64,000 nucleotides of DNA from an uncultured Acidobacteriota bacterium (GCA_963796275.1 CAWCKY010000006.1:1792001-1856000), one strand, 5' to 3'. Numbered from the stretch's first letter, positions 1 through 64,000 are shown. Numbers and translations are program-made. The notes: generated by a model from the letters alone, not told the origin.

Positions 1-288
1 TTCGGTAAAGGTCAGTGGGATCTCGGGGTGCTGAGCTATGTCAGCCTGCGATATCTAGGGCAACGAGTTTTCGATTCGCTCAAGCCAGGTGGCCGAGTAA
101 TCGTAGAAGGCTTTCACCGTGAAGCGACCAAAGACGGTCCAATAGGAGGCGGGGTAGTCTTTGATACCAATGAGTTGTTGACGATCTTTAACAAGTTCCG
201 GATTTTGTATTATAAGGATGTTCAAGGTGTTGGTGACTTTGGACTCAGAGATACTCGTCTTGTCCGGCTTTGTGCTCGAAAGCCATAA
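1..288 (+). CDS. Class I SAM-dependent methyltransferase, C-terminal part (runs off window start)
   Basis: Frame is open from base 1 (FGKGQWDLGVLSYV...). LKPGGRVIVEGF and 'NELLTIFNKFRILYY' resemble the C-terminus of TehB-like methyltransferases. Confidence 0.7.
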   Translation, partial: FGKGQWDLGVLSYVSLRYLGQRVFDSLKPGGRVIVEGFHREATKDGPIGGGVVFDTNELLTIFNKFRILYYKDVQGVGDFGLRDTRLVRLCARKP

Positions 289-312
289 TATTGCGTTTTA
301 CACTATCGCTGC

Positions 313-421
313 GCCTAACCCACGTTCCACCCGAGCCGCGCGAGAGATTTTGCATCAAGTTGAGCATTTACCACCATTGGGCTTGCTCCTGCGCACGGCC
401 CGGGTGAACTTCACATCGCAC
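313..421 (+). mobile_element. Degenerate integron attC-like site
   Basis: GCCTAAC (313-319, fits RYYYAAC) lies 25 bp after a stop codon. GTTCCACCCGAGCCG (324-338) pairs with CGGCCCGGGTGAAC (396-409) with one extrahelical base. The expected GTTRRRY end reads ATCGCAC. Confidence 0.55.
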
Positions 422-464
422 ATTTTCTATCCTCTGCACTCCCATAATCAGTCCGCTATTTTTC

Positions 465-1676
465 CTATTCTGATCGGAGAACAATCAGCGGATCCACCTT
501 CGTCGCCCGCCTCGCCGGGAGGTAACAAGCCAGCATCGCCACCCCCGCGAGCAATAGCGAGATGATGGCGAAGGTCGTTGTGTCGGTTTCGCTGATGCCG
601 AAGAGCATGGCCTTCATCAGCCGCGTCAAACCAAACGCAGCCATCAGACCGATTGCCAGACCGCTCATCGCCAGAATCATCCCCTGTCGGACGACTAGCT
701 TTAACACATCGCGCCGCTGTGCGCCCAGAGCCATCCGAATTCCGATCTCCTGCGTGCGTGCGCTAACCGCATAAGAGATCACGCCGTACACCCCAATCTG
801 CGATATGACCAATGCCAGGACTGCGAACAGCACCAGTAGGATCGCGCCATAACGCACCTGCGCCGTCGCTTCTGTAAACTTTTCATCGATCGTCCTGATC
901 GTGGCCACCAGGATATTACGATCAAGCGCTGCGATTTCTCGCCTGACCGCCATGGCTAGTGCGGCTTTCTCAATCGTGCCACGGACGCTCAGCGCGTTTG
1001 GGAGACGGCCGGTATGCTGTGTATTCGGAACGTAGACGCTTACTGCGGGGCTATCCTCGAGGCGCCAGTAAGGCACATCGGCGATGACACCGACTACTTC
1101 GATCCATTGTTCGTCCGATCCAAGACTGATCAGTGCGCCGAGCGGGTCTGCGCCTGGCCAGAACCTTCGGGCAGTGTTCTCACTAATTATCGTGACACGT
1201 TTGCCCCCGGTGCGATCATCGTAGGTAAAGTTCCGGCCGCGCGTGAGGGGGATACGGAATGTGGAAAGATATTCCGGTGAGATGTTATGAAGCTCTACTC
1301 CCCTGCCAGCCATGTCGGATGGGGTGAACTGCCCCTGTATCCTCATCGTTCGGTAGCCAACACTCACGCCAGAAAGCGGGGTGTTTTTGGATATGCTGGC
1401 CTGCTCGACTCCCGGTAGCACGGCGATGCGTTCACGCAGCTGATTGAAGAAGTTTTCGATTGTTCTCCGAACGCCACACTTGGAGGTCCATTCCATCTGC
1501 TCGAGATGCAAAAGAGCGGGATACATCGTCCCTTGATTGAGCTGAAAGCGGTCGGCGCTGATCTGTTCTATGGGCCTGGCGACCCCATAGCCGTGCAGCG
1601 GCCCGAGAGTCTCCAGAGTTTTGAGGATAATCAGATTGAGAGTCCCGGGAAGCAGCTGGCCCTTATTCTGTTCCAT
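465..1676 (-). pseudogene. In-frame chimera: N-terminus of an acidobacterial PadR regulator fused to the C-terminal half of an ADOP/MacB-FtsX ABC permease
   Basis: Residues 1-~70 (GTLNLIILKTL..HGYG..GTMYPAL) are PadR-like. The rest (RTQEIGIRMALGA, YLPARRATKVDP) is the ADOP permease C-terminus. The PadR wing and first permease half are missing. Confidence 0.75.
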
Positions 1677-1685
1677 TATTCCTCC

Positions 1686-1733
1686 TGTTGGTGAACAGCA
1701 GGAGAGTAAATCATACTCTGTCGGTAGTCAACA
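1686..1733 (-). promoter_or_regulatory. Sigma70-like promoter of the padR gene with two palindromic candidate PadR operators
   Basis: Minus strand TTGACT(1731-1726)-17bp-TACTCT(1708-1703). TGTTG-N5-CAGCA (1686-1700) and TGTCG-N5-CAACA (1719-1733) overlap the RBS region and the -35. Confidence 0.55.
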
Positions 1734-2190
1734 CAAACGAGCGTGGTTCCCGTCGTAGGGGGGAGGGAATCAAAGTCCGGATTCGGCCCGAAGTGAGCTC
1801 GTTCAGGGTCACTGCCTGGCCGCCTAAAAATATCCCTACCAGCCAACCTCCAGGCACTTTCGGGGGATAGAAACTTGCTTTACTGCCATCGCTGAACTTT
1901 GCTTTTATTTCATCCCAATAAAGCATACGCCTCCTGATTATGGTTAACGAGGTTGTTGTGCGGAATGTGCCGCAACTGATAAAGCAAAGGCTGGTTGAAA
2001 TCATGATGAAATCAGCTGGCCTTGTCAGCATATCGGCTTTGCTGCACCGCGAGCTAATAATCCTCTTTCCGAATAGAGCCCAGGATAATCACATTTAGTG
2101 ACTATCCTGGACCTCGTAACTTACTATTGGCCGAGAACTGTCCGCGCTGAGTGATGCGACATCTCAACAACACAAGTAGACTCGCTCGTC

Positions 2191-2634
2191 TTAATGATAA
2201 GCAACGAGGGACACTGTTTGAGGCTCATTCGCGCTTTTAGACAGATTGCTCCTGGCGCGAATAAGCTCCCTTTCAGCGCGGGACATGAATGCCTCGCGCC
2301 CGGTTTTGTTTCCAGTCATCCATATCGTAGAGAGGAAATACTCGTCTCCATACCGGTGGAAGACTAGCGATGATTCATCTGGTGTCTCGCTGGCTCTAGC
2401 GCCGATCGTCGAAAAAATCTCAGTCGCGCTACCGTCTGCGTTTTCAATCACTAGAACGCCTTGGTACAGCTGCCTGACGGTGTATTCACCCGCCGGGAGT
2501 GCTTCATTCCAGACGGAGAATTCGAATGGGATGTTCACCTTGAGACGCAATTCGGATTGCGCATAGACGGACCCAGCCGCCAGCGTGACCAACAGACTCA
2601 ACATCGAAAAAATCTTGAGAACTTGCTTTTTCAT
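2191..2634 (-). CDS. Secreted hypothetical protein of a common acidobacterial family
   Basis: Signal peptide ending VYA-Q, NIPFEFSV..LPAGEYTV and LVFHRYGDEYFL motifs, GGAGG RBS. Confidence 0.75.
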   Translation of the reverse strand: MKKQVLKIFSMLSLLVTLAAGSVYAQSELRLKVNIPFEFSVWNEALPAGEYTVRQLYQGVLVIENADGSATEIFSTIGARASETPDESSLVFHRYGDEYFLSTIWMTGNKTGREAFMSRAERELIRARSNLSKSANEPQTVSLVAYH

Positions 2635-2904
2635 ATGACCTCCTTCTGGTCTTGATCAGGCAATGGCCGAAGGCGCTCGGCCTTCAGGTTTCACTTGGGC
2701 GACCATAGTCTCGTGACCAATCGCTGCGCCACCCGTGGGACCGGCCTGCGGACTGCCTTCACCGACTAAGGCGTAGCGCGTCTCCCAAAGCGGCCTCGCC
2801 CGCCAAATACATTTTCGCCGGCTGTGTTCGGCGTCCTAGTAGTTCTCACCTGGTTGTGTTAAGGTGTATTAGAGGCAGCTAACCTTAGCCCAAGGAGGGA
2901 TCTT

Positions 2905-3489
2905 ATGAATATGCCCTCTTCGCATGAAGTCACTCAACTGCTTGTAGCTTGGAGTGACGGAGATCAAGCTGCCCTTGAGCGATTAACCCCGCTGGTCTAC
3001 AGAGAATTGCATCGGCTGGCTGAAGGATATATGCATCGAGAGCGTCCAGGCCATCTCCTGCAAACCACGGCACTTGTAAATGAAGCCTACCTGCGCCTGA
3101 TCAATTGGAAGAATGTGTGCTGGCAGAACCGCGCCCATTTCTTCGGAGTGGCAGCGCAGATGATGCGTCGTATTCTGGTGGATTTCGCTCGCGCTCGTCA
3201 GCAGGACAAGCACGGCGGCGCGCTGCGCCAGGTCTCGTTTGATGAAGCGGATGTGGCGCCAGTCGAGCAGAGTGCTGAGTTCATTGCCCTCGACGAGGCG
3301 CTCGAGCGATTGGCCGCCATTGATCCGCGCAGAAGCCGGATAGTGGAGCTGCGCTTTTTCGGCGGATTGAGTGAAGAGGAAACAGCCGTAGTGCTCAAGG
3401 TCTCGCCACGCACGGTGCGGCGGGAGTGGAGTTTGGCCCGGGCCTGGCTCCATCGCGAGTTGAGGCAGGGGAGGGACAATGAAGCCTGA
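2905..3489 (+). CDS. ECF sigma factor, TIGR02999 / kinase-associated type
   Basis: [65 protein letters not shown]. Confidence 0.92.
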
Positions 3490-6478
3490 GCGATGGAAGC
3501 AAATCGAGAAACTCTATTACGCCGCCTTGGAGCTTGACGTGAGCCGGCGCGCAGCCTTCCTCGATCAAGCTTGCGCCGGCGACGAGGGGCTGCGCAGAGA
3601 AATCGCGTCGCTCCTGGCATCGGACGAGCAGGCGGGAAGCTTCCTGGCCGCGCCCGCCGTAGAGGTAGCGGCCCGTAGTATAGCCGCGGCGCCAATCTCA
3701 TCACCCATTGGGCGGCGGATCGGCCAATATCAAGTGGAGTCTCTGTTGGGCGTGGGCGGAATGGGCGAGGTCTACCAGGCGCGCGACGTCAGGCTCGACC
3801 GCACAGTAGCTCTGAAAATTCTACCTATCGAGTTCGCGAAGGACGAAAAGCGGATGTGTCGATTCATTCGCGAGGCGAAAGCCGCCTCGGCGCTCAATCA
3901 TCCACATGTTGCGACGATCTATGAAATCGGCGAGTCCGGAGGGCGGAACTTCATTGCCATGGAGTATGTCGAAGGGCAGACGCTCGCGGCCAGAATCAAC
4001 GGCCATCCGCTTAAGGTGGGTGAGCTCGTGGAGTTCGGAAGCCAGATTGCCGACGCACTGGATGAAGCGCATAGCAAGAGAATCATCCATCGTGATATTA
4101 AACCGACGAATGTCATGCTCAACTCACGCGGGCAGGTAAAGGTTCTCGACTTCGGATTGGCGAAAATCCATCAACCTCCTGAACAGTCTATCGATAAGAA
4201 CGGTATCACACTCGCGAAGACCGAGCCGGGCGTAGTGATGGGGACCTTGCCGTATCTGAGTCCGGAGCAAGCACTGGGACGTGATGTGGATCACCGTACC
4301 GACATCTTCAGTCTGGGGGTGATGCTTTATCAAATGGCGACTGGACGCTTGCCCTGGTCCGGAAAGAATTCAAGCGAATTGCTGGACCTGATCCTGCACG
4401 CGCAGCCGGAAGCGATAGCTCGATTCAATCACGACGCGCCCCCTGAGTTTGAGCAGATTGTGCGAAAATGTTTGGAGAAGGAGCGAGAGGCTCGCTACCA
4501 AACTATCAAAGAATTCCTGAACGATCTTGAGCCTATCAGAAGCAGCCTCGTCAGACCACACGCGACTGCGAACAATAAAGGCATAGGCACCAGAATCAAC
4601 CGCCATAAGATCGGTTGGGCCCTTGCTCTGATCGCGTTGATCCTGACGACTGTCGTTGCGATTTACCTGCCTTCTGTGATTCGAGATCGATCCCAAGCCG
4701 TCCAACCGGCGATCCGCCCATTGCGACGCTTGACCTCAGACCCGGGCTTGCAAAGCGAACCAACCTGGTCGCCCAAAAGTGACTTCATCGCTTACAGTTC
4801 CAACCGGAGCGGCAACTTCGACATTTGGGTTCAGCCAATCAGTGGGGGCGATCCGGTACAGGTGACCCACTCTCCCGAACACGACTGGCAGCCCGACTGG
4901 TCGCCTGACGGCAGTCAGATCGTTTTCCGCTCGGAGCGGGATGGCGGTGGGCTGTTCGTGGTTCCTGCTTTTGGTGGACACGAAAGCAAAATCTTCGCTT
5001 TCGGCTCTTACCCGCGATGGTCGCCTGACGGCACCAGGATTTTGTTCGGAGTTACGGGTTTTCAGCCCAGAGTGTATGTCGGAACTCTCGATGGCCTGCC
5101 GCCACACGAGGTTCAGCCTGAGTTTCTCTCTGACTTTGTCAACCTTTATGCATTTTTTTGGCATCCTGACGGCCAGCAGATCTCTCTTTATGGAGAGAAG
5201 AGCATGGATGAATGGAGTCACTGGTTAGCCCCACTGACTGGCGGACCGCCCAAAAAGTCCGAACTGGTTACTGAGGTCGAAAAGCAATTTCGGGAACACC
5301 AACTGCAGAGAGTAACCCGTGGCAGGTGGGCGCCTTCGGGGCGAAGCATCTACTTCTCCACCGTTTCGCTGGGCCTAAGAGACATCTGGAAGGTAACGGT
5401 TGACCCACAGACCTCGAGATGGATTGCAGGTCCCGAGAGGCTCTCGGTCGGCTTGGGAAGCGATACCGACTTTGCGCTTTCAGCAGACGGCAAACGACTG
5501 GCTTTCACCATGCGGGTCGAGACGATTCGTGCCTGGTCTTTCCCGTTCGATGCCGATGCCGGCAGAATCAAAGGTCAAGGCCAGCCTATCACCTCAACCG
5601 GGATGATTCCCACAGAAATCAACCTGACGCCAGACAGCAAGAAGATCGCCTTTAATGCAAATCGTCCCGGATCGCGAAAGTCCGAACTCTGGGAAAAGTC
5701 ATTGGATGATGGTCGAGAAACGTTATTGGCCACTCGGACTCAATCTACCAAGACCTTTTGTAGCCCGAGTTGGTCGCGCGATGGGGCACGCATCGCCTAC
5801 TTATTTTACGATCCAGCTACTCAGAAGAACGGTCCTCAAATTCTGACAAAACCTGCAGGTGGCGGTGACGAGCAGATCATTGCTTCAGGCGCAAACGATC
5901 TCCCCTCGGACTGGACCGCTGACGGGAAATGGATTCTCGCGACCACTGACCGCAAATCCCCGGGCAGGTATGGCTCAATCTGCCTTTATCCATTATCGGC
6001 TGCCCCTCACGCAGAAACGGAAATGCGCGTGATTACTTCCAGCCAGAAGTATCAACTTTTTAAGGCACGATTCTCTCCCGATGGTAAGTGGATTTGTTTT
6101 CTGGAGCAAAAGTCAGGTGCCGACTCCGCCATCTATGTCATGTCAGCGTCTGGCGGCGAGTGGACACCTATCACCGATGGCCAATCCTGGGATGATAAGC
6201 CGCAGTGGTCTCCCGACGGCAAGACCATCTATTTCGTTTCTTGCCACACCAGATTTTCTTGGCAAACCGGCATTTTCAACGTGTGGGGCCGCCGGTTCGA
6301 TCCGGCAATTGGAAAACCGGTAGGAGAACCCTTCCGCGTGACTAGCTTTGAAAGCCCGAGCCGAATGATCTATCCCAATACAACCCTCATGGATGTTGGG
6401 CTCGCTGCGGATCGTCTCGTCCTGCCGATCATGGAAGTATCAGGAAGCATTTGGATTTTGGAGAACGTAGATCGCTAA
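3479..6478 (+). CDS. Membrane Ser/Thr protein kinase with extracytoplasmic TolB/PD40 beta-propeller repeats
   Basis: [33 protein letters not shown]; TM segment near aa 380; many WSPDG repeats; overlaps the sigma stop codon. Confidence 0.93.
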
Positions 6479-6742
6479 TTGTCAGGAGGGCAAGTAGTGC
6501 CGCGACTAAGGATTATCAACCAGAGGGCGGGTTTCTCTTTATTGCCCGTTCAACTTTAGGAATGACCCGCGAATGAACTCGGTTGAATCCGGAAATCCAA
6601 ACATAATCTTGAAAAGGCTGGAGCAATTCAACAACGTCGTTCCATCATTGATTCGGGAATGGGAAAAACTAACCACCATTGGATAGTTGCACTCCGTTTT
6701 ATCCAATGGCCCGAATCCATTCCATTTCGCGCCCGCATCTGT

Positions 6743-7606
6743 CTAGCATCTGGTAACTGGTAAGTATATGTCGGTCTGGTTCAGTCGCAATTGCGTATTC
6801 ACGCTGGCGGAATGGTATATCTCTATGGCGGGCAGACCAATCATTCGGTAGCCGGGGAGGGCGGTGACGCGCGGGAAAATGGCGGCATAGGCGGCGGGTA
6901 AGGTCTCAAACGAGCCAGCGTGCGTGGTTACGGCGAACTCGGCTCCAGCCAGCTTTTGATACCCGATCTGGCCATCCGGTTCGAATGGGCCAGGCGCCAC
7001 CAGCGCCGCGTCGAACCGTAAGTGTTCAGGAGGCGTTGTAATCGGCGCGTCGTGGCCAATCCCCAACCAGACTCTCGGCCCCGGTAAGCGCCGCTGCGTG
7101 GCCCACTGCTCTATAGCATCAAACAGCGTGGCCGGCACCGACTCGTACGGGCCGATATGACGTAGAAAGGCCAGATGCATTGAGCGCAAGCGAACTATTT
7201 TCGTGGAAGAAAGTTCAAACGCGGAGGTAACCTCCGCTGAGGCTTCGCGCGCTTGATGATTTCGTTCAAAAACCTGGAGCCGAATCCATTCGCGGTATTC
7301 ACTCGGTGTTTTGCCGAAGACTCGCCGAAAAGCGCGAATAAAGGTCTCATGATTTTGAAAGCCGCAATCGAGAGCGACATCTACCAACCTCGCATCGTGG
7401 AGTAGGAGTCGAAAAGCGCCCCGTTCGACGCGAAGCCGCATTACATATTCTCCTGGCGTCTCTCCGATGGCCGCTTTGAATAAACGATGGAAATACGAGG
7501 GCGACAACCCCGCTTTCCCGCTGAGCGCCGCCAAACTTAGATCGCCATCCAGATTCGCCTGTATGTGAATCAACAGGGGCAATAATTTTTGCCAGTCTTC
7601 GTTCAC
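6743..7606 (-). CDS. AraC-family regulator with GyrI-like effector domain
   Basis: AGLSPSYFHRLFK, CGFQNHETFIRAFRR HTH motifs and a C-terminal HIGPY/THAGSF domain. Likely GTG start at 7606 overlapping the upstream TGA (GTGA). Confidence 0.88.
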   Translation of the reverse strand: MNEDWQKLLPLLIHIQANLDGDLSLAALSGKAGLSPSYFHRLFKAAIGETPGEYVMRLRVERGAFRLLLHDARLVDVALDCGFQNHETFIRAFRRVFGKTPSEYREWIRLQVFERNHQAREASAEVTSAFELSSTKIVRLRSMHLAFLRHIGPYESVPATLFDAIEQWATQRRLPGPRVWLGIGHDAPITTPPEHLRFDAALVAPGPFEPDGQIGYQKLAGAEFAVTTHAGSFETLPAAYAAIFPRVTALPGYRMIGLPAIEIYHSASVNTQLRLNQTDIYLPVTRC

Positions 7607-8016
7607 CGCGTCGCCTCGACCGGCTGCCTCAAGCCGTGCTGCCCTCCGAGATAACACGCCAATAGCTTGGTCGCATAACTCAACCCTATCAGCCACAGTA
7701 TCGCGATGGCAGACGGACCTCTCATCAGCAGGAGCAGGAGTACGTCGAGAGTCAGAAAGACTCCGAACAGGGCTAAAGCTGTGGGCAAAGACCTGGCGAT
7801 CCAGCGGCTGGCAGAGTAGAAGATGGGAAAGCCGGCGATAATTGACACCCAAGGCCCTGATGCTTGCGCATGTTGTTCATAAACCGTCATCGGTTGGCCG
7901 GCATTCAAAACGTGACTGTAGATCGCCACCCAAACGACAGCCGCAATCACTTGCGCGACTTCAGCCAATAATGCCCCGCCCACCGCCGCGCCCCAACGGA
8001 TTCGCTGTATGCTCAT
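7603..8016 (-). CDS. Small membrane protein (about 4 TM), hypothetical
   Basis: Hydrophobic segments; translationally coupled to the AraC gene. Confidence 0.7.
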   Translation of the reverse strand: MSIQRIRWGAAVGGALLAEVAQVIAAVVWVAIYSHVLNAGQPMTVYEQHAQASGPWVSIIAGFPIFYSASRWIARSLPTALALFGVFLTLDVLLLLLMRGPSAIAILWLIGLSYATKLLACYLGGQHGLRQPVEATR

Positions 8017-8349
8017 AAACGAAGCTTTTTTTGTGTCCATCCAGAAATTCTACGCGCCCCCCTGTCGATTGTCTTGACGAATCTTGCTGCGGAGGTGGAA
8101 TTTGCAGCCTGAATGATTACGCCGCCAGGTTCTGTTACCGCGACGCCGCAAGGACACCATCGGCTCCTGTAATCCCGTCCGCTTCTGCTAATGCTAAGCT
8201 CAGGCTCCAATGAAGCGGCTCAGCGCCAGGGTCGCCACGTTGTAATAGACGGTCTTTATTCATGTAGGAGGGTGATTGCCGGATGAGGATGTCGATTGCA
8301 ACAGAAACACATATGACGCTTGAACAATAGAAGTGTCAGGCGTGAAGCG

Positions 8350-8678
8350 CGAAGCGTGATGTGGCTGGTGATCAGCCGCGTGTGGTTGGTGATGATCGTG
8401 GTAGCCTCGATTCGGCGTCAGGCTGAGCGCGCGCCGGAATGATCACGTATTCATCTAGCTCGTCCATGCCGAAGTTTATGATGCGGAAGAGCGGGTCTTT
8501 CATTCCTTTGATGTGATGATAGACGCCTGCCTCGGTAAGCCCGACAGCTTCGGCGATGTCGTTATGGATGTGGCGTCGTAGCCCTTTCGCAAATTAGCAC
8601 AGCCGCCACGCGGTAAATCTCCCCCAGACGATTCGTTTCGTCCAAAGCGGAGAGCTTGAATGAGGATTTCGTTCTCAA
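8350..8678 (-). pseudogene. Frameshifted, truncated TetR/AcrR-family regulator
   Basis: Reading across about 3 single-base frameshifts gives RLGEIYRVAAVLICE/GYDATS/DIAEAVGLTEAGVYHHIKG..LFRIINFGMDEL..DAESRL. AGGAG RBS before TTG at 8678. The 3' end is approximate. Confidence 0.75.
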
Positions 8679-8700
8679 TGTCGTTTCTCCTGATTTATGT

Positions 8701-9132
8701 TCATTTGGCGCCCCTCTCTTTCGTTTGCTTTGGGCCGATGCTGTGAATGTAGTTGATGATTTGCCATATCTGCTTCTCCTTGAGCCTCTCTCGGTAAGCC
8801 AGCATGTCAGCCGACACGCCATCGCGGATGACGACGAAGATTTCGCCGTCGGTAGAGCCGTAATCCCAGACGTCGTCGGTCAGGTCGGACGGCTCGCCGC
8901 CTGAGAGCGCCAGTCCGCCGTCGCCCTTGCCGTTCGGGCCGTGACACGCGGCGCAATAGCGCTGGTAGAGCTCCTTTCCGGCTTCAATGGATTCAGCGTT
9001 TTGCGGCTCGGGATTCTTAAGCTTCTGCGCTTCGAGATTGCGGCGCTGCTCTTGCGCCTGAAGCGTCGGCCAAAGTCCGGTCATGACGAGTGCGAGCACC
9101 AGCCAAATGATCCTGTTATTCCTGAGGGACAT
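8701..9132 (-). CDS. Periplasmic class I cytochrome c
   Basis: Signal peptide, CAACH heme motif, distal Met (SADMLAY). Confidence 0.9.
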
Positions 9133-9619
9133 CGAAATTCTCCATCAGATATTCGGGGTGTCGCTCTCGCAGGTGCAGAAACAGTTCATGCGCCAGATTG
9201 ACGATGCGTTTGACCCCATACGCGTATTGATTGTTTTTGACTTTGAGCGAAACTGAAACAACGCCTCCCTGGTTCGAGCAGGAAACCTCGGCTCGTTTGC
9301 GATCGATCCGCCGGTGTTCTGGCAACTCCTTGTCGTGCCGCCGCTCGATGAAGCTCTTCAATTCGGCGTAGAGGGCGGATTTCGCCGGAATGTTGGGCAG
9401 AAGCCGGTTGAATCGCAACTCGTGTTTCTCTGTGTTCACTCTCAATTCCATCAGGTGATTGACCGCCCAAACGAATTGGAAGCGCTTGTTTTTGGTTTCA
9501 CTGAAGCCGCGAAAGACGCCACGGTCAGCGTAAGCCTGTAAGCTTTCTCTGACCACGGTCAGTGGTTTATTTATTTGTTCTCGGGCGACTGCCATAGAAT
9601 TGGTAGATGGATTCGCCAA
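9116..9619 (-). CDS. Hypothetical protein
   Basis: 167-aa ORF with natural composition, overlapping the cytochrome c start. Confidence 0.6.
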
Positions 9620-9851
9620 GCGTGATGGCGCTCGTTTCCTTTGCTTAGAACGTCATCAAGGTCTTTTCGCGTCCGGCTGCAAGTTTGAAGAGATGAGAAT
9701 TATGCCCGGGCATTGCCCTACGAAGCGTTGATCTTCATTCGAGCATTCAACGATCATCCATGCCGCGCACTCATTCATTCTTTCACCTCTTTGATTTTCC
9801 AGGCGTATTATTGCAGTTTGCCGAAGATCGCCTGAGCGCACGCCACGACGC

Positions 9852-11801
9852 TCAATGGTTGTACGACATGCAGCCCGGCTCGATCGTGCCCAAGAAGCCC
9901 GGCGGGTACTGCTGATTGGACCAGAATTCCTTCTTCGCCTGGCAGTTGATGAGCGCAGGCCGGCTCTCTTTGACAGCGATCTGGTAGCAGCGTTCGAGCG
10001 CGACGCGGAAATCTTCCGGTCTGGTAACGTACTCGCCGTGCGCGCCGAGGCCTTCGGCGACCTTGTCGTAACGCACGTTCTCCTGGAAAAGGTGGAGACT
10101 CAACGTCACAGGGTTGCGGCTGTTACCCGTCCACGTGCCCCAGGCGTTGTTGTTGTATACGATGACAATGATCGGCATTCGGTATTTCGAAGCGGTTTCG
10201 AGTTCCATGATCGTGTAGCCCACGCCGGCGTCGCCCGTGACGCAGATCACCGGGGAGCCTTTGTACGCAGCCTGCACGCCGACGCCGTTCTGCACCGCCA
10301 CCGCAGCGCCGATGGCGTAACCGACGTCGGGCCCGATCGCGCCGTATTGATACGCCCCATTCAGAATCTGGCCCGGGCGATAGCCGCGCAACCAGCGGCG
10401 CACGTATCTGGCGATGCCATATCCGCCGGAGACGAAGGTAGTCTGCTCTTTGGGCAGTTTGCCATGGTACATAAAATCGGTCAGCTCTTTGGCGATCACC
10501 GCCGGGTGGACAGCATCGGTATAGCTCAGGCCCTTCGCGTAGAATGATTCATTTTCGTCTTCGAACTTCTTCCGCGCCGCTGCAATCTCGGCCACCCACG
10601 CTTCGCGTTTCATCGCGGGCATGGCGTCGGCGAGCGACTCGATCGCGGCCTTTTCGCAACTGACCATGCCGACGTCTATCGGCACGTTGCGACCGATGTC
10701 TTCGGGGCATGGGTCGATGCGGATGTATTTCGCATCCGGCCCGAAGGCGAATTCGCCTACCTTCGGCATGCAATACTGGCCGACCAGCACGACGACGTCG
10801 GCGCTGGGGAGCGCGCCAGGCGCGGCGTTGGCCGAAAGCGGACCCGCGTCCGAGAATTGCCCCTTCATCGCGCCTGATTCGACGACGGGAATCTGCGCCT
10901 TCTCGGCCAGTCTCTTCAACGCGTCCCAGGCGCGGCTGTAAAAAACGCCGTTGCTCGAGACGATGATCGGGCGCTGGGCGTTTTTGAGCAGCTCGACCGC
11001 CGCCGCGACGTCCTTCGGCCCCGGATGCGGCTTGGCGGTCGTGCGGTATTTGGCCTTGTCGTAGTAGCCCTCGAGGTCGCCAGGTTTCTCGAAGCGCGCG
11101 CGCGTAACTTCCGCCGGGAAATCGAGGTGCGTGGGGCGCGGGACGCCCGATCGCAACTGCCGAAACGCGTAAGCGCCGTACTCGTGAATGCGCTTCGGAG
11201 TGATCAATCGTTTGCCGTATTTCTTCAGCCCTTCGGTGGTCGGCTGCTGATAGGCCAACTGGATGCCTGCCTCTGTATCTTCATTGGCGACCGTCATGTT
11301 GCTGGCGAGCACGAGCACCGGCGAGCGCGCCGCGTTGGCTGCGGCGATGGCGTTGATCATGTCTGTGAAGCCCGGCCCTTCCGTGCCTGACGCGGCCGCG
11401 ATTTCCCCAGTCACCCGACAGAAGCCGTCGGCGGCGTGGCACATCGCGCCTTCGTGGCGACCGGAGTAGGTCGGAATGCCTTCGAGCGCGATGGCGTTGA
11501 CGATGGAATAATTGCCGGGGCAGGAGAAGAGCGCGGCGAGTCCCTCTTCCTTGCAGAGTCGCGCGAAGACCTGCGCCCCAGTCATCGGGAAGGCGGCCTT
11601 TACCGGAGCGGTTTTGGCGGCCTGGGCGAATTCGTCTGGCACCTTGATCGGTTTGTTTTCAGCAGTGTCGGCGGCGTTCGCCCTGTTTCCGTCAAAGGCG
11701 ATAACCGTGGTCATTCCGGCCCCGGCCACCGCTTTGCTTATGAATTTTCTCCTGGAAACGTCAGTTTTTTTCACCCTATTTTTGTCGTCTATTTTTGCCA
11801 T
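9852..11801 (-). CDS. Thiamine-diphosphate-dependent enzyme (ALS / 2-hydroxyacyl-CoA lyase-like fold) with Tat signal peptide
   Basis: [11 protein letters not shown] signal, GRHEG catalytic Glu, GPG, and GDAG...YNNN ThDP/Mg motif. Confidence 0.88.
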
Positions 11802-11961
11802 AGCCTCTCCTCCGATTTGCCCATTTTGCCTCTTTCGATGGATGGATGAGCGGGTTTACAAGCCGCCCTCGCGCAATCTTGTACCGCGCCCTGGCGTTGG
11901 AATACAAATTTAGTGTTTGAGCAAAAAATTAAAAAGATGGTAATGATGGTAAAGAATACTT

Positions 11962-11979
11962 GCCTACCGGCCGGTAAGT
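11962..11979. promoter_or_regulatory. Palindromic operator, copy 1 (reverse complement ACTTACCGGCCGGTAGGC)
   Basis: Lies in the divergent ThDP/VOC intergenic region; near-identical to the site at 12963-12980. Confidence 0.55.
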
Positions 11980-12032
11980 ATAGTGAAATTGGCGGCGTCT
12001 GGCAATATCTCTCCCAAATCTGAAGCGAACAG

Positions 12033-12893
12033 ATGCGAAAACTTTTCCCGTTCTCCCTTTTGCTGTTATTGATTCCGATGGTTCCGCCATCAACCGGCGG
12101 AATGACGCAGGAAACATCGAACGCCACAAGCTTCCATCATGTCCACCTGAATTCGACCGATCCGTCGAAGGCGATTGATTTCTACACGCGGACATTCGAC
12201 GTAACGAAGAAGATGCGGCTCGCCGGCTTTGACGGGATTCAGAGCGAGAAGATCTATCTACTCTTCAACAAGGTGGACATTCCTCCAGCGACCTCACCCG
12301 ACAGCGCCATCTGGCATTTCGGGTGGGGAAGCACAACGATGGAAGCCGATTACCAGAAGCATCTCTCGCATGGCGTGACGTTTCATACGCCGATAACCAG
12401 GCTTGGGTCGGGACTGTTGTTCGCTTATATGAAAGCGCCGGATGGAGCGTTGGCAGAGATCAACACATCGAACACCCGCGCCTTCATTCACATCCATTTG
12501 TACAGTGACGCGCCGCTCTGCGCCGCCGAATGGTATATCAAACATCTCGGCGCGAGCAGTCGCTTGCAGCGCAGCGGCCCGTGTGAAGTCCCATTCGCCG
12601 CGCCCAGCGAGCCGCTCGGAGTTATTCGGTCGCCGGCGACTACGGTTCGTTTCGGCGAGATCAGTTTGATAATCTACCCGCGCCAGCGCCCCAGCCCTCT
12701 GGTCAGCCCGCGCGGCCACGTCGTTGATCATATCGCGTTCGGCGTCACTGATTTGGTAGACGCGCTCGATCGGTTGCGGAAATCGAGAGTGAAAGTGTTG
12801 GAAGAAGCGCGCTTGTTTGGCGACGGTAAAACTCGCGCGGCGATGATCGAAGGACCGGATGCGATTGCAATCGAACTCGTTGAAATGAAGTGA
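12033..12893 (+). CDS. Secreted two-domain VOC/glyoxalase-superfamily protein
   Basis: Signal peptide; FHHVHL, WHFGW, HIHLY, DHIAF and IELVE metal-site motifs. Confidence 0.8.
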   Translation: MRKLFPFSLLLLLIPMVPPSTGGMTQETSNATSFHHVHLNSTDPSKAIDFYTRTFDVTKKMRLAGFDGIQSEKIYLLFNKVDIPPATSPDSAIWHFGWGSTTMEADYQKHLSHGVTFHTPITRLGSGLLFAYMKAPDGALAEINTSNTRAFIHIHLYSDAPLCAAEWYIKHLGASSRLQRSGPCEVPFAAPSEPLGVIRSPATTVRFGEISLIIYPRQRPSPLVSPRGHVVDHIAFGVTDLVDALDRLRKSRVKVLEEARLFGDGKTRAAMIEGPDAIAIELVEMK

Positions 12894-12935
12894 AAGGCGA
12901 ATGGTTATTTGTATTTACCGAGCCCGAGGTTGATC

Positions 12936-12980
12936 TTGACAAGGTTTGGGGGGGGGCTATAGACTTACCAACCGGTAGGT
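12936..12980 (+). promoter_or_regulatory. Sigma70-like promoter with a G9 tract in the spacer, followed by operator copy 2 (ACTTACCAACCGGTAGGT)
   Basis: TTGACA 12936-41; G9 12948-56; TATAGA (16-bp spacer) or TAGACT (18-bp spacer); operator 12963-80. Confidence 0.6.
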
Positions 12981-13164
12981 AGTTGCGCCTCCGGTTCGAT
13001 TATTTCCGGTGGCAAGGCGCCTCCAATGGCGGAATCAACCCAGGTTTCGTAGTTCAACGCATTTCTTTATTTCTGAGATTACTGATTGATTCAGACGATC
13101 GGGCGGGCTGATCTCCGGTCTAGTTCTACATCGGTCCATCAACTTACGAGGGAATGATTCCACC

Positions 13165-14319
13165 ATGCTACGCAACCTTATTTTGCTCGTCATTACATTT
13201 GTTTTTGCGTTAAAAGGTTCCGTTGACACCGCTCGCGTCGGATTGTTAGCCATTGCCGTCGCGCTGTCGTTTGCGGGAACGGCGAACGCCCAGGAAAAAC
13301 GCTTCCAGTTTCCCGGCACGACCTGCACAGCCGGCGCTCCATACTTGCACTGTCCCGACCGTGAGTGCTCAGGGGCCACGGTAATCAATCAGGGAAACGT
13401 GGTCGAGATGAAGACGCGCCGCACTTACTTCCTTGATTATCCGTGCGATATGAAGAAGGGCGAGAAGGTCACTTTCATAATGAGTCTGCACGGCGGCGGC
13501 TCATACGGAAACTGGCAGCGACATTATTTCCCGCTGCTGGATTACGTGGACAAATATCGCCTGGTTGTCGCCACTCCGAACTCACCGACGCGAGCGTGGG
13601 CGCAAGCTGACGACGAGTACTTGCAGAACATTGTCAACTATGTCATCGAACAAGTTGGCAAGGAAAATATCAATGCCTTCTGGCTGGTTGGACATTCGCA
13701 GGGCGGCATGACTTCCAACCGGCTCCTGCGAACGGACTTCTTCAAGGACAGAGTGGATGGGTGGCTCAGCCTCTCCGGCGGTCGATTGGGCGGAAATCCG
13801 GGACGCAGCTCGACTTTCGCTCCCACCGGCGCCGCAGCGCCTGGCGGCGCAAGTTCAGGAGCGCCCGGCGGTAACAACCCGAGGGCGTCAGCTATGGCGG
13901 CATTGCGCGAGCTTCCCACCGCGGACTTCTCTCACATTTTCGAGACAGGCCAGCGCGAAGTGGACGAGAAGGGCGTGCCAGAGACATCCGATTGGGCCAA
14001 GAAATATTCTTGCGGCCCGCGACTCGCGCCGAGGGAGGTCGAAGACGTCAAGGCAGGCTACGTCTATGACAGCAACCGCTTGAATTTGTTGCGTCCGGGT
14101 TGGGGACTCCTGCCAGCGCCCGGCAGGGCGCAGGTCCTCGCATATCCCGACTGCAAGGACGGCCGTGTGGTCGCCGACGTCGTTCGCCTCGATAAGGGAC
14201 ACACCGAAGGGCTCGAGCCGAAAGTTACCGAAGAGCTGATCAAGTTGATGCTCTCAGGCCGGGGCGGTAAGCTTCAACAAATCACTACCACGTCCGCGTC
14301 GACTCAGGAAAAACGCTGA
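13165..14319 (+). CDS. Secreted alpha/beta hydrolase (esterase / PHB-depolymerase-like)
   Basis: LHGGG oxyanion region, GHSQGG nucleophile elbow, C-terminal GH, signal peptide. Confidence 0.75.
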
Positions 14320-14417
14320 TCGAAATCATAGGGAAAGTTTATCGCCGGCTTCGCAACGGGTCTGATCCCTAAGCCAACGACAAATGAAGTTTGTCGGATA
14401 TTTCAGAGAAAAGAAAC

Positions 14418-15689
14418 ATGCCAACAATCAAGCGTTCAATTCTGCTTCCCTTAATTCTGACCGTTTGCGTGGCTGCGCAGGTCATTGTCCAGTCCCAGGC
14501 CGAAATCATTCCGGACTTGATCTACGGCCACAAAGGCGGTCTTGCAATGACATTCGATGCGCTCAAGCCGCAGGCGAACGCCAACGGCGCCGCAAAATCC
14601 AAAAACGATTACAGCAAGGCCGATACATGGTTATGTCGCCCGGGCAGAGATGACGCTTGCTCAGCTGACTTAACGACAACCATCGTCGCCGCCAACGGTA
14701 AGTTGACAGAGGAGAAATGGAAGGCCAATCCGAACGCGCCGATTGATTGTTTTTACGTCTATCCGACGATCTCCAACGATCCGACCCCGAACAGCGATAT
14801 GAGCGCCGGGCCGGAAGAGCGCCGCGTCATTCAGCATCAGTTCGCGCGCTTCGGATCGCAATGCCGTCCGTACGCGCCGCTCTATCGCCAGGTGACGTTG
14901 ACGACGCTGCGCGCCAATCTGTCGGGGAAGCCGATGGCGGTTGATCGCGTGCTCGCTTACTCCGACGTGCTGGACGCCTGGAAATATTATCTCGAACACG
15001 ACAATCGAGGGCGCGGCGTCGTTCTCATAGGCCATTCGCAAGGCTCCAGCGTTTTGATCCAGCTCATCAAGAATGAAATTGACGGCAAGCCCGTCCAGGA
15101 TCGCATCGTTTCCGCGTTGATATTGGGATTGAATGTCGCCGTGCCGATTGGCAAAGATGTCGGCGGCGCTTTTCAAAAGATGCCGTTGTGTCGCGCGGCG
15201 AATCAGACCGGATGCGTGATCTCCTACGTCACGTTTCGCGAAAACTCGCCGCCGCCCACCAACTCATTCTTCGGCCGCCCGCCAGCCGATGGGATGGTCG
15301 CGGCATGCGCGAATCCGGCGGCGTTGGGTGGCGGCAGCGGCGAATTGCGTGCCTATCTGGCGGCGGGCAGGGGCGCGGTTACCTCATCTGCTGCGCCAAA
15401 ACCCTGGGTGACCCCCGAACGACCGATCAGGACACCGTTTGTGAGCGTGCCGGGATTGCTCTCGGCCAAATGTGTGTCCGACGATCACGGTTCATACCTT
15501 GCGCTGAAAGTTCACGGCGATCCCGCCGATCCGCGCACTGACGACATCGCCGGCGATGTCGTGACGAACGGGCAGGCGCAAGCGAATTGGGGATTGCACC
15601 TGATTGATGTGCAGGCGACGATTGGCAACCTGGTGGATATTGTCGGCCTGCAGGGAAAGACTTATCAGGCAAAAAACAAGAAGAAATAG
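14418..15689 (+). CDS. DUF3089-like secreted alpha/beta hydrolase with a chimeric N-terminus
   Basis: WLCRP, DCFYVYPT, APLYRQ, GHSQG, GLHLID. The N-terminal PDLIYGHKGGLAMTFD segment resembles the start of a different esterase family. Confidence 0.75.
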   Translation: MPTIKRSILLPLILTVCVAAQVIVQSQAEIIPDLIYGHKGGLAMTFDALKPQANANGAAKSKNDYSKADTWLCRPGRDDACSADLTTTIVAANGKLTEEKWKANPNAPIDCFYVYPTISNDPTPNSDMSAGPEERRVIQHQFARFGSQCRPYAPLYRQVTLTTLRANLSGKPMAVDRVLAYSDVLDAWKYYLEHDNRGRGVVLIGHSQGSSVLIQLIKNEIDGKPVQDRIVSALILGLNVAVPIGKDVGGAFQKMPLCRAANQTGCVISYVTFRENSPPPTNSFFGRPPADGMVAACANPAALGGGSGELRAYLAAGRGAVTSSAAPKPWVTPERPIRTPFVSVPGLLSAKCVSDDHGSYLALKVHGDPADPRTDDIAGDVVTNGQAQANWGLHLIDVQATIGNLVDIVGLQGKTYQAKNKKK

Positions 15690-15860
15690 GAGTAATCGCC
15701 GCTAGCGGCTTCGAGCAGGCATTAAGGGTCGCGAGCGCGTTCCGGACAACAGCTCTGTACTTGAAGAGATTTACCGTGCTAAGTCGCGCGGTCTCAAAAT
15801 TCCTCTCCATCCAAGCTCGCCCAGATGCTCGCTATGGATGGAGTTCCTTTTGAGGTTTAG

Positions 15861-18008
15861 ATGAAGGTGGCTCTCTCAAACCGCCAAAACACGATTATAG
15901 CCTTCGCCGTTCTTGGCGTTCTTGCGTATTTCAGCGGTGTCGTGGGATTTTCCCAAGCGGCCACGCGGCTGGAGCTCAGGACACTGTCGTCGCGACCCGA
16001 CCTGGTCAGTGGTGGCGACGCGCTGGTCGAAATCAAAACTCCTGCAGGCGCGCAACTGAACCAGCTCAGACTGACGCTCAACGGCAAGGATGTCACTAAC
16101 CGGTTGAGGCTCGATGCGGCCTCGGGCGGCTTTCGCGGATTGATCGGCGGAATGGTTGTAGGAGAAAACACGCTGATTGCGAAGATCAAATCGCCAAAAC
16201 CTGCTCAGGCGAGCCTGAAAGTCACGAACTATCCGATCACGGGGCCGATTCTTTCGGGGCCGCATCTGACTCCTTACGAATGCCGCACAGTCGAATCGGG
16301 CCTGGGCGAGGCGCTCGACGCCGCCTGTTCAGCCAAACAGAAGATCGAATATTTCTATCGCGCGTCGAACGACACTTTCAAACCGCTCGCAAATCCGACC
16401 GGGGCGCGACCGTCCGATCTGATCAACACGACAACCAACGACGGAAAGACCGTACCCTACATCGTGCGCGTCGATTCGGGCACGATCAATCGCAGCATCT
16501 ACCGCATCGCGATCCTCGACGAGCCGAACACCGAGACGTCGCCCATAAACGGGGATCAGGTCGAATGGAGGCCCGGGCCGGGTTGGAATCGTAAATTGGC
16601 CGTGAGCTTCGGCGGCGGCGCGGGCACGCAATACAATCAGGGCGTCAACCAGGGGACCGCCGCGCTGAATCACCTCTACCTGTCGCGCGGCTTCGCTTTC
16701 ATGGTCTCGACCGAACTGGTCAATCAGCAGCACGGCAATGCGGTGTTGCAGGGCGAGGCGCTGATGATGCTCAAAGAGTATTTCATTGAGCGCTACGGCC
16801 TGCCGGAATGGACTGTTGGCAATGGCGGGTCGGGCGGAGCGATCCAGCAGTTGGTGATCACGCAAATCTATCCGGGCTTGCTCGACGGCTTGCAGCCGAC
16901 GCTTTCGTTTCCGGACTCATCGCTTCACACATCGGATTCAGGGCTGTTACAAAATTTCTGGCGGAAGGCCGATCCGTCTGTCTGGACCGACGCTAAGAAA
17001 ACGGCGGTCGAAGGCTTTACCAAAGGGACCACCGCCGCCTGGGAACGGTCATTCGTACCGGTGCTGACCGCAACCAACGCGCGCGGATGCGCGATGAATG
17101 ACGCCAGCAAGATTTATGATCCTGTAAAAAATCCCAAGGGCGCCCGCTGTACGATGCAGGAAATGCGCGCAAATATCTACGGACGCGATTTGATGACCGG
17201 CTTCGCGCGCAAGCCTCAGGACAATGTCGGATTGCAATACGGATTGGCGGCGTTGAATGACGGCGCGATCAGCGTGGACGAATTCCTGGAGCTGAACGAG
17301 AAAATCGGCGGCAATGATATTGACGGGAACTTCATTCCGCAGCGCGCCGTGGGAGACCCGATCGCGCTGCGGGCGATTTACGCGAGTGGTCTTATGAATT
17401 CGGGCGGCGGCGGGTTGGCCAACGTTCCGATCCTTCACGCGCGGCCTTACACCGACGCGATAGGCGACATCCATGACCGTCATCGCGACTTGACGATCCG
17501 AGCCCGCCTGGAACGGACCAACGGGCGCTCGGATAATCAGGTGATCTGGACGGGGCCGCCGCGCGGGCTGAATCAAACCGATCAGAATCGAGGCGTAAAC
17601 CTGGCAGCGCTCTCACTCGACACTATGAACGAATGGCTCGACGCCATCGCGGCCGATCCGGCGCCGCTCTCGACAGACAAGATCGTGCGCCACAAACCGG
17701 CGGAGGCCGTTGACGCCTGCTGGGATACTGAAGGCAATAAGATCGTCGAGAAGGCCCGTTTCGATGGCAAGGGAAAGTGCAACACGCTTTATCCGGCGCA
17801 CAGCGAGCCGCGGCTGGTGGCCGGAGCGCCGCTCACGAATGACATCGTCAAATGCCAGTTGAAGCCGATTAACTTCGCCGATTACAGGGTAACTTTCACC
17901 ACCGCGCAGAAGGCGCGTATGAAGGCCGCCTTCCCGGCTGGCGTCTGCGATTTCGGCAAGCCAGGCGTGGGCCAAGGGCCGCTTAAAGGGACGTATCAGC
18001 GGTATTGA
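15861..18008 (+). CDS. Secreted tannase-like protein (DUF6351-type)
   Basis: LSSRPDLVSGGDALV start, GGSGGAIQQ elbow, DNVGLQYGL, KCQLKP and FPAGVCD motifs. Confidence 0.75.
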   Translation: MKVALSNRQNTIIAFAVLGVLAYFSGVVGFSQAATRLELRTLSSRPDLVSGGDALVEIKTPAGAQLNQLRLTLNGKDVTNRLRLDAASGGFRGLIGGMVVGENTLIAKIKSPKPAQASLKVTNYPITGPILSGPHLTPYECRTVESGLGEALDAACSAKQKIEYFYRASNDTFKPLANPTGARPSDLINTTTNDGKTVPYIVRVDSGTINRSIYRIAILDEPNTETSPINGDQVEWRPGPGWNRKLAVSFGGGAGTQYNQGVNQGTAALNHLYLSRGFAFMVSTELVNQQHGNAVLQGEALMMLKEYFIERYGLPEWTVGNGGSGGAIQQLVITQIYPGLLDGLQPTLSFPDSSLHTSDSGLLQNFWRKADPSVWTDAKKTAVEGFTKGTTAAWERSFVPVLTATNARGCAMNDASKIYDPVKNPKGARCTMQEMRANIYGRDLMTGFARKPQDNVGLQYGLAALNDGAISVDEFLELNEKIGGNDIDGNFIPQRAVGDPIALRAIYASGLMNSGGGGLANVPILHARPYTDAIGDIHDRHRDLTIRARLERTNGRSDNQVIWTGPPRGLNQTDQNRGVNLAALSLDTMNEWLDAIAADPAPLSTDKIVRHKPAEAVDACWDTEGNKIVEKARFDGKGKCNTLYPAHSEPRLVAGAPLTNDIVKCQLKPINFADYRVTFTTAQKARMKAAFPAGVCDFGKPGVGQGPLKGTYQRY

Positions 18009-18229
18009 ACGAACAATTACCTGTACATCTATCTCAAGGAGGGCGGTTTGGCGAATCGCCGCTCGAAGGCGCGATCAAAAGCAAGGAGGTCAAGTTCTCC
18101 GTAAAGCTGAACGCGCAAGGGCAGGAATTCTTACTCGAATACGCCGGGGCTGTCGAGGGCGATACGATGAAGGGCAAGGTAAAATTCGGGGATAGAGGCG
18201 AGGCGGACTTCTCCGGTAAGAAAGAATAA
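18005..18229 (+). pseudogene. C-terminal fragment of a small beta-rich exported-type protein
   Basis: An AAGGAG RBS runs directly into mid-protein sequence (GRFGESPLEG..YAGAVEGDTMKG) with no start codon or signal peptide. Confidence 0.5.
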
Positions 18230-18251
18230 TTATTTGCATCAGGAGACGTTT

Positions 18252-19364
18252 ATGTCATGGCATCCGCGTTTATGTCAGGTCGGCGTACTCGCCGCATTGA
18301 CGTTCGCGTCAGGTCTGGCTGGCGCCGCGGCGTCGGCCCAGATCAAGACCGACATCATCGAAAAGTATCGCGCGGAATTGCAAAAGCAAGCCGCCGATCC
18401 CGAGATGAAGCGCGAGCGCGGCACACAGCCCCAGGATTGGATTTTCGCGCTGCCCGAAGGCGTCAGGTCGCGGCAGATCACATTCTACAGCGATGGGACA
18501 CCCTGTTACGGAAGAATCTTCTTCCCGAAAACTTTCAACACGCGGGGCAGGTGGCCGGCGGTCGTGGTAGGGCATGGCATCAACGCGCAGGTTGTCGGCA
18601 TCGAGAAATACGCGGCGCGCTTCGCTGAACGTGGACTTGTGGCGATGGCGATTGACTATCGCACCTACGGCTACAGCGGCGGCGACGTCTTGCTGCTCGA
18701 ATCGGACACGACCACCGACGAACGCGCGGTGTGGGAGAAGGACGCGCGCATTCAAATCAAGCGGACGAACCTGAACAATTTTCGAGAGACCGAAGATTTT
18801 CGCGCGGCCATCTCTTACATTCAGACCGAGCCTGGCGTCGATCCTGAGCGGATCGGCGTCTGGGGGTCGTCGAACGGCGCGAGCGTGGCATTGATGGTGG
18901 CCGCTCAGGACGCCCGCGTCATAGCGGTAGTCGCGCAAGTGGGCGCGGTCGGCGGACTCAACGCGAGTGGCCCGGTCGCGATCCCGCCACGAATGGTCGA
19001 AGAAGGCATCAGGCGCGCTCGCACGGGCCAGGGCTCTGAAGTTGACGGCGGCTTCTCTTTTAAGAGCAAAATTGATATGTGGAGCGGCCAGGTCAACCGT
19101 GAGTTCCGTCCGGGAGCCGCGCTCGACCGCATCCCTGAAACAACGAAGATTCTCTGGATTCCTGTTGAGAAGGACGAGTTGTTGCCGCCGCGCGGCCCCA
19201 GCGGGCCTTACGCGGGATCGAAGGCGTTTGTGGGGACATCGCAGGTCGCGGAGATTCCGTATCTGACGCACTTTCAGATTTATTCTTTCGCCGGGTTCGA
19301 GGTGAGTTCAAATCTGGCGGCGGACTGGTTCCTGACGTATCTGGGAAGGCGCGTGACAGAGTAG
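18252..19364 (+). CDS. Secreted alpha/beta hydrolase (CocE/X-Pro peptidase-like)
   Basis: AGGAG RBS, signal peptide, IDYRTYGYS, GVWGSSNG nucleophile, THF His. Confidence 0.8.
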   Translation: MSWHPRLCQVGVLAALTFASGLAGAAASAQIKTDIIEKYRAELQKQAADPEMKRERGTQPQDWIFALPEGVRSRQITFYSDGTPCYGRIFFPKTFNTRGRWPAVVVGHGINAQVVGIEKYAARFAERGLVAMAIDYRTYGYSGGDVLLLESDTTTDERAVWEKDARIQIKRTNLNNFRETEDFRAAISYIQTEPGVDPERIGVWGSSNGASVALMVAAQDARVIAVVAQVGAVGGLNASGPVAIPPRMVEEGIRRARTGQGSEVDGGFSFKSKIDMWSGQVNREFRPGAALDRIPETTKILWIPVEKDELLPPRGPSGPYAGSKAFVGTSQVAEIPYLTHFQIYSFAGFEVSSNLAADWFLTYLGRRVTE

Positions 19365-19469
19365 TTTCCCGATCCGTCGTTCGCCTGGATTTAGAGCGAT
19401 TGGAAGATGAAGAACCGGACCGCATCCGCTATAAGCGGTTAAAGGAGTCAACGAAGAGATCGACGAAGC

Positions 19470-20459
19470 ATGAGACAGGAATTGATCATACTTATAACTA
19501 TGATTGTTCTGACAGGCCCATTGTCTCCGCGCGCCGGTTCGCAAACTCACGGGCAAACAATGCGGTACCGGGCTATGGCGACGATTGAGTCACTGCCGGA
19601 TGGCGTCGCCGCAAAAGATGTTCGTTTCTACAGCGAAGGTATCGAGTGCCATGGAAAGATTTTTACGCCGAAAAACTTCTCGGCCGAGGGCAAAGCGCCT
19701 GCGGTGGCGCTCGCGCCCGACTGGGGCGAGACGGCCGCGTCAATCGAGAAATACGCCGCGCATTTCGCCTCGCGCGGACTGGTGGCGATGGTCATTGATT
19801 ATCGCGGATGGGGAAGGAGCGGCGGTTTCCCCCAAACGTTGGATGCAGTCAAGACTGATGACCGACTTCGCTTTTCGCAGATGACCGCGAGAGTGCGCAT
19901 TCATCGCAAGCGTCTCATCCCGCGGGAGCAGATTCTGGACATTCGCAACGCCCTCTATTACCTGCAGGGCGAGCCTGGCGTCGATCGCGCGCGTGTCGGC
20001 GTGTGGGGCGCCGGCATGGCGGGCGGGCATATGATCGTCATCGCCGCAACCGACGCCCGTGTCAATGCCGTAGTCGCCCAGACGCCGATCATCGAGGGCA
20101 AGGACGCGCCGCGGAAAGCTTACGCTCCGACGGGCGAGTTGCTGCTTGCCGAACAAAGGCGCGCGCGCGTTGGTTATTTGCCCGGCGCCGGCGCTTCGGT
20201 CGATGTCGAGACCAGGCTCGCGCTGGCCGAGTATCGTCCGTTCTGGTATGTCGAACAGATACCGCAGAAGACGGCTGCGCTGTTTGTCGTCGCCGAGGAA
20301 GGACCCAGAACGAATATCGCCATCGCCGCGTCGAAGTTGCTCAAAGGGCCGACAGACGTGGCACGCGTCCCCGGCGTAAGGCGCATGCGGATTGACGCAG
20401 GCCAAACGTTCAATACGGCTGCTAATGCGGCAGCCGAATGGTTTTTGAAGCGCCTGTGA
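19470..20459 (+). CDS. Paralogous alpha/beta hydrolase, probably catalytically inactive
   Basis: IDYRGWGRS; the elbow reads [10 protein letters not shown] (no Ser) and there is no C-terminal His. Confidence 0.72.
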
Positions 20460-20544
20460 TTGGCCGCTCTCCGCGGTCTTAAGCAGGCTAGCGAGATTCG
20501 CCTATTCGGGCGACGGATTTTTCACCTTTTCAAGGAGGTTTGTC

Positions 20545-21873
20545 ATGAAAGGCGCCATCAGATTGACCATGATCGCCGCCGCGCTCGCGCTGGCGTTTTT
20601 CCTTGCGCCGCGACTCAGCCGCGGAGCCGAAAAGACGGCCGGTGTAACATTCGCCAAGGACGTCGCGCCGGTTCTTCAGAAAAACTGCGTGGTCTGTCAT
20701 CGGCCGGGCGAGGTCGCGCCGATGTCATTTACGAACTACAAAGAGGTTCGGCCCTGGGCAAAGGCCATCCGCGAAAAGGTGGTGACACGCGCGATGCCGC
20801 CCTGGTTCGCCGATCCCGCCCACGGCGAATTCTCTAACGATCCGCGGCTCTCGCAAAAGGAGATTGACACAATTGTCGCCTGGGTCGATGGCGGCGCGAA
20901 GGAAGGCGATCTGAAAGACTTGCCGCCATCTCCAAAATATACCGAGGGCTGGCAGATCGGCAAACCTGACGTCACATTCTCGATGCCCATCGAATACAGC
21001 GTGCCCGCCGAGGGCGTAATCCCATACAAATATTTCGCCGTGCCGACCAACTTCACCGAGGACAAGTACGTGCAATTGGCCGAGATTCGCCAGGGCAATC
21101 GCCGGATCGTGCATCACGTGATCGTTGATGTGCGTTATCCGGAACATGGCAAACTGCCGGAGCCTGGCGAGATCCCGCCCAATGAACTCCTCTCCGTGCG
21201 ACGCGGCGGGGGCCAGCGAGGCGAACGTCCCGCCGATTCGGATGGGCGTTTGGTCGGATGGGCGCCCGGCGAAGCCCCGCTGGCTCTGCGCGCCGGTCAG
21301 GCGAAACTGATCAAAAAAGGCTCAATGCTCATATTCCAGATTCACTATGTCACGACCGGCGAAGCTGGAACCGATCGCACCAGCATCGGCATGATCTTCT
21401 CGAAAGACCCGGTCGAAAAGCGCGTCATTACCGCAGGCGCTATCCAAGCCAATTTCGTGATCCCGCCCGGCGATCCCAACTATGAAGTCAAGTCAGAATT
21501 CGCTTTCAAGGAGGACAGCCACATTGACAGCTTGCATCCGCACATGCACCTGCGCGGCAAGGATTTCAAATACACTCTCGTTTATCCGGACGGGACGTCG
21601 AAGGTGTTGCTGTCAGTGCCGCGCTGGGATTTCGGCTGGCAGATGACATATGTCTTCAAGGAGGAGGTCGCCGCGCCGAAGGGAAGCAAGCTTGTCTGCG
21701 TGGCCCATTACGACAACTCGCTCAACAACAAGTTCAACCCCGACCCGACGAATGAAGTTCGTTGGGGGGCGCAGACCTGGGAAGAGATGATGATCGGTTA
21801 TCTCGATTACACTCTCGACAAACAGGACTTGCGAATGTCGCGACCGCAGGCCGCAAGCACCAGCGGCCGATAA
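20545..21873 (+). CDS. Exported heme c + copper type II (PHM/DBM-like) monooxygenase
   Basis: CVVCH heme motif; VHH and QIHY (CuH-like); HPHMH and EEMM (CuM-like). Confidence 0.8.
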
Positions 21874-21970
21874 TCAAATTCCTTCACCAAGCCACAAGAA
21901 GGAACGCGAGGTTTATCCTTTCTCCATGTCTTTCTTGCCGCTTTGTGGAGGGGGCTTTGAGGAGGAAATC

Positions 21971-23414
21971 ATGAAACGTTTATTCATCGTTCTGCTCATA
22001 ATGCTGACTGCGGCTGCGGCAGTGAGCAGGAAGCGGAACGACGCCGCGAGTGTGACTTTCAGCAAAGACGTCGCGCCGATCATCTTCAACAAGTGCGCCA
22101 ACTGCCATCGCTCTGGTGAGGTCGCGCCGATGCCGCTCACCTCATACGCCGAAGCTGCGCCCGTGGAGCAAAGCCATCCGCGAAGAGGTCATCGAACGCT
22201 CGATGCCGCCCTGGTTCGCCGATCCGCACACCTCGACTCTCAAATTCGGCAACGACCGCAGGCTCTCGCAAAAAGAGATCGATACCATCGTCGCCTGGGT
22301 CGACGCCGGGGCGCCGAAAGGCGATGACAAAGACCTCCCGCCGTTTCCGAAATACACTCCCGGCTGGACGTTCGGCGAGCCTGATATGGTGATCGAGATG
22401 CCGGTTGATTTCGAGGTTCCGGCGGAAGGCGAACTGCCGATGCAGAATTTTTACGCGCCGGTTCCCTTTACGGAAGAACGATGGGTCGAAAAGGTCGAAC
22501 TGCGTCCGGGCAATCCGGCGGTCGTGCATCATTCAATCGCCAACGTGGTCAAACTGCCGGAAGGAACAAAGATCGTGGACGGCAAGGCTGTCCGCGCGGA
22601 TGGCGCGGCCGCCGGTAGGCTCAACAGCCAATCGGCGCGCGAGACCGGAGGATTGAGCGAAGGCGGATCGCGTGAAGTGTTCTTGAGCCAGGATTCGTTC
22701 ACACGCGCCGGCGCGTTCAAGCTCGTCGGACAGGCTCCGGGCAAGGGATTCGAGCAGCATTACCCCGGCACCGCCAAGCGCATCCTGCCGGGGATGTACG
22801 TACAGTTCAATATGCATTACCAGCCGAGCGGACGTTCTGAAAAAGACCGCTCGCGCCTCGGTCTCTGGTTCGCCAAAAAACCAGTGACGCACGAAGTCCT
22901 CACGAAGGGCGTCAGCGACACGATCTACATTGGTGGCAAGGAACTGAGTGAAACCCGCACGATCAACGGCAAGGAAGTCAAAGTGCGAGGCCGCATTCCC
23001 AACATCCCGCCGAACGTTGACAACTGGGAGATCGGCGGCGAAGTGACGATCAAGGATGCGATCACGCTCTACGCCTTCGCGCCGCACATGCACCTGCGCG
23101 GCAAAGACATCAAATACACGCTCGTCTGGCCCGACGGTCGCCGGCAGGTGCTGCTCGACGTGCCGAAGTTCGACTTCAACTGGCAACTCCATTACGAGCT
23201 TGCCGAACCGCTGAAGATTCCCGCAGGCAGTAAACTGATCTCCCTCGCCCACTACGATAACTCGATCAAGAACCGCTACAACCCGGCGCCCGACAAAGAA
23301 GTATTCTGGAGCGAGCAGAGCTGGGATGAGATGTTCATCCCGTGGTTCGAGTACACGGTGGACAGTAAAGTTTTGACGAAACCCGGCGTCACTCAAAGCG
23401 CGAGCAAACAATAA
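21971..23414 (+). pseudogene. Second heme c + PHM-like monooxygenase with a single +1 frameshift near 22155
   Basis: CANCH, VHH, NMHY, PHMH, DEM. Removing C22155 restores YAEVRPW as in the paralog (YKEVRPW). May be a sequencing error. Confidence 0.8.
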
Positions 23415-23440
23415 AAGCCGGCTGGTTAACGGAGGTATTT

Positions 23441-24418
23441 ATGATGAGTGTACTGCAAGCGATTGCGCTAACTTCCGCAATGCTTACAGGGGGAGTAGAA
23501 CCGGCGGCGGCCGCCAGATGTTTTATTCCTGTCAGCGTATTAGAAGAACTCGAAAAGTCCGACGCCGTCTTCGCGGGTAAAGTCATCGCCGAAGAATACC
23601 GCCCTCTGAAGACGTCTACGGACAAGGGCGAAGTTTTAACCGTCAAGTTTGCCGTTGGGAATTGGTGGAAAGGCGGAAAGAGCGAAGAAGTGATTCTGTA
23701 TACCTCGAAAATCAGCTATTCAACAGGAATTCAGTTCATGGTCGAGGACTTTCATTTCACCGTGGGTGAGCGCTATCTGGTCTATGCGTCCGGCGCGCCA
23801 GACAATCTAAAAACCAATGGTTGCAGGAGAACGAAGAAGCTGGAAACAGCGGATGAGGACCTGCAAAAGCTTGGCGAAGGCAAGGCGCCTGAACCGCTGC
23901 TCCAACAACTTGCACAGCAACCTTCCCGGCCTACTGATCCGAACGATCCGATGCCGCCGCCGAATATGGATTACTTCGTCGGCGCATGGACCTTTGACTG
24001 GAATGTGCCTGAATCGCCGCTCGGCCCAGCAGGGAAGTTGAAAGGCAAAGAGACGTACAAGAAGACGTCCGACGGCGATTACGAAAGCGAGATCGAAGGC
24101 GAGGGCCCGCAGGGGGCTTTCAAAGGGCGCGCGACCACCAATTACAACGAGAAGGAGAGGTCAGTCACGCGTTCCGAGACGGGATTGTTCGGCGCGTCGA
24201 TCGTCAAGACCGGGCCAATTGGCGGCGACCTCGGCGGGTATTACACGATTTACTGGGAGACGCAGCCCATCAAAAAAGACGGCAAGACGATCAAACTGAA
24301 AGGCAAGACGCTGATGCTCTCGCCGGCCAATTACCGGTTGCAGGTTCAGATCTCGGTTGACGGCGGGCCGTATGCCAATTTCGGCAGCCCGTGGTTCCGC
24401 AAGTTTGAAGACAAATGA
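23441..24418 (+). CDS. Exported fusion: TIMP/NTR-like N-terminal domain plus DUF1579-like beta-barrel domain
   Basis: Cys right after the signal peptide, [26 protein letters not shown]; then [10 protein letters not shown]...ISVDGGPY. Confidence 0.6.
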
Positions 24419-24543
24419 AACCATAGACAATTCGGGTCGGTACCGCGGGCGGTAGCGAGAATAACTCCCTGAGGCGCATTTTCGCCGAAGTCATACTCGT
24501 TACCGCTCGCGGCGCTGCCTCGGTGTCCGATAGAGCAAATCCA

Positions 24544-26457
24544 ATGAAAGCGCCAAGCAAGATCCTCGTCGCAAGTTTGTTCTCCGTAATCCTGTTTTCC
24601 TCGCTCCTCTTCCACGCCGTCTCTTTGCGCTTTGAGAGCAGCGCCACTTCCATCGGAGAAGCCGCGCCGCAGCGACAAGCGCCCGCCACTTCTCCTGAGG
24701 GTGCTGAACTGTACAAGCAAAAATGCTCGGTCTGCCACGACAACCCGCAGGATCGCATTCCGCCGCTGTTCCTCATCCGCCGGCGCTCGGCGGAAGATGT
24801 GGTCATGACCCTGACCTCAGGCTCGATGAAGCAGCAGGCGGCGGGTTTGACCGCTGAGCAGATTCACGCCTTGGCGATTCACTTGACCGGTAAAGCGCCA
24901 GGCCCCCCGATCGAAGAGAACATGGGAGCAAACCGATGCGCGGGAGCTGCGGCGCCGATAAATCTGAAAGGGCCGCAATGGAACGGCTGGGGCATCGATC
25001 TCGACAACTCCCGCTTCCAGCCGAAGCCGGGTATCAGGGCCGAGGACGTTCCGAGGTTGAAGGTCAAATGGGCATGGGCGCATCCTGGGCCGATGGCGAC
25101 AGGTCAGCCGACCGTCATAGGCGACCGCCTCTACCTGACCATCGAAGCGGGGATTGTCGTCAGCTTGAACGCGCAAACCGGCTGCACCTACTGGGCGATG
25201 CAGCCGGGCGCGGCGGTGCGCGCCGCCGTCAGCGTGGGGCCTCTCCCAACCGGACCGAGGTCTTCCGGATCGAAGGCCAAATACGCAGTCTATTTCGGCG
25301 ATGAGAAATCGAACGTTCAGGCGCTGGACGCCGACACAGGCAAGCTGCTCTGGAAGACAAAAGTCGAAGACCATTTTCTCTCTCGCATTACCGGCGCGCC
25401 CACGCTCTATCGTAATCGCCTCTACGTGCCGGTCTCCTCGTTCGAAGAGACGGCCGGACGCGATCCTAAATATGAATGCTGCACCTTTCGCGGCAGTCTC
25501 CTCGCGCTCGACGCTTACACTGGGAAAATAATCTGGAAGAGTTTCACAGTTCAGCAGGAACCGAAGCCTTTCAAGAAGAATTCCGTCGGAACGCAGATGT
25601 ATGGCCCCGCGGGCGGCGCGATCTGGTCTGCGCCAACCATCGATCCGAAGCGCGGGTTGATCTACGTCGGCACTGGCAATTCCTACACCGACGTCGAGAC
25701 CAGGCATACGGACGCGATCGTGGCGTTCGAGATGAAAACGGGCAAGATTAAATGGGTGAACCAGGTTAGCGCCAAAGACAACTTTCTGGTCGGTTGTCGC
25801 CAACCGGGCGTCGGCAACTGCCCTGATCATGCAGGGCCTGATCACGATTTCGGCAGTTCGCCGGTTTTGCGCAAGTTGCCCAACGGCAGACAAATTCTTT
25901 TAGGCGGCCAGAAATCCGGTGTGATGTGGGCGTTCGATCCGGACAATAATGGCAAGGTCTTGTGGCAGGTGAAAGTTGGCGGCGGCGGCGCCCTGGGCGG
26001 CATCGAATGGGGCTTCGCGGCTGACGCGGAGAACGTCTACATTCCGGTCGCCGACCCTTTCGGAGGGGAGACTCGCAAACCCGGACTGACCGCTCTGAAG
26101 ATCGCAACAGGGGAGCGGCTTTGGAACATCCCCGCGCCTCCGGCGAAATGCGATTGGGGCGCGACTCGCTGCAACAACTCGCAATCGGCCGCGGCGACGG
26201 TCATTCCTGGCGTGGTCTTTTCAGGCACGGCAGATGGGCGCCTGCGCGCTTATTCGACCAAAGACGGCGCGATCATCTGGGTCGTCGACACTGCGCAACA
26301 GATCGCCACAGTCAACGCCGGGCGGGCGAAGGGCGGCACGCTTGACGGCGGCGGGCCGACCATAGCCAACGGCGTCCTTTACACAAATTCCGGCTACGGC
26401 CGCCTCATCGGGCACCCTGGCAATCTGTTGCTGGCCTTCACAGTGGATGGCAAATAG
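24544..26457 (+). CDS. Quinohemoprotein: cytochrome c + PQQ beta-propeller, polyvinyl-alcohol-dehydrogenase-like
   Basis: [50 protein letters not shown]. Confidence 0.85.
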
Positions 26458-26814
26458 TATTCATCATCGGGGTCTGAACGAACAGCGGTGCCGCGAAGCG
26501 ATTCAGGCTTATTACGCCTCGATCACGTCGCGCCACGAATCGCACATTTGAGTTACTGGATATTTATCCAACACGTCGCTCGCCGGAGACGGTTTAGGAT
26601 AGTTCGAGCAACTCGGCGCACAGGCGTAATCGCCCAGACGAGAGCCAGCCGTTCTTTGCCGTCTGAGCATTACTGGTAGAACAATCACCACGAACCAATA
26701 CTGACGCCGCATTTCTGGCGGTTCCATTAACAGCCTACGAGCGAAGGGACGAACAAGTATCCAAAGATGAGAGCTCGTTCGACCTTGCTTGCGATAAATT
26801 ATGGAGGCCCATCA

Positions 26815-29656
26815 ATGCCTATTCGAAAACTAACAATTCTCCTAAAGACCGTCATGACCTTCACTTGCGCCGGCTTGGTCCTGGCGCAGACATCGGCGGG
26901 CAGTATTCGCGGCTCCGTCACCGACCAGACGGGCTCTGTTCTGCCTAACGCCACGGTTACCGTCAAGAATCTCGATACCAACAGTGATCGTAAACTGACA
27001 ACCAATGACGACGGGCTATACAACGCCGACAACCTCCTGCCCGGCGTTTACGAGGTGGGAGTCGAAGTCCGGGGGTTTCAACGCTCCATCAAACGGGTCA
27101 CCGTGCTCACCGGCAACACGCACACTGCCGATTTCTCGTTAACCATCGGCGCCAGCAACGAGACGGTGACCATTACGTCGGAGGCGGCGCAGGTCAATAC
27201 GAACGACTACAAGATTGATGGCGTCATCACCAGAGAGCGTATCGATGCGCTGCCGCTCAACGGGCGGAATTTCCTTGAATTGGGGCAGATGGAGCCGGGC
27301 GTTTCCGTCACGATCACTGGGAACCCAGGTGGCTCCGCCAATAGTTTTACACAGGTCAGTGTGGCTGGCGCCGGAGCTGGTTTGACTCGCATCACGGTCG
27401 ATGGAGGCAATGTCGGCGACCGCGTCACCGGCGGGTCGGCCACAAACTTCTCGCAGGAGTCGGTCCAGGAGTTCCAGATCTCGACCTTCAACTTCGACCT
27501 CTCCACGGGAGTGACTTCGACCGGTGCGGTCAACATCATTTCCCGAACCGGCACAAACGCTTATCACGGCAGCGGGTTCTTTTTCTTCCGCGACCACAAT
27601 ATGGCGGCCTACCCGAATCTCAGGCGGAGCGCCGCCAATCCGGCCCCCTTCTTCGCCCGACGCCAGGGTGGGTTCTCACTGGGCGGCCCCGTCAAAAAAG
27701 ACAAGCTCTTCTGGTTCACCAATTTTGAATATGGCAATCAACTAGGCGTAGCAGAGGTCTCCCACCTGACGACTGTAGGCGACGGAGGGGCCTTCGCGGC
27801 CAATTTCAACCACAACGGCGAATTGCCTCTTCGGAATAAGCTCTTCAACGCGCGACTCGACTACAAGGTGAACGACAGGCACAACACCTTCCTGCGCTAC
27901 AGCGAAGACCATAGCAAACTACGGCAGTTCACAGCCGTCAACGAATCGTCCGGCTCCACCAGCGAAAACAACGCTTACAACGCGGTGCTGGGCCTCACCA
28001 GTGTCCTTTCGGCGAGCTTGGTAAACGATGTCCGTTTCAACTACAACTTTCTCGCGAGCGCGCTCGGCGCCCCCGGCCCTGAGGATTGCGCCGGCTCAAT
28101 CGGCTGCCTTGGCGCGCTGGGGCCGCAATTCAATGTCGGAGGTGTCGGTTTCAGGATCGGGGTCGCCAGCGGATTGCCGACCGATCGCGCCAACCGAACC
28201 TACCAGGTCACCGATACGGTCAGCTGGTCGAAGGGCGCGCATCGCATCCGCTTCGGCGGCGAATTTGAGAAGTATGTGCGGTTCGGCTCGTTAGCCACGA
28301 ACGACACAGGAACAATAAATCTTTTCGGACCTGAACAAGTGCGTGTCCAGAATCCGACTCTCTACGCCGCCCTCCCAGCAAGTTTGAAGAGTCCGGCGGC
28401 CGGGCCGATCTCCTTGGCGGACATCCTGAGTCTACCCGTCCAGACCTTCTCGATCGGGGTCGGAGATCCGGGTTCCCCCGCGCCCTTCAATCTCGAGAGT
28501 GCGCGCCGCACCAACCGCTATCGCCTTTTCTTCCAGGATGGCTGGCAGGTCCGCCCGAATTTCACATTCAATTTCGGCATGGCTTGGGCCTACGAATCCA
28601 ATCTCCGGAATTACGACTTACCCAAGCCTCAATGGCTGGCACCGCTTATAGGAGATGGGGAAAATCTGGAGGCGCCTGGCCGAGAGTACAAGAACTTTTC
28701 TCCCGCCATTGGCTTCGCATGGTCGATGGGCAAGGAGAAAAAGACTGTGATTCGCGGCGGATCGGGAATTTATTTCGATTCAGATCTGGGGTCCAATCGC
28801 ATCGCGGAGCGGCGCATCCTCGGCCCGTCGGGCAATGGCCGCGTGGTCATTGACGGCACGGGAATCGCGAATCCGCTCTTAGGTCAGGCGGATCAACCTT
28901 CGACACTGAGCCCCACGGCGACACCTACGACCTTAACCGGGCAACAAGTAGTGAACCTGATCCCACAGATCAAAGCCGCGGAGACTGCGCGGTTCGGTCT
29001 GCTTGGAGATCTTTCAGTTCGAAATATCGAGTTGCTTAAGTCCACGGGGACTGGTCAGGCCATCTCCCCTACGCGGCCTACTCAACGGATGGCAGTTCTC
29101 GACGATCAATCAATTCCAAAGTTCTCCGCCCTCCAATCCGAACATCGCGATCGACGTGGACGGGGAGGGGACGTCCATTTACACCTTGCCTGGGATCGGT
29201 TGGAATGGTTTCGGGCGAAACGCTAACCCCGACGACATACGGAAAGCGGTCGAAACGTACAACGCCGACGTGCTGGCGCGGAGCAACCCCCTGCCCGCTA
29301 ACGCGACCGCCGAGCACCGGGCGGCCTGTACTCTGGTTGTAAATGGCCGGACGCTTTGTGCCCCCAGGACACCACGTAACCAGGTCTACCCGCTGATCAA
29401 CTTACCTGCGGCCTTCTCCAACGGGGACACATTCATCACAAACGATCTCCGCGTCACTCGGATCATCAAGCTCGGGGAAAAGGTCAGGCTGGCGCTGATC
29501 GGCGAGGGCTTCAACATTTTCAATATCGCAAATCTCGCCGGCTATAACGAGGACCTGCAATCGGCGAACTTCGGAACTCCCACCACTCGGACGAATCAGG
29601 TTTTTGGTTCGGGCGGCCCGCGCGCTTTCCAGATCGCCGCAAGACTGAACTTCTGA
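26815..29656 (+). pseudogene. TonB-dependent receptor (carboxypeptidase-regulatory N-domain type) with internal deletion and frameshift near 29064
   Basis: LPLNGRNFLEL and VQEFQI motifs in the first frame; the terminal PRAFQIAARLNF is in another frame. A barrel segment present in the intact receptor at 41398-45210 is absent. Confidence 0.8.
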
Positions 29657-29688
29657 ACGTGTGACCAGGTTTTGTTGACACAAAAAAT

Positions 29689-29758
29689 TGGAGTTGACCC
29701 GATCTGGTGGACACCTCATGATTTGAAATAAAGTGTTCACCAAATCGGGTCCAATGCA
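29689..29758. mobile_element. 70-bp MITE-like relic with IS3-family-like terminal inverted repeats
   Basis: TG..CA ends; TGGAGTTGACCCGATCTGGTGGACAC versus reverse complement TGCATTGGACCCGATTTGGTGAACAC (21/26 identical). A further IS-end-like sequence lies at 29654-29681. Confidence 0.6.
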
Positions 29759-30009
29759 AGAAGATTCTGGATGTTGAAAATACCCGATATAATTGTAGCT
29801 GCCTCCGGAGGCATTTTCGCTTATCTCAAACCTGGTATTTTTGTCAGTGATCGCGGGCGCAATCTCAAGCGCCTGTATTCTTTTAGATGGGATTAACCCT
29901 GGTGGCCAATTGAGAAATACTCACTAGACGATGAAGTCGTTTGCTCTACACGTTGCGTCTCTTTACTGCCACCTCATTCATCCAATTTCCATCGGCCTTT
30001 CAACGATCG

Positions 30010-31854
30010 TTATTTGAAAGCCGCGATAGGATTTTTCAGGGTGCCCGCGAATTTCAGACAGCTGACGGGATCAGGATCGGTCAGATCGATCATTTGCTGA
30101 TGATTGGCCAGCTGCAGCCTGTTTAAGCAAGATCGTATGAACTCAGGCGCGAAAAGGTCGTAACGTGCGAATTTATCCTTCAATTCTGGATGTAATCGCT
30201 GATACTCCAGTACACACTTAGCTACCTGTTCCCAGAACCGCGTTTCAGGGTAGTCGCTGTGCTCAATCAGTATTTGCGCCATGTATCGAAAGATACAATC
30301 GAAAACATCGATGAAGATGGATAGTGTTTTCAGTTCTTCCGGGACCGATATTGACAGGCGTTGTATGTTTTCGGGCAGCTTAATCTCGGTATTCATTACG
30401 CCCGTCTCCTCCGCGATGTCCTTCAGAATCGCGCGCACAGGCACGTTATTCTGTAATACCAGTATCAGGTTTTCACAGTGAGGCATAAAGACCATGTCGT
30501 ACGCATAAAAACAATGTAACAAGGGGCTCAGGTAACAGCTCAGATATTGCTGGAGCCAGCTGGTTGTGCTCGTTCCGGATGATTTAATCAATTCCGGCAA
30601 CAACGCCGTCCCGTCACGGTCAATGTGGAGAAGGGAAGCCATTGTCATGAGACGTTGACCCGGTTGTATCGTCGGCACCGGGCTTTCACGCCAGAGAACT
30701 GCCAGCATTTTCTTATAGGGGCTGCTGCCTTTCACGGCCTTTTCGTAATAGACATTCTGATAACCCACGGTGGCGACTTCGCGCAGTATGCTGAATCCCT
30801 TCTCCTGAAGATAGGCGTCCTCCTCAATCACCTTGTTTATCCATTCATTGATCTCTGGTGTCGTGCGCATATAGTAAGGGGAAAGACCACGCATGAATCC
30901 CATGTTCAGTATGGATAGCGATGTTTTTACATAGAATTTGTGTGGGTTGCTGATATTAAAAAATGTTCGGATAGATTGCTGCGCCAGGTACTCATCCTTG
31001 CTGAACCCTAGGCACACCAGATTACGAGAAGCGATATCAGGTGCAAATATCATGGCCAATTTGTGATACCACTGCCATGGGTGTACGGGAAAAAGAATAT
31101 AGGAGGCCGGATCCAGTCCTTGCGCTTCCAGTATCTGGTCGAATGATTGCAGTGTGGGTTCATCCAGCTCTTGTCGCAGAATATCTCGGTATGTCAGTCC
31201 CTTGATACTAGAAAATTCGGCTCTGCTCTTGTGTGCGGCAACCCAGATTAGCATTACAGGCGTCGCCGCTTCGGGAGCATAGGCCCTGTAATCGACCGCG
31301 TCGAAACCGATACGACCGTTGTTCGCGACGAATACTGGATGCCCTTCCATCATCGCACTCTCTACCTCCTGAAAACCGGCTCGCGTCAGATCGCCGGCAC
31401 CTGGTCCCTCCTTCGCATGCTTGAATGCGCTGCCATATAGAGTGCTGGTGATCTCTTCCATATATGTTGGAAGCATAGCCGGGGGAATCCCCAGGCTCTC
31501 GCTGAATTCGATGATAAAGTTGAGGGAATCCAGCGGCTCTCTCTTGTCACCGACGAATTTTTCGATCGAGTCTTTATCGATATACCAGTGATCCAGACTG
31601 AGCTTCCGCGCGCGAAAACGATATTCAATATTAGGCAGGTCGGCAGACAACACATAGTTGCCCCATCCGCCTTTAGAATATTGCAGCTTGGGATGTATCA
31701 ATAATTCGTGCGCAAATTCACTGATGGCCTTGCGAATGTGCAACGCATTTACTTTAGCCCATAATTCGGGTCGGAGATTGATCGCTGCCAGTTCGGGGGA
31801 CGATTCAATGGATGTTTTCATTTGAAGATTTCTTGTTGTTGTTGTTAGATTCAT
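30010..31854 (-). CDS. desD: NRPS-independent siderophore synthetase, IucA/IucC family (DesD/AlcC-like)
   Basis: EGHPVFVANNGRIGF, PVHPWQW, QQSIRTF, NMGFMRGLS, FMPHCEN, KDIAEE. The start may be 31821. Confidence 0.9.
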   Translation of the reverse strand: MNLTTTTRNLQMKTSIESSPELAAINLRPELWAKVNALHIRKAISEFAHELLIHPKLQYSKGGWGNYVLSADLPNIEYRFRARKLSLDHWYIDKDSIEKFVGDKREPLDSLNFIIEFSESLGIPPAMLPTYMEEITSTLYGSAFKHAKEGPGAGDLTRAGFQEVESAMMEGHPVFVANNGRIGFDAVDYRAYAPEAATPVMLIWVAAHKSRAEFSSIKGLTYRDILRQELDEPTLQSFDQILEAQGLDPASYILFPVHPWQWYHKLAMIFAPDIASRNLVCLGFSKDEYLAQQSIRTFFNISNPHKFYVKTSLSILNMGFMRGLSPYYMRTTPEINEWINKVIEEDAYLQEKGFSILREVATVGYQNVYYEKAVKGSSPYKKMLAVLWRESPVPTIQPGQRLMTMASLLHIDRDGTALLPELIKSSGTSTTSWLQQYLSCYLSPLLHCFYAYDMVFMPHCENLILVLQNNVPVRAILKDIAEETGVMNTEIKLPENIQRLSISVPEELKTLSIFIDVFDCIFRYMAQILIEHSDYPETRFWEQVAKCVLEYQRLHPELKDKFARYDLFAPEFIRSCLNRLQLANHQQMIDLTDPDPVSCLKFAGTLKNPIAAFK

Positions 31855-32428
31855 ATTGTTCTCTAGTGCAAAACCCCAGATATGCTGTTTTATTGGGTAA
31901 ATCGATTATTTGTTGATACTCGAACCCCGCCCGCTTGTTCAGAATATGTATCTTTTCGTTTCTGACATCCGGTTCTACTACTATTCGGCTCACTCTTGCA
32001 TCACTGAACATGAACTCCATGAGCACGGTAAATACATGCCAGGTGAAATTGGAAATAGGCTGATTCGGAGGTGCAACGAGGATGTGCATCCCGTAATCTC
32101 CCGGTTGAACATCGTAGAATTTACCGACTTGATCCTCCATCGCCCGGTAACATTCGAGGAGAAATACAGGCTTGCCATCGTAAATGCCCAGAAAAACCCG
32201 CGAATGTTCAAGTATCTTTATATAGGCTGCTTCCACCTCTTCTATTGAGCTACCCTGCATTCCCCAGTATTTTGCATACTCCCTGGTCACCCAACCATGT
32301 ATAAGCGGAATGTCATCCGGCATATGTAAATGGCGTAGGTGGAAATCTCCCAAGCCCGGGACATGTTTATTAAATATAAACTCGCTCAAACTCTCCGTGC
32401 GCTCCGTGATTGTTTGCTTGTTTTCCAT
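31805..32428 (-). CDS. desC: Siderophore N-acyltransferase (DesC/AlcB-like GNAT)
   Basis: HGWV..YWGM, DYGMHILVAP, RIVVEPDVRN. Confidence 0.88.
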   Translation of the reverse strand: MENKQTITERTESLSEFIFNKHVPGLGDFHLRHLHMPDDIPLIHGWVTREYAKYWGMQGSSIEEVEAAYIKILEHSRVFLGIYDGKPVFLLECYRAMEDQVGKFYDVQPGDYGMHILVAPPNQPISNFTWHVFTVLMEFMFSDARVSRIVVEPDVRNEKIHILNKRAGFEYQQIIDLPNKTAYLGFCTREQYESNNNNKKSSNENIH

Positions 32429-33759
32429 TCTTGTATGTTTTGATTGGGCTCAATACAATTGGCCTCCTCATCAAGAGCGGCAAACCGCTGGAAAGCAATC
32501 TTTCCTTCGATCGGGTAATACTCTTTGCCGGTTATTTCTTTGATGATGTAAGAATTACGGTAACAGGCCATGCCTAAATCGGGTGTTACGAACCCATGAG
32601 TGTGGAGCTCCGCATTCTGGACGTAGATTTCGGAGCCATTCTTGTCGATACTATAGTTCCGGTTGACATCAAATCGCCCTTTCTCGTCCCATTTAATACG
32701 TGAGGAAATCCTGTCTATAAAAGCCGGAATCTGATAGGTATACCCTGTAGCTAATACCAGGCCTTCCGTGGAATGTTGGTAGTATTTACCCTCTTCTCGT
32801 TGATGAAATTCCAATTTAAAAATGTTATCAGCTACATTGAAGTCCACATTCATCAGCTCGGAGCTGGTACGCAGAGTTATTTTGATGTCGTTAGTAAGGC
32901 TTTTCGTGTAAAGCAGATCATATATGTCATTGATCAAATCAAAGTTGATCCCCTTATACAGCTGCTTATGCTCTTTCACCATTTGATCTCTTCTTTGAGA
33001 GGGCAGGGCATAGAAATAATCCACATACTCCGGCGAGGTCATCTCCAACGTCAGCTTGCTGTATTCCAAGGGGAAGAACCTGGGCGAGCGGGTGATCCAG
33101 TTAAGTTCGTAGCCGTACTTATCGATCTCTTGCAGGAGGTCGTAGTAGATCTCGGCTGCGCTTTGCCCGCTACCGAGCACCGTAATAGACTTTTTCCCTT
33201 GAAGTCTCTGCTTGTGATCAAGGTAAGAAGCCGAGTGGACAGGATCGCCGAGCAGGTCTTTGCAACAAGCCGGCACATAGGGAACGGTACCGGTTCCCAG
33301 CACAAGCTTCCTCCCTCTGTAGATGTTAGTCTTACCGCTCACAGCACATTTTGCGATAATGACATAACATTTCTGTTCTTCAGAGTATTCTATATGCTCG
33401 ACTTGCGTATTAAATCGAATGTTGGATAGCCTGGTTGCCGCCCACTGGCAGTACCTGTTGAATTCGTTTCGCAGTAAAAAAAAGTTCTGCCTGATGTAGA
33501 ACGAGTATATCCGCCCCTGTTCCTTGGTATAGTTTAAAAAACTGAACGGACTCGTCGGGTCAGCCAATGTCACCAGGTCCGCCATGAACGGTACCTGTAA
33601 CGTGCTATCCTGCAAAAGCATTCCGGGATGCCAATTGAAACTTTCTCTTTTATCCAGAAATAAGCCATTCAATTCATCGATAGGCTCGGAAAGGCATGCC
33701 AGGCCCAGGTTGAATGGCCCGACGCCTATGCCGACAAAGTCATATATTTCATCATTCAT
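32386..33759 (-). CDS. desB: Lysine/diamine N-hydroxylase (DesB/AlcA-like flavoprotein)
   Basis: GIGVGPFNL, WHPGMLL, GSGQSAAE, LATGY, PDLGMACYRN. Confidence 0.9.
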   Translation of the reverse strand: MNDEIYDFVGIGVGPFNLGLACLSEPIDELNGLFLDKRESFNWHPGMLLQDSTLQVPFMADLVTLADPTSPFSFLNYTKEQGRIYSFYIRQNFFLLRNEFNRYCQWAATRLSNIRFNTQVEHIEYSEEQKCYVIIAKCAVSGKTNIYRGRKLVLGTGTVPYVPACCKDLLGDPVHSASYLDHKQRLQGKKSITVLGSGQSAAEIYYDLLQEIDKYGYELNWITRSPRFFPLEYSKLTLEMTSPEYVDYFYALPSQRRDQMVKEHKQLYKGINFDLINDIYDLLYTKSLTNDIKITLRTSSELMNVDFNVADNIFKLEFHQREEGKYYQHSTEGLVLATGYTYQIPAFIDRISSRIKWDEKGRFDVNRNYSIDKNGSEIYVQNAELHTHGFVTPDLGMACYRNSYIIKEITGKEYYPIEGKIAFQRFAALDEEANCIEPNQNIQEWKTSKQSRSARRV

Positions 33760-35314
33760 TGTTGTTCTCTATGCGGCTTGAAGACTGGTTGAAATATCGC
33801 TGTCCGTATTCTTTGATCAGGTTCAATATTTCTTGGATGTCATGAATCGTGGTCATGGGGTTGAGCAGTGTAAACTTCAAGTATTGTCTTTCGTTTACTT
33901 TGCTGCCTGCCACTACAGCTTCTCCAGATCTGAAAAGCGCTTTTCGGATGTATGCGTTGGCATCGTCGATTCCGTTCTCCGAATAAACTCCGGCAGGGCG
34001 ATAACGGAACACGAGTGTACTCAACTCAGGCTGGTGTAGCGCTTCGAAGGTCCCATCAGAAATGAGCAACGTATATGTCTCTTTCGCCAAATCAACAACC
34101 TTGTCGAAGGCTTTTCCGATGTTGTCGGCACCCATTGTTCTCAAGGTTAACCAGAGCTTTAGGGCATCGAATCTTCTGGTCGTCTGAATGCTCTTGTTGA
34201 CCAGGTTGGGAGTCCCTTCTTTAAGTTGACTTAACGGATTCAGGTAATCTGCATGATGCGTAAAAAATGACAGGTTCTTTTTATTCCTCACGAAGAAAGC
34301 GCCACAACTCACCGGCTGAAAGAATGATTTGTGATAATCCACGGTAACAGAATCTGAATACTGAATTCCGTCCAGCAGTTTTCTGTGTTTTTCGGAGATG
34401 AGCAGGCCGCAACCATATGCCGCATCCGTATGCATCCATAAACCGTAATTACGGCATATTTCTGCTATTTCCATTATGGGATCGATGCTCCCGAAATCGG
34501 TTGTTCCGACGGTAGCAACCACAGCCATAGGCATTAAGCCTTGAGCGAAGCAACTTCTGATCTCCTTTTCCAACTCGGAAACGTTCATTTTAAAATGGTC
34601 GTCGCAGGGCACAGGGATGACAGCCACATACCCCAGACCAAGTATTGCTGCCGCCTTCTGGATGCTGAAATGGCACGCCTGCGAGGCGAAAATCCTCAAT
34701 TTGTTATAGCCATTTGGTAATCCCTGAACCTGGATGCTGTGTCCCAATCTGCTTGAGCAGTACGCATCACGAGCCAGAAGCGTCGCCATCAGATTGGATT
34801 GCGTCCCTCCACTGGTAAAAATCCCGTCCGCCTTGGGGCCCAGGCCGATCTTCTCCGCCGTCCAATCGATGAGCTTCTGCTCTATCAATGTACCGCCGGC
34901 GCTCTGGTCCCACGTGTCCAATGAAGAGTTGATCGACGTTAGTATCAATTCGGCCAGGATAGCCGGCACGACTATCGGGCAGTTGAGATGGGCTACATAT
35001 TTGGGATGATGGAAGTAGATGGCATGATTCAGGTAAAGCTCCTCAATCTCTTCCAGAGCTTTCGAAAGACGATCAAATGACTGATCTAAATCTACCCCTT
35101 CGAATTTTATCGCCAACTCATGAGGCAGCACACCGCTAAATGGCTTATTCGCTCCCGATACCTTTTTTTGTACCAGGTCGATGCCTTTCAGAATTGTCTC
35201 TTTATATCTATTTAAACTTTGATGATTGAATAAGAAGGATTTATCGGAAAGTGGATCTATGGTTTTATCGAGCTGATTTTCGAGTTCCATCAAAGCGCCA
35301 GTGTTATTGGACAT
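33752..35314 (-). CDS. desA: Group II PLP-dependent decarboxylase (DesA-like)
   Basis: AHLNCP, WDQSAG, FTSGGTQSN, GTTDFGSIDP, HTDAAYG, DYHK (PLP Lys). Confidence 0.9.
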   Translation of the reverse strand: MSNNTGALMELENQLDKTIDPLSDKSFLFNHQSLNRYKETILKGIDLVQKKVSGANKPFSGVLPHELAIKFEGVDLDQSFDRLSKALEEIEELYLNHAIYFHHPKYVAHLNCPIVVPAILAELILTSINSSLDTWDQSAGGTLIEQKLIDWTAEKIGLGPKADGIFTSGGTQSNLMATLLARDAYCSSRLGHSIQVQGLPNGYNKLRIFASQACHFSIQKAAAILGLGYVAVIPVPCDDHFKMNVSELEKEIRSCFAQGLMPMAVVATVGTTDFGSIDPIMEIAEICRNYGLWMHTDAAYGCGLLISEKHRKLLDGIQYSDSVTVDYHKSFFQPVSCGAFFVRNKKNLSFFTHHADYLNPLSQLKEGTPNLVNKSIQTTRRFDALKLWLTLRTMGADNIGKAFDKVVDLAKETYTLLISDGTFEALHQPELSTLVFRYRPAGVYSENGIDDANAYIRKALFRSGEAVVAGSKVNERQYLKFTLLNPMTTIHDIQEILNLIKEYGQRYFNQSSSRIENNNE

Positions 35315-35476
35315 ACCCTTCCCATTACGCAGTAGAGAAAAAGCACTGCGCCTGAATGTTTTATTGGTTTTATGGTTATCGCCTGCTTCCCGTGAAGGAA
35401 GCGATGTGATGCGGTTGTGTGGGGGAGTTACTCAATGCAACTTCTTGCTCTCAGTTCCGTTGCTTTTAGCACAAAT

Positions 35477-35543
35477 TGAAATCAATTATGAAATCCATTT
35501 TCATAATGATCCGAAATGTACAGAATCAAGTTGGGAATGTCAA
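35477..35543 (-). promoter_or_regulatory. Sigma70 promoter and Fur-like box(es) of the siderophore operon
   Basis: TTGACA(35543-38)-17bp-TACATT(35520-15). Palindrome ATTATGAAA-TCCAT-TTTCATAAT (35485-35507) with 7-1-7 core TGAAATC-C-ATTTTCA; second weaker site TGAAATCAATTATGA at 35477. Confidence 0.78.
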
Positions 35544-35670
35544 GAATATTTTTGCAAGTAATTACAGGAGGTTCGCTAATACCAGGGATTTTGGTTCATC
35601 TGAGCGGTCGAGCATTTCGTATACAAATCAGTCACTTGTGGCGCCGGCCTCCTTTCGCGTGCGTGGGCAT

Positions 35671-36687
35671 TCACTTGTATGCGACGCCGGCGCTGGCCGC
35701 CCCCGCCAAAGGAATCACTTCGGTTTCATGGAAGCCCACCTTCCGACACCAATCGAACAGATCTGCAGACGTAAAATCGAAAGCGTCTCCGAACTCGATC
35801 AGCATATTGAGCGACATCAGCAACCCAAAGGCGTTTTCTCGCCGAGCGTCGTCTATGAGATTCTCGACAACGACGAACGCGCCTCCGGGAGGTAAGGCAT
35901 CGTAGGCCGCCTGAATCAACTGCATCTTTTTGTCCAGGTTCCAGTCGTGGAGAATCAATCCCATGGTGATCACATCAACCCTGGGGAACGGATCGGAGAA
36001 GAAATTCAACGATTGTGCGGAAACGCGATCAGTGAGCCCGGCGGCAGATATCTTGCGTTCAGCGAACGCCGTGACAGCTGGCAAATCAGTGGTGAGGCAG
36101 CGGAGATGAGGATGCCGCCTGGCGACGATCATGGCTAATTGGCCGGAAGCACCTCCCACATCACAGAGCGATCGATAGCGAGAGAAATCAAATTTTTCCG
36201 CTAAGGCTTTGAAATTTGCCGTAGAGATTCCCGTCATGGCATCCATGACTTGCTCAAGGCGCTCGGGTTGACTATAGATTTCCTGGAACACCGGGCCGCC
36301 GATATGTTTGATCTCGTTCTGAGGTTGTCCTGTTCTAAGCCCTTCCGTAAGGTCGCCCCAGAAGCGGTAGAGCCGATCGTTCGCCATCTCGAGGATGCCG
36401 CCCACATATTCCGGATTGTTGCGATCCAGAAAGGCGGCGGTCTCCTGCGTATTACGATAGCGCGCGGACGGCCCGTCGCCATCCCGTTCCAGGAATTTCA
36501 GCGCAACGAGGGTGTCGAAAAAGTCCGGATTCGCGCGTGCGTTAAGTCCAAGTTGCTCCTGCAACTCTCGTCCGGTCATTGATTTGCTTCCCAGCTTCGT
36601 GAAGATGCGCAGCTCGACAGCTGAGAGAAGTGTTTTCGCAGGCCAGAACCCGAGTCCGACCTCGATAATTCGCGAAGGTGACAGCAT
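35671..36687 (-). CDS. SAM-dependent O-methyltransferase with dimerisation domain
   Basis: CDVGGASG, NFF, ILHDW, ALPPGG. Confidence 0.88.
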   Translation of the reverse strand: MLSPSRIIEVGLGFWPAKTLLSAVELRIFTKLGSKSMTGRELQEQLGLNARANPDFFDTLVALKFLERDGDGPSARYRNTQETAAFLDRNNPEYVGGILEMANDRLYRFWGDLTEGLRTGQPQNEIKHIGGPVFQEIYSQPERLEQVMDAMTGISTANFKALAEKFDFSRYRSLCDVGGASGQLAMIVARRHPHLRCLTTDLPAVTAFAERKISAAGLTDRVSAQSLNFFSDPFPRVDVITMGLILHDWNLDKKMQLIQAAYDALPPGGAFVVVENLIDDARRENAFGLLMSLNMLIEFGDAFDFTSADLFDWCRKVGFHETEVIPLAGAASAGVAYK

Positions 36688-36955
36688 TGTAATTACTCCT
36701 TTGCTATTCTTATGCCTCGCATTGAGAATTCGTGCAGAACAGCACTGGATCCCCCATAGGCTTCGGAACTGTCGTGTCGCCGAAACTCGCGGCCTATGGC
36801 TTGTTTCGGACGATGGCCGTTATCACCTGGAGAAATTTTAACCGATGAAAAGCGTAAAACCAAGAATCACGTTCCGGGAGGGATACGATGCGTGGAAATG
36901 ATCGGGTCGAAATGGTTTGGACGGAAGGAATTCGATATCGAGAGGGATGGAGATA

Positions 36956-37756
36956 CTAAGCTCTCCGAGAAATTGACGACATCAATTTTTCTATGCGGCC
37001 GGCATCTGGTTCGTTGGCCCAATGTCCATCGACCTTAAAATACGATCCGATGATGAATCCGTCAGCCGCTTTATAAAATTCCGCGATGTTATCGGTATCT
37101 ATCCCCGAACCGAGCAGGACCGGCAGCTTGCAATGCGCTTTGATCTCTTGCACGTCCGCGAGCTTGGGGGGATCGCCGGTGACGTTTCCGGTTACGATCA
37201 CGGCGTCACCCCTCATGAACTCTACCGCCTCGGCTGTGGCGCTCAAGCTGATGTCGGCTGTGATCGCGTGTGACGAATGTTTCTTCTTGACGTCGGCCCA
37301 GACCTGTACGCGGTCGGCTCCAATCATCCTGCGATAGCGCAACACCCTGGCAGCCGACGACTCGATCAAACCTTCGTCCGCGACGTGGGCGAAGGCATAT
37401 CCTTCGGCTCGAATGAAATCGAGGCCGGCGGCATGCGCTACGGCAATTGCCTCAATGTTGGCTCCTGCGAGGATTTGAACGCCTGTCGGCAGACGGCTTT
37501 CCTGCCTGACCCGCCGGCCGATGACAGCCATGGCCGCGACGATCTCGGGACCGACTGATCCGCGCAGATAAGGAACGTCGGACATATTCTCTATGATCAA
37601 GCCATCTATCCGGCCGTCGCGATAAAGGGCAGCCTCGCGTTCGGCCTGAGCGATGATTTGATCGATCGATTGGCTATTGGCAGGTGTTCCCGGCAGAGCT
37701 CCGACGTGGATCATGCCGATGATCGGTTTCGGTTTGGAAAATAGTGAAGCGAGCAT
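36956..37756 (-). CDS. BtpA/SgcQ family TIM-barrel protein
   Basis: IGMIHVGALPG, IIENMSDVPY, ADVKKKH, IVTG..TG, LGSG. Confidence 0.88.
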   Translation of the reverse strand: MLASLFSKPKPIIGMIHVGALPGTPANSQSIDQIIAQAEREAALYRDGRIDGLIIENMSDVPYLRGSVGPEIVAAMAVIGRRVRQESRLPTGVQILAGANIEAIAVAHAAGLDFIRAEGYAFAHVADEGLIESSAARVLRYRRMIGADRVQVWADVKKKHSSHAITADISLSATAEAVEFMRGDAVIVTGNVTGDPPKLADVQEIKAHCKLPVLLGSGIDTDNIAEFYKAADGFIIGSYFKVDGHWANEPDAGRIEKLMSSISRRA

Positions 37757-37923
37757 AAGCAAACGATCGAACTATTGATTTCAGCATTCCTCAACAGCCT
37801 CCATCAACCTCGATGGAGAATAGTAGCACAGCACTGCTGAAGGAAATAAAACGTCATGAAGCTGACATCGCATTCTCCTGGCCTTCGCGCCAAATCGATT
37901 TCAAACACCGAAACGAAGTATCA

Positions 37924-38886
37924 TCAAGGATTCGCGAACTCAACAGACGTTACAGTGGCATCCGGCAAAGCCGATCGTGAGCAAAAATAGTCCAGCATAC
38001 TATATTGAACAAAACAGCTCTTCTCTTCCGACCGGCAGGTCATCGGATTTTCGATCTCTGAATCCTTGCGTGAAAAACATACCGTGTGAATGATTCCGTC
38101 CTCAGTAGATTCGAAGGTAACACGAGAGGAGTTGTGATCAACGGTCTCTTCTCGCACGAAGCGCAAACTGTCGATACTGATATCGCCGGATTCAAGTCGG
38201 ACGAAGAATTCGCCGGCCTGCGCATTCTTGGGGTAACAACCTCTCCCCCGGTAGTTGGCCAGAAATATCCGTCCCTCCTTGTACTCGCCCGCGACGCGCA
38301 CGGCATCGGCTTCCGTTACGCGCCCGTAAAACAACCCGTGGGGAAAACAGACTATATTGGCGGCAAATCTGTCGCCGCCGACGTGAGACGATGCCCAGAC
38401 GTTGTAACCGAATTTCTCCCGCATGAATTCATAGGTGCGAAGCCCATATTTCGCGCAACATTTGTCATGAGCTCCATCAGTGCAAACCAGGTAAAGGGGC
38501 GATCTCTCGCAAGCTCCTGCCGTATCGTTCCGCGCCCGTGCCAAATCGCAAATATCCAGATCGAGCAGTTCTTTGTAATCTTTGAGCTTGAAGTGCTGAA
38601 CGTACGGCGAGGATTCGCGCGCCACGACGATGAAAAAATTGATGGCGCCGGTTTGCGAATAGCTTTGACGAATCAATTGGAATCTTCCGCCATTGATGCG
38701 CTCCAGAGTCGAGCTCAGGCTCTCTTTCACCACATCAGGTATTCGATTATCGACCAGCGCTTTTTGTCCCCATGGTTCGGGGTGTTCGAGCAGTAACCAG
38801 ATGTTGCCTCTGCTTGCCGTCCCGAAAATAGGTTCGCAAGCGTTTCTTGATAAATCGGAACAATAATATACAGCTTTGTTATTCAT
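37924..38886 (-). CDS. Sucrase/ferredoxin-like (thioredoxin-like 2Fe-2S, Apd1/Aim32-type) protein
   Basis: YCS..EPIFGTA..WLLLEHP.PWG, LVCTDGAHDKCC, SSHVGGDRFA, YRGR; ATGA overlap with the JmjC stop. Confidence 0.85.
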   Translation of the reverse strand: MNNKAVYYCSDLSRNACEPIFGTASRGNIWLLLEHPEPWGQKALVDNRIPDVVKESLSSTLERINGGRFQLIRQSYSQTGAINFFIVVARESSPYVQHFKLKDYKELLDLDICDLARARNDTAGACERSPLYLVCTDGAHDKCCAKYGLRTYEFMREKFGYNVWASSHVGGDRFAANIVCFPHGLFYGRVTEADAVRVAGEYKEGRIFLANYRGRGCYPKNAQAGEFFVRLESGDISIDSLRFVREETVDHNSSRVTFESTEDGIIHTVCFSRKDSEIENPMTCRSEEKSCFVQYSMLDYFCSRSALPDATVTSVEFANP

Positions 38887-40121
38887 TGAACATGAAAAGT
38901 GTCGTCTTCGACGATCACCGCCAATCCTTTAACAACGAGTTCTCCTGCGAATTTGCGCACGGCCATGCGGTCGAGCCGCTTAGCCGACGCCTGGCATAGT
39001 TCCTGTATGGAATGGACCTGGCCGTCTTTCAGTATTTGCAGAATGCTTTCCACTGATCGGTCGAATTGCCACCGCCTTCCGTGCGATAGAAATTCCATAT
39101 GTGATTCATTCACCTGAATCTCCACCGGGCGCGGGGATGTTATTCGTATTCCAACCTTATCGCCGGGAGGCAATCCTTCATCCAGCGCGCTCCATGGGAG
39201 ATTGAAATGCGGACGAGGTGCCGCCATGGCATCCGAACGGTTGAAAAATCGTGTGAGCACATCGCGATCGCACAGGCGGAGAAAAGCTGAACGAATCTGG
39301 TCGGCATATGCCGCCTGTTCATCAGCGGTCGCATATCGCGGCAAATCCATTCGCACGAACGACTCCGCGCAGAGTTGTTCCGTCAGCCATTTAAGCAGAT
39401 CGGCGCCCGTGAGATTTGAAATCCCGATCGTGAGGTGCATGGTCGGTTCCGCCAGGGGAATTGCGACATGCCACCAGCCTCGCGGTATGTAGAGCATATC
39501 TCCGTCTTCAAGTATCCCTTCCCAGAGAGGATCATCGGCCGGAGGCTGACTCTCCACGAGGTCTTTTGCGAGGGGGTGGTGTCTGGTAGGACGATAAACT
39601 TTCCATTGCTTTCTGCCGGTTAATTGAATGATGAGAACTTCGTGATCGTCCCAGTGCAGGTCGAATCCCTGCGAACTCTTCCACCCGGCATAGAGGTTCA
39701 TCTGAATGGGAACGCGAAACGCCCATTCGAGAGATTCGGCGAGCCGCGTGAGCGGTCTATGCAACTCATCGACTCCATCGAGGACGAGCGTCGCTCCCTG
39801 ATAGAGATGCTCTGTTATAACAGTGGGAAGCAGGTGCGGGACGCGTGAATAGTTCTGCCGGCGGCTTACGGTATATTTTATATAACCTTCTGCAGGGATG
39901 ATCTTCCCATTCATCGCCAGCCGCAATCGCGGCGGTTCCAGCCGGTGCTGCATGAGGATTTCGTTCAGGCGCTGCCAGTTGAGAAGCCCGGTGAACTTTC
40001 CCTTCCATCCAGGAAGATGTTTCACCGACCTGCACCAATCATCCTTTAAAAATTTTTCAACCGCGTAAGGAGACAATATCTCGGGAAGCGTGGAGGGAAG
40101 TTGCGTCTTTTCCATACCCAT
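38883..40121 (-). CDS. JmjC/cupin 2-oxoglutarate-Fe(II) oxygenase (ROXA/NO66-like) with C-terminal winged-helix-like domain
   Basis: GATLVLD, NLYA, GFDLHWDDHEV..Q..GRKQW, GDMLYIPRGWWH (HxD...H triad). Confidence 0.88.
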   Translation of the reverse strand: MGMEKTQLPSTLPEILSPYAVEKFLKDDWCRSVKHLPGWKGKFTGLLNWQRLNEILMQHRLEPPRLRLAMNGKIIPAEGYIKYTVSRRQNYSRVPHLLPTVITEHLYQGATLVLDGVDELHRPLTRLAESLEWAFRVPIQMNLYAGWKSSQGFDLHWDDHEVLIIQLTGRKQWKVYRPTRHHPLAKDLVESQPPADDPLWEGILEDGDMLYIPRGWWHVAIPLAEPTMHLTIGISNLTGADLLKWLTEQLCAESFVRMDLPRYATADEQAAYADQIRSAFLRLCDRDVLTRFFNRSDAMAAPRPHFNLPWSALDEGLPPGDKVGIRITSPRPVEIQVNESHMEFLSHGRRWQFDRSVESILQILKDGQVHSIQELCQASAKRLDRMAVRKFAGELVVKGLAVIVEDDTFHVQ

Positions 40122-40159
40122 CGAGATTTACATGTTCATCGCGAACCGAATCTCGTATC

Positions 40160-40223
40160 TATTCCTTCTCTTCCTATTATTTTATTTCTAGTATTTTTAT
40201 TATTTCTATTATTCCTATTCTAA
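40160..40223 (-). repeat. Imperfect A-rich 9-nt tandem repeat (TAATAGRAA-like, about 5 copies)
   Basis: Minus strand reads GAATAGGAA TAATAGAAA TAATAAAAA TACTAGAAA TAAAA TAATAGGAA. Confidence 0.6.
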
Positions 40224-40348
40224 AGATAGCGACTACCGCCGAACTTCCGAACCTTCATCGGCGATCGACGATAGTCGTTGGCGAAATGTTATTTCATCTT
40301 CCCCGGTTTCTATTTCGATGCCGACGACTGGGAAAAATATTTACTCAC

Positions 40349-40513
40349 CTATTCCTGGTCGTAATGTTTATCGCTCCCATCGTCATCTGTTTCCTCGGAA
40401 CGCGTTTCCATATACCAGGGACGAATCTCCTCCAAATTTTCCGATTTGATGATAAAGCCCGACTCTCGGACGTTGGTTGTCTCTTTTACTGACTGTTGTT
40501 TCGATTGCTCCAT
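40349..40513 (-). CDS. 54-aa peptide with acidic tail, candidate precursor peptide (not in the ORF track)
   Basis: GGAGG-N8-ATG; translation MEQSKQQSVKETTNVRESGFIIKSENLEEIRPWYMETRSEETDDDGSDKHYDQE; first ORF after a consensus-like promoter. Confidence 0.75.
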   Translation of the reverse strand: MEQSKQQSVKETTNVRESGFIIKSENLEEIRPWYMETRSEETDDDGSDKHYDQE

Positions 40514-40636
40514 TACAGGTTCCTCCATGGAATCAGGTATCGCCTCGATACCGAGGCCTACACAAGGTAGGGAATATGGGTAAACATCTTCCCCGAACAG
40601 GTTTATCGAAAGTTAATAGTTGTCGATTATCGATCT

Positions 40637-40682
40637 TGAAAATCGATTTCAGGATTATGAGTTTTCTTGGAGGCGGAGTCAA
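40637..40682 (-). promoter_or_regulatory. Sigma70 promoter with Fur-like box upstream of the peptide-JmjC-ferredoxin genes
   Basis: TTGACT(40682-77)-17bp-CATAAT(40659-54), followed 2 bp later by TGAAATC-G-ATTTTCA (40651-40637). Confidence 0.75.
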
Positions 40683-40820
40683 GTAGGTCTTCAAAATTTG
40701 CCATTGTTTGAAGACAAATAGGGGTCTTTTCCGCTGTAGGCGTAACTTTGGCGAGTGAGAACTTGAATGTAGAGGCTCCTACTTTTTTGTGAGTCATGGA
40801 GCGCAACAAGCGGGCCAGTG

Positions 40821-41108
40821 TCAGTGAGTACCATTGGGTCTGGAATCATCCTGGAGTGAATCGAGGGCCTCAGAGAGCGAACGTCCCTGACTGTCGCGTC
40901 CGTTCGGGAAATTTCGTCGAACCCATTCGTCGGGCGTAATTCCTTGTTGGACTGCTACGTTCGTCAAGGCGGAAGATCTCTTTACTTCCTTATCATGGTT
41001 TTCTTTGAGATAACCTCCGAATACCGTATGCGTCGGCGGAGATGTCGGGTCGGGGATACTGCTATCGATTGAACCGATAAGGTCGGAGGATGTGCACGTA
41101 TCGCTCAC
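40821..41108 (-). CDS. Possible small hypothetical protein or gene remnant
   Basis: 95-aa ORF; C-terminal half looks protein-like (AVQQGITPDEWVRRNFP); weak start. Confidence 0.3.
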   Translation of the reverse strand: MSDTCTSSDLIGSIDSSIPDPTSPPTHTVFGGYLKENHDKEVKRSSALTNVAVQQGITPDEWVRRNFPNGRDSQGRSLSEALDSLQDDSRPNGTH

Positions 41109-41397
41109 CAGAGAAATTCATTTTCTCCGGAGATGATGTGAGTGATCGAGTATTTGAAGACGTTGCTCCACTCTTACAGAGATCAAATCCAGTTGGTTCT
41201 CTAAAAAGAGATCTAAGGAAGTATTCGGGAGCCGAGAGCTACTGATTGTGTGCACCGATTTCGGTGTGCCCTCTACCACCGACGAAGCAATAATTTGCTA
41301 ATTTGCATATCGTGCCAGCCAAGATTGAGAACCCATAGCCACTATCTACCTTACAGCCAACGACCACTGCATCACCCGCCTTGCTCCGACGATATAT

Positions 41398-44300
41398 TCA
41401 AAAAGTAAACCTCACCCTAAACTGCACCTGCCTTGGAACAGTCGTCGTACTCGTCGTCCTCCCAAAGCTGGTCGCCGTAATACTGACAGGTGTTACCCCA
41501 AACGTTCCCCCGGTCGGCACTTCGAAGATCGGGTGATTGAAGGCATTGACCATCTCCGCTCTGATCTCCATTCTTACCCTCTCTTTAACTAACGGCATTG
41601 CTTTAGCCAACGACAGGTCGGCAGTAACAAATTTCGGGCTATAAAGATAAACAAACGCTCCGAACTGCCCAGCACTCTCGGCCGGTGAGAGAAAACTGCT
41701 ATCAGCCTGTCCATTGTCACCCGTCAGCTTCGGATCAATGAAATAGACATCCGGCCCTGACTTGAACACACCGACCATTTTCTGTAGATCAGATGCCGTC
41801 AACCCATTCAGTACCACGCCCGAGTCCGATTGGTTGACCGTCATGCGGCCGCTGCTCAGTTTGAACGGTAGGCCGGATTGCATGCGGAAGATCGTCCCGA
41901 CCGTCCAACCGCCGAGCACGCCATTGAGAACAGGGTTTTTCATCGAGAACTTGCGGCTTTGCCCCACCGGCAGATCATAAGTGCCGTAAGCCTGGAATAC
42001 GTGCCTGATGTCGAAGGTCGAAGGCCCATAGTCTAATCGCCGATTCCGAAGCGTGGCGAAGTTACCGATGTTATCCACGTTCTTGTTATAGCGGTCATTC
42101 ATCGCGTGGGCATATGTATAGTTCATGTTCATCGTCAGCCCGTGCGTAATCCGCTGGCGAAACTCGATCTGAAGCCCATTGTAGTTGGACGAGGAGTTAT
42201 CGCTCAGAACATTGGCCGTTCCCAGGAACGGGTTGAGCCGGAAAAGGTTGATCGGATACTGACCGGGAGTATTGAACCCGAGATTGGCGCAGGGACCGAA
42301 CCCATTGCCAACCAGTTTGCAGAAATAGGTCGAGGTCGAGGCGAAGGTGTTTGCTAACGCTCCTGCCTGCCCAGTCCGAAGCAGATTGATAAATGTACCG
42401 TTTGCAAAACCCAGGTTCGGGGCCACGCCCTCGAAGGCCGCAGCGAAGATCGGCGTCGCCGCTTGACCCGGATATCCATTATTGGCGAAGCCGGTTATTC
42501 CATTCGCTGTATTGATCGCCAGATTACTTTGGGCATCCTGGAACTGCTTAAGGAAACCATTCTCGAATATATTTACTTCGTTGATATTGTACGTACGCCA
42601 CAATCTCACGCCGCGGTTGCCCGCGTATCGAACCTCAAGCACGCTCCCTTGCCCGAATTCGCGTTGAATACTGGCCGACCACGTTTGCACGTAGGGCGCC
42701 CTGATCTTCGGATCGATTGTGGAGATGGTAGTGTTAGTAGTGAAGGCGAAATTCGACAGCGCCAGCGGAGAACCGAAACTGCCGGGGGATAGATTGAATA
42801 AGGGCAGCGGATCGCCCAGACTTAATGTACCAGCGGCAAAGTCGACGCCGGGAACCAGATTGCCGGTCTGTCGCAGCCCCGGATTATTGCCCGCGTTGTT
42901 GGTGAAGTTGAGCATGCCTTCGGAGTAATAGCTGATCGAATAACCGCCCCTGAAGACCGTCTTGCGGTCGCCGAACAACCTTCCCCTCAGACCATTCTGA
43001 AAGCTCGGGTTCCACGCTATTCCGAGATGCGGTCCGGGATTGATGAAATCACGGCTGTACGCATGCGAACGCTGCTGAATGTTGGGATTGGCGATCCCAG
43101 GCAACGAACCCGGATTGAAGAGATTGGGCGAGTTGTCGTCACCGCCCAATGCAGAGCCCGAAGGCCCGAAGAGGTCCAGCAATGTCGGACTGGTATAGAT
43201 GTCGTTGGTGTTAAAGCTATCACCCTGGAAATCCCAGCGCAGGCCATAATTGAGCGTCAGCGAGCGATTGAAGCGCCACGAGTCCTGAAAATAGAGCCCG
43301 AAGGATGTCTGTCTCTCGCGTCTGGTGAAAGGTTGATCGACGGCGTACTGCTTGGACTTCTCATCCACGTTGACGGATTTGGCCACGTTCGAGATGCGCC
43401 CCGTCAGCAGCGCATAGAGGGCCAGGGCGTCGTTGCGCGCATCGGGGGGAATATTGGGAAGCGCGCTGTTATCGAAGATATCGTCGACCGGATCGCCGCC
43501 AATGACTCCGAAAGTGTAGCGCGGGATGCCGGCATCGCCGAGAGTACCGACATTTACGCGGGAGCGGATGTAATTGCCGCCGAAACTGAACGAGTGGTTA
43601 CCGCGCTGGTAATAGAAATTGTTCGCCAGGTTATAGACCGGATTGTTCCGCGGCTGGAACGTGGTCTCAAAGCCCGCGTTATTCATCGCTTCCAGTCCGC
43701 TCGCCAGCGTCAGCGGGAAATTCAACAGACTGGGTTGGTAGAGGCTCCGGTCATATCCGATATTGAATATCTCCTGGGTACCCTGGATGCCGAAATTGAA
43801 CTCGTTGATCATGTTCGGTCGAAGAGTCCAGGTGGCGCTGGCGTTGGTGATGTAGGGGTTGGAGATTTGCCCAACCGATTGCTCCGTGGAGAAAGTGCCC
43901 GGCAGGACCGTTCCCCGAAACCCACGGTCGGTCACGTTCCGGTTATAAAAGTCGGAGACGCTCAGGCGTAACTTCTCCGTCACCTGATAATCGATGCGCG
44001 CCACCGGGAATTGATTGGTGACGGGAGACGGCGCCACCCACCGCACTCTGTTCCGAAACAAGTCCAACGGCGAGACCGCCCCGGCCGAAGTCGATGATTG
44101 AATCTTCTGCAGCTGTGCGGCAATGATCGGATTGACCGTGCCCGGGAACCCCCTCTCCTGCGCCTTATCGAGCAGGTTTTCCGTATGCTGGATGCCATCG
44201 CTTCCGACATAGGTGAAGAAGCCCATCTGGGCAGCGGGGGTCAATACACGAGCTTCGAATTCTTGCGACTGAGGGGTCTTCACATGGGCATAACTCACAA

Positions 44301-45210
44301 AGAAGAAAAGTTTGTCCCTGATGATCGGCCCGCCGATCGCACCGCCCTGGTCGTTGCGAATGAAGACGGGCCGGCGGATATTGCGGGCATTGTTGAACCA
44401 GTTATTCGCCTTGAGCGCCGAGTTTTCATGCTGCCAGAAGACTTCGCCGTGAAAGGCGTTGGTTCCAGACTTGATGACGTACTGGATCTGTATGGCACCC
44501 TGTCCCGTGCTGTTGGCGCCGAGATTCGAGGTTGCAACAGTGACCTCCTGCACGGCCTCCAGCCTGGGTGTGACGAAGGCAAAGAAGCTTGTGCCGCCGC
44601 TCTTGAACCGCTGGGAGTTGTTAGCGATGCCGTTGAGGGTGATATTGATCGCGCCCCCGGGTAAGCCGTTAAAGGTGCTGTCGCGTGAGTTGGTTCCTTG
44701 CTGGGCGCCGGCCTGCAGCAGCGCGAAGGGCAGGGTATCGCGGCCAGTCAGTGGCAGGTCCTGCAGATACTTCTGATCCACCGTGTCCGAGATGGTGGTC
44801 GTCGTCGTATGCAATACCTGGGCTCCGCCCTGGACCTCTACGACCTGGTTGACGGCCCCGACTTTCAGGGTAACCGTCTGATTGCTGGTACGCGCCGCAT
44901 AGACGATCAGGCCTTTGTAAGAAGTAACTTCAAAACCCTGCTTCGTGACGGTCAGGGTATAACTCCCCGGTAAGACGGTTGGAAAGACAAAACCGCCTTC
45001 AGTGCTAGCGGTCGCAGTCTGGATGGCCTTGGTCTCCTCGTTTTGTAACTGCACCTCGGCTCCGGGGATAACTGCGCCCGACTGATCCTGCACAGTACCG
45101 ACTATCTGCCCGGTCGTAGCAATCTGGGCAACCGTCGATGAAACAGCGCCCAGAGCGAATATCAGGGCGATAGCCGGCATTACAACTGCGATCGGTCTTG
45201 TTCTCGTCAT
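41398..45210 (-). CDS. TonB-dependent receptor with carboxypeptidase-regulatory N-domain
   Basis: GGAGG RBS before ATG 45210, signal peptide, GTVQDQSGAVIPGA, LPLTGR, terminal RQVQFRVRFTF. Confidence 0.9.
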   Translation of the reverse strand: MTRTRPIAVVMPAIALIFALGAVSSTVAQIATTGQIVGTVQDQSGAVIPGAEVQLQNEETKAIQTATASTEGGFVFPTVLPGSYTLTVTKQGFEVTSYKGLIVYAARTSNQTVTLKVGAVNQVVEVQGGAQVLHTTTTTISDTVDQKYLQDLPLTGRDTLPFALLQAGAQQGTNSRDSTFNGLPGGAINITLNGIANNSQRFKSGGTSFFAFVTPRLEAVQEVTVATSNLGANSTGQGAIQIQYVIKSGTNAFHGEVFWQHENSALKANNWFNNARNIRRPVFIRNDQGGAIGGPIIRDKLFFFVSYAHVKTPQSQEFEARVLTPAAQMGFFTYVGSDGIQHTENLLDKAQERGFPGTVNPIIAAQLQKIQSSTSAGAVSPLDLFRNRVRWVAPSPVTNQFPVARIDYQVTEKLRLSVSDFYNRNVTDRGFRGTVLPGTFSTEQSVGQISNPYITNASATWTLRPNMINEFNFGIQGTQEIFNIGYDRSLYQPSLLNFPLTLASGLEAMNNAGFETTFQPRNNPVYNLANNFYYQRGNHSFSFGGNYIRSRVNVGTLGDAGIPRYTFGVIGGDPVDDIFDNSALPNIPPDARNDALALYALLTGRISNVAKSVNVDEKSKQYAVDQPFTRRERQTSFGLYFQDSWRFNRSLTLNYGLRWDFQGDSFNTNDIYTSPTLLDLFGPSGSALGGDDNSPNLFNPGSLPGIANPNIQQRSHAYSRDFINPGPHLGIAWNPSFQNGLRGRLFGDRKTVFRGGYSISYYSEGMLNFTNNAGNNPGLRQTGNLVPGVDFAAGTLSLGDPLPLFNLSPGSFGSPLALSNFAFTTNTTISTIDPKIRAPYVQTWSASIQREFGQGSVLEVRYAGNRGVRLWRTYNINEVNIFENGFLKQFQDAQSNLAINTANGITGFANNGYPGQAATPIFAAAFEGVAPNLGFANGTFINLLRTGQAGALANTFASTSTYFCKLVGNGFGPCANLGFNTPGQYPINLFRLNPFLGTANVLSDNSSSNYNGLQIEFRQRITHGLTMNMNYTYAHAMNDRYNKNVDNIGNFATLRNRRLDYGPSTFDIRHVFQAYGTYDLPVGQSRKFSMKNPVLNGVLGGWTVGTIFRMQSGLPFKLSSGRMTVNQSDSGVVLNGLTASDLQKMVGVFKSGPDVYFIDPKLTGDNGQADSSFLSPAESAGQFGAFVYLYSPKFVTADLSLAKAMPLVKERVRMEIRAEMVNAFNHPIFEVPTGGTFGVTPVSITATSFGRTTSTTTVPRQVQFRVRFTF

Positions 45211-45224
45211 GCGAGTCCTCCACG

Positions 45225-46298
45225 CTACTCTTTCGATTCGTCCAATAATGCAGCGAGATGCTGCTTCCACAAGGCAGGCATGGTATGCGTGCCGTGTCCG
45301 CGCGTCTGGTCGCTGATCGGTATCAGGATGAAGCGCCCGCGTTTTACCCGCTTGATCTCCCGTTCTGCGATGCCCAGCTCGGGCGGGTTGACCTGGTCAT
45401 CGGCTGAGTTAATGGCCACCAGCGGAGCCTTGATGCTCTCGAGCTTCGGCGCCGGGTTGTAATCGCGCGAGGCATCGAACTGGTAGATCATATCGTTGGC
45501 ATCCCTGTTGTTGAGCGAAGCGCGCACCCGGCTGTCGAACTGCTGGTCGGCCTCATCGCGCGTTGGCGCCTGCTTCTGCATTTGCAGCGGGCTGCTGGAC
45601 ATAAATGTCATGGCGTAAATGGCAGAGGTCAAACCGCGCACTGGCTGCGTCTTGTATTCTCCTTTATTCCACTCCGGATCGTTTTTGATTGAGTCCATGA
45701 CCATCCGGCGAATCATCCGGTTGCGGCCCGCGATCTGGACTGGGAGGCTGGCAAGCGGCATCAGCGCATCCATAAAGTCGGGATACTTCTCGCCCCAGAC
45801 CCAGGTATGCATCCCGCCCATCGAGGTCCCCATAACCAGCCGCAGATGTTTCACGCCCAGGTGTTCGGTCAGCAGCCGGTAATGCGCCGTGACCATGTCG
45901 TTGTAGTTATAGCGCGGAAAGCGCATCCGCATTCCATCGCTCGGCTTCGATGACTGGCCGTGCCCGATGCCGTCCGGCAGAATGATGTAATGCTTCGTCG
46001 CATCCAACAGTTGTCCGGGGCCGTAGAGCACGTCGGCAAATTGCCGTGAGAGGAATTGCGCGCCCGAGCCGGTTGTGCCGTGCAGAATCAGCACAGCGTT
46101 GCGCACCTCGCCCGCCGCGTCTTTGCTCGGGCTCCCGATCGTGCGGTAGTGCAGTTTCATCTCGGGCAGCGTCTCACCGCTTTCAAAACGGAAGTCCCGG
46201 ATCGTAAAGTCGCCTTCGACGGGAACGGGCGATTGTTGCGCCATCGCGGACATTCGGATGCAGACCAGAACGACCGCCAGTAGAATTGCTTTCTTCAT
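45225..46298 (-). CDS. Secreted alpha/beta hydrolase, homoserine-O-acetyltransferase-like fold
   Basis: Signal peptide; FRFESGETL, LHGT, GTSMGG, SADD, GHGTH. Confidence 0.82.
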   Translation of the reverse strand: MKKAILLAVVLVCIRMSAMAQQSPVPVEGDFTIRDFRFESGETLPEMKLHYRTIGSPSKDAAGEVRNAVLILHGTTGSGAQFLSRQFADVLYGPGQLLDATKHYIILPDGIGHGQSSKPSDGMRMRFPRYNYNDMVTAHYRLLTEHLGVKHLRLVMGTSMGGMHTWVWGEKYPDFMDALMPLASLPVQIAGRNRMIRRMVMDSIKNDPEWNKGEYKTQPVRGLTSAIYAMTFMSSSPLQMQKQAPTRDEADQQFDSRVRASLNNRDANDMIYQFDASRDYNPAPKLESIKAPLVAINSADDQVNPPELGIAEREIKRVKRGRFILIPISDQTRGHGTHTMPALWKQHLAALLDESKE

Positions 46299-46324
46299 CG
46301 AATCTCCATAAAAATTGACAGGAT

Positions 46325-46834
46325 TTATGCAGCGGGTATCGGCGTTGCCATTTGCGAGACTGCCCGCCATTTGCCTTGCCGGCGGGCATAGACGCGAATA
46401 TATCTGACGTTGTTCGGAACGTCGCGACCTCCTTCCAGTCTGAAACCGGAAGAACGCGCTGCCAGCACTGCTGTGTCGCCGTAGAGATGAACCTTCACTT
46501 CGCTTATGACGAGGTTCTTATAGCGCCGCGCGCCGGAGCGATACGAGGCCATGACATCATCCTTGGTCAATTCCACACCGGATGCCTGTACCGCCACATA
46601 ATCGTCGGCAACCAGCCGGTCATAAGCAGCCAGGTCAACGGCAGAGATCGCGGTGATGAGCTGGCGTTCGAGCTGCTCCACTTCCTTGGCTGCATCTGCT
46701 GACGGAGCGCTCGCAGACGCGCCGGTAGGCAGCGCGCATGTCGCGGCGATACCCAAACATGTTGCGGCGATGCCAAAAGAAGCCGTGAATTCTCGCCGGT
46801 TCGGCGGATTTAATCTCTCGGACATATCGGACAT
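46325..46834 (-). CDS. NTF2-like (DUF4440) protein with Tat-like signal
   Basis: NRREFTA signal; LVADDY, VHLYGDTAV, RVYARRQGKWRAV. Confidence 0.8.
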   Translation of the reverse strand: MSDMSERLNPPNRREFTASFGIAATCLGIAATCALPTGASASAPSADAAKEVEQLERQLITAISAVDLAAYDRLVADDYVAVQASGVELTKDDVMASYRSGARRYKNLVISEVKVHLYGDTAVLAARSSGFRLEGGRDVPNNVRYIRVYARRQGKWRAVSQMATPIPAA

Positions 46835-47548
46835 AAGAGAAATCTCCGGTCAGAAATAAATCATTATTTTTGAGCGACTGTTCTTGTGTGTTAACGCCGT
46901 TTTTATCTTAATTCGCCTCGACTTGCTTGAGGCCGGCGCTGGTGATGATCAATGTTTAAGTGCTGTTGATTTGACAAGCGTGGGCACGCCACTGATGACT
47001 TCCTAAGGGGATCACTTGACGGCGTTGCAGGTCTTGTATGCTTTTAAGATTGCTTGAATCGGTTTAAGGGACGCCTGGCCATCCCACCTGGTCTAATCCG
47101 CCGCTTCCGAAATAATAAAATATTTTTCTACCGGGTGTCGATCCTGAAGCCCGCCGTTCGTCTTATTGTCGAAGGAGAATGGAAATGTTACGTAAAAACA
47201 AGAACTTAGTGAAATATGAAGGCGGAAAGGCCTTCGGCGGCGGGGGATTCTCGCGCGACTCGCGCGAAGCTACCACGAGGCTCCTTGACGGCCATTCGAG
47301 TGAAAAGCGGGCTACCGCAGGTGATACGGCCAGGAAACCACAAATCGGCGCGGGCGTAAACAGAAATCAATCCGACGTTGTGGTTCGGAAGGTTCGTAGT
47401 TCCGATAAGCGCTCAAATGGCGATGGCATGAGTGCCGGGCGATGGCGAGATACATGGTGAAGAAGGGTGTCTAAACCTCATCCTGTCACTAAAAATATGG
47501 GTTTTCATTCAATTTCTTGATCGCATTTAATCAACATCTACCGTATAC

Positions 47549-50500
47549 CTACACCAGCAAATGCTCCTTGAGAAACCGTCCCGTGTGCGAACTCTTGCAC
47601 GCGGCGATCTCTTCCGGGGTACCGGTCACTACCACTTCGCCACCTGCGTGTCCGCCCTCCGGTCCCAGGTCGATCACGTGATCGGCAGTCTTGATCACGT
47701 CAAGGTGATGCTCGATCAATAACACTGTATGTCCGGCGTCCACGAGCCGGTTCAATGACTCCAGCAACCGCTCAATGTCCGCCAGATGCAGTCCAGTTGT
47801 CGGCTCGTCGAGGATATAGACCGTATGCTTCGCCCGTTGCAGCTTGCTCAATTCCGTCGCGATTTTGATCCTCTGGGCTTCGCCGCCGGAGAGAGTCGTC
47901 GCGGATTGACCGAGAGTCAGATAACCCAGCCCCAGATGGTTCAGCACCTCGATCTTTTTCCCCACTGCCGGCTCGCCCGCGAAGAATTTCACGCCCTCCT
48001 CAACCGACATGTTCAACACGTCGTCGATGGTCTTCCCGCGTAACGTCACCTCGAGCGTTTCGCTGTTGAACCGCGCGCCCTTGCACGCGCCGCAGGTCAC
48101 CTCCACATCCGGCATGAAGTAGAGCTGCGTGGTTATCGCGCCCTCTCCCTGGCACTCCTCGCACCGGCCGCCTTTGACGTTAAAGCTGAAACGCCCAGGT
48201 TTATAGGATCGCTCAACCGACAGCGGCGCCTGTGTGAAGAGGTCGCGGATCGTGTCATAAAATCCGATGTAGGTAGCTGGGTTCGACCGGCTGTTCCGCC
48301 CGATCGGCGACTGGTCTATGTTAACGACTTTATGCACGTGCTCGACCCCATCCACTCCGTCGTGATCGCCCGGCAGCGTGCGCGTATCCACCAGCCGCTT
48401 CCATAGGGCTTTGTATAGTATTTCGTTCACCAGGGTGCTCTTCCCTGAACCGGAGGCGCCAGTGATCGCGATGAGTATGCCGAGCGGAAATGTCACATCG
48501 ACCGCTTTCAGATTGTTCTCCCGCGCACCACGCACCACGAGCGATTTGTCGTTGCCATTACGCCGTTGCTTCGGCATCGCGATCGAACGTTTGCCAGAGA
48601 GGAACTGTCCCGTCGGCGAGGCATCGCAAGCGAGCAGGTCGTCGAGCCGCCCCTGCACGACCACCTGGCCGCCATGGACTCCCGGCCCGGGACCCATCTC
48701 CACAATATGGTCGGCTGCGCGAATCGTAGTTTCATCGTGCTCCACCACGATTACCGTGTTGCCGATATCGCGCAGACTCTCCAGCGTCGCGATCATCTTC
48801 ACATTATCCTTAGGATGAAGGCCGATGCTCGGCTCGTCGAGCACGTATAGCATTCCCATCAGCCCCGACCCGATTTGCGTCGACAACCTGATCCGCTGCG
48901 ACTCCCCTCCCGAAAGCGTGCCGGAGCGGCGGTTGAAGTTCAGATAGTCCAATCCGATCCCCAATAATAATCGCAGACGCCCCAGTATCTCATCGAGCAC
49001 CTGACGGCCTGCGCCGGCGCCGCGGCCGGATGGCTTGATCGTGCCGAGAAATGCGTACAGCTCGTCGAAATTGAGCTCGCCGACCTCGTGGATGTTCTTG
49101 CCCGCAATAGTGAACAATAACCTGGTCGCGCGGATCCGCGCGCCATTGCAGTCGGGGCAGGTATGCTCCACCATCACTTTTTCGAGCCAGGCTTCCATTC
49201 CGGAGCTCGCTTCACCTCGCTGCCGATAACGGCGGTAATGTCGTTCGATTCGACGCGCTATTCCGCCGAAGCCGACCTCCTTTCCATCCCAGTCGTCGCG
49301 CTTCACCTTGGCCTCGGGCGGCGTGGCAGTCGGGATTTTCTTCTCGACGCCGTAAAGTATCGCGTTGCGCCCCGATTCGGGCAGTTTCTCCCACGGAGAT
49401 TCGATTGAAAATCCCAGGTACTTCGCCAGGCTGTACATCATTCGCCCATCCCACGTATCAGGGTTGTATTTGAACGCCTCACGTACGAAACATCCGCCCG
49501 CGATGCTCCTCCGCGGATCGGGGATGAGCAGTTCCGGATGCGTGAGCTTGTCCACACCGAGGCCGCCGCAAGTCCGACAGGCGCTCTCAGGGTTGTTGAA
49601 CATGAAGAACTCGGGCGCGATATCACCGTAAATGAAATGATGGGTTGGGCTGCACAGCCCGAGGTAAAAACGCTCCGTCTCCTCCTTGCCCCCTGCCTTT
49701 TGCTTCTGCCCTGTTTTCTGGATGATGTGAACCTGCAGCAATCCATCGCCTATCAAAAGTGTGTTGGCGATTCCCGCTTTGATCGCCTTCTCGTGCTTTC
49801 GGCTGACCACAAATCGGTCGACCAATGCGTCTATATCCCGGACCTTCTGCTGGGCGAACTCGACTTCGACGGAAATGTCCACCGGCTTGCCGTCGATGAT
49901 GAGTCTGCGGCAACCCTTCTTCCGAATTTCGGTGAACACGAACTCCAGATCTTCGCCGTAAACCTTGAATACAGGCGCGCGCAGTTCAATCTCCGTGCCC
50001 TCGGGGAGAGAAAGGATTGCCTCGAGTATCTGACTCGATGTTCGAGTCGGCGTCGGTTCGCCGGTTCGCGGGCAATGCGGTTGGGCGATAGTTGCGAACA
50101 GGAGATTAAGGTAGCTGGCGATATCGGTCATCGTGCCGACTGTCGAGCGCGGATTGTTTACGATCGTCTTCTGCTCGATCGAGATAACCGGGGATAGGCC
50201 GAACACGAAGTCCACGTCGGGTTTCGTCACCTGAGCGACGAATCTCTTGGCGAAACTCGAAAGCGACTCCATGTAGCGCCGCTGCCCCTCGGCATAGATC
50301 GTATCGAACGCCAGGCTCGACTTGCCCGAGCCCGAGAGCCCGGTGACGACGATGAGGCGGTCCCGCGGTATCTCCAGCGAGATGTTCTTGAGGTTATGCA
50401 CGCGCGCACCCTGCACCGCGACCGTCGTGCGGGCGACACCTCTTGTGGATTTGGGCGCGCCGCTGTTCCCATTCGGTCCTCTCTGTTTGGAAAGTGAGGC

Positions 50501-50551
50501 AGCGGCGGGCGCTTTCTTACCGTTCCGTTTCCCCGTCGTCTTGGAAGCCAT
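47549..50551 (-). CDS. uvrA: UvrA-family ABC ATPase (probably an accessory paralog)
   Basis: [48 protein letters not shown]; first Zn site atypical (CPRTG). Confidence 0.9.
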
Positions 50552-50834
50552 ACTGCAGTTTCCTTATGTAATCGAGGCGAGTGTGCAATTTGCAGCGGTA
50601 TTCAGATGAGTACGCATATCTTGGGATAGCGGAGCCTAGTAGTGCGGTACCAAGCTTGCAACCGCTTTGGTAGTCAATTGCTTCACTCATTGCTTACGAG
50701 ACAACCGGGCAATTCCTCAAATAACGGTTGTCTGGAAGGCCGTGGTGAGAGTTTCAGCAAAATCCCGGATCACGGAATATCTCTACCTAAACGGTAGCAA
50801 GCGATACTACTGTCAAACTCCGCGATATCTTACG

Positions 50835-51025
50835 GCCCCGAAGGGGCATTGGAAAATAGCCGGTGGTGGAGCGCAGCGTAACCACCGGTAGCGTACCGGA
50901 ATGAGTTGCGCCCTGAAAGGGCGCAGGATTCCAGCGTCCCTCCGGGACGCGAAAATCTCATTGATCTGTTCCGGTGGTTACGCTGCGCTCCACCACCGGC
51001 TACATTCCGCCGCGCCTCCGGCGCC
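50835..51025. repeat. REP-like palindromic element (inverted doublet)
   Basis: Perfect 32-bp inverted repeat 50857-50888 / 50971-51002 with short hairpins GCCCCGAAGGGGC, GCGCCCTGAAAGGGCGC, GCGTCCCTCCGGGACGC and GCGCCTCCGGCGC. Confidence 0.8.
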
Positions 51026-51161
51026 GGAGAGTTCGCCAGCAGTATCCCAAGCTACCGAACTCCAAAAAGCTCTGCATTCCTCAAACCTGCATACTCATCT
51101 GAAACCGCGGTAAGATCGATTTCCGGATAGTTATGGTTGATTCCTTATGCCGAACGAATCA

Positions 51162-53009
51162 TCAGCGATATCCGGCTGCCTGTAATTCGAAGAGTTGTGC
51201 ATATCGGCCGTCAGCCGCAAGCAATTCTTCGTGCGTGCCCAATTCCGTTATCCGCCCATCGGCGATGACTGCGATACGGTCAGCGATGCGCACGGTCGAG
51301 AATCGGTGCGAGATCACAATGCCGATACGTCCTCTGAGATTCTCCTTCAATTCGGCGAAGATTCCCGCCTCCGCCTCGGGATCGAGCGAGGATGTCGGTT
51401 CGTCCAGAATCCAGATGTCAGCGTCCCGGTACATAATCCGCGCCAGCGCGAGGCGCTGCCATTCACCCCCCGAGAGGTCGTGCCCCCCTTCGAAGAGCCG
51501 CCCCACCTTGGAATCGAGACCTTTCGGCATCTTCTTCACCAGCCACTCGCTGCGAGAATCCTTCAGCGCTTCCAACACTCGCTCATCGTCGATATCGATG
51601 TCCGGGCGGCCCATTACGACGTTATCCCTGACGGTCAGCTCATAACTCGCATAGTCCTGAAATAGCACGCCGATACGGCTGCGCAGCGATTCGGGGTCCA
51701 TCTCCCTCACGTCAACGCCGCCTACGCGCAGCGAACCCTGATCGGCATCGTAAAAACGAAGCAGCAGTTTGATGAGGGTGCTCTTGCCGGCTCCGTTCTC
51801 GCCGACGAGCGCGATCAACTCGCCGCTGCGTATCTTCAAGCTCAACCCCGCAACAGCCGGTTCCGTCCCGCCGGGATAGGAGAAGGTGACATTTTCGAAC
51901 TCGATCCCATTGACGTGGAGGCTGGGTACCGAATGAGGGTTGGCGGGCACCGGGACCAGCGGCTCGATCGCCAGAAAAGAGAAGTAGTCGTCGAGGAACG
52001 TGGTGTGCTGATCGACGGCTACAAAGGTGCTCGAAATCTGGCCCAGTGTCCCTGAGACCGACGTGAATGCCCCGATTACCAGGACAACGCCCCCCGGATC
52101 GATCGTGCCGGCAACCCCCTCGACTGCGACGAAGACGTAGGCCAGTGCGAGAGCCGTACCGGTCACCAGCCCGGTCGCGAGCGAGATGCGCGTGGCCGAC
52201 CGGTACATCTGCTCCCTCAATTTGAAAAGATCTTCCGACAGTTTTCGATGTCTTCCGAGAAGATAGTCGGCAAGCACGTAGGCTCGTATTTCCTTGGTGG
52301 TGCGCGGCTGGGCCAGCAGGTCGCCCATATACTCGCGTTCCCGCTCTTCCGGAGTTTCCTTGTAGAAGAATTCGTAGAGACGCGAAGTGATGCGGCGTTC
52401 GAGGACGAGCGAAATGCCCGCCGCCGCCAGCGCCATGACCACCAGCAGATAGTGAAGGCTCGCCAGGAGAGTAGCCATCAGAAGGATCGTCACGATGTTA
52501 CCCGACAGCCCGAGGACCGACCACGTGAGATCGCCAGGTCTCCAGGAGACGTCCCGCTTGGCGCGCGCTAGACGATCGTGCCAGTTGGAGTTATCGAAAT
52601 GACCGATGTCTACCTTCGAGGCCTGGGCCAGCAAACGCCTCTCCGCTTCCAGCTGTACGCGACGAACGAAGAGGTTCCGGCCGTATCCCATATATGCGCC
52701 TATCGCTCGTTGCACTCCGATGACGAGCCACAGGCCGATCACGATGGGAAGCAGGTCCCTGAGATGAAGCGTTTGCACGCGGGCTTCAGCGATGCCGTTG
52801 ACGAGACTTGCACCCAGGAAGACCGCAATGGGCGGCGTCGTGGCGCTCACCATTCCCAGCAGCGAATAGCGGATAAGCAAACGCGGTGACGCGGCCCAGG
52901 CCAGAGCAAGCGCCTGCTTCAGGTTCTTCCTCACTCTGCGCGTGCGGCCTTTCGCTGTGGCGGCCTCGGGCGATAGCCCCTCCGCTTCTGTTTCCTTTCT
53001 CATAAACAC
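51162..53009 (-). CDS. ABC exporter, fused permease + ATPase
   Basis: TM domain, [30 protein letters not shown]. Confidence 0.92.
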
Positions 53010-53938
53010 AATCTATCCCCATCTGCAGTGTAGAAGAAGGCGAGCTCCTGGACTTCGACTTTGCTCTTCTTCGTCAGGCGTATAGGCGTCGAGGCTTTGC
53101 CGATAAGCCCCTGATCCGCCAGGTACTCGCACGCCGTAGTCACGCAGCTCACATCGAAGTTCCGTTCGAAATGGTCCTCGATCTCGCCGGAGCCCCGCGC
53201 TTCCCCGATTTCACGCAGATGATCGATCACCGGCTTGAATAGCGCCGCGGCCCGCTCTGCCATGTAACGGTCGATCGCGTCCAGCGCCGCCTGCACGCTC
53301 TTTCGCGTCTTTTTATGATTGAGCAGGTCGGCGTAGATCGTCTTGAAAAAAGTCGGATTCAGTTTCATCGCCTGCGGAATCACCTCGCGATCGGCCAGCA
53401 GGCGCGCACCGATCACCTCAACCTGCGCCAGCGGCGTCGCGGCATAGAGAATCCAAAGCGCGGTATAGTCGATGTCGCCGCGCGTTTCGAAAAATTTATG
53501 AGCTTTGTAGATCGGGGGGAGCGCGTTCGTCGCTGCGCGCAGGAGCTGCACTTGCGTATCGCGATCGCCGATTTCGTTCAATGTGGCGCAGAGATCGGCG
53601 ATCGTCTGGTCGTGCGTGTAAAGCAACCGCCCCTTCGCCAGAAATGAGTGCGCGAACGAGTTGCGCACCGATCCCTCGACTGTCTTACGGAACTCTGCAC
53701 GCGGAATTAGGTACGCGTGAACATTCATCCCGTCCGCATAAAGCGCGATGCTTGACCGGGCGGCTTTCTTGTCGTCGATCGTCACTAGCACAAGGTCGAT
53801 GTCCGACTTCTCCCATACCGCGTCGTGCGACAGGCTGCCGCAGAGGATGGCAGCGAGGATCGTCCCGTCATCTTTCACCTGCTCGACCAGCTCATCGAGC
53901 GCTTTCGTGAATTTCTGCTGGATCGAATCGTCTCCCAT
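53000..53938 (-). CDS. Pol-beta-superfamily nucleotidyltransferase-like protein
   Basis: AAILCGSL...SDIDL motif followed by a helical domain. Confidence 0.75.
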
Positions 53939-53980
53939 GCGTGGTCGTCAAAATACAGGACGGCTCTCAGAAAGCTCCGA

Positions 53981-54409
53981 CTATCGTTCATCCGGCGGAT
54001 CGCTCTTCTTCATGTGCTTGACTGATCCCTTGATGATCCGCTTGAGCGTCGGCAGATCGATATCCGATAGCCGTTTGATATAAATACATGTTTTACCGCG
54101 CGAGTGTTTGCCGAGCCGAGCCATAAGCTCATCGTATCCTGCGAAACCCGGCCAGATGTAGAGCGTGATGTTCTGTTTGCGCGGAGAAAAGGCGGTCAGC
54201 GTCCAATCGCCCTCGCGGCCGCTCGCATATTTGTAGTGATAGCTGCCGAATCCTACGATGCTGGAGCCCCACATTTGCGGCTTCTCGTTGGTGGCCTTCC
54301 GCATTATGTCGACAATCGTCCAACAATCCTGGCGGACCTGTTCGTCTTTGATCGAATTGAGAAAGTCATCGACGGAAGCATCGTTCACTTTTGTCTTGAT
54401 CTCGGCCAT
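53981..54409 (-). CDS. DUF1801 (YdhG-like) protein
   Basis: MWGSSIVGFGSYHYKYASGREG, FSPRK, LGKH..GKTCIYIK. Confidence 0.88.
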   Translation of the reverse strand: MAEIKTKVNDASVDDFLNSIKDEQVRQDCWTIVDIMRKATNEKPQMWGSSIVGFGSYHYKYASGREGDWTLTAFSPRKQNITLYIWPGFAGYDELMARLGKHSRGKTCIYIKRLSDIDLPTLKRIIKGSVKHMKKSDPPDER

Positions 54410-54430
54410 CTATCCTCCCCAAAGCGATTC

Positions 54431-54817
54431 TCACCTTTGCCGTTCGCCCAGGCAGTAACAGAGCCCGTCCGGCGCTACAACGAAAAAAACTTTCCACGCG
54501 GTTTCGCCATGTCGATCGATGCGGAAGCCGGCATCTCCTTTTTCCAAACCATTCGATTGCAATTCTGCGAAGGCCGCTTCGACGTCGTCTACCTCGAAAA
54601 AACATCCCTCCTGGGACGGGTCGCCTCCGTTTTCGGCCAGCCCGATTTGAATGCCGTCTCGCGCAAGAATAGCCGACTTATGCGGCGCGTCTTTTCGTGA
54701 GAGGACGCGGAATCCGAATATTTTTTCATAGTAGGGAATTGCCGTATCGACGTTCTCAACCGGGAGATTCAATGCATCGTCAGCATAAGGCATTGCGGAT
54801 CGATATACTGCTTTCAT
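54431..54817 (-). CDS. VOC/glyoxalase/bleomycin-resistance family protein
   Basis: AAGGAG RBS; YYEKIFGF, FEVDDVE, APDG. Confidence 0.8.
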   Translation of the reverse strand: MKAVYRSAMPYADDALNLPVENVDTAIPYYEKIFGFRVLSRKDAPHKSAILARDGIQIGLAENGGDPSQEGCFFEVDDVEAAFAELQSNGLEKGDAGFRIDRHGETAWKVFFVVAPDGLCYCLGERQR

Positions 54818-54990
54818 CGTTAAGCTCCTTAAACTTCGACCATAACTCCCGCGTTGCAATGACAACTTGGCGAATTGAATAGCCACCGGACACCGGAAGA
54901 ACCGCGGGAATGATCAAGCAAATATTCCTGAGAGATTTGTTTTATGCCTCGTCTCCAATCGAATCTAATAGCTCCGGTGGGCCGGACAAT

Positions 54991-55695
54991 TCACATCATC
55001 CTGACCGCCCACCCCCGGACGACGCGCGCCATCTCGACGAATACATCCTCCTCGCTCGTGCGGGAACGTTTGAGGATGCGGAAGCCGTGGTCGGCGGTGT
55101 CCAGCGTGTGTAGTGTCACGCGTTCGCCGAGTTTTTTGCAGACAGATTCCAGTAGGTCCAGACGCGCCAACGCGTCGCGCGTGCCGCTGAGGAACAGCAT
55201 TGGAACGCTTACCGCTCCCAGGTGGTCGGCGCGCTTCGTTTCCGCTCTGCCGGGTTGATGCAGCGGGAAAGAGAATAAGACCAGCCCGCATACGCCATCG
55301 AGTGATGACTCAGAAGCCGCCGTGGATGTCATTCGCCCTCCGAATGAATGGCCGCCGGCCAGAAGCGGGAGATCTGAAGCCACCTTGTGAGCCGCCGAGA
55401 TCGCTGATCGAATGGTCGTTGTGCAAACCTCCTGAGAGTCGCGTCCCTTCCCGTGTTCCATGTAAGGGAAATTATAGCGGAAGGTCGCAACTCCCGTGTC
55501 GGCCATCCGATCCGCAATGTTCTGGAGTATGGCATGTCGCATGTTCGTGCTCGCCCCGTGACCGATCACTAATAGATGGCTCGCACCAGCGGGACGGGTC
55601 AAAATAGCCGAAACCTCTCCCTTCTCCCGCGTCGCTAAAAATTTCATCTCTATTATTTTGTGAGTCATCTCGAGGTCGCCACGATGCTCGATCAC
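54991..55695 (-). CDS. Alpha/beta hydrolase (KANL3/Tex30-like)
   Basis: HGAS, RYNFPYM, GGHSFGGR, FPLH, GTRD, ADHGF. Confidence 0.85.
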   Translation of the reverse strand: MIEHRGDLEMTHKIIEMKFLATREKGEVSAILTRPAGASHLLVIGHGASTNMRHAILQNIADRMADTGVATFRYNFPYMEHGKGRDSQEVCTTTIRSAISAAHKVASDLPLLAGGHSFGGRMTSTAASESSLDGVCGLVLFSFPLHQPGRAETKRADHLGAVSVPMLFLSGTRDALARLDLLESVCKKLGERVTLHTLDTADHGFRILKRSRTSEEDVFVEMARVVRGWAVRMM

Positions 55696-55933
55696 GATGC
55701 ATGAAGTCGAATGTCGTCGATCCTTCCCGTTCTATCCGACAGCCATCTTGATCAATGTCGTCCCGTTTATAACACACTTGTTCGATTCATCAAATAAGAA
55801 AAATCAGAAAGACGTGACCGTTCCTGGCCCTCAACGGGGGAATGGGTCAGTCGTCTGGCAATTCTTGACTGCCCAGTCTAGCTCTGTTTGTGACTGAATC
55901 TATTAAGTGTTAATGAAGCGGGGTATCGAACTC

Positions 55934-56371
55934 TCACTCTGCAGAGAGCACGGTGTTTTCCGGTACATCCGTATAACTCTCGAACTCTATCCGATAGCCG
56001 TCGGGATCCGACAGGGTAGTGACCCACATACCATTCCCAACGTAGGGTATCGAGGCCTTAATTCCTCGAGAGGTGACCTCGCGATAAATTGCCAGGGCAT
56101 CCTCACAGATGAAACAAACCGAGACGCCCTGACCCAGTTTTCCTTCGGGCACATTGGCATGGTGGCCGTCTTTCCAGAATTCTTGCAGCATCAGGGCAGC
56201 ACCACCTCGCGCGAGCCAGCACCAGCGAAGCTTGCCCTCATCGATCCATTTCCCGGTCATCTCGAAGCCGAGACCCTCGACATAATATCGGACGGATTCA
56301 TCAATGTTCGAAACGCGGAAAAACGGTACTGCCTGCTTGACGTTCGGTTCGGAAGTTTTCTCGCCTGTCAT
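55934..56371 (-). CDS. VOC/bleomycin-resistance family protein
   Basis: AVPFFRVSNI..YYVEGLGF, DPDGYRIEF; AGGAG RBS. Confidence 0.85.
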   Translation of the reverse strand: MTGEKTSEPNVKQAVPFFRVSNIDESVRYYVEGLGFEMTGKWIDEGKLRWCWLARGGAALMLQEFWKDGHHANVPEGKLGQGVSVCFICEDALAIYREVTSRGIKASIPYVGNGMWVTTLSDPDGYRIEFESYTDVPENTVLSAE

Positions 56372-56532
56372 GATTCGAACTCCTCACACACTCATTATGA
56401 TTTGAATGCTCTATCCACTTATAATCGATAGTGGAATTGGCCGGTGAAAAAAATCGATCAATTAAATGAAACCATTGCGGGTTCTGCATCAGTCTATTAC
56501 GATGATCGACTGTCCTTTTTCTATGGCTGTGT

Positions 56533-56580
56533 CTGTATTGCGTCGTATTGCATCTGTATTCTGTATTGCAACTGTATAAT
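56533..56580 (+). repeat. Short direct repeats (C/T)GTATT(G), about 5 copies, ending in TATAAT
   Basis: CTGTATTG CGT CGTATTG CAT CTGTATT CTGTATTG CAA CTGTATAAT in an AT-rich divergent intergenic region. Confidence 0.45.
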
Positions 56581-56784
56581 AATAAGAGTACCGGAAAAGA
56601 ACAGAAAACCGCTAAGTCGTGAGTCGTCAATAGTTGATGAGATTTATAATAACTATGAAAAGAAATATCTCATCAAACTCTATTTAAATCTTTTTTTGAC
56701 CCGACAACTGACGTCTCTCGTGCGACATGAACATGTAGATAGCGTTATCTAAACGCCCCGACGAGAGGCCGAAAAAGCGGGAGC

Positions 56785-59700
56785 ATGCTGCACCCTTACG
56801 ACACGTCGATTGATGAGTCCTCACCCAATCGTGGAGAACTATTTCTTCAGCGATATAATCGTTTACTAGATTGGGCAATGAAGCTCACTAATCAACGGCG
56901 GGCTGCCGCTGAGGACTTGGTTCACGATGCCTTTGTCCAATTCATGCTTTGTCGGTTGGAGGGCATCAACAACCTTGATGGTTATCTTTACGGCATGCTG
57001 CGGAAAATGCGCATATCGCAATTGCGCCGGTCAGCTCAGCAGATAAATAAGATGTATCATATTAGAATTGCCGATTACGATTCAGCGGAGGGTGGACTCG
57101 TTGCAGTATTACGAGCTGAATCGCACGCCGTAGATTCCCGCATTCAGATTCAGGACGAACTTCAGCAGATTTGCCAATATGTCTGTTCGCGCAAAGAGAC
57201 ATCCAAATCGGCAAGTATTCTTATTCTGAGATTTTTTCTGGGTTATTTTCCGCGCGAGATTGCCAAGATTCTCCGCTGTCAGGATCGGGCCGTACGCGAC
57301 CTGCTGATGACCGCCAGGCGGGAGGTGAAGCTCTACCTGAACTCTCCCGAGCAGTTGAAGTTTTTTACCGGCAATATCGGAAACGGAAATAAAAATAGTG
57401 GCGATGGGCAGAAGACTGGTGACGGGTTTAAATGGAATTCAACCGACAACCTGTTGCAGGACTTACGCACTACAATATTCCGATCACGAGAGCATGAATG
57501 TTTGTCCGCGGAACAGATTCAGAAATTTTACGATGATGAGGCCCCCGCTAACGCGCTCGATTGCGTGACGCTGGCCCACGTCGTCAGTTGCATCGGTTGT
57601 CTGGAGCATATCAATCGAATTCTTCAATTGCCGCCTCTGCTTGATCGTTTTCCCACCGACATGCTCGGCCCGGATAGCAAACGGAATGGCTCTGATGACG
57701 GGGACGGATCGGCCACGGGCAGTGCCAATGGCAGCAAGAGCAGCAGTGCCAACAGCAATAGCCATGCCATCTCACAACAGAGGTTGATGGAAGCCTTCGA
57801 GCATCGCCCGCAGGAACTTAGCGTGAGCGTCAATGGGTTCATTATCGGATCGCTCAAGATCAGCGGAGATACGAATGAACTTATTCTGAATCGAAATGGA
57901 GATGAGCCGGTCGAGTTTATTGAAGTCTTCAGCGAACAGGGGATCAGGTTATTGTTCTTTGAACCTGGTTCACCGGCCTGTGACGGGCGACATGATTACT
58001 GTATCCAACTGAGCAACGGGCGAAAACTTCACGTAGATTTCACTCCCGGTGTTCCCTGGTCATCATTCCAGATTTCATACAGCGACCCCGAGCTTAGCGA
58101 GATGGAAGAGCCGGCTCGTCTGAAGTTGGTCGAAAGCATTTCACAAAATCCGGTCCCGGCAGTGATTCTCTCAGAACCGCATCAGCTCCCGGTCGAGCCA
58201 GATCAAACATTATCGAGTGAACCGGCTACTCTGCCGCGTCCCTCCGAGGTCGGTCTCGTTTACGGTAAATTCAACGAGTTCTGGCGGGCTCTGGCGTCAT
58301 CATGCCAATTACTTTTCAGCGCCCGGCTCTGGACGCATCCCGGGCGGGTGACTGCGTTTGTTGCATCTTTGATAGCTATCGCGCTTGTGATTCACGGCCA
58401 GCTCGCACCGTCAATCAACGCCGCCAGTATTTTGGCGCGGGCGAACTCAACCGAAGAGAAGATTAGCAGCAATCCGGGCGTCATTCAGCACCGAATTATG
58501 GATTTTGAAGAGCGCCGTCCTGCTGATGGCCGGGTGATCTCGCGCTGGCGGATCGAGGACTACCGAAGCGGCGCGCGGGGCGTCAAGGTGCGACGCCTCT
58601 ACGATGAGAAGAATCGTCTGGTCGCCGGTGAGTGGCGAAGAGCGGACGGAACGCGCACGCTATACGGGCTTCAGGCGTCGCCGCAGGCTTCAACGCGGTT
58701 TTCAGCCCAGACTCTCAACCTGGACGACATCTGGCAACTCGATCTGTCCGCCAAAGAGTTCACGGCGCTGATCAAAAATCCCGATACTGCCACGATTGAA
58801 GAGACGGCTCGTAGCTACGTCATCAGATACCAACTTCCTGCGCCCGGCCCCACTCGGGCCATGGCAGAACTGATCAGCGCCGTAATCACTTTGAGCAAGC
58901 ACGATCTCTATCCGCTCGGGCAGACGCTCTTGATTCGACAGGCGGACGAGACCCGCGAATTTCATTTCAACGAGGCCAGCTACGAACAACTTCCGGTGAT
59001 CCGCGTATCACCCGATAGGTTTGAGCCGGAACCGGAACTCCTCGGCGACCGGGAGGCGAAGGGAAGTTTGAGCAATTTGTTAGAAGCCGCTCCCAATCCC
59101 AAGCCGGAGCCTTCGCCCGCAGCACTGGCGACTGCCGAATTGGAGGTCGAAGTGATCCGTTTGTTGGATCAGGTAAATGCCTTCTCGCGCGATCAACTGA
59201 ACGTGACTCGGTCGTCAAAAGGATTGCTTCAGGTAGAAGGCATAATTGATACTGATGAACGCAAGCAAGAGCTGGTGCGATCTCTCCTCACGGTTCAAAA
59301 CCATCCGGCGATCAGAATCAGGATCGAGACTTCGGCTGAGGCCGTAAAACGCCTGGCAGGGCAACAGTCGAATACGACCGTGAATCTGTCAGGTGCAAAC
59401 GAAGTTAGATTTACCAATAAATTCCCCCCTGCATATCCCGAGCTACGCCGCTACTTCAGCGAACGGGGTGCTGCCAATGAGCGCACCGATGCTATTGATA
59501 AATACACTGACACGATGTTGCGCCGTTCGCGTCGAACGTTGCAGCACGCGCGCGCGATGAAGCAGATCGCTGCTCGTTTCACACCGGAGCAGTTGAAGAC
59601 GCTTGACGAAAAGGCGCTCGCACAATGGCATACGATGATACGCGAACACGCGCGTTCATTTCAGAATGAAGTATCAATTATGCGTCGCGAGCTTGAACCT

Positions 59701-59955
59701 ATCTTCCTCCCCCCGAACTTTGTTACCGAGACGCAGACCGAAGCTGAATTTACCAACGACGTCGAATTGGTAAACGCCGTAGGACGCCTGTTCGAGGTCT
59801 GGGCGGATATCGATGAAGATGTACGCAATGCATTTTCAATCAGCACGGCTGATCCGATAATAATAGAAATCAAACTACCGCAGTTCTGGCGTTCTCTGAA
59901 AAGCGCCGAGAGTCTCGCAGCGGTAGTGAAAAGTTTTCCCACGAATCATCGCTGA
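56785..59955 (+). CDS. Giant ECF-type sigma factor fused to ZAS-like motif, TM helix and large C-terminal domain
   Basis: Region 2 (AAAEDLVHDAFVQF..GYLY), region 4 (LRFFLGYFPREIAKIL), HVVSCIGC (HxxxCxxC), TM VTAFVASLIAIALVI. Confidence 0.8.
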   Translation: MLHPYDTSIDESSPNRGELFLQRYNRLLDWAMKLTNQRRAAAEDLVHDAFVQFMLCRLEGINNLDGYLYGMLRKMRISQLRRSAQQINKMYHIRIADYDSAEGGLVAVLRAESHAVDSRIQIQDELQQICQYVCSRKETSKSASILILRFFLGYFPREIAKILRCQDRAVRDLLMTARREVKLYLNSPEQLKFFTGNIGNGNKNSGDGQKTGDGFKWNSTDNLLQDLRTTIFRSREHECLSAEQIQKFYDDEAPANALDCVTLAHVVSCIGCLEHINRILQLPPLLDRFPTDMLGPDSKRNGSDDGDGSATGSANGSKSSSANSNSHAISQQRLMEAFEHRPQELSVSVNGFIIGSLKISGDTNELILNRNGDEPVEFIEVFSEQGIRLLFFEPGSPACDGRHDYCIQLSNGRKLHVDFTPGVPWSSFQISYSDPELSEMEEPARLKLVESISQNPVPAVILSEPHQLPVEPDQTLSSEPATLPRPSEVGLVYGKFNEFWRALASSCQLLFSARLWTHPGRVTAFVASLIAIALVIHGQLAPSINAASILARANSTEEKISSNPGVIQHRIMDFEERRPADGRVISRWRIEDYRSGARGVKVRRLYDEKNRLVAGEWRRADGTRTLYGLQASPQASTRFSAQTLNLDDIWQLDLSAKEFTALIKNPDTATIEETARSYVIRYQLPAPGPTRAMAELISAVITLSKHDLYPLGQTLLIRQADETREFHFNEASYEQLPVIRVSPDRFEPEPELLGDREAKGSLSNLLEAAPNPKPEPSPAALATAELEVEVIRLLDQVNAFSRDQLNVTRSSKGLLQVEGIIDTDERKQELVRSLLTVQNHPAIRIRIETSAEAVKRLAGQQSNTTVNLSGANEVRFTNKFPPAYPELRRYFSERGAANERTDAIDKYTDTMLRRSRRTLQHARAMKQIAARFTPEQLKTLDEKALAQWHTMIREHARSFQNEVSIMRRELEPIFLPPNFVTETQTEAEFTNDVELVNAVGRLFEVWADIDEDVRNAFSISTADPIIIEIKLPQFWRSLKSAESLAAVVKSFPTNHR

Positions 59956-59967
59956 GCTAATAAGGAA

Positions 59968-60234
59968 ATGAACGAAAAGACTGCAAGAGAAAAACTGGTC
60001 TCTTACGTGGCTGGGACTTGTTCGCCGACAGAAAAAAAAGATTTTGAAGGTCATTGTCTCACCTGTAGCGAGTGCCGATTTGTATTGGCAGTTCTTCTGC
60101 GCGTCACATACCTGCCTATCGATGAAGAAGAGAAGAAGGTTTTAGAGCGTCTGTATCCGCACGGCGTTTTAGCAGCCAGCATGGCGCTGGAAAACGTAAC
60201 TCAGCGACCTGAATACATAGAAATGCGTGCCTGA
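59968..60234 (+). CDS. Small zf-HC2 (zinc anti-sigma) domain protein
   Basis: LVSYVAG..EKKDFEGHCLTCSEC. Confidence 0.75.
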   Translation: MNEKTAREKLVSYVAGTCSPTEKKDFEGHCLTCSECRFVLAVLLRVTYLPIDEEEKKVLERLYPHGVLAASMALENVTQRPEYIEMRA

Positions 60235-60735
60235 GCGACACTACCATCGCAAATCCTTAGGTCTCCACCGCAACCGCATATCCACAAATTGCGCCAACTG
60301 TAATTTCATTCCCTCCCATTGATGGGTGGAAATCGACTTTTCAACCTACTTATGCGGCAGTCCATTATATTTTTAATGCCGGCTACTGCCTTGCCGCATA
60401 TTATTTGATTATCGGTCGATTTGACCCTGAAGTCCGAATTTTCTGCCCTGCATTACATCGGGTTTCATTTGAAGAATAGATGATTGGTCGAAGACCAAGA
60501 ATTGGCGCAACCTGTCCGGTTCGAATCCAATGTGATCAGAGCACGCTGGTTACCCCTCGTGGTAATGACTGGACGCGATCGTCACGAATTGGGTGAAGAG
60601 CCTCGATATCAAAATGCTCGATAATATGAGCGCCACGGTTGCCGCTGTCTCCGGTTTTAATGCATCTGCTCATTCAGGTGGAAAACGCAATAATTCATCG
60701 CTGCGATTCCTTGATCGAGTGATGAAGAGGAATCG

Positions 60736-62913
60736 ATGAAGATAGAGAGATATCCGGTTATCCTCCTGATTTGCTTTCTTTGCAGCCTCACCGCGAGCGG
60801 TCTGTCTCAATCGAACAGTACTCTCCGCGGCACAGTTACCCTCGGTGATACGGGAAAACCAGTCCACAATGTGCGAGTGACGATCAATCAACTGAAGCGA
60901 TCTATTGAAACCGGGGAAGACGGAACTTTTGAATTTTCGAACATCCCTGCGGGTAAATATGATGTGACAGCCCACATGGACTTCGCGCCCGATATCGTTA
61001 AAAGTATAGAAGTCGGTGCCGGAGAATCGGCAACCGCCGATTTTCGAATCGAATTATCATCAGTGCGTGAGCAGGTGACGGTCACGGCTACCGGAAGCGA
61101 AGAAACGACTTTCAACTCGATACAATCAGTGACTGTCGTGGGCTCGCAGGAATTGGCGAAGAAGAATCCGGTCTCACTCGGAGAAGCGCTCGATTTCGAG
61201 TTGGGAGTGGCAAAGCGAAGTTTCGGCCCGGGTACTTCGCGCCCTGTTATACGCGGTTTCGACGGCGATCGCGTTCTCGTGTTGCAGGACGGCCAGCGAA
61301 TCGGCGCACTCGGCTTCCAATCGGGCGATCACAGCGAACCGGTAGATTTACTGGGTGCGGATAGGGTCGAAGTCGTCAGAGGACCGGCGACGCTTCTCTA
61401 CGGCAGCAGCGCGCTCGGCGGCGTGGTCAACGTGATCTCCGCACACGAATCGGCGCACGAGGGATTGCGCGGCTTCATAACGGGAATAGGCAGCACCAAT
61501 AACTACCAGGGCGGCGGCAGCGCCGGGATCGAATATGGCAAGGGAAACTGGTTGTTCTGGGGCAATGGCGGGGGACAACGAGCGGGTGATTACGCTACTC
61601 CGCTGGGCCGCGTAACTAACTCATACACGCGGGACGGCAATGGATCGGGAGGATTCGGTTATTTCGGTAAAGGCTGGCTCAGTGCCGATCTGGCTTATGA
61701 CAATCGCAAGTACGGCATCCCGTTCGATTCGAGTGAAGCGGCGCCTGAGGTTGTCTTCTTGACGCCGCGCAGAACCGGCCTACAGTTCAAAGGCGGATGG
61801 CGTGACAGTGAGAGATTTATGAGCGCCGGTCAGTTTTCACTCGCTTATAACAATTATAAGCACGATGAAGTAGAGTCCGCCTCCGGGGCCATTGGCACAT
61901 CATTCCGGAACAATTCCTACCTCTATCGTGGATTGATAGATGAACGGCGGACTGGCCGCCTCACCGGCAGCTTTGGTTTCTGGGGTATGCACCGCGATTA
62001 TGAGTCGATCGGTGAAGAGGCGCTGGCACCGCCCACAAAGAACAACGCAATTGCACTCTTCACTCTGCAGACGCTCGATTTCGACCGCGCCGTGCTGCAG
62101 TTTGGCGGACGATTTGAGCGAAATGCATATAAGCCAGATGGACTGGTGGATCGATCATTCAATGGATTTTCGGGATCGGCTGGGTTGCGCGTACCGCTGG
62201 TGGCAGGCACCGCTTTTGTCGCCAATTTCACGCACGCCTACCGCGCGCCCGGTCTGGAAGAACTCTATAACAACGGACCGCACCCGGGAAATGCGGTATT
62301 CGAAATTGGCAACCCAAACCTCGGGCGCGAGCGCAGCAGCGGTATCGATCTTTCCTTACGCCATTCGAGCGGGCGGCTGCGCGCCGAAGGAAATTTCTTC
62401 TACTACCACATCGACAACTTCATTTTCCTGGCGCCGACCGGCGACGTCGATGACAGCCTGCCGGTAGCCAATTATGCGCAGGGAGACGCCCGCTACGTGG
62501 GGGCGGAAGCCCGGCTGGATGTCGGACTGACGCGCAATATCTGGCTGTTGTCGGGTCTCGATTATGTCAACGCCGAACTGAAGGATACCAACACGCCGCT
62601 CCCGCGCATCCCGCCTTTGCGCGGCCGCATCGGGTTGGAGGCACTCTATAAAGGCTTTCGCATCAACCCCGAAGTAGTCATGGCTGGCGATCAAAACCGC
62701 ATATTCCCGCTCGAGTCGCGCACTGCCGGTTATGCCACGGCCAACTTGTCGGCTTCCTACACATTCGCGCGGCAGCACGTAGCGCAGACAATTTCAGTAA
62801 ATGCATTCAACTTGAATAATAAGCTCTATTTCAATCATCTCTCGTTCATCAAGAATTTCGCGCCGGAGATCGGGCGAGGGGTGAGGCTGGTTTACACGAT
62901 CAGGTTCTTTTGA
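60736..62913 (+). CDS. TonB-dependent receptor, metal-uptake type (ZnuD-like)
   Basis: Signal peptide, FGPGTSRPVIRGFDGDRV..SGDH, ELYNNGPH, YFNHLS, terminal Phe. Confidence 0.85.
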   Translation: MKIERYPVILLICFLCSLTASGLSQSNSTLRGTVTLGDTGKPVHNVRVTINQLKRSIETGEDGTFEFSNIPAGKYDVTAHMDFAPDIVKSIEVGAGESATADFRIELSSVREQVTVTATGSEETTFNSIQSVTVVGSQELAKKNPVSLGEALDFELGVAKRSFGPGTSRPVIRGFDGDRVLVLQDGQRIGALGFQSGDHSEPVDLLGADRVEVVRGPATLLYGSSALGGVVNVISAHESAHEGLRGFITGIGSTNNYQGGGSAGIEYGKGNWLFWGNGGGQRAGDYATPLGRVTNSYTRDGNGSGGFGYFGKGWLSADLAYDNRKYGIPFDSSEAAPEVVFLTPRRTGLQFKGGWRDSERFMSAGQFSLAYNNYKHDEVESASGAIGTSFRNNSYLYRGLIDERRTGRLTGSFGFWGMHRDYESIGEEALAPPTKNNAIALFTLQTLDFDRAVLQFGGRFERNAYKPDGLVDRSFNGFSGSAGLRVPLVAGTAFVANFTHAYRAPGLEELYNNGPHPGNAVFEIGNPNLGRERSSGIDLSLRHSSGRLRAEGNFFYYHIDNFIFLAPTGDVDDSLPVANYAQGDARYVGAEARLDVGLTRNIWLLSGLDYVNAELKDTNTPLPRIPPLRGRIGLEALYKGFRINPEVVMAGDQNRIFPLESRTAGYATANLSASYTFARQHVAQTISVNAFNLNNKLYFNHLSFIKNFAPEIGRGVRLVYTIRFF

Positions 62914-62953
62914 CATTTATTTCCCGATCTCCGGTCGTTCGTCAAGAAATTTA

Positions 62954-64000
62954 CTAAAAGCTGTATTTCACGGCCAATTGAAACTGGCGCGGAAAGTTAT
63001 TCTGCCGTTGTGTGCTCTTATTGATGGCCCCGAATTCGGCCGAGTTAACGTCGCGGTTATAGTTGATCCGATTAAACATCGGTGTGTTGAATAGATTGAA
63101 CGCTTCTATGCGCAGTTGCAGCGTATGTTTCTCGCGGATTCGCCAATTCTTGGCGAAGTTGACGTCGATCTGGGTGAATACGGGTCGGCGGAACCTGGCG
63201 TCGCGCAGCGGCGCGGTGTACGTCTCGTAGGCCTCCACGACTCTGAAATTGGCAGCCGTGCATCCGTAACTGATCGAACTCGGTGTCAAAATATATTTTC
63301 CGAAATTTGAGTTGCTCTGATTATTCTCACGCCGCTCCACACATGGCTTGAAGGCCAGCATATACTCTTCTCCATTGATCGTTCTCGCTCTCTCTGACTT
63401 CGAGAGTTCACCGCCTCCCAGATAGACTATGGGGAGATTGTCTTCGGGGTTGGGGAAGTCCCACGGGCGTCCCGATTCCCGGATAATAGCGCCGGCCATC
63501 TCCCATCCGCCGAAGACCGCGTTGAGCGCTCGGGGCATCCCTCTGAAAAACCGCTTGTCTCTTCCGACCGGCAGAAAAAAGATACCGGCGAGGGTGATCC
63601 TGTGCGGTCGATCTTCGCTCGCCAGCCCCCTGCTCTCGCCGCGAGTCAGCCGGTAATCCTCGGTGACCGTGCCCGGAACTCTCTCCATGGCCTTTGAGAA
63701 GGTATAACTCGCATTCAACGACAGGCCATTAGACAATCTTCTGTTGGCGACCACTTGCAGTGAGTTATACCAGGATCTGCCTTCGTTCCTCTCCGTCTCC
63801 GTGATCCTGTTGAAGTGGGGAAACGGCCTCATCAGAAGGTAGCGGTCGCGACTGGAATCGTTGAACAATCCGGTCCCCTCGAATCCCGACACGTTACGGA
63901 ACGGATTGGTCAGGTCCTGATCACAGTAATTGCGATCGCCGCCGCGCGTCACATCACACAAACTTCGAAGATCGGCGCTCGGCTCATTGATACCTCCATA
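62954..64000 (-). CDS. TonB-dependent receptor, C-terminal part (runs off window end)
   Basis: RPFPHF, SWYNSLQ, SYTFSK, EAFNLFNTP, RQFQLAVKYSF. Confidence 0.85.
   Translation of the reverse strand, partial: YGGINEPSADLRSLCDVTRGGDRNYCDQDLTNPFRNVSGFEGTGLFNDSSRDRYLLMRPFPHFNRITETERNEGRSWYNSLQVVANRRLSNGLSLNASYTFSKAMERVPGTVTEDYRLTRGESRGLASEDRPHRITLAGIFFLPVGRDKRFFRGMPRALNAVFGGWEMAGAIIRESGRPWDFPNPEDNLPIVYLGGGELSKSERARTINGEEYMLAFKPCVERRENNQSNSNFGKYILTPSSISYGCTAANFRVVEAYETYTAPLRDARFRRPVFTQIDVNFAKNWRIREKHTLQLRIEAFNLFNTPMFNRINYNRDVNSAEFGAINKSTQRQNNFPRQFQLAVKYSF

Follow-up and report, generated by a model that had tools for sequence, protein, structure and literature searches.

A putative peptide-modifying locus of soil Acidobacteria combining an acidic precursor-like peptide, a JmjC oxygenase and a Suc_Fer-like Fe-S protein

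Genes and sequence features of the locus

The window, i.e. the whole stretch of 64,000 nucleotides from an uncultured Acidobacteriota bacterium that was analysed, carries a three-gene operon composed of an acidic precursor-like peptide, a JmjC Fe(II)/2-oxoglutarate oxygenase of the ribosomal-oxygenase type and a translationally coupled Suc_Fer-like Fe-S protein (Table 1). All window features listed by an earlier sequence-only reading were confirmed to be present where that reading had placed them.

Table 1. Positions of the genes and candidate signals of the operon, counted from the first nucleotide of the window
Feature	Coordinates	Strand	Remarks
Sigma-70-like promoter TTGACT-17-CATAAT	40654..40682	-	10/12 consensus positions
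Fur-like 7-1-7 palindrome TGAAATCGATTTTCA	40637..40651	-	starts 2 nt downstream of the -10 hexamer; exact match
Ribosome-binding site GGAGGA	40521..40526	-	7-8 nt before the ATG; read from the sequence
Precursor-like peptide gene, 54 aa	40349..40513	-	residues 15-27 are the recognition motif VRESGFIIKSENL; acidic tail SEETDDDGSDKHYDQE
13-bp hairpin in the 227-nt peptide-JmjC spacer	40230..40277	-	MFE -60.2 kcal/mol for a 251-nt stretch, z -2.04
AT-rich 9-nt tandem repeat in the spacer, 4.2 copies	40182..40219	-	overlaps the weak second promoter-like site
Weak second promoter-like site TAGAAA-18-TAAAAT	40208-40179	-	9/12 consensus positions
JmjC oxygenase gene	38883..40121	-	Pfam JmjC_2 at 6e-27, 94.1 bits vs cut-off 22
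Suc_Fer-like (Apd1/Aim32-type) thioredoxin-like ferredoxin gene, 320 aa	37924..38886	-	Pfam PF06999 at 5e-19, 69.6 bits vs cut-off 34.9

The 54-aa ORF that had been proposed behind a GGAGG ribosome-binding site was located, and an orthologue with 63% identity is kept in the closest relative (locus L001). Comparison of the two genes gave a pN of 0.21 versus a pS of 0.92 (pS saturated), which indicates purifying selection on the small ORF. An alternative in-frame ATG at 40528 would yield 59 aa; the start of the L001 orthologue corresponds to 40513. The same ribosome-binding position is occupied by AGGAGGAG in related loci. The window and L001 hold a short form (52-54 aa), and the short peptide of the window can be aligned with the long-form peptides of the family (lengths 52 to 154 aa, median about 110 aa). 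The peptides have in common an N-terminal motif, SGLLLSVEPL (SGFIIKSENL in the window), with S, G and L positions at least 90% conserved, followed by a variable Asp/Gly/Ser/Thr repeat tail of DxDG[TS]D units; the median net charge of the long forms is about -27, and no Cys was found in 78 sequences. A fixed motif joined to long, repetitive tails that evolve fast gives the family the pattern of a leader plus variable core. The peptide matched no family in Pfam or NCBIfam, a search of the ESM Atlas returned Acidobacteriota clusters only, and the Atlas model of a long form was disordered (mean pLDDT 0.32).

The description of the second gene as a ROXA/NO66-like JmjC oxygenase with an intact HxD..H and a C-terminal winged-helix-like domain was borne out by the Pfam match, by conserved residues and by fold. 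The HxD...H iron triad and basic residue typical of the JmjC family are present, and H156, D158, H218 and K171 do not vary among 73 homologues. K171 is aligned with the Lys of 'GEKHW' in MINA53, which we take to be the binder of the 2-oxoglutarate C5 carboxylate. Sequence matches in the PDB were MINA53, NO66, YxbC and YcfD; the top Foldseek match was NO66 at 7e-23, with MINA53 and YcfD also found. The AF2 model (pLDDT 93.1) has three domains, including a C-terminal domain of the winged-helix type. With a median net charge of -2 the enzyme is close to neutral and lacks an obvious basic surface that could bind a polyanion, and the net charges of the JmjC and Suc_Fer-like proteins show no clear complementarity to the peptide. 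Judged by entry titles, the known ribosomal oxygenases among the PDB matches hydroxylate His or Arg of ribosomal proteins, not Asp; FIH is able to hydroxylate Asp.

The third gene had been read as translationally coupled and sucrase/ferredoxin-like, which agrees with its PF06999 match and with its ATG, which overlaps the JmjC stop codon as ATGA. Its AF2 model (pLDDT 89.6) contains extra N- and C-terminal domains, and the top Foldseek matches were the Aquifex thioredoxin-like [2Fe-2S] ferredoxins 1m2b, 1m2a and 1f37 (prob 0.99-1.00, TMt 0.64-0.75, E only 0.02); no sequence relative was found in the PDB. The protein thus combines a Suc_Fer-like profile with a thioredoxin-like ferredoxin fold, the core fold of the Apd1/Aim32 ferredoxins (IPR009737, PF06999). 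Residues C9, C135, C143, C144, H168, D172, C217 and C284 are invariant in 61 sequences. The arrangement C135-X8-C144, then 23 residues, then H168-V-G-G comes close to the ligand motif C-X8-C-X24-75-H-X-G-G-H given for Apd1/Aim32 in PMC11138216. The trio protein differs from Apd1/Aim32 in that the last ligand position is Asp (D172, 61/61) and not His, so that the full motif is absent, in four more invariant Cys (C9, C143, C217 and C284), in the two added terminal domains and in being encoded beside a JmjC gene.

Upstream of the peptide gene, the TTGACT-17-CATAAT promoter named earlier is present, although such matches are not above chance in the region (2 observed versus 4.6 expected from shuffles); the peptide gene of L001 is preceded by TTGACA-17-TAGAAT. 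The hairpin in the peptide-JmjC spacer is a possible attenuator or mRNA stabiliser, and a scan of the spacer called no terminator-like site. The L001 spacer holds a short repeat of a different kind. The only match in an Rfam scan of positions 37000-41600 was to PK-repZ and sub-threshold (22.4 bits versus a gathering score of 44), and was judged to be due to chance. For 61 long-form loci, RNAalifold predicted no pairs in the conserved region upstream, and what looked like covariation of the flanks around the -10 region found no support.

The proposed Fur-like box over the predicted transcription start was recovered as a palindrome that has a second exact match in the window, upstream of a desA-like gene. 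At no more than two mismatches the window contains three matches versus 0.56 expected, and 2/100 shuffles also reach three. The pattern TGAAAWYSRWTTTCA has six matches in the genome, versus about 0.3 expected in 9.46 Mb by our own arithmetic, and the genes marked by palindrome matches are those for an FTR1 iron permease, a TonB-dependent receptor, fur, the desA-like decarboxylase and the trio operon. The operon therefore has a Fur-type 7-1-7 inverted repeat that overlaps its promoter and is common to iron-uptake genes, binding of Fur being predicted. The palindrome common to two promoters was used in place of the classical 19-mer: the E. coli-type Fur consensus gave 13/19 at the box, equal to eight other window sites, and one more site scored 14. 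The box differs from the classical Fur box, TGATAATnATTATCA. A box is also found in L001 (TGAAAACGATTTTCA, 71 nt before the peptide ATG), the only case upstream of other peptide genes (1/80, best 80 of 191 relatives); most of the remaining 78 peptide genes with a defined start have a different common promoter, without the box. Iron control is for these reasons not general, and the earlier view of an iron-regulated system holds, among the loci examined, for the source genome and L001 only, as a motif match and predicted operator.

Conservation of the trio and relation to known systems

Conservation was assessed in the best 80 of 191 relatives of the locus. A scan for ORFs upstream of JmjC and Suc_Fer-like pairs, suggested by the sequence-only reading, found an acidic ORF directly upstream of the JmjC gene in 80/80 of these loci, and a Suc_Fer-like gene follows the JmjC gene in 79/80, the exception (L052) ending at a contig end. 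A strict regular expression for the motif recovered the peptide in 64 of the best 80 loci and a relaxed one in 77. Reading by eye of the 16 loci missed by the strict expression revealed motif variants in 13; in the remaining three (L005, L013 and L076) a contig end truncates the gene and the acidic tail is visible. Judged from its sequence conservation, the small acidic ORF is thus a real conserved gene that accompanies the JmjC and Suc_Fer-like genes in each of the best 80 of 191 loci, and a short precursor-like gene with conserved leader and variable core, as is typical of RiPPs, lies beside the putative modifying enzyme in 80/80. Two peptide genes accompany a single enzyme in three of these loci.

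No further conserved gene family was found beside the trio in the best 80 of 191 loci, the next largest ORF cluster being present in 28/80. The claim that no protease or exporter is adjacent was extended in that none is conserved beside the trio across these 80 loci; a protease may be encoded elsewhere. The trio of L001 has its strand to itself, and the genes past Suc_Fer are oppositely oriented. The distribution is patchy: a match at E <= 1e-40 was obtained in just two of 300 other sampled genomes of the phylum, both at about 31% identity. A distant JmjC homologue from another genome (G279) no longer has the metal ligands (RWNDQD, WWVRS), and inspection by eye showed no obvious Suc_Fer-like gene beside it; it therefore provides no test of the trio association.

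No published description of the peptide/JmjC/Suc_Fer trio was found in a search of the openly readable literature, and a search of that literature for the Suc_Fer-like/JmjC pairing returned nothing relevant. CzlI (curacozole, PMC11575548) and BipG (biphenomycin, PMC12707348) are JmjC enzymes proven to hydroxylate RiPP precursors. The trio resembles these systems in a JmjC-family oxygenase gene beside a ribosomal precursor and in a flank- or leader-dependent action, here proposed. The CzlI and BipG clusters contain many other maturation genes, a protease and an exporter, and Phe and Orn in short cores are modified, whereas the trio has three conserved genes only and a core of 14 to >100 residues of Asp/Gly/Ser/Thr repeat. 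The top structural homologue of CzlI is YxbC, whereas the top structural matches of the trio JmjC are the three-domain ribosomal oxygenases. PMC12710340 reports fusions of JmjC (PF08007) domains to RRE-like folds and bacterial homologues of these in RiPP-like contexts; its accessible part names neither an acidic-repeat precursor nor a Suc_Fer-like partner, and the RRE likeness of the trio JmjC is a model prediction.

With YcfD/RoxA, NO66 and MINA53 the trio JmjC has in common the best full-length sequence and fold matches, the HxD...H triad, the Lys aligned with MINA53 'GEK' and the three-domain layout. It differs from them in its low identity (about 20%), its patchy occurrence, its constant linkage to an acidic peptide and an Fe-S protein (best 80 of 191 loci) and a C-terminal domain that is predicted to hold a peptide leader. 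We know of no peptide-leader role for the winged helix of ribosomal oxygenases. The likeness to methanobactins, bufferins and NRPS siderophores with beta-hydroxy-Asp is restricted to the proposed function, i.e. metal binding by modified side chains under metal-responsive control: beta-hydroxy-Asp siderophores are non-ribosomal, and methanobactins and bufferins depend on MNIO/DUF692 enzymes acting on Cys, a residue that the trio peptides lack. The Fe-S protein resembles CctD of the Suc_Fer-like family in its association with iron uptake genes; CctD recurs in cyanobacterial siderophore transport clusters, according to a preprint (10.64898/2026.07.30.741596).

Predicted docking, proposed mechanism and alternatives

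Complex prediction for the peptide and the JmjC protein gave 0.71, 0.71 and 0.72 in three runs, versus 0.00 for the best control, with a partner pLDDT of 52 in the predicted model; the docking mark was reached by 58/80 solved complexes and by 2/110 mismatched pairs. Contact agreement among the runs was at least 50%. In the predicted interface, residues 15-27 of the peptide face strand 349-354 and helix 385-397 of the JmjC protein (peptide contacts at 295-299, 314-316, 341-357 and 387-398), the leader pairing with strand 3 and packing on helix 3. In this way the model supports a leader motif docked on the C-terminal domain, although the score may reflect a general likeness to solved RRE-leader complexes. 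The part called 'leader-like' in the sequence-only reading coincides with the conserved motif that is predicted to dock on the winged-helix domain; regarding the co-folding that had been suggested, the complex model docks the leader motif and confidently places no tail residue at the active site.

The trio looks like an undescribed peptide-modifying system of soil Acidobacteria, under an iron regulator in the source genome, and the model allows it to be read as RRE-guided JmjC peptide modification in a new form. The best explanation, considered slightly more probable than not, is a self-contained three-gene operon in which the JmjC enzyme oxidises the leader-docked acidic peptide, with the Fe-S protein as redox partner. 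What the data show are gene linkage, motif conservation, intact catalytic residues and the common operator motif; that the peptide is the substrate, which chemistry takes place and on which residue, what the Fe-S protein does and that the product binds or chelates metal are inferred. The N-terminal motif would dock as an added beta-strand on the C-terminal winged-helix domain, in the manner of RiPP leader docking on a recognition element, and would hold the Asp/Gly/Ser/Thr-rich tail near the HxD...H iron centre. The tail would then be oxidised, most probably by hydroxylation and most probably at Asp. The Fe-S protein would keep the oxygenase iron reduced or would reduce product-bound metal. 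An intracellular action of the modified full-length peptide is probable, because a protease or exporter is not conserved at the trio. Fur would repress the operon in the source genome and L001, which would therefore be induced at iron shortage.

A different role of the peptide, as partner or regulator of the JmjC enzyme (adaptor, inhibitor or localisation factor on the winged helix) and not as substrate, would leave e.g. a ribosomal protein or the Suc_Fer-like protein as the true target. It would fit the closeness of the enzyme in sequence and fold to the ribosomal oxygenases YcfD, NO66 and MINA53, the complex model, which backs binding of the motif alone and not a tail in the active site, and the translational coupling of JmjC and Suc_Fer, which suggests joint action of those two. 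The occurrence in just 2/300 other genomes of the phylum is, however, not that of a housekeeping enzyme, and the fixed motif with fast-evolving repetitive tails, together with the three loci with two peptide genes for one enzyme, makes this role improbable. No more credence is given to a peptide that is modified and yet not an iron chelator, i.e. a hyper-acidic disordered protein for the buffering of calcium or other cations, mineral interaction or desiccation protection, with iron control as a secondary, lineage-specific recruitment. The high negative charge and DxDG[TS]D repeats of the long forms and their disordered Atlas model agree with such a protein, as do the Fur-like box before only 1/80 peptide genes and the lack of a conserved iron gene beside the trio (both best 80 of 191 loci). 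Against it stand the operator motif of the window and L001, which also marks the fur, FTR1, TonB-dependent-receptor and desA-like promoters, and relatives of the Fe-S protein that recur in siderophore transport clusters (10.64898/2026.07.30.741596). The induction of two iron-requiring proteins at iron shortage would, moreover, fit iron acquisition best.

Proximity to a hydroxamate (DesABCD-like) siderophore cluster raises the question whether the JmjC and Suc_Fer-like proteins are its tailoring or accessory enzymes and the small ORF is incidental. Genes for a PLP decarboxylase, a Lys/Orn N-monooxygenase, an acyltransferase and an IucA/IucC synthetase follow the JmjC and Suc_Fer-like genes on their strand at a distance of about 2.6 kb, and one operator motif occurs at both promoters. 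The desA-like gene nevertheless has its own promoter and boxes, the genes past Suc_Fer in L001 are on the opposite strand, and matches to DesA, DesB, DesC or DesD were found in the fetched flanks of 0/80 loci, against 79/80 for the Suc_Fer-like gene and 80/80 for the peptide (best 80 of 191), so that this assignment is very unlikely. Least credible is an untranslated 54-aa ORF in the window, arisen by chance or as the decayed remnant of a long form. Its length of about half the family median, the 227-nt AT-rich spacer with short repeats in place of the long tail and the absence of a Pfam/NCBIfam match would be in line with such an ORF, but the motif, the ribosome-binding site and a short acidic tail are kept, the short form of L001 is under the constraint described above, and binding of the motif to the enzyme is predicted.

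Possible meaning for iron biology and peptide modification

The preferred reading of a leader-docked, JmjC-oxidised peptide may be carried further to a new class of intracellular ribosomal metallophore, an extension that is regarded as unlikely. A leader-guided JmjC enzyme would turn many Asp of the DxDG[TS]D repeats into beta-hydroxy-Asp, resulting in a protein-sized polydentate Fe(III) binder, and the Asp-variant Apd1-like Fe-S protein would be a dedicated reductase that releases Fe(II) on demand. If true, this would be the first physiological role for bacterial Suc_Fer-like proteins and for the winged helix of ribosomal-oxygenase-type enzymes.

The action of JmjC enzymes on ribosomal peptides is only now emerging, with the known cases within large conventional clusters, whereas the trio is a minimal three-gene unit with relatives in about 190 soil Acidobacteriota species (best 80 of 191 examined). 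Its precursor type, in which tens of Asp-rich repeats without Cys come after a fixed leader, is new to Pfam and NCBIfam. The link to a Fur box makes the iron hypothesis directly testable in the source lineage. If the peptide is hydroxylated, Suc_Fer-like proteins would gain a testable function and the winged helix of ribosomal-oxygenase-type enzymes a peptide-binding role, and the trio would possibly represent a ribosomal route to beta-hydroxy-Asp ligands, which are so far known from non-ribosomal siderophores.

Gene organization and distribution of the trio

The trio comprises genes for an acidic peptide, a JmjC oxygenase and a Suc_Fer-like protein, each present as a single copy in the genome of the window (genome search). 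The peptide gene and the JmjC gene are separated by a spacer of 227 nt, and the ATG of the Suc_Fer-like gene overlaps the JmjC stop codon (ATGA, read from the sequence). The 54-aa ORF with its GGAGG ribosome-binding site, the TTGACT-17-CATAAT promoter, the intact HxD..H of the JmjC protein and the translational coupling of the Suc_Fer-like gene, all described in an earlier sequence-only reading, were recovered; promoter-scan matches of this quality are not enriched in the region (2 found vs. 4.6 expected).

Features of the trio and its surroundings in the window, and Fur-like boxes of the genome
Feature	Position	Strand	Basis
Promoter TTGACT-17-CATAAT	40682-40654	-	promoter scan, 10/12 positions
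15-bp palindrome TGAAATCGATTTTCA	40637-40651	-	2 bases past -10 hexamer
GGAGGA ahead of peptide ORF	40526-40521	-	read from sequence
Peptide ORF, 54 aa	40349-40513	-	read from sequence
13-bp hairpin in peptide-JmjC spacer	40230-40277	-	z -2.04 for folded stretch
9-nt tandem repeat in peptide-JmjC spacer	40182-40219	-	repeat in sequence
JmjC protein, 412 aa	38883-40121	-	Pfam JmjC_2, 6e-27
Suc_Fer-like protein, 320 aa	37924-38886	-	Pfam Suc_Fer-like, 5e-19
BtpA-family gene, downstream of trio, before siderophore genes	36956-37762	-
O-methyltransferase (Methyltransf_2), between trio and siderophore genes	35671-36687	-
Own promoter TTGACA-17-TACATT of siderophore set, then two Fur-like boxes	35477-35560	-
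Complete DesABCD-like NRPS-independent hydroxamate siderophore set	30010-35314	-
CarboxypepD_reg + outer-membrane-barrel protein, 1290 aa, upstream of trio	41398-45270	-
CarboxypepD_reg + outer-membrane-barrel protein, 819 aa, other flank	26767-29226	+
Fur-like box	62 nt 5' of FTR1 iron permease (from box start)		genome pattern search
Fur-like box	between TonB-dependent receptor and divergent sigma-54 activator with Trp-halogenase-like domain
Fur-like box	326 nt 5' of fur gene itself (from box start)
Fur-like box	no ORF of at least 100 aa starting within 350 nt
Fur-like box	5' of desA-like gene
Fur-like box	trio operon of window

Relatives of the window JmjC numbered 191 in the species-representative genome collection, and the best 80 loci were kept (L001, the closest, to L080), nearly all from Pyrinomonadaceae, Blastocatellia or other Acidobacteriota MAGs, with 44-64% identity. 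The Suc_Fer-like gene lies directly 3' of JmjC in 79/80 loci (tblastn; L052 stops at a contig edge). An acidic ORF is found just 5' of JmjC in all 80, ending usually 10-60 nt and in a few loci 85-200 nt from the JmjC match, so that pairs devoid of an upstream peptide, the counter-case named by the sequence-only reading, did not occur among them. A strict motif regex detected the upstream peptide in 64/80 loci; the remaining 16, read by eye, all carried an acidic ORF, 13 as motif variants, and in L005, L013 and L076 the ORF is cut by a contig end with the acidic tail visible. A relaxed regex yielded 80 peptides in 77/80 loci, with two copies each in L044, L065 and L078. The second peptide of L044 (L044:5593-5853) keeps the leader SDLLLSVEPL and has a core of DPIVE(D/E) repeats, not of DxDG[TS]D.

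Clustering of all ORFs across the 80 loci gave no further widely shared gene family, and the earlier remark that no protease or exporter is adjacent holds for the conserved families as well. The next largest real family, which may be a lineage-specific regulator, was a hybrid histidine kinase encoded on the same strand directly 5' of the peptide gene in 23/80 loci (HisKA, HATPase_c and receiver domains, some with GAF; e.g. L007:1857-4109 and L066:3388-5361; two members typed by Pfam). The O-methyltransferase and BtpA-family genes of the window are not kept beside the trio in the 80 loci; the only O-methyltransferase match near the trio was in L021 (31%, ~5 kb off). Barrel-like proteins occur a few kb upstream in six related loci (L002, L034, L044, L047, L068 at ~2-4 kb; weaker match in others).

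Among 300 other sampled genomes of the phylum, a JmjC match at E <= 1e-40 was present in only two, both with ~31% identity. In the one inspected (L095:2995-4191, genome G279; 31% identity) the HxD...H ligands are replaced (RWNDQD and WWVRS), the gene context is different and no Suc_Fer-like neighbour was seen by eye; judged from its sequence, this homologue is apparently a non-catalytic relative. Because such matches are so few, and the inspected one is devoid of the metal ligands, the trio is regarded as a patchy system, not a housekeeping one.

Peptide family and partner proteins

The peptides share the consensus MSEQxN..EE.E...SGLLLSVEPL, followed by repeats (peptide alignment). Across 78 peptides the median length is ~110 aa and the composition 23% Asp, 14% Gly, 14% Ser, 10% Ala and 9% Thr, Cys being absent; the most frequent hexamers are DADGTD, DSDGTD and DSDGSD, and the median net charge is about -27 (-27.5 for the 78 peptides, -27 for the 50 of peptide alignment A3). 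No Pfam or NCBIfam model matched any peptide searched, and one long form in the Atlas is a 'hypothetical protein' in Acidobacteriota clusters with a disordered model. Subsets of long-form tails carry second conserved C-terminal blocks (GLDADGMDPLGI, ESESGLGGENPLG(I/L)NRERV, AMDIIGDNADG, IKIDSKDA ends) in L040, L045, L053, L057, L061 and L072 and in L025, L039, L052 and L071, which, going by sequence, could be extra recognition or processing sites. The short form is represented by the window (54 aa) and L001 (52 aa), 63% identical, with the motif as SGFIIKSENL and SKFILKSEVL, respectively, each with a short acidic tail; both the leader-like middle and the acidic tail first noticed in the window are thus kept in the orthologue.

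The solved sequences closest to the window JmjC are MINA53 (5.8e-17), then NO66, YxbC and YcfD, and its AlphaFold model (pLDDT 93.1) aligns along its entire length with NO66, MINA53 and YcfD (7e-23 and below). The 73 homologues compared all keep H156, D158, H218 and K171. In its C-terminal domain the model shows three strands (324-327, 341-346 and 349-354) and after them three helices (355-364, 372-378 and 385-397).

No sequence relative of the Suc_Fer-like protein (model pLDDT 89.6) is found in the PDB; the protein's core weakly matches the Aquifex thioredoxin-like [2Fe-2S] ferredoxins (E 0.02, prob 1.00, TMt 0.75). Residues C9, C135, C143, C144, H168, D172, C217 and C284 are invariant in 61 sequences. 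The window's C135-X8-C144 ... H168-x-G-G-D172 conforms to the Apd1/Aim32 motif C-X8-C-X24-75-H-X-G-G-H (PMC11138216), except that in the trio's family Asp (D172) invariably replaces the final His. According to a preprint (10.64898/2026.07.30.741596), siderophore transport clusters of cyanobacteria repeatedly contain a family member, CctD. A basic charge predominates among the Suc_Fer-like proteins of long-form loci (median net charge +5, alignment A2), and the window short-form partner is acidic (-5); the charge may track acidic-tail length.

Upstream regions and Fur-like boxes

Against the classical 19-mer Fur consensus the operon site scores 13/19, the same as eight other window sites, and one more scores 14. 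The palindrome pattern recurs exactly at 35489-35503, with a 2-mismatch copy at 35477-35491, both past the TTGACA-17-TACATT promoter and 5' of the desA-like decarboxylase gene (3 matches in the window vs. 0.56 expected). Six copies of the pattern TGAAAWYSRWTTTCA are present in the 9.46-Mb genome, where simple arithmetic predicts ~0.3, and 20/25 looser matches (TGAAA-N5-TTTCA) lie outside long ORFs. Candidate Fur regulon sites outside the window, with TGAAAATnATTTTCA-type boxes, are C1:593547, C1:1229078, C2:242954 and C6:1423014 of the same genome (G000). Since sites of the pattern lie near fur, FTR1, TonB-dependent receptor and desA-like genes, with the looser matches mostly outside long ORFs, the palindrome is taken to be the Fur box of this organism, with putative Fur control of the operon. 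The Fur-like box proposed over the transcription start stands as an element shared with iron genes, but not as a distinctive match to the classical consensus.

L001 carries TGAAAACGATTTTCA 71 nt ahead of the peptide ATG, and no Fur-like motif was found in the remaining 79 peptide upstream regions; the upstream scan suggested earlier thus returned the acidic ORF everywhere but the box in L001 only, so that the motif indicates iron control for the short-form lineage only. Most long-form loci (L002-L080) have another, strongly conserved promoter-like element ~40-95 nt 5' of the start codons (cTTGtcgtttc, ~10 nt, then CGTAATAAGCT/CATAATAATCT), followed by a strong RBS, AGGAGGAG; no consensus RNA structure was detected in these regions.

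Predicted docking and proposed mechanism

The complex of JmjC (alignment A1) and the window peptide (alignment A3) was predicted in three runs and scored 0.71 (0.71, 0.71, 0.72) vs. 0.00 for the best control; the score mark was passed by 58/80 solved complexes and 2/110 mismatched pairs, counts that are only rough because the analysis's own alignments were used. At least 50% of contacts agree between runs (partner pLDDT 52). The confident interface joins peptide 15-27, which coincides exactly with the conserved motif, with JmjC 295-299, 314-316, 341-357 and 387-398, and the JmjC:peptide pairs 354:20, 353:21, 352:22, 350:25 and 349:26 form an antiparallel strand on the third strand, packed on the third helix. 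The model supports binding of the peptide to the JmjC C-terminal domain; as the geometry is the canonical leader-RRE one, some of the score may stem from solved RRE complexes known to the predictor. In the co-folding proposed earlier, docking of the leader motif gained model support, and the acidic tail received no confident placement.

The likeliest reading is that JmjC oxidises the peptide as a substrate made of leader and core. The winged helix would hold the peptide, the JmjC centre would oxidise its tail, presumably by hydroxylation and presumably on Asp, the dominant residue, and the Fe-S protein would supply or remove electrons. Enzymes of this JmjC subfamily hydroxylate by default, and FIH, a JmjC relative, hydroxylates Asp. 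For RiPP precursors, JmjC hydroxylation is established for CzlI (PMC11575548) and BipG (PMC12707348).

Rival readings were weighed. A spurious 54-aa ORF is contradicted by its conservation in L001, where a non-synonymous divergence of 0.21 vs. a saturated synonymous one of 0.92 marks a gene under purifying selection. The window's siderophore set encodes a PLP decarboxylase, a Lys/Orn N-monooxygenase, an Acetyltransf_8 protein and an IucA/IucC protein with FhuF domain. Tailoring of its product by the JmjC/Suc_Fer-like pair is contradicted by the related loci, 0/80 of which had DesA, DesB, DesC or DesD matches (tblastn, window proteins). Competing with the substrate reading is the peptide as a regulator or adaptor of JmjC; a modified product might also serve cation buffering or stress protection, not iron.

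The literature searches turned up no account of the trio, of the JmjC/Suc_Fer-like pairing or of precursors with DxDG[TS]D repeats; PMC12710340, the supplements of which might list such loci, mentions JmjC domains fused to RREs in RiPP-like contexts of bacteria. With the peptide taken as substrate, the trio is filed with leader-guided JmjC peptide modification, within which it is unusual for having no conserved protease or exporter, an Asp-variant Apd1-like partner and a hyper-acidic repetitive core.
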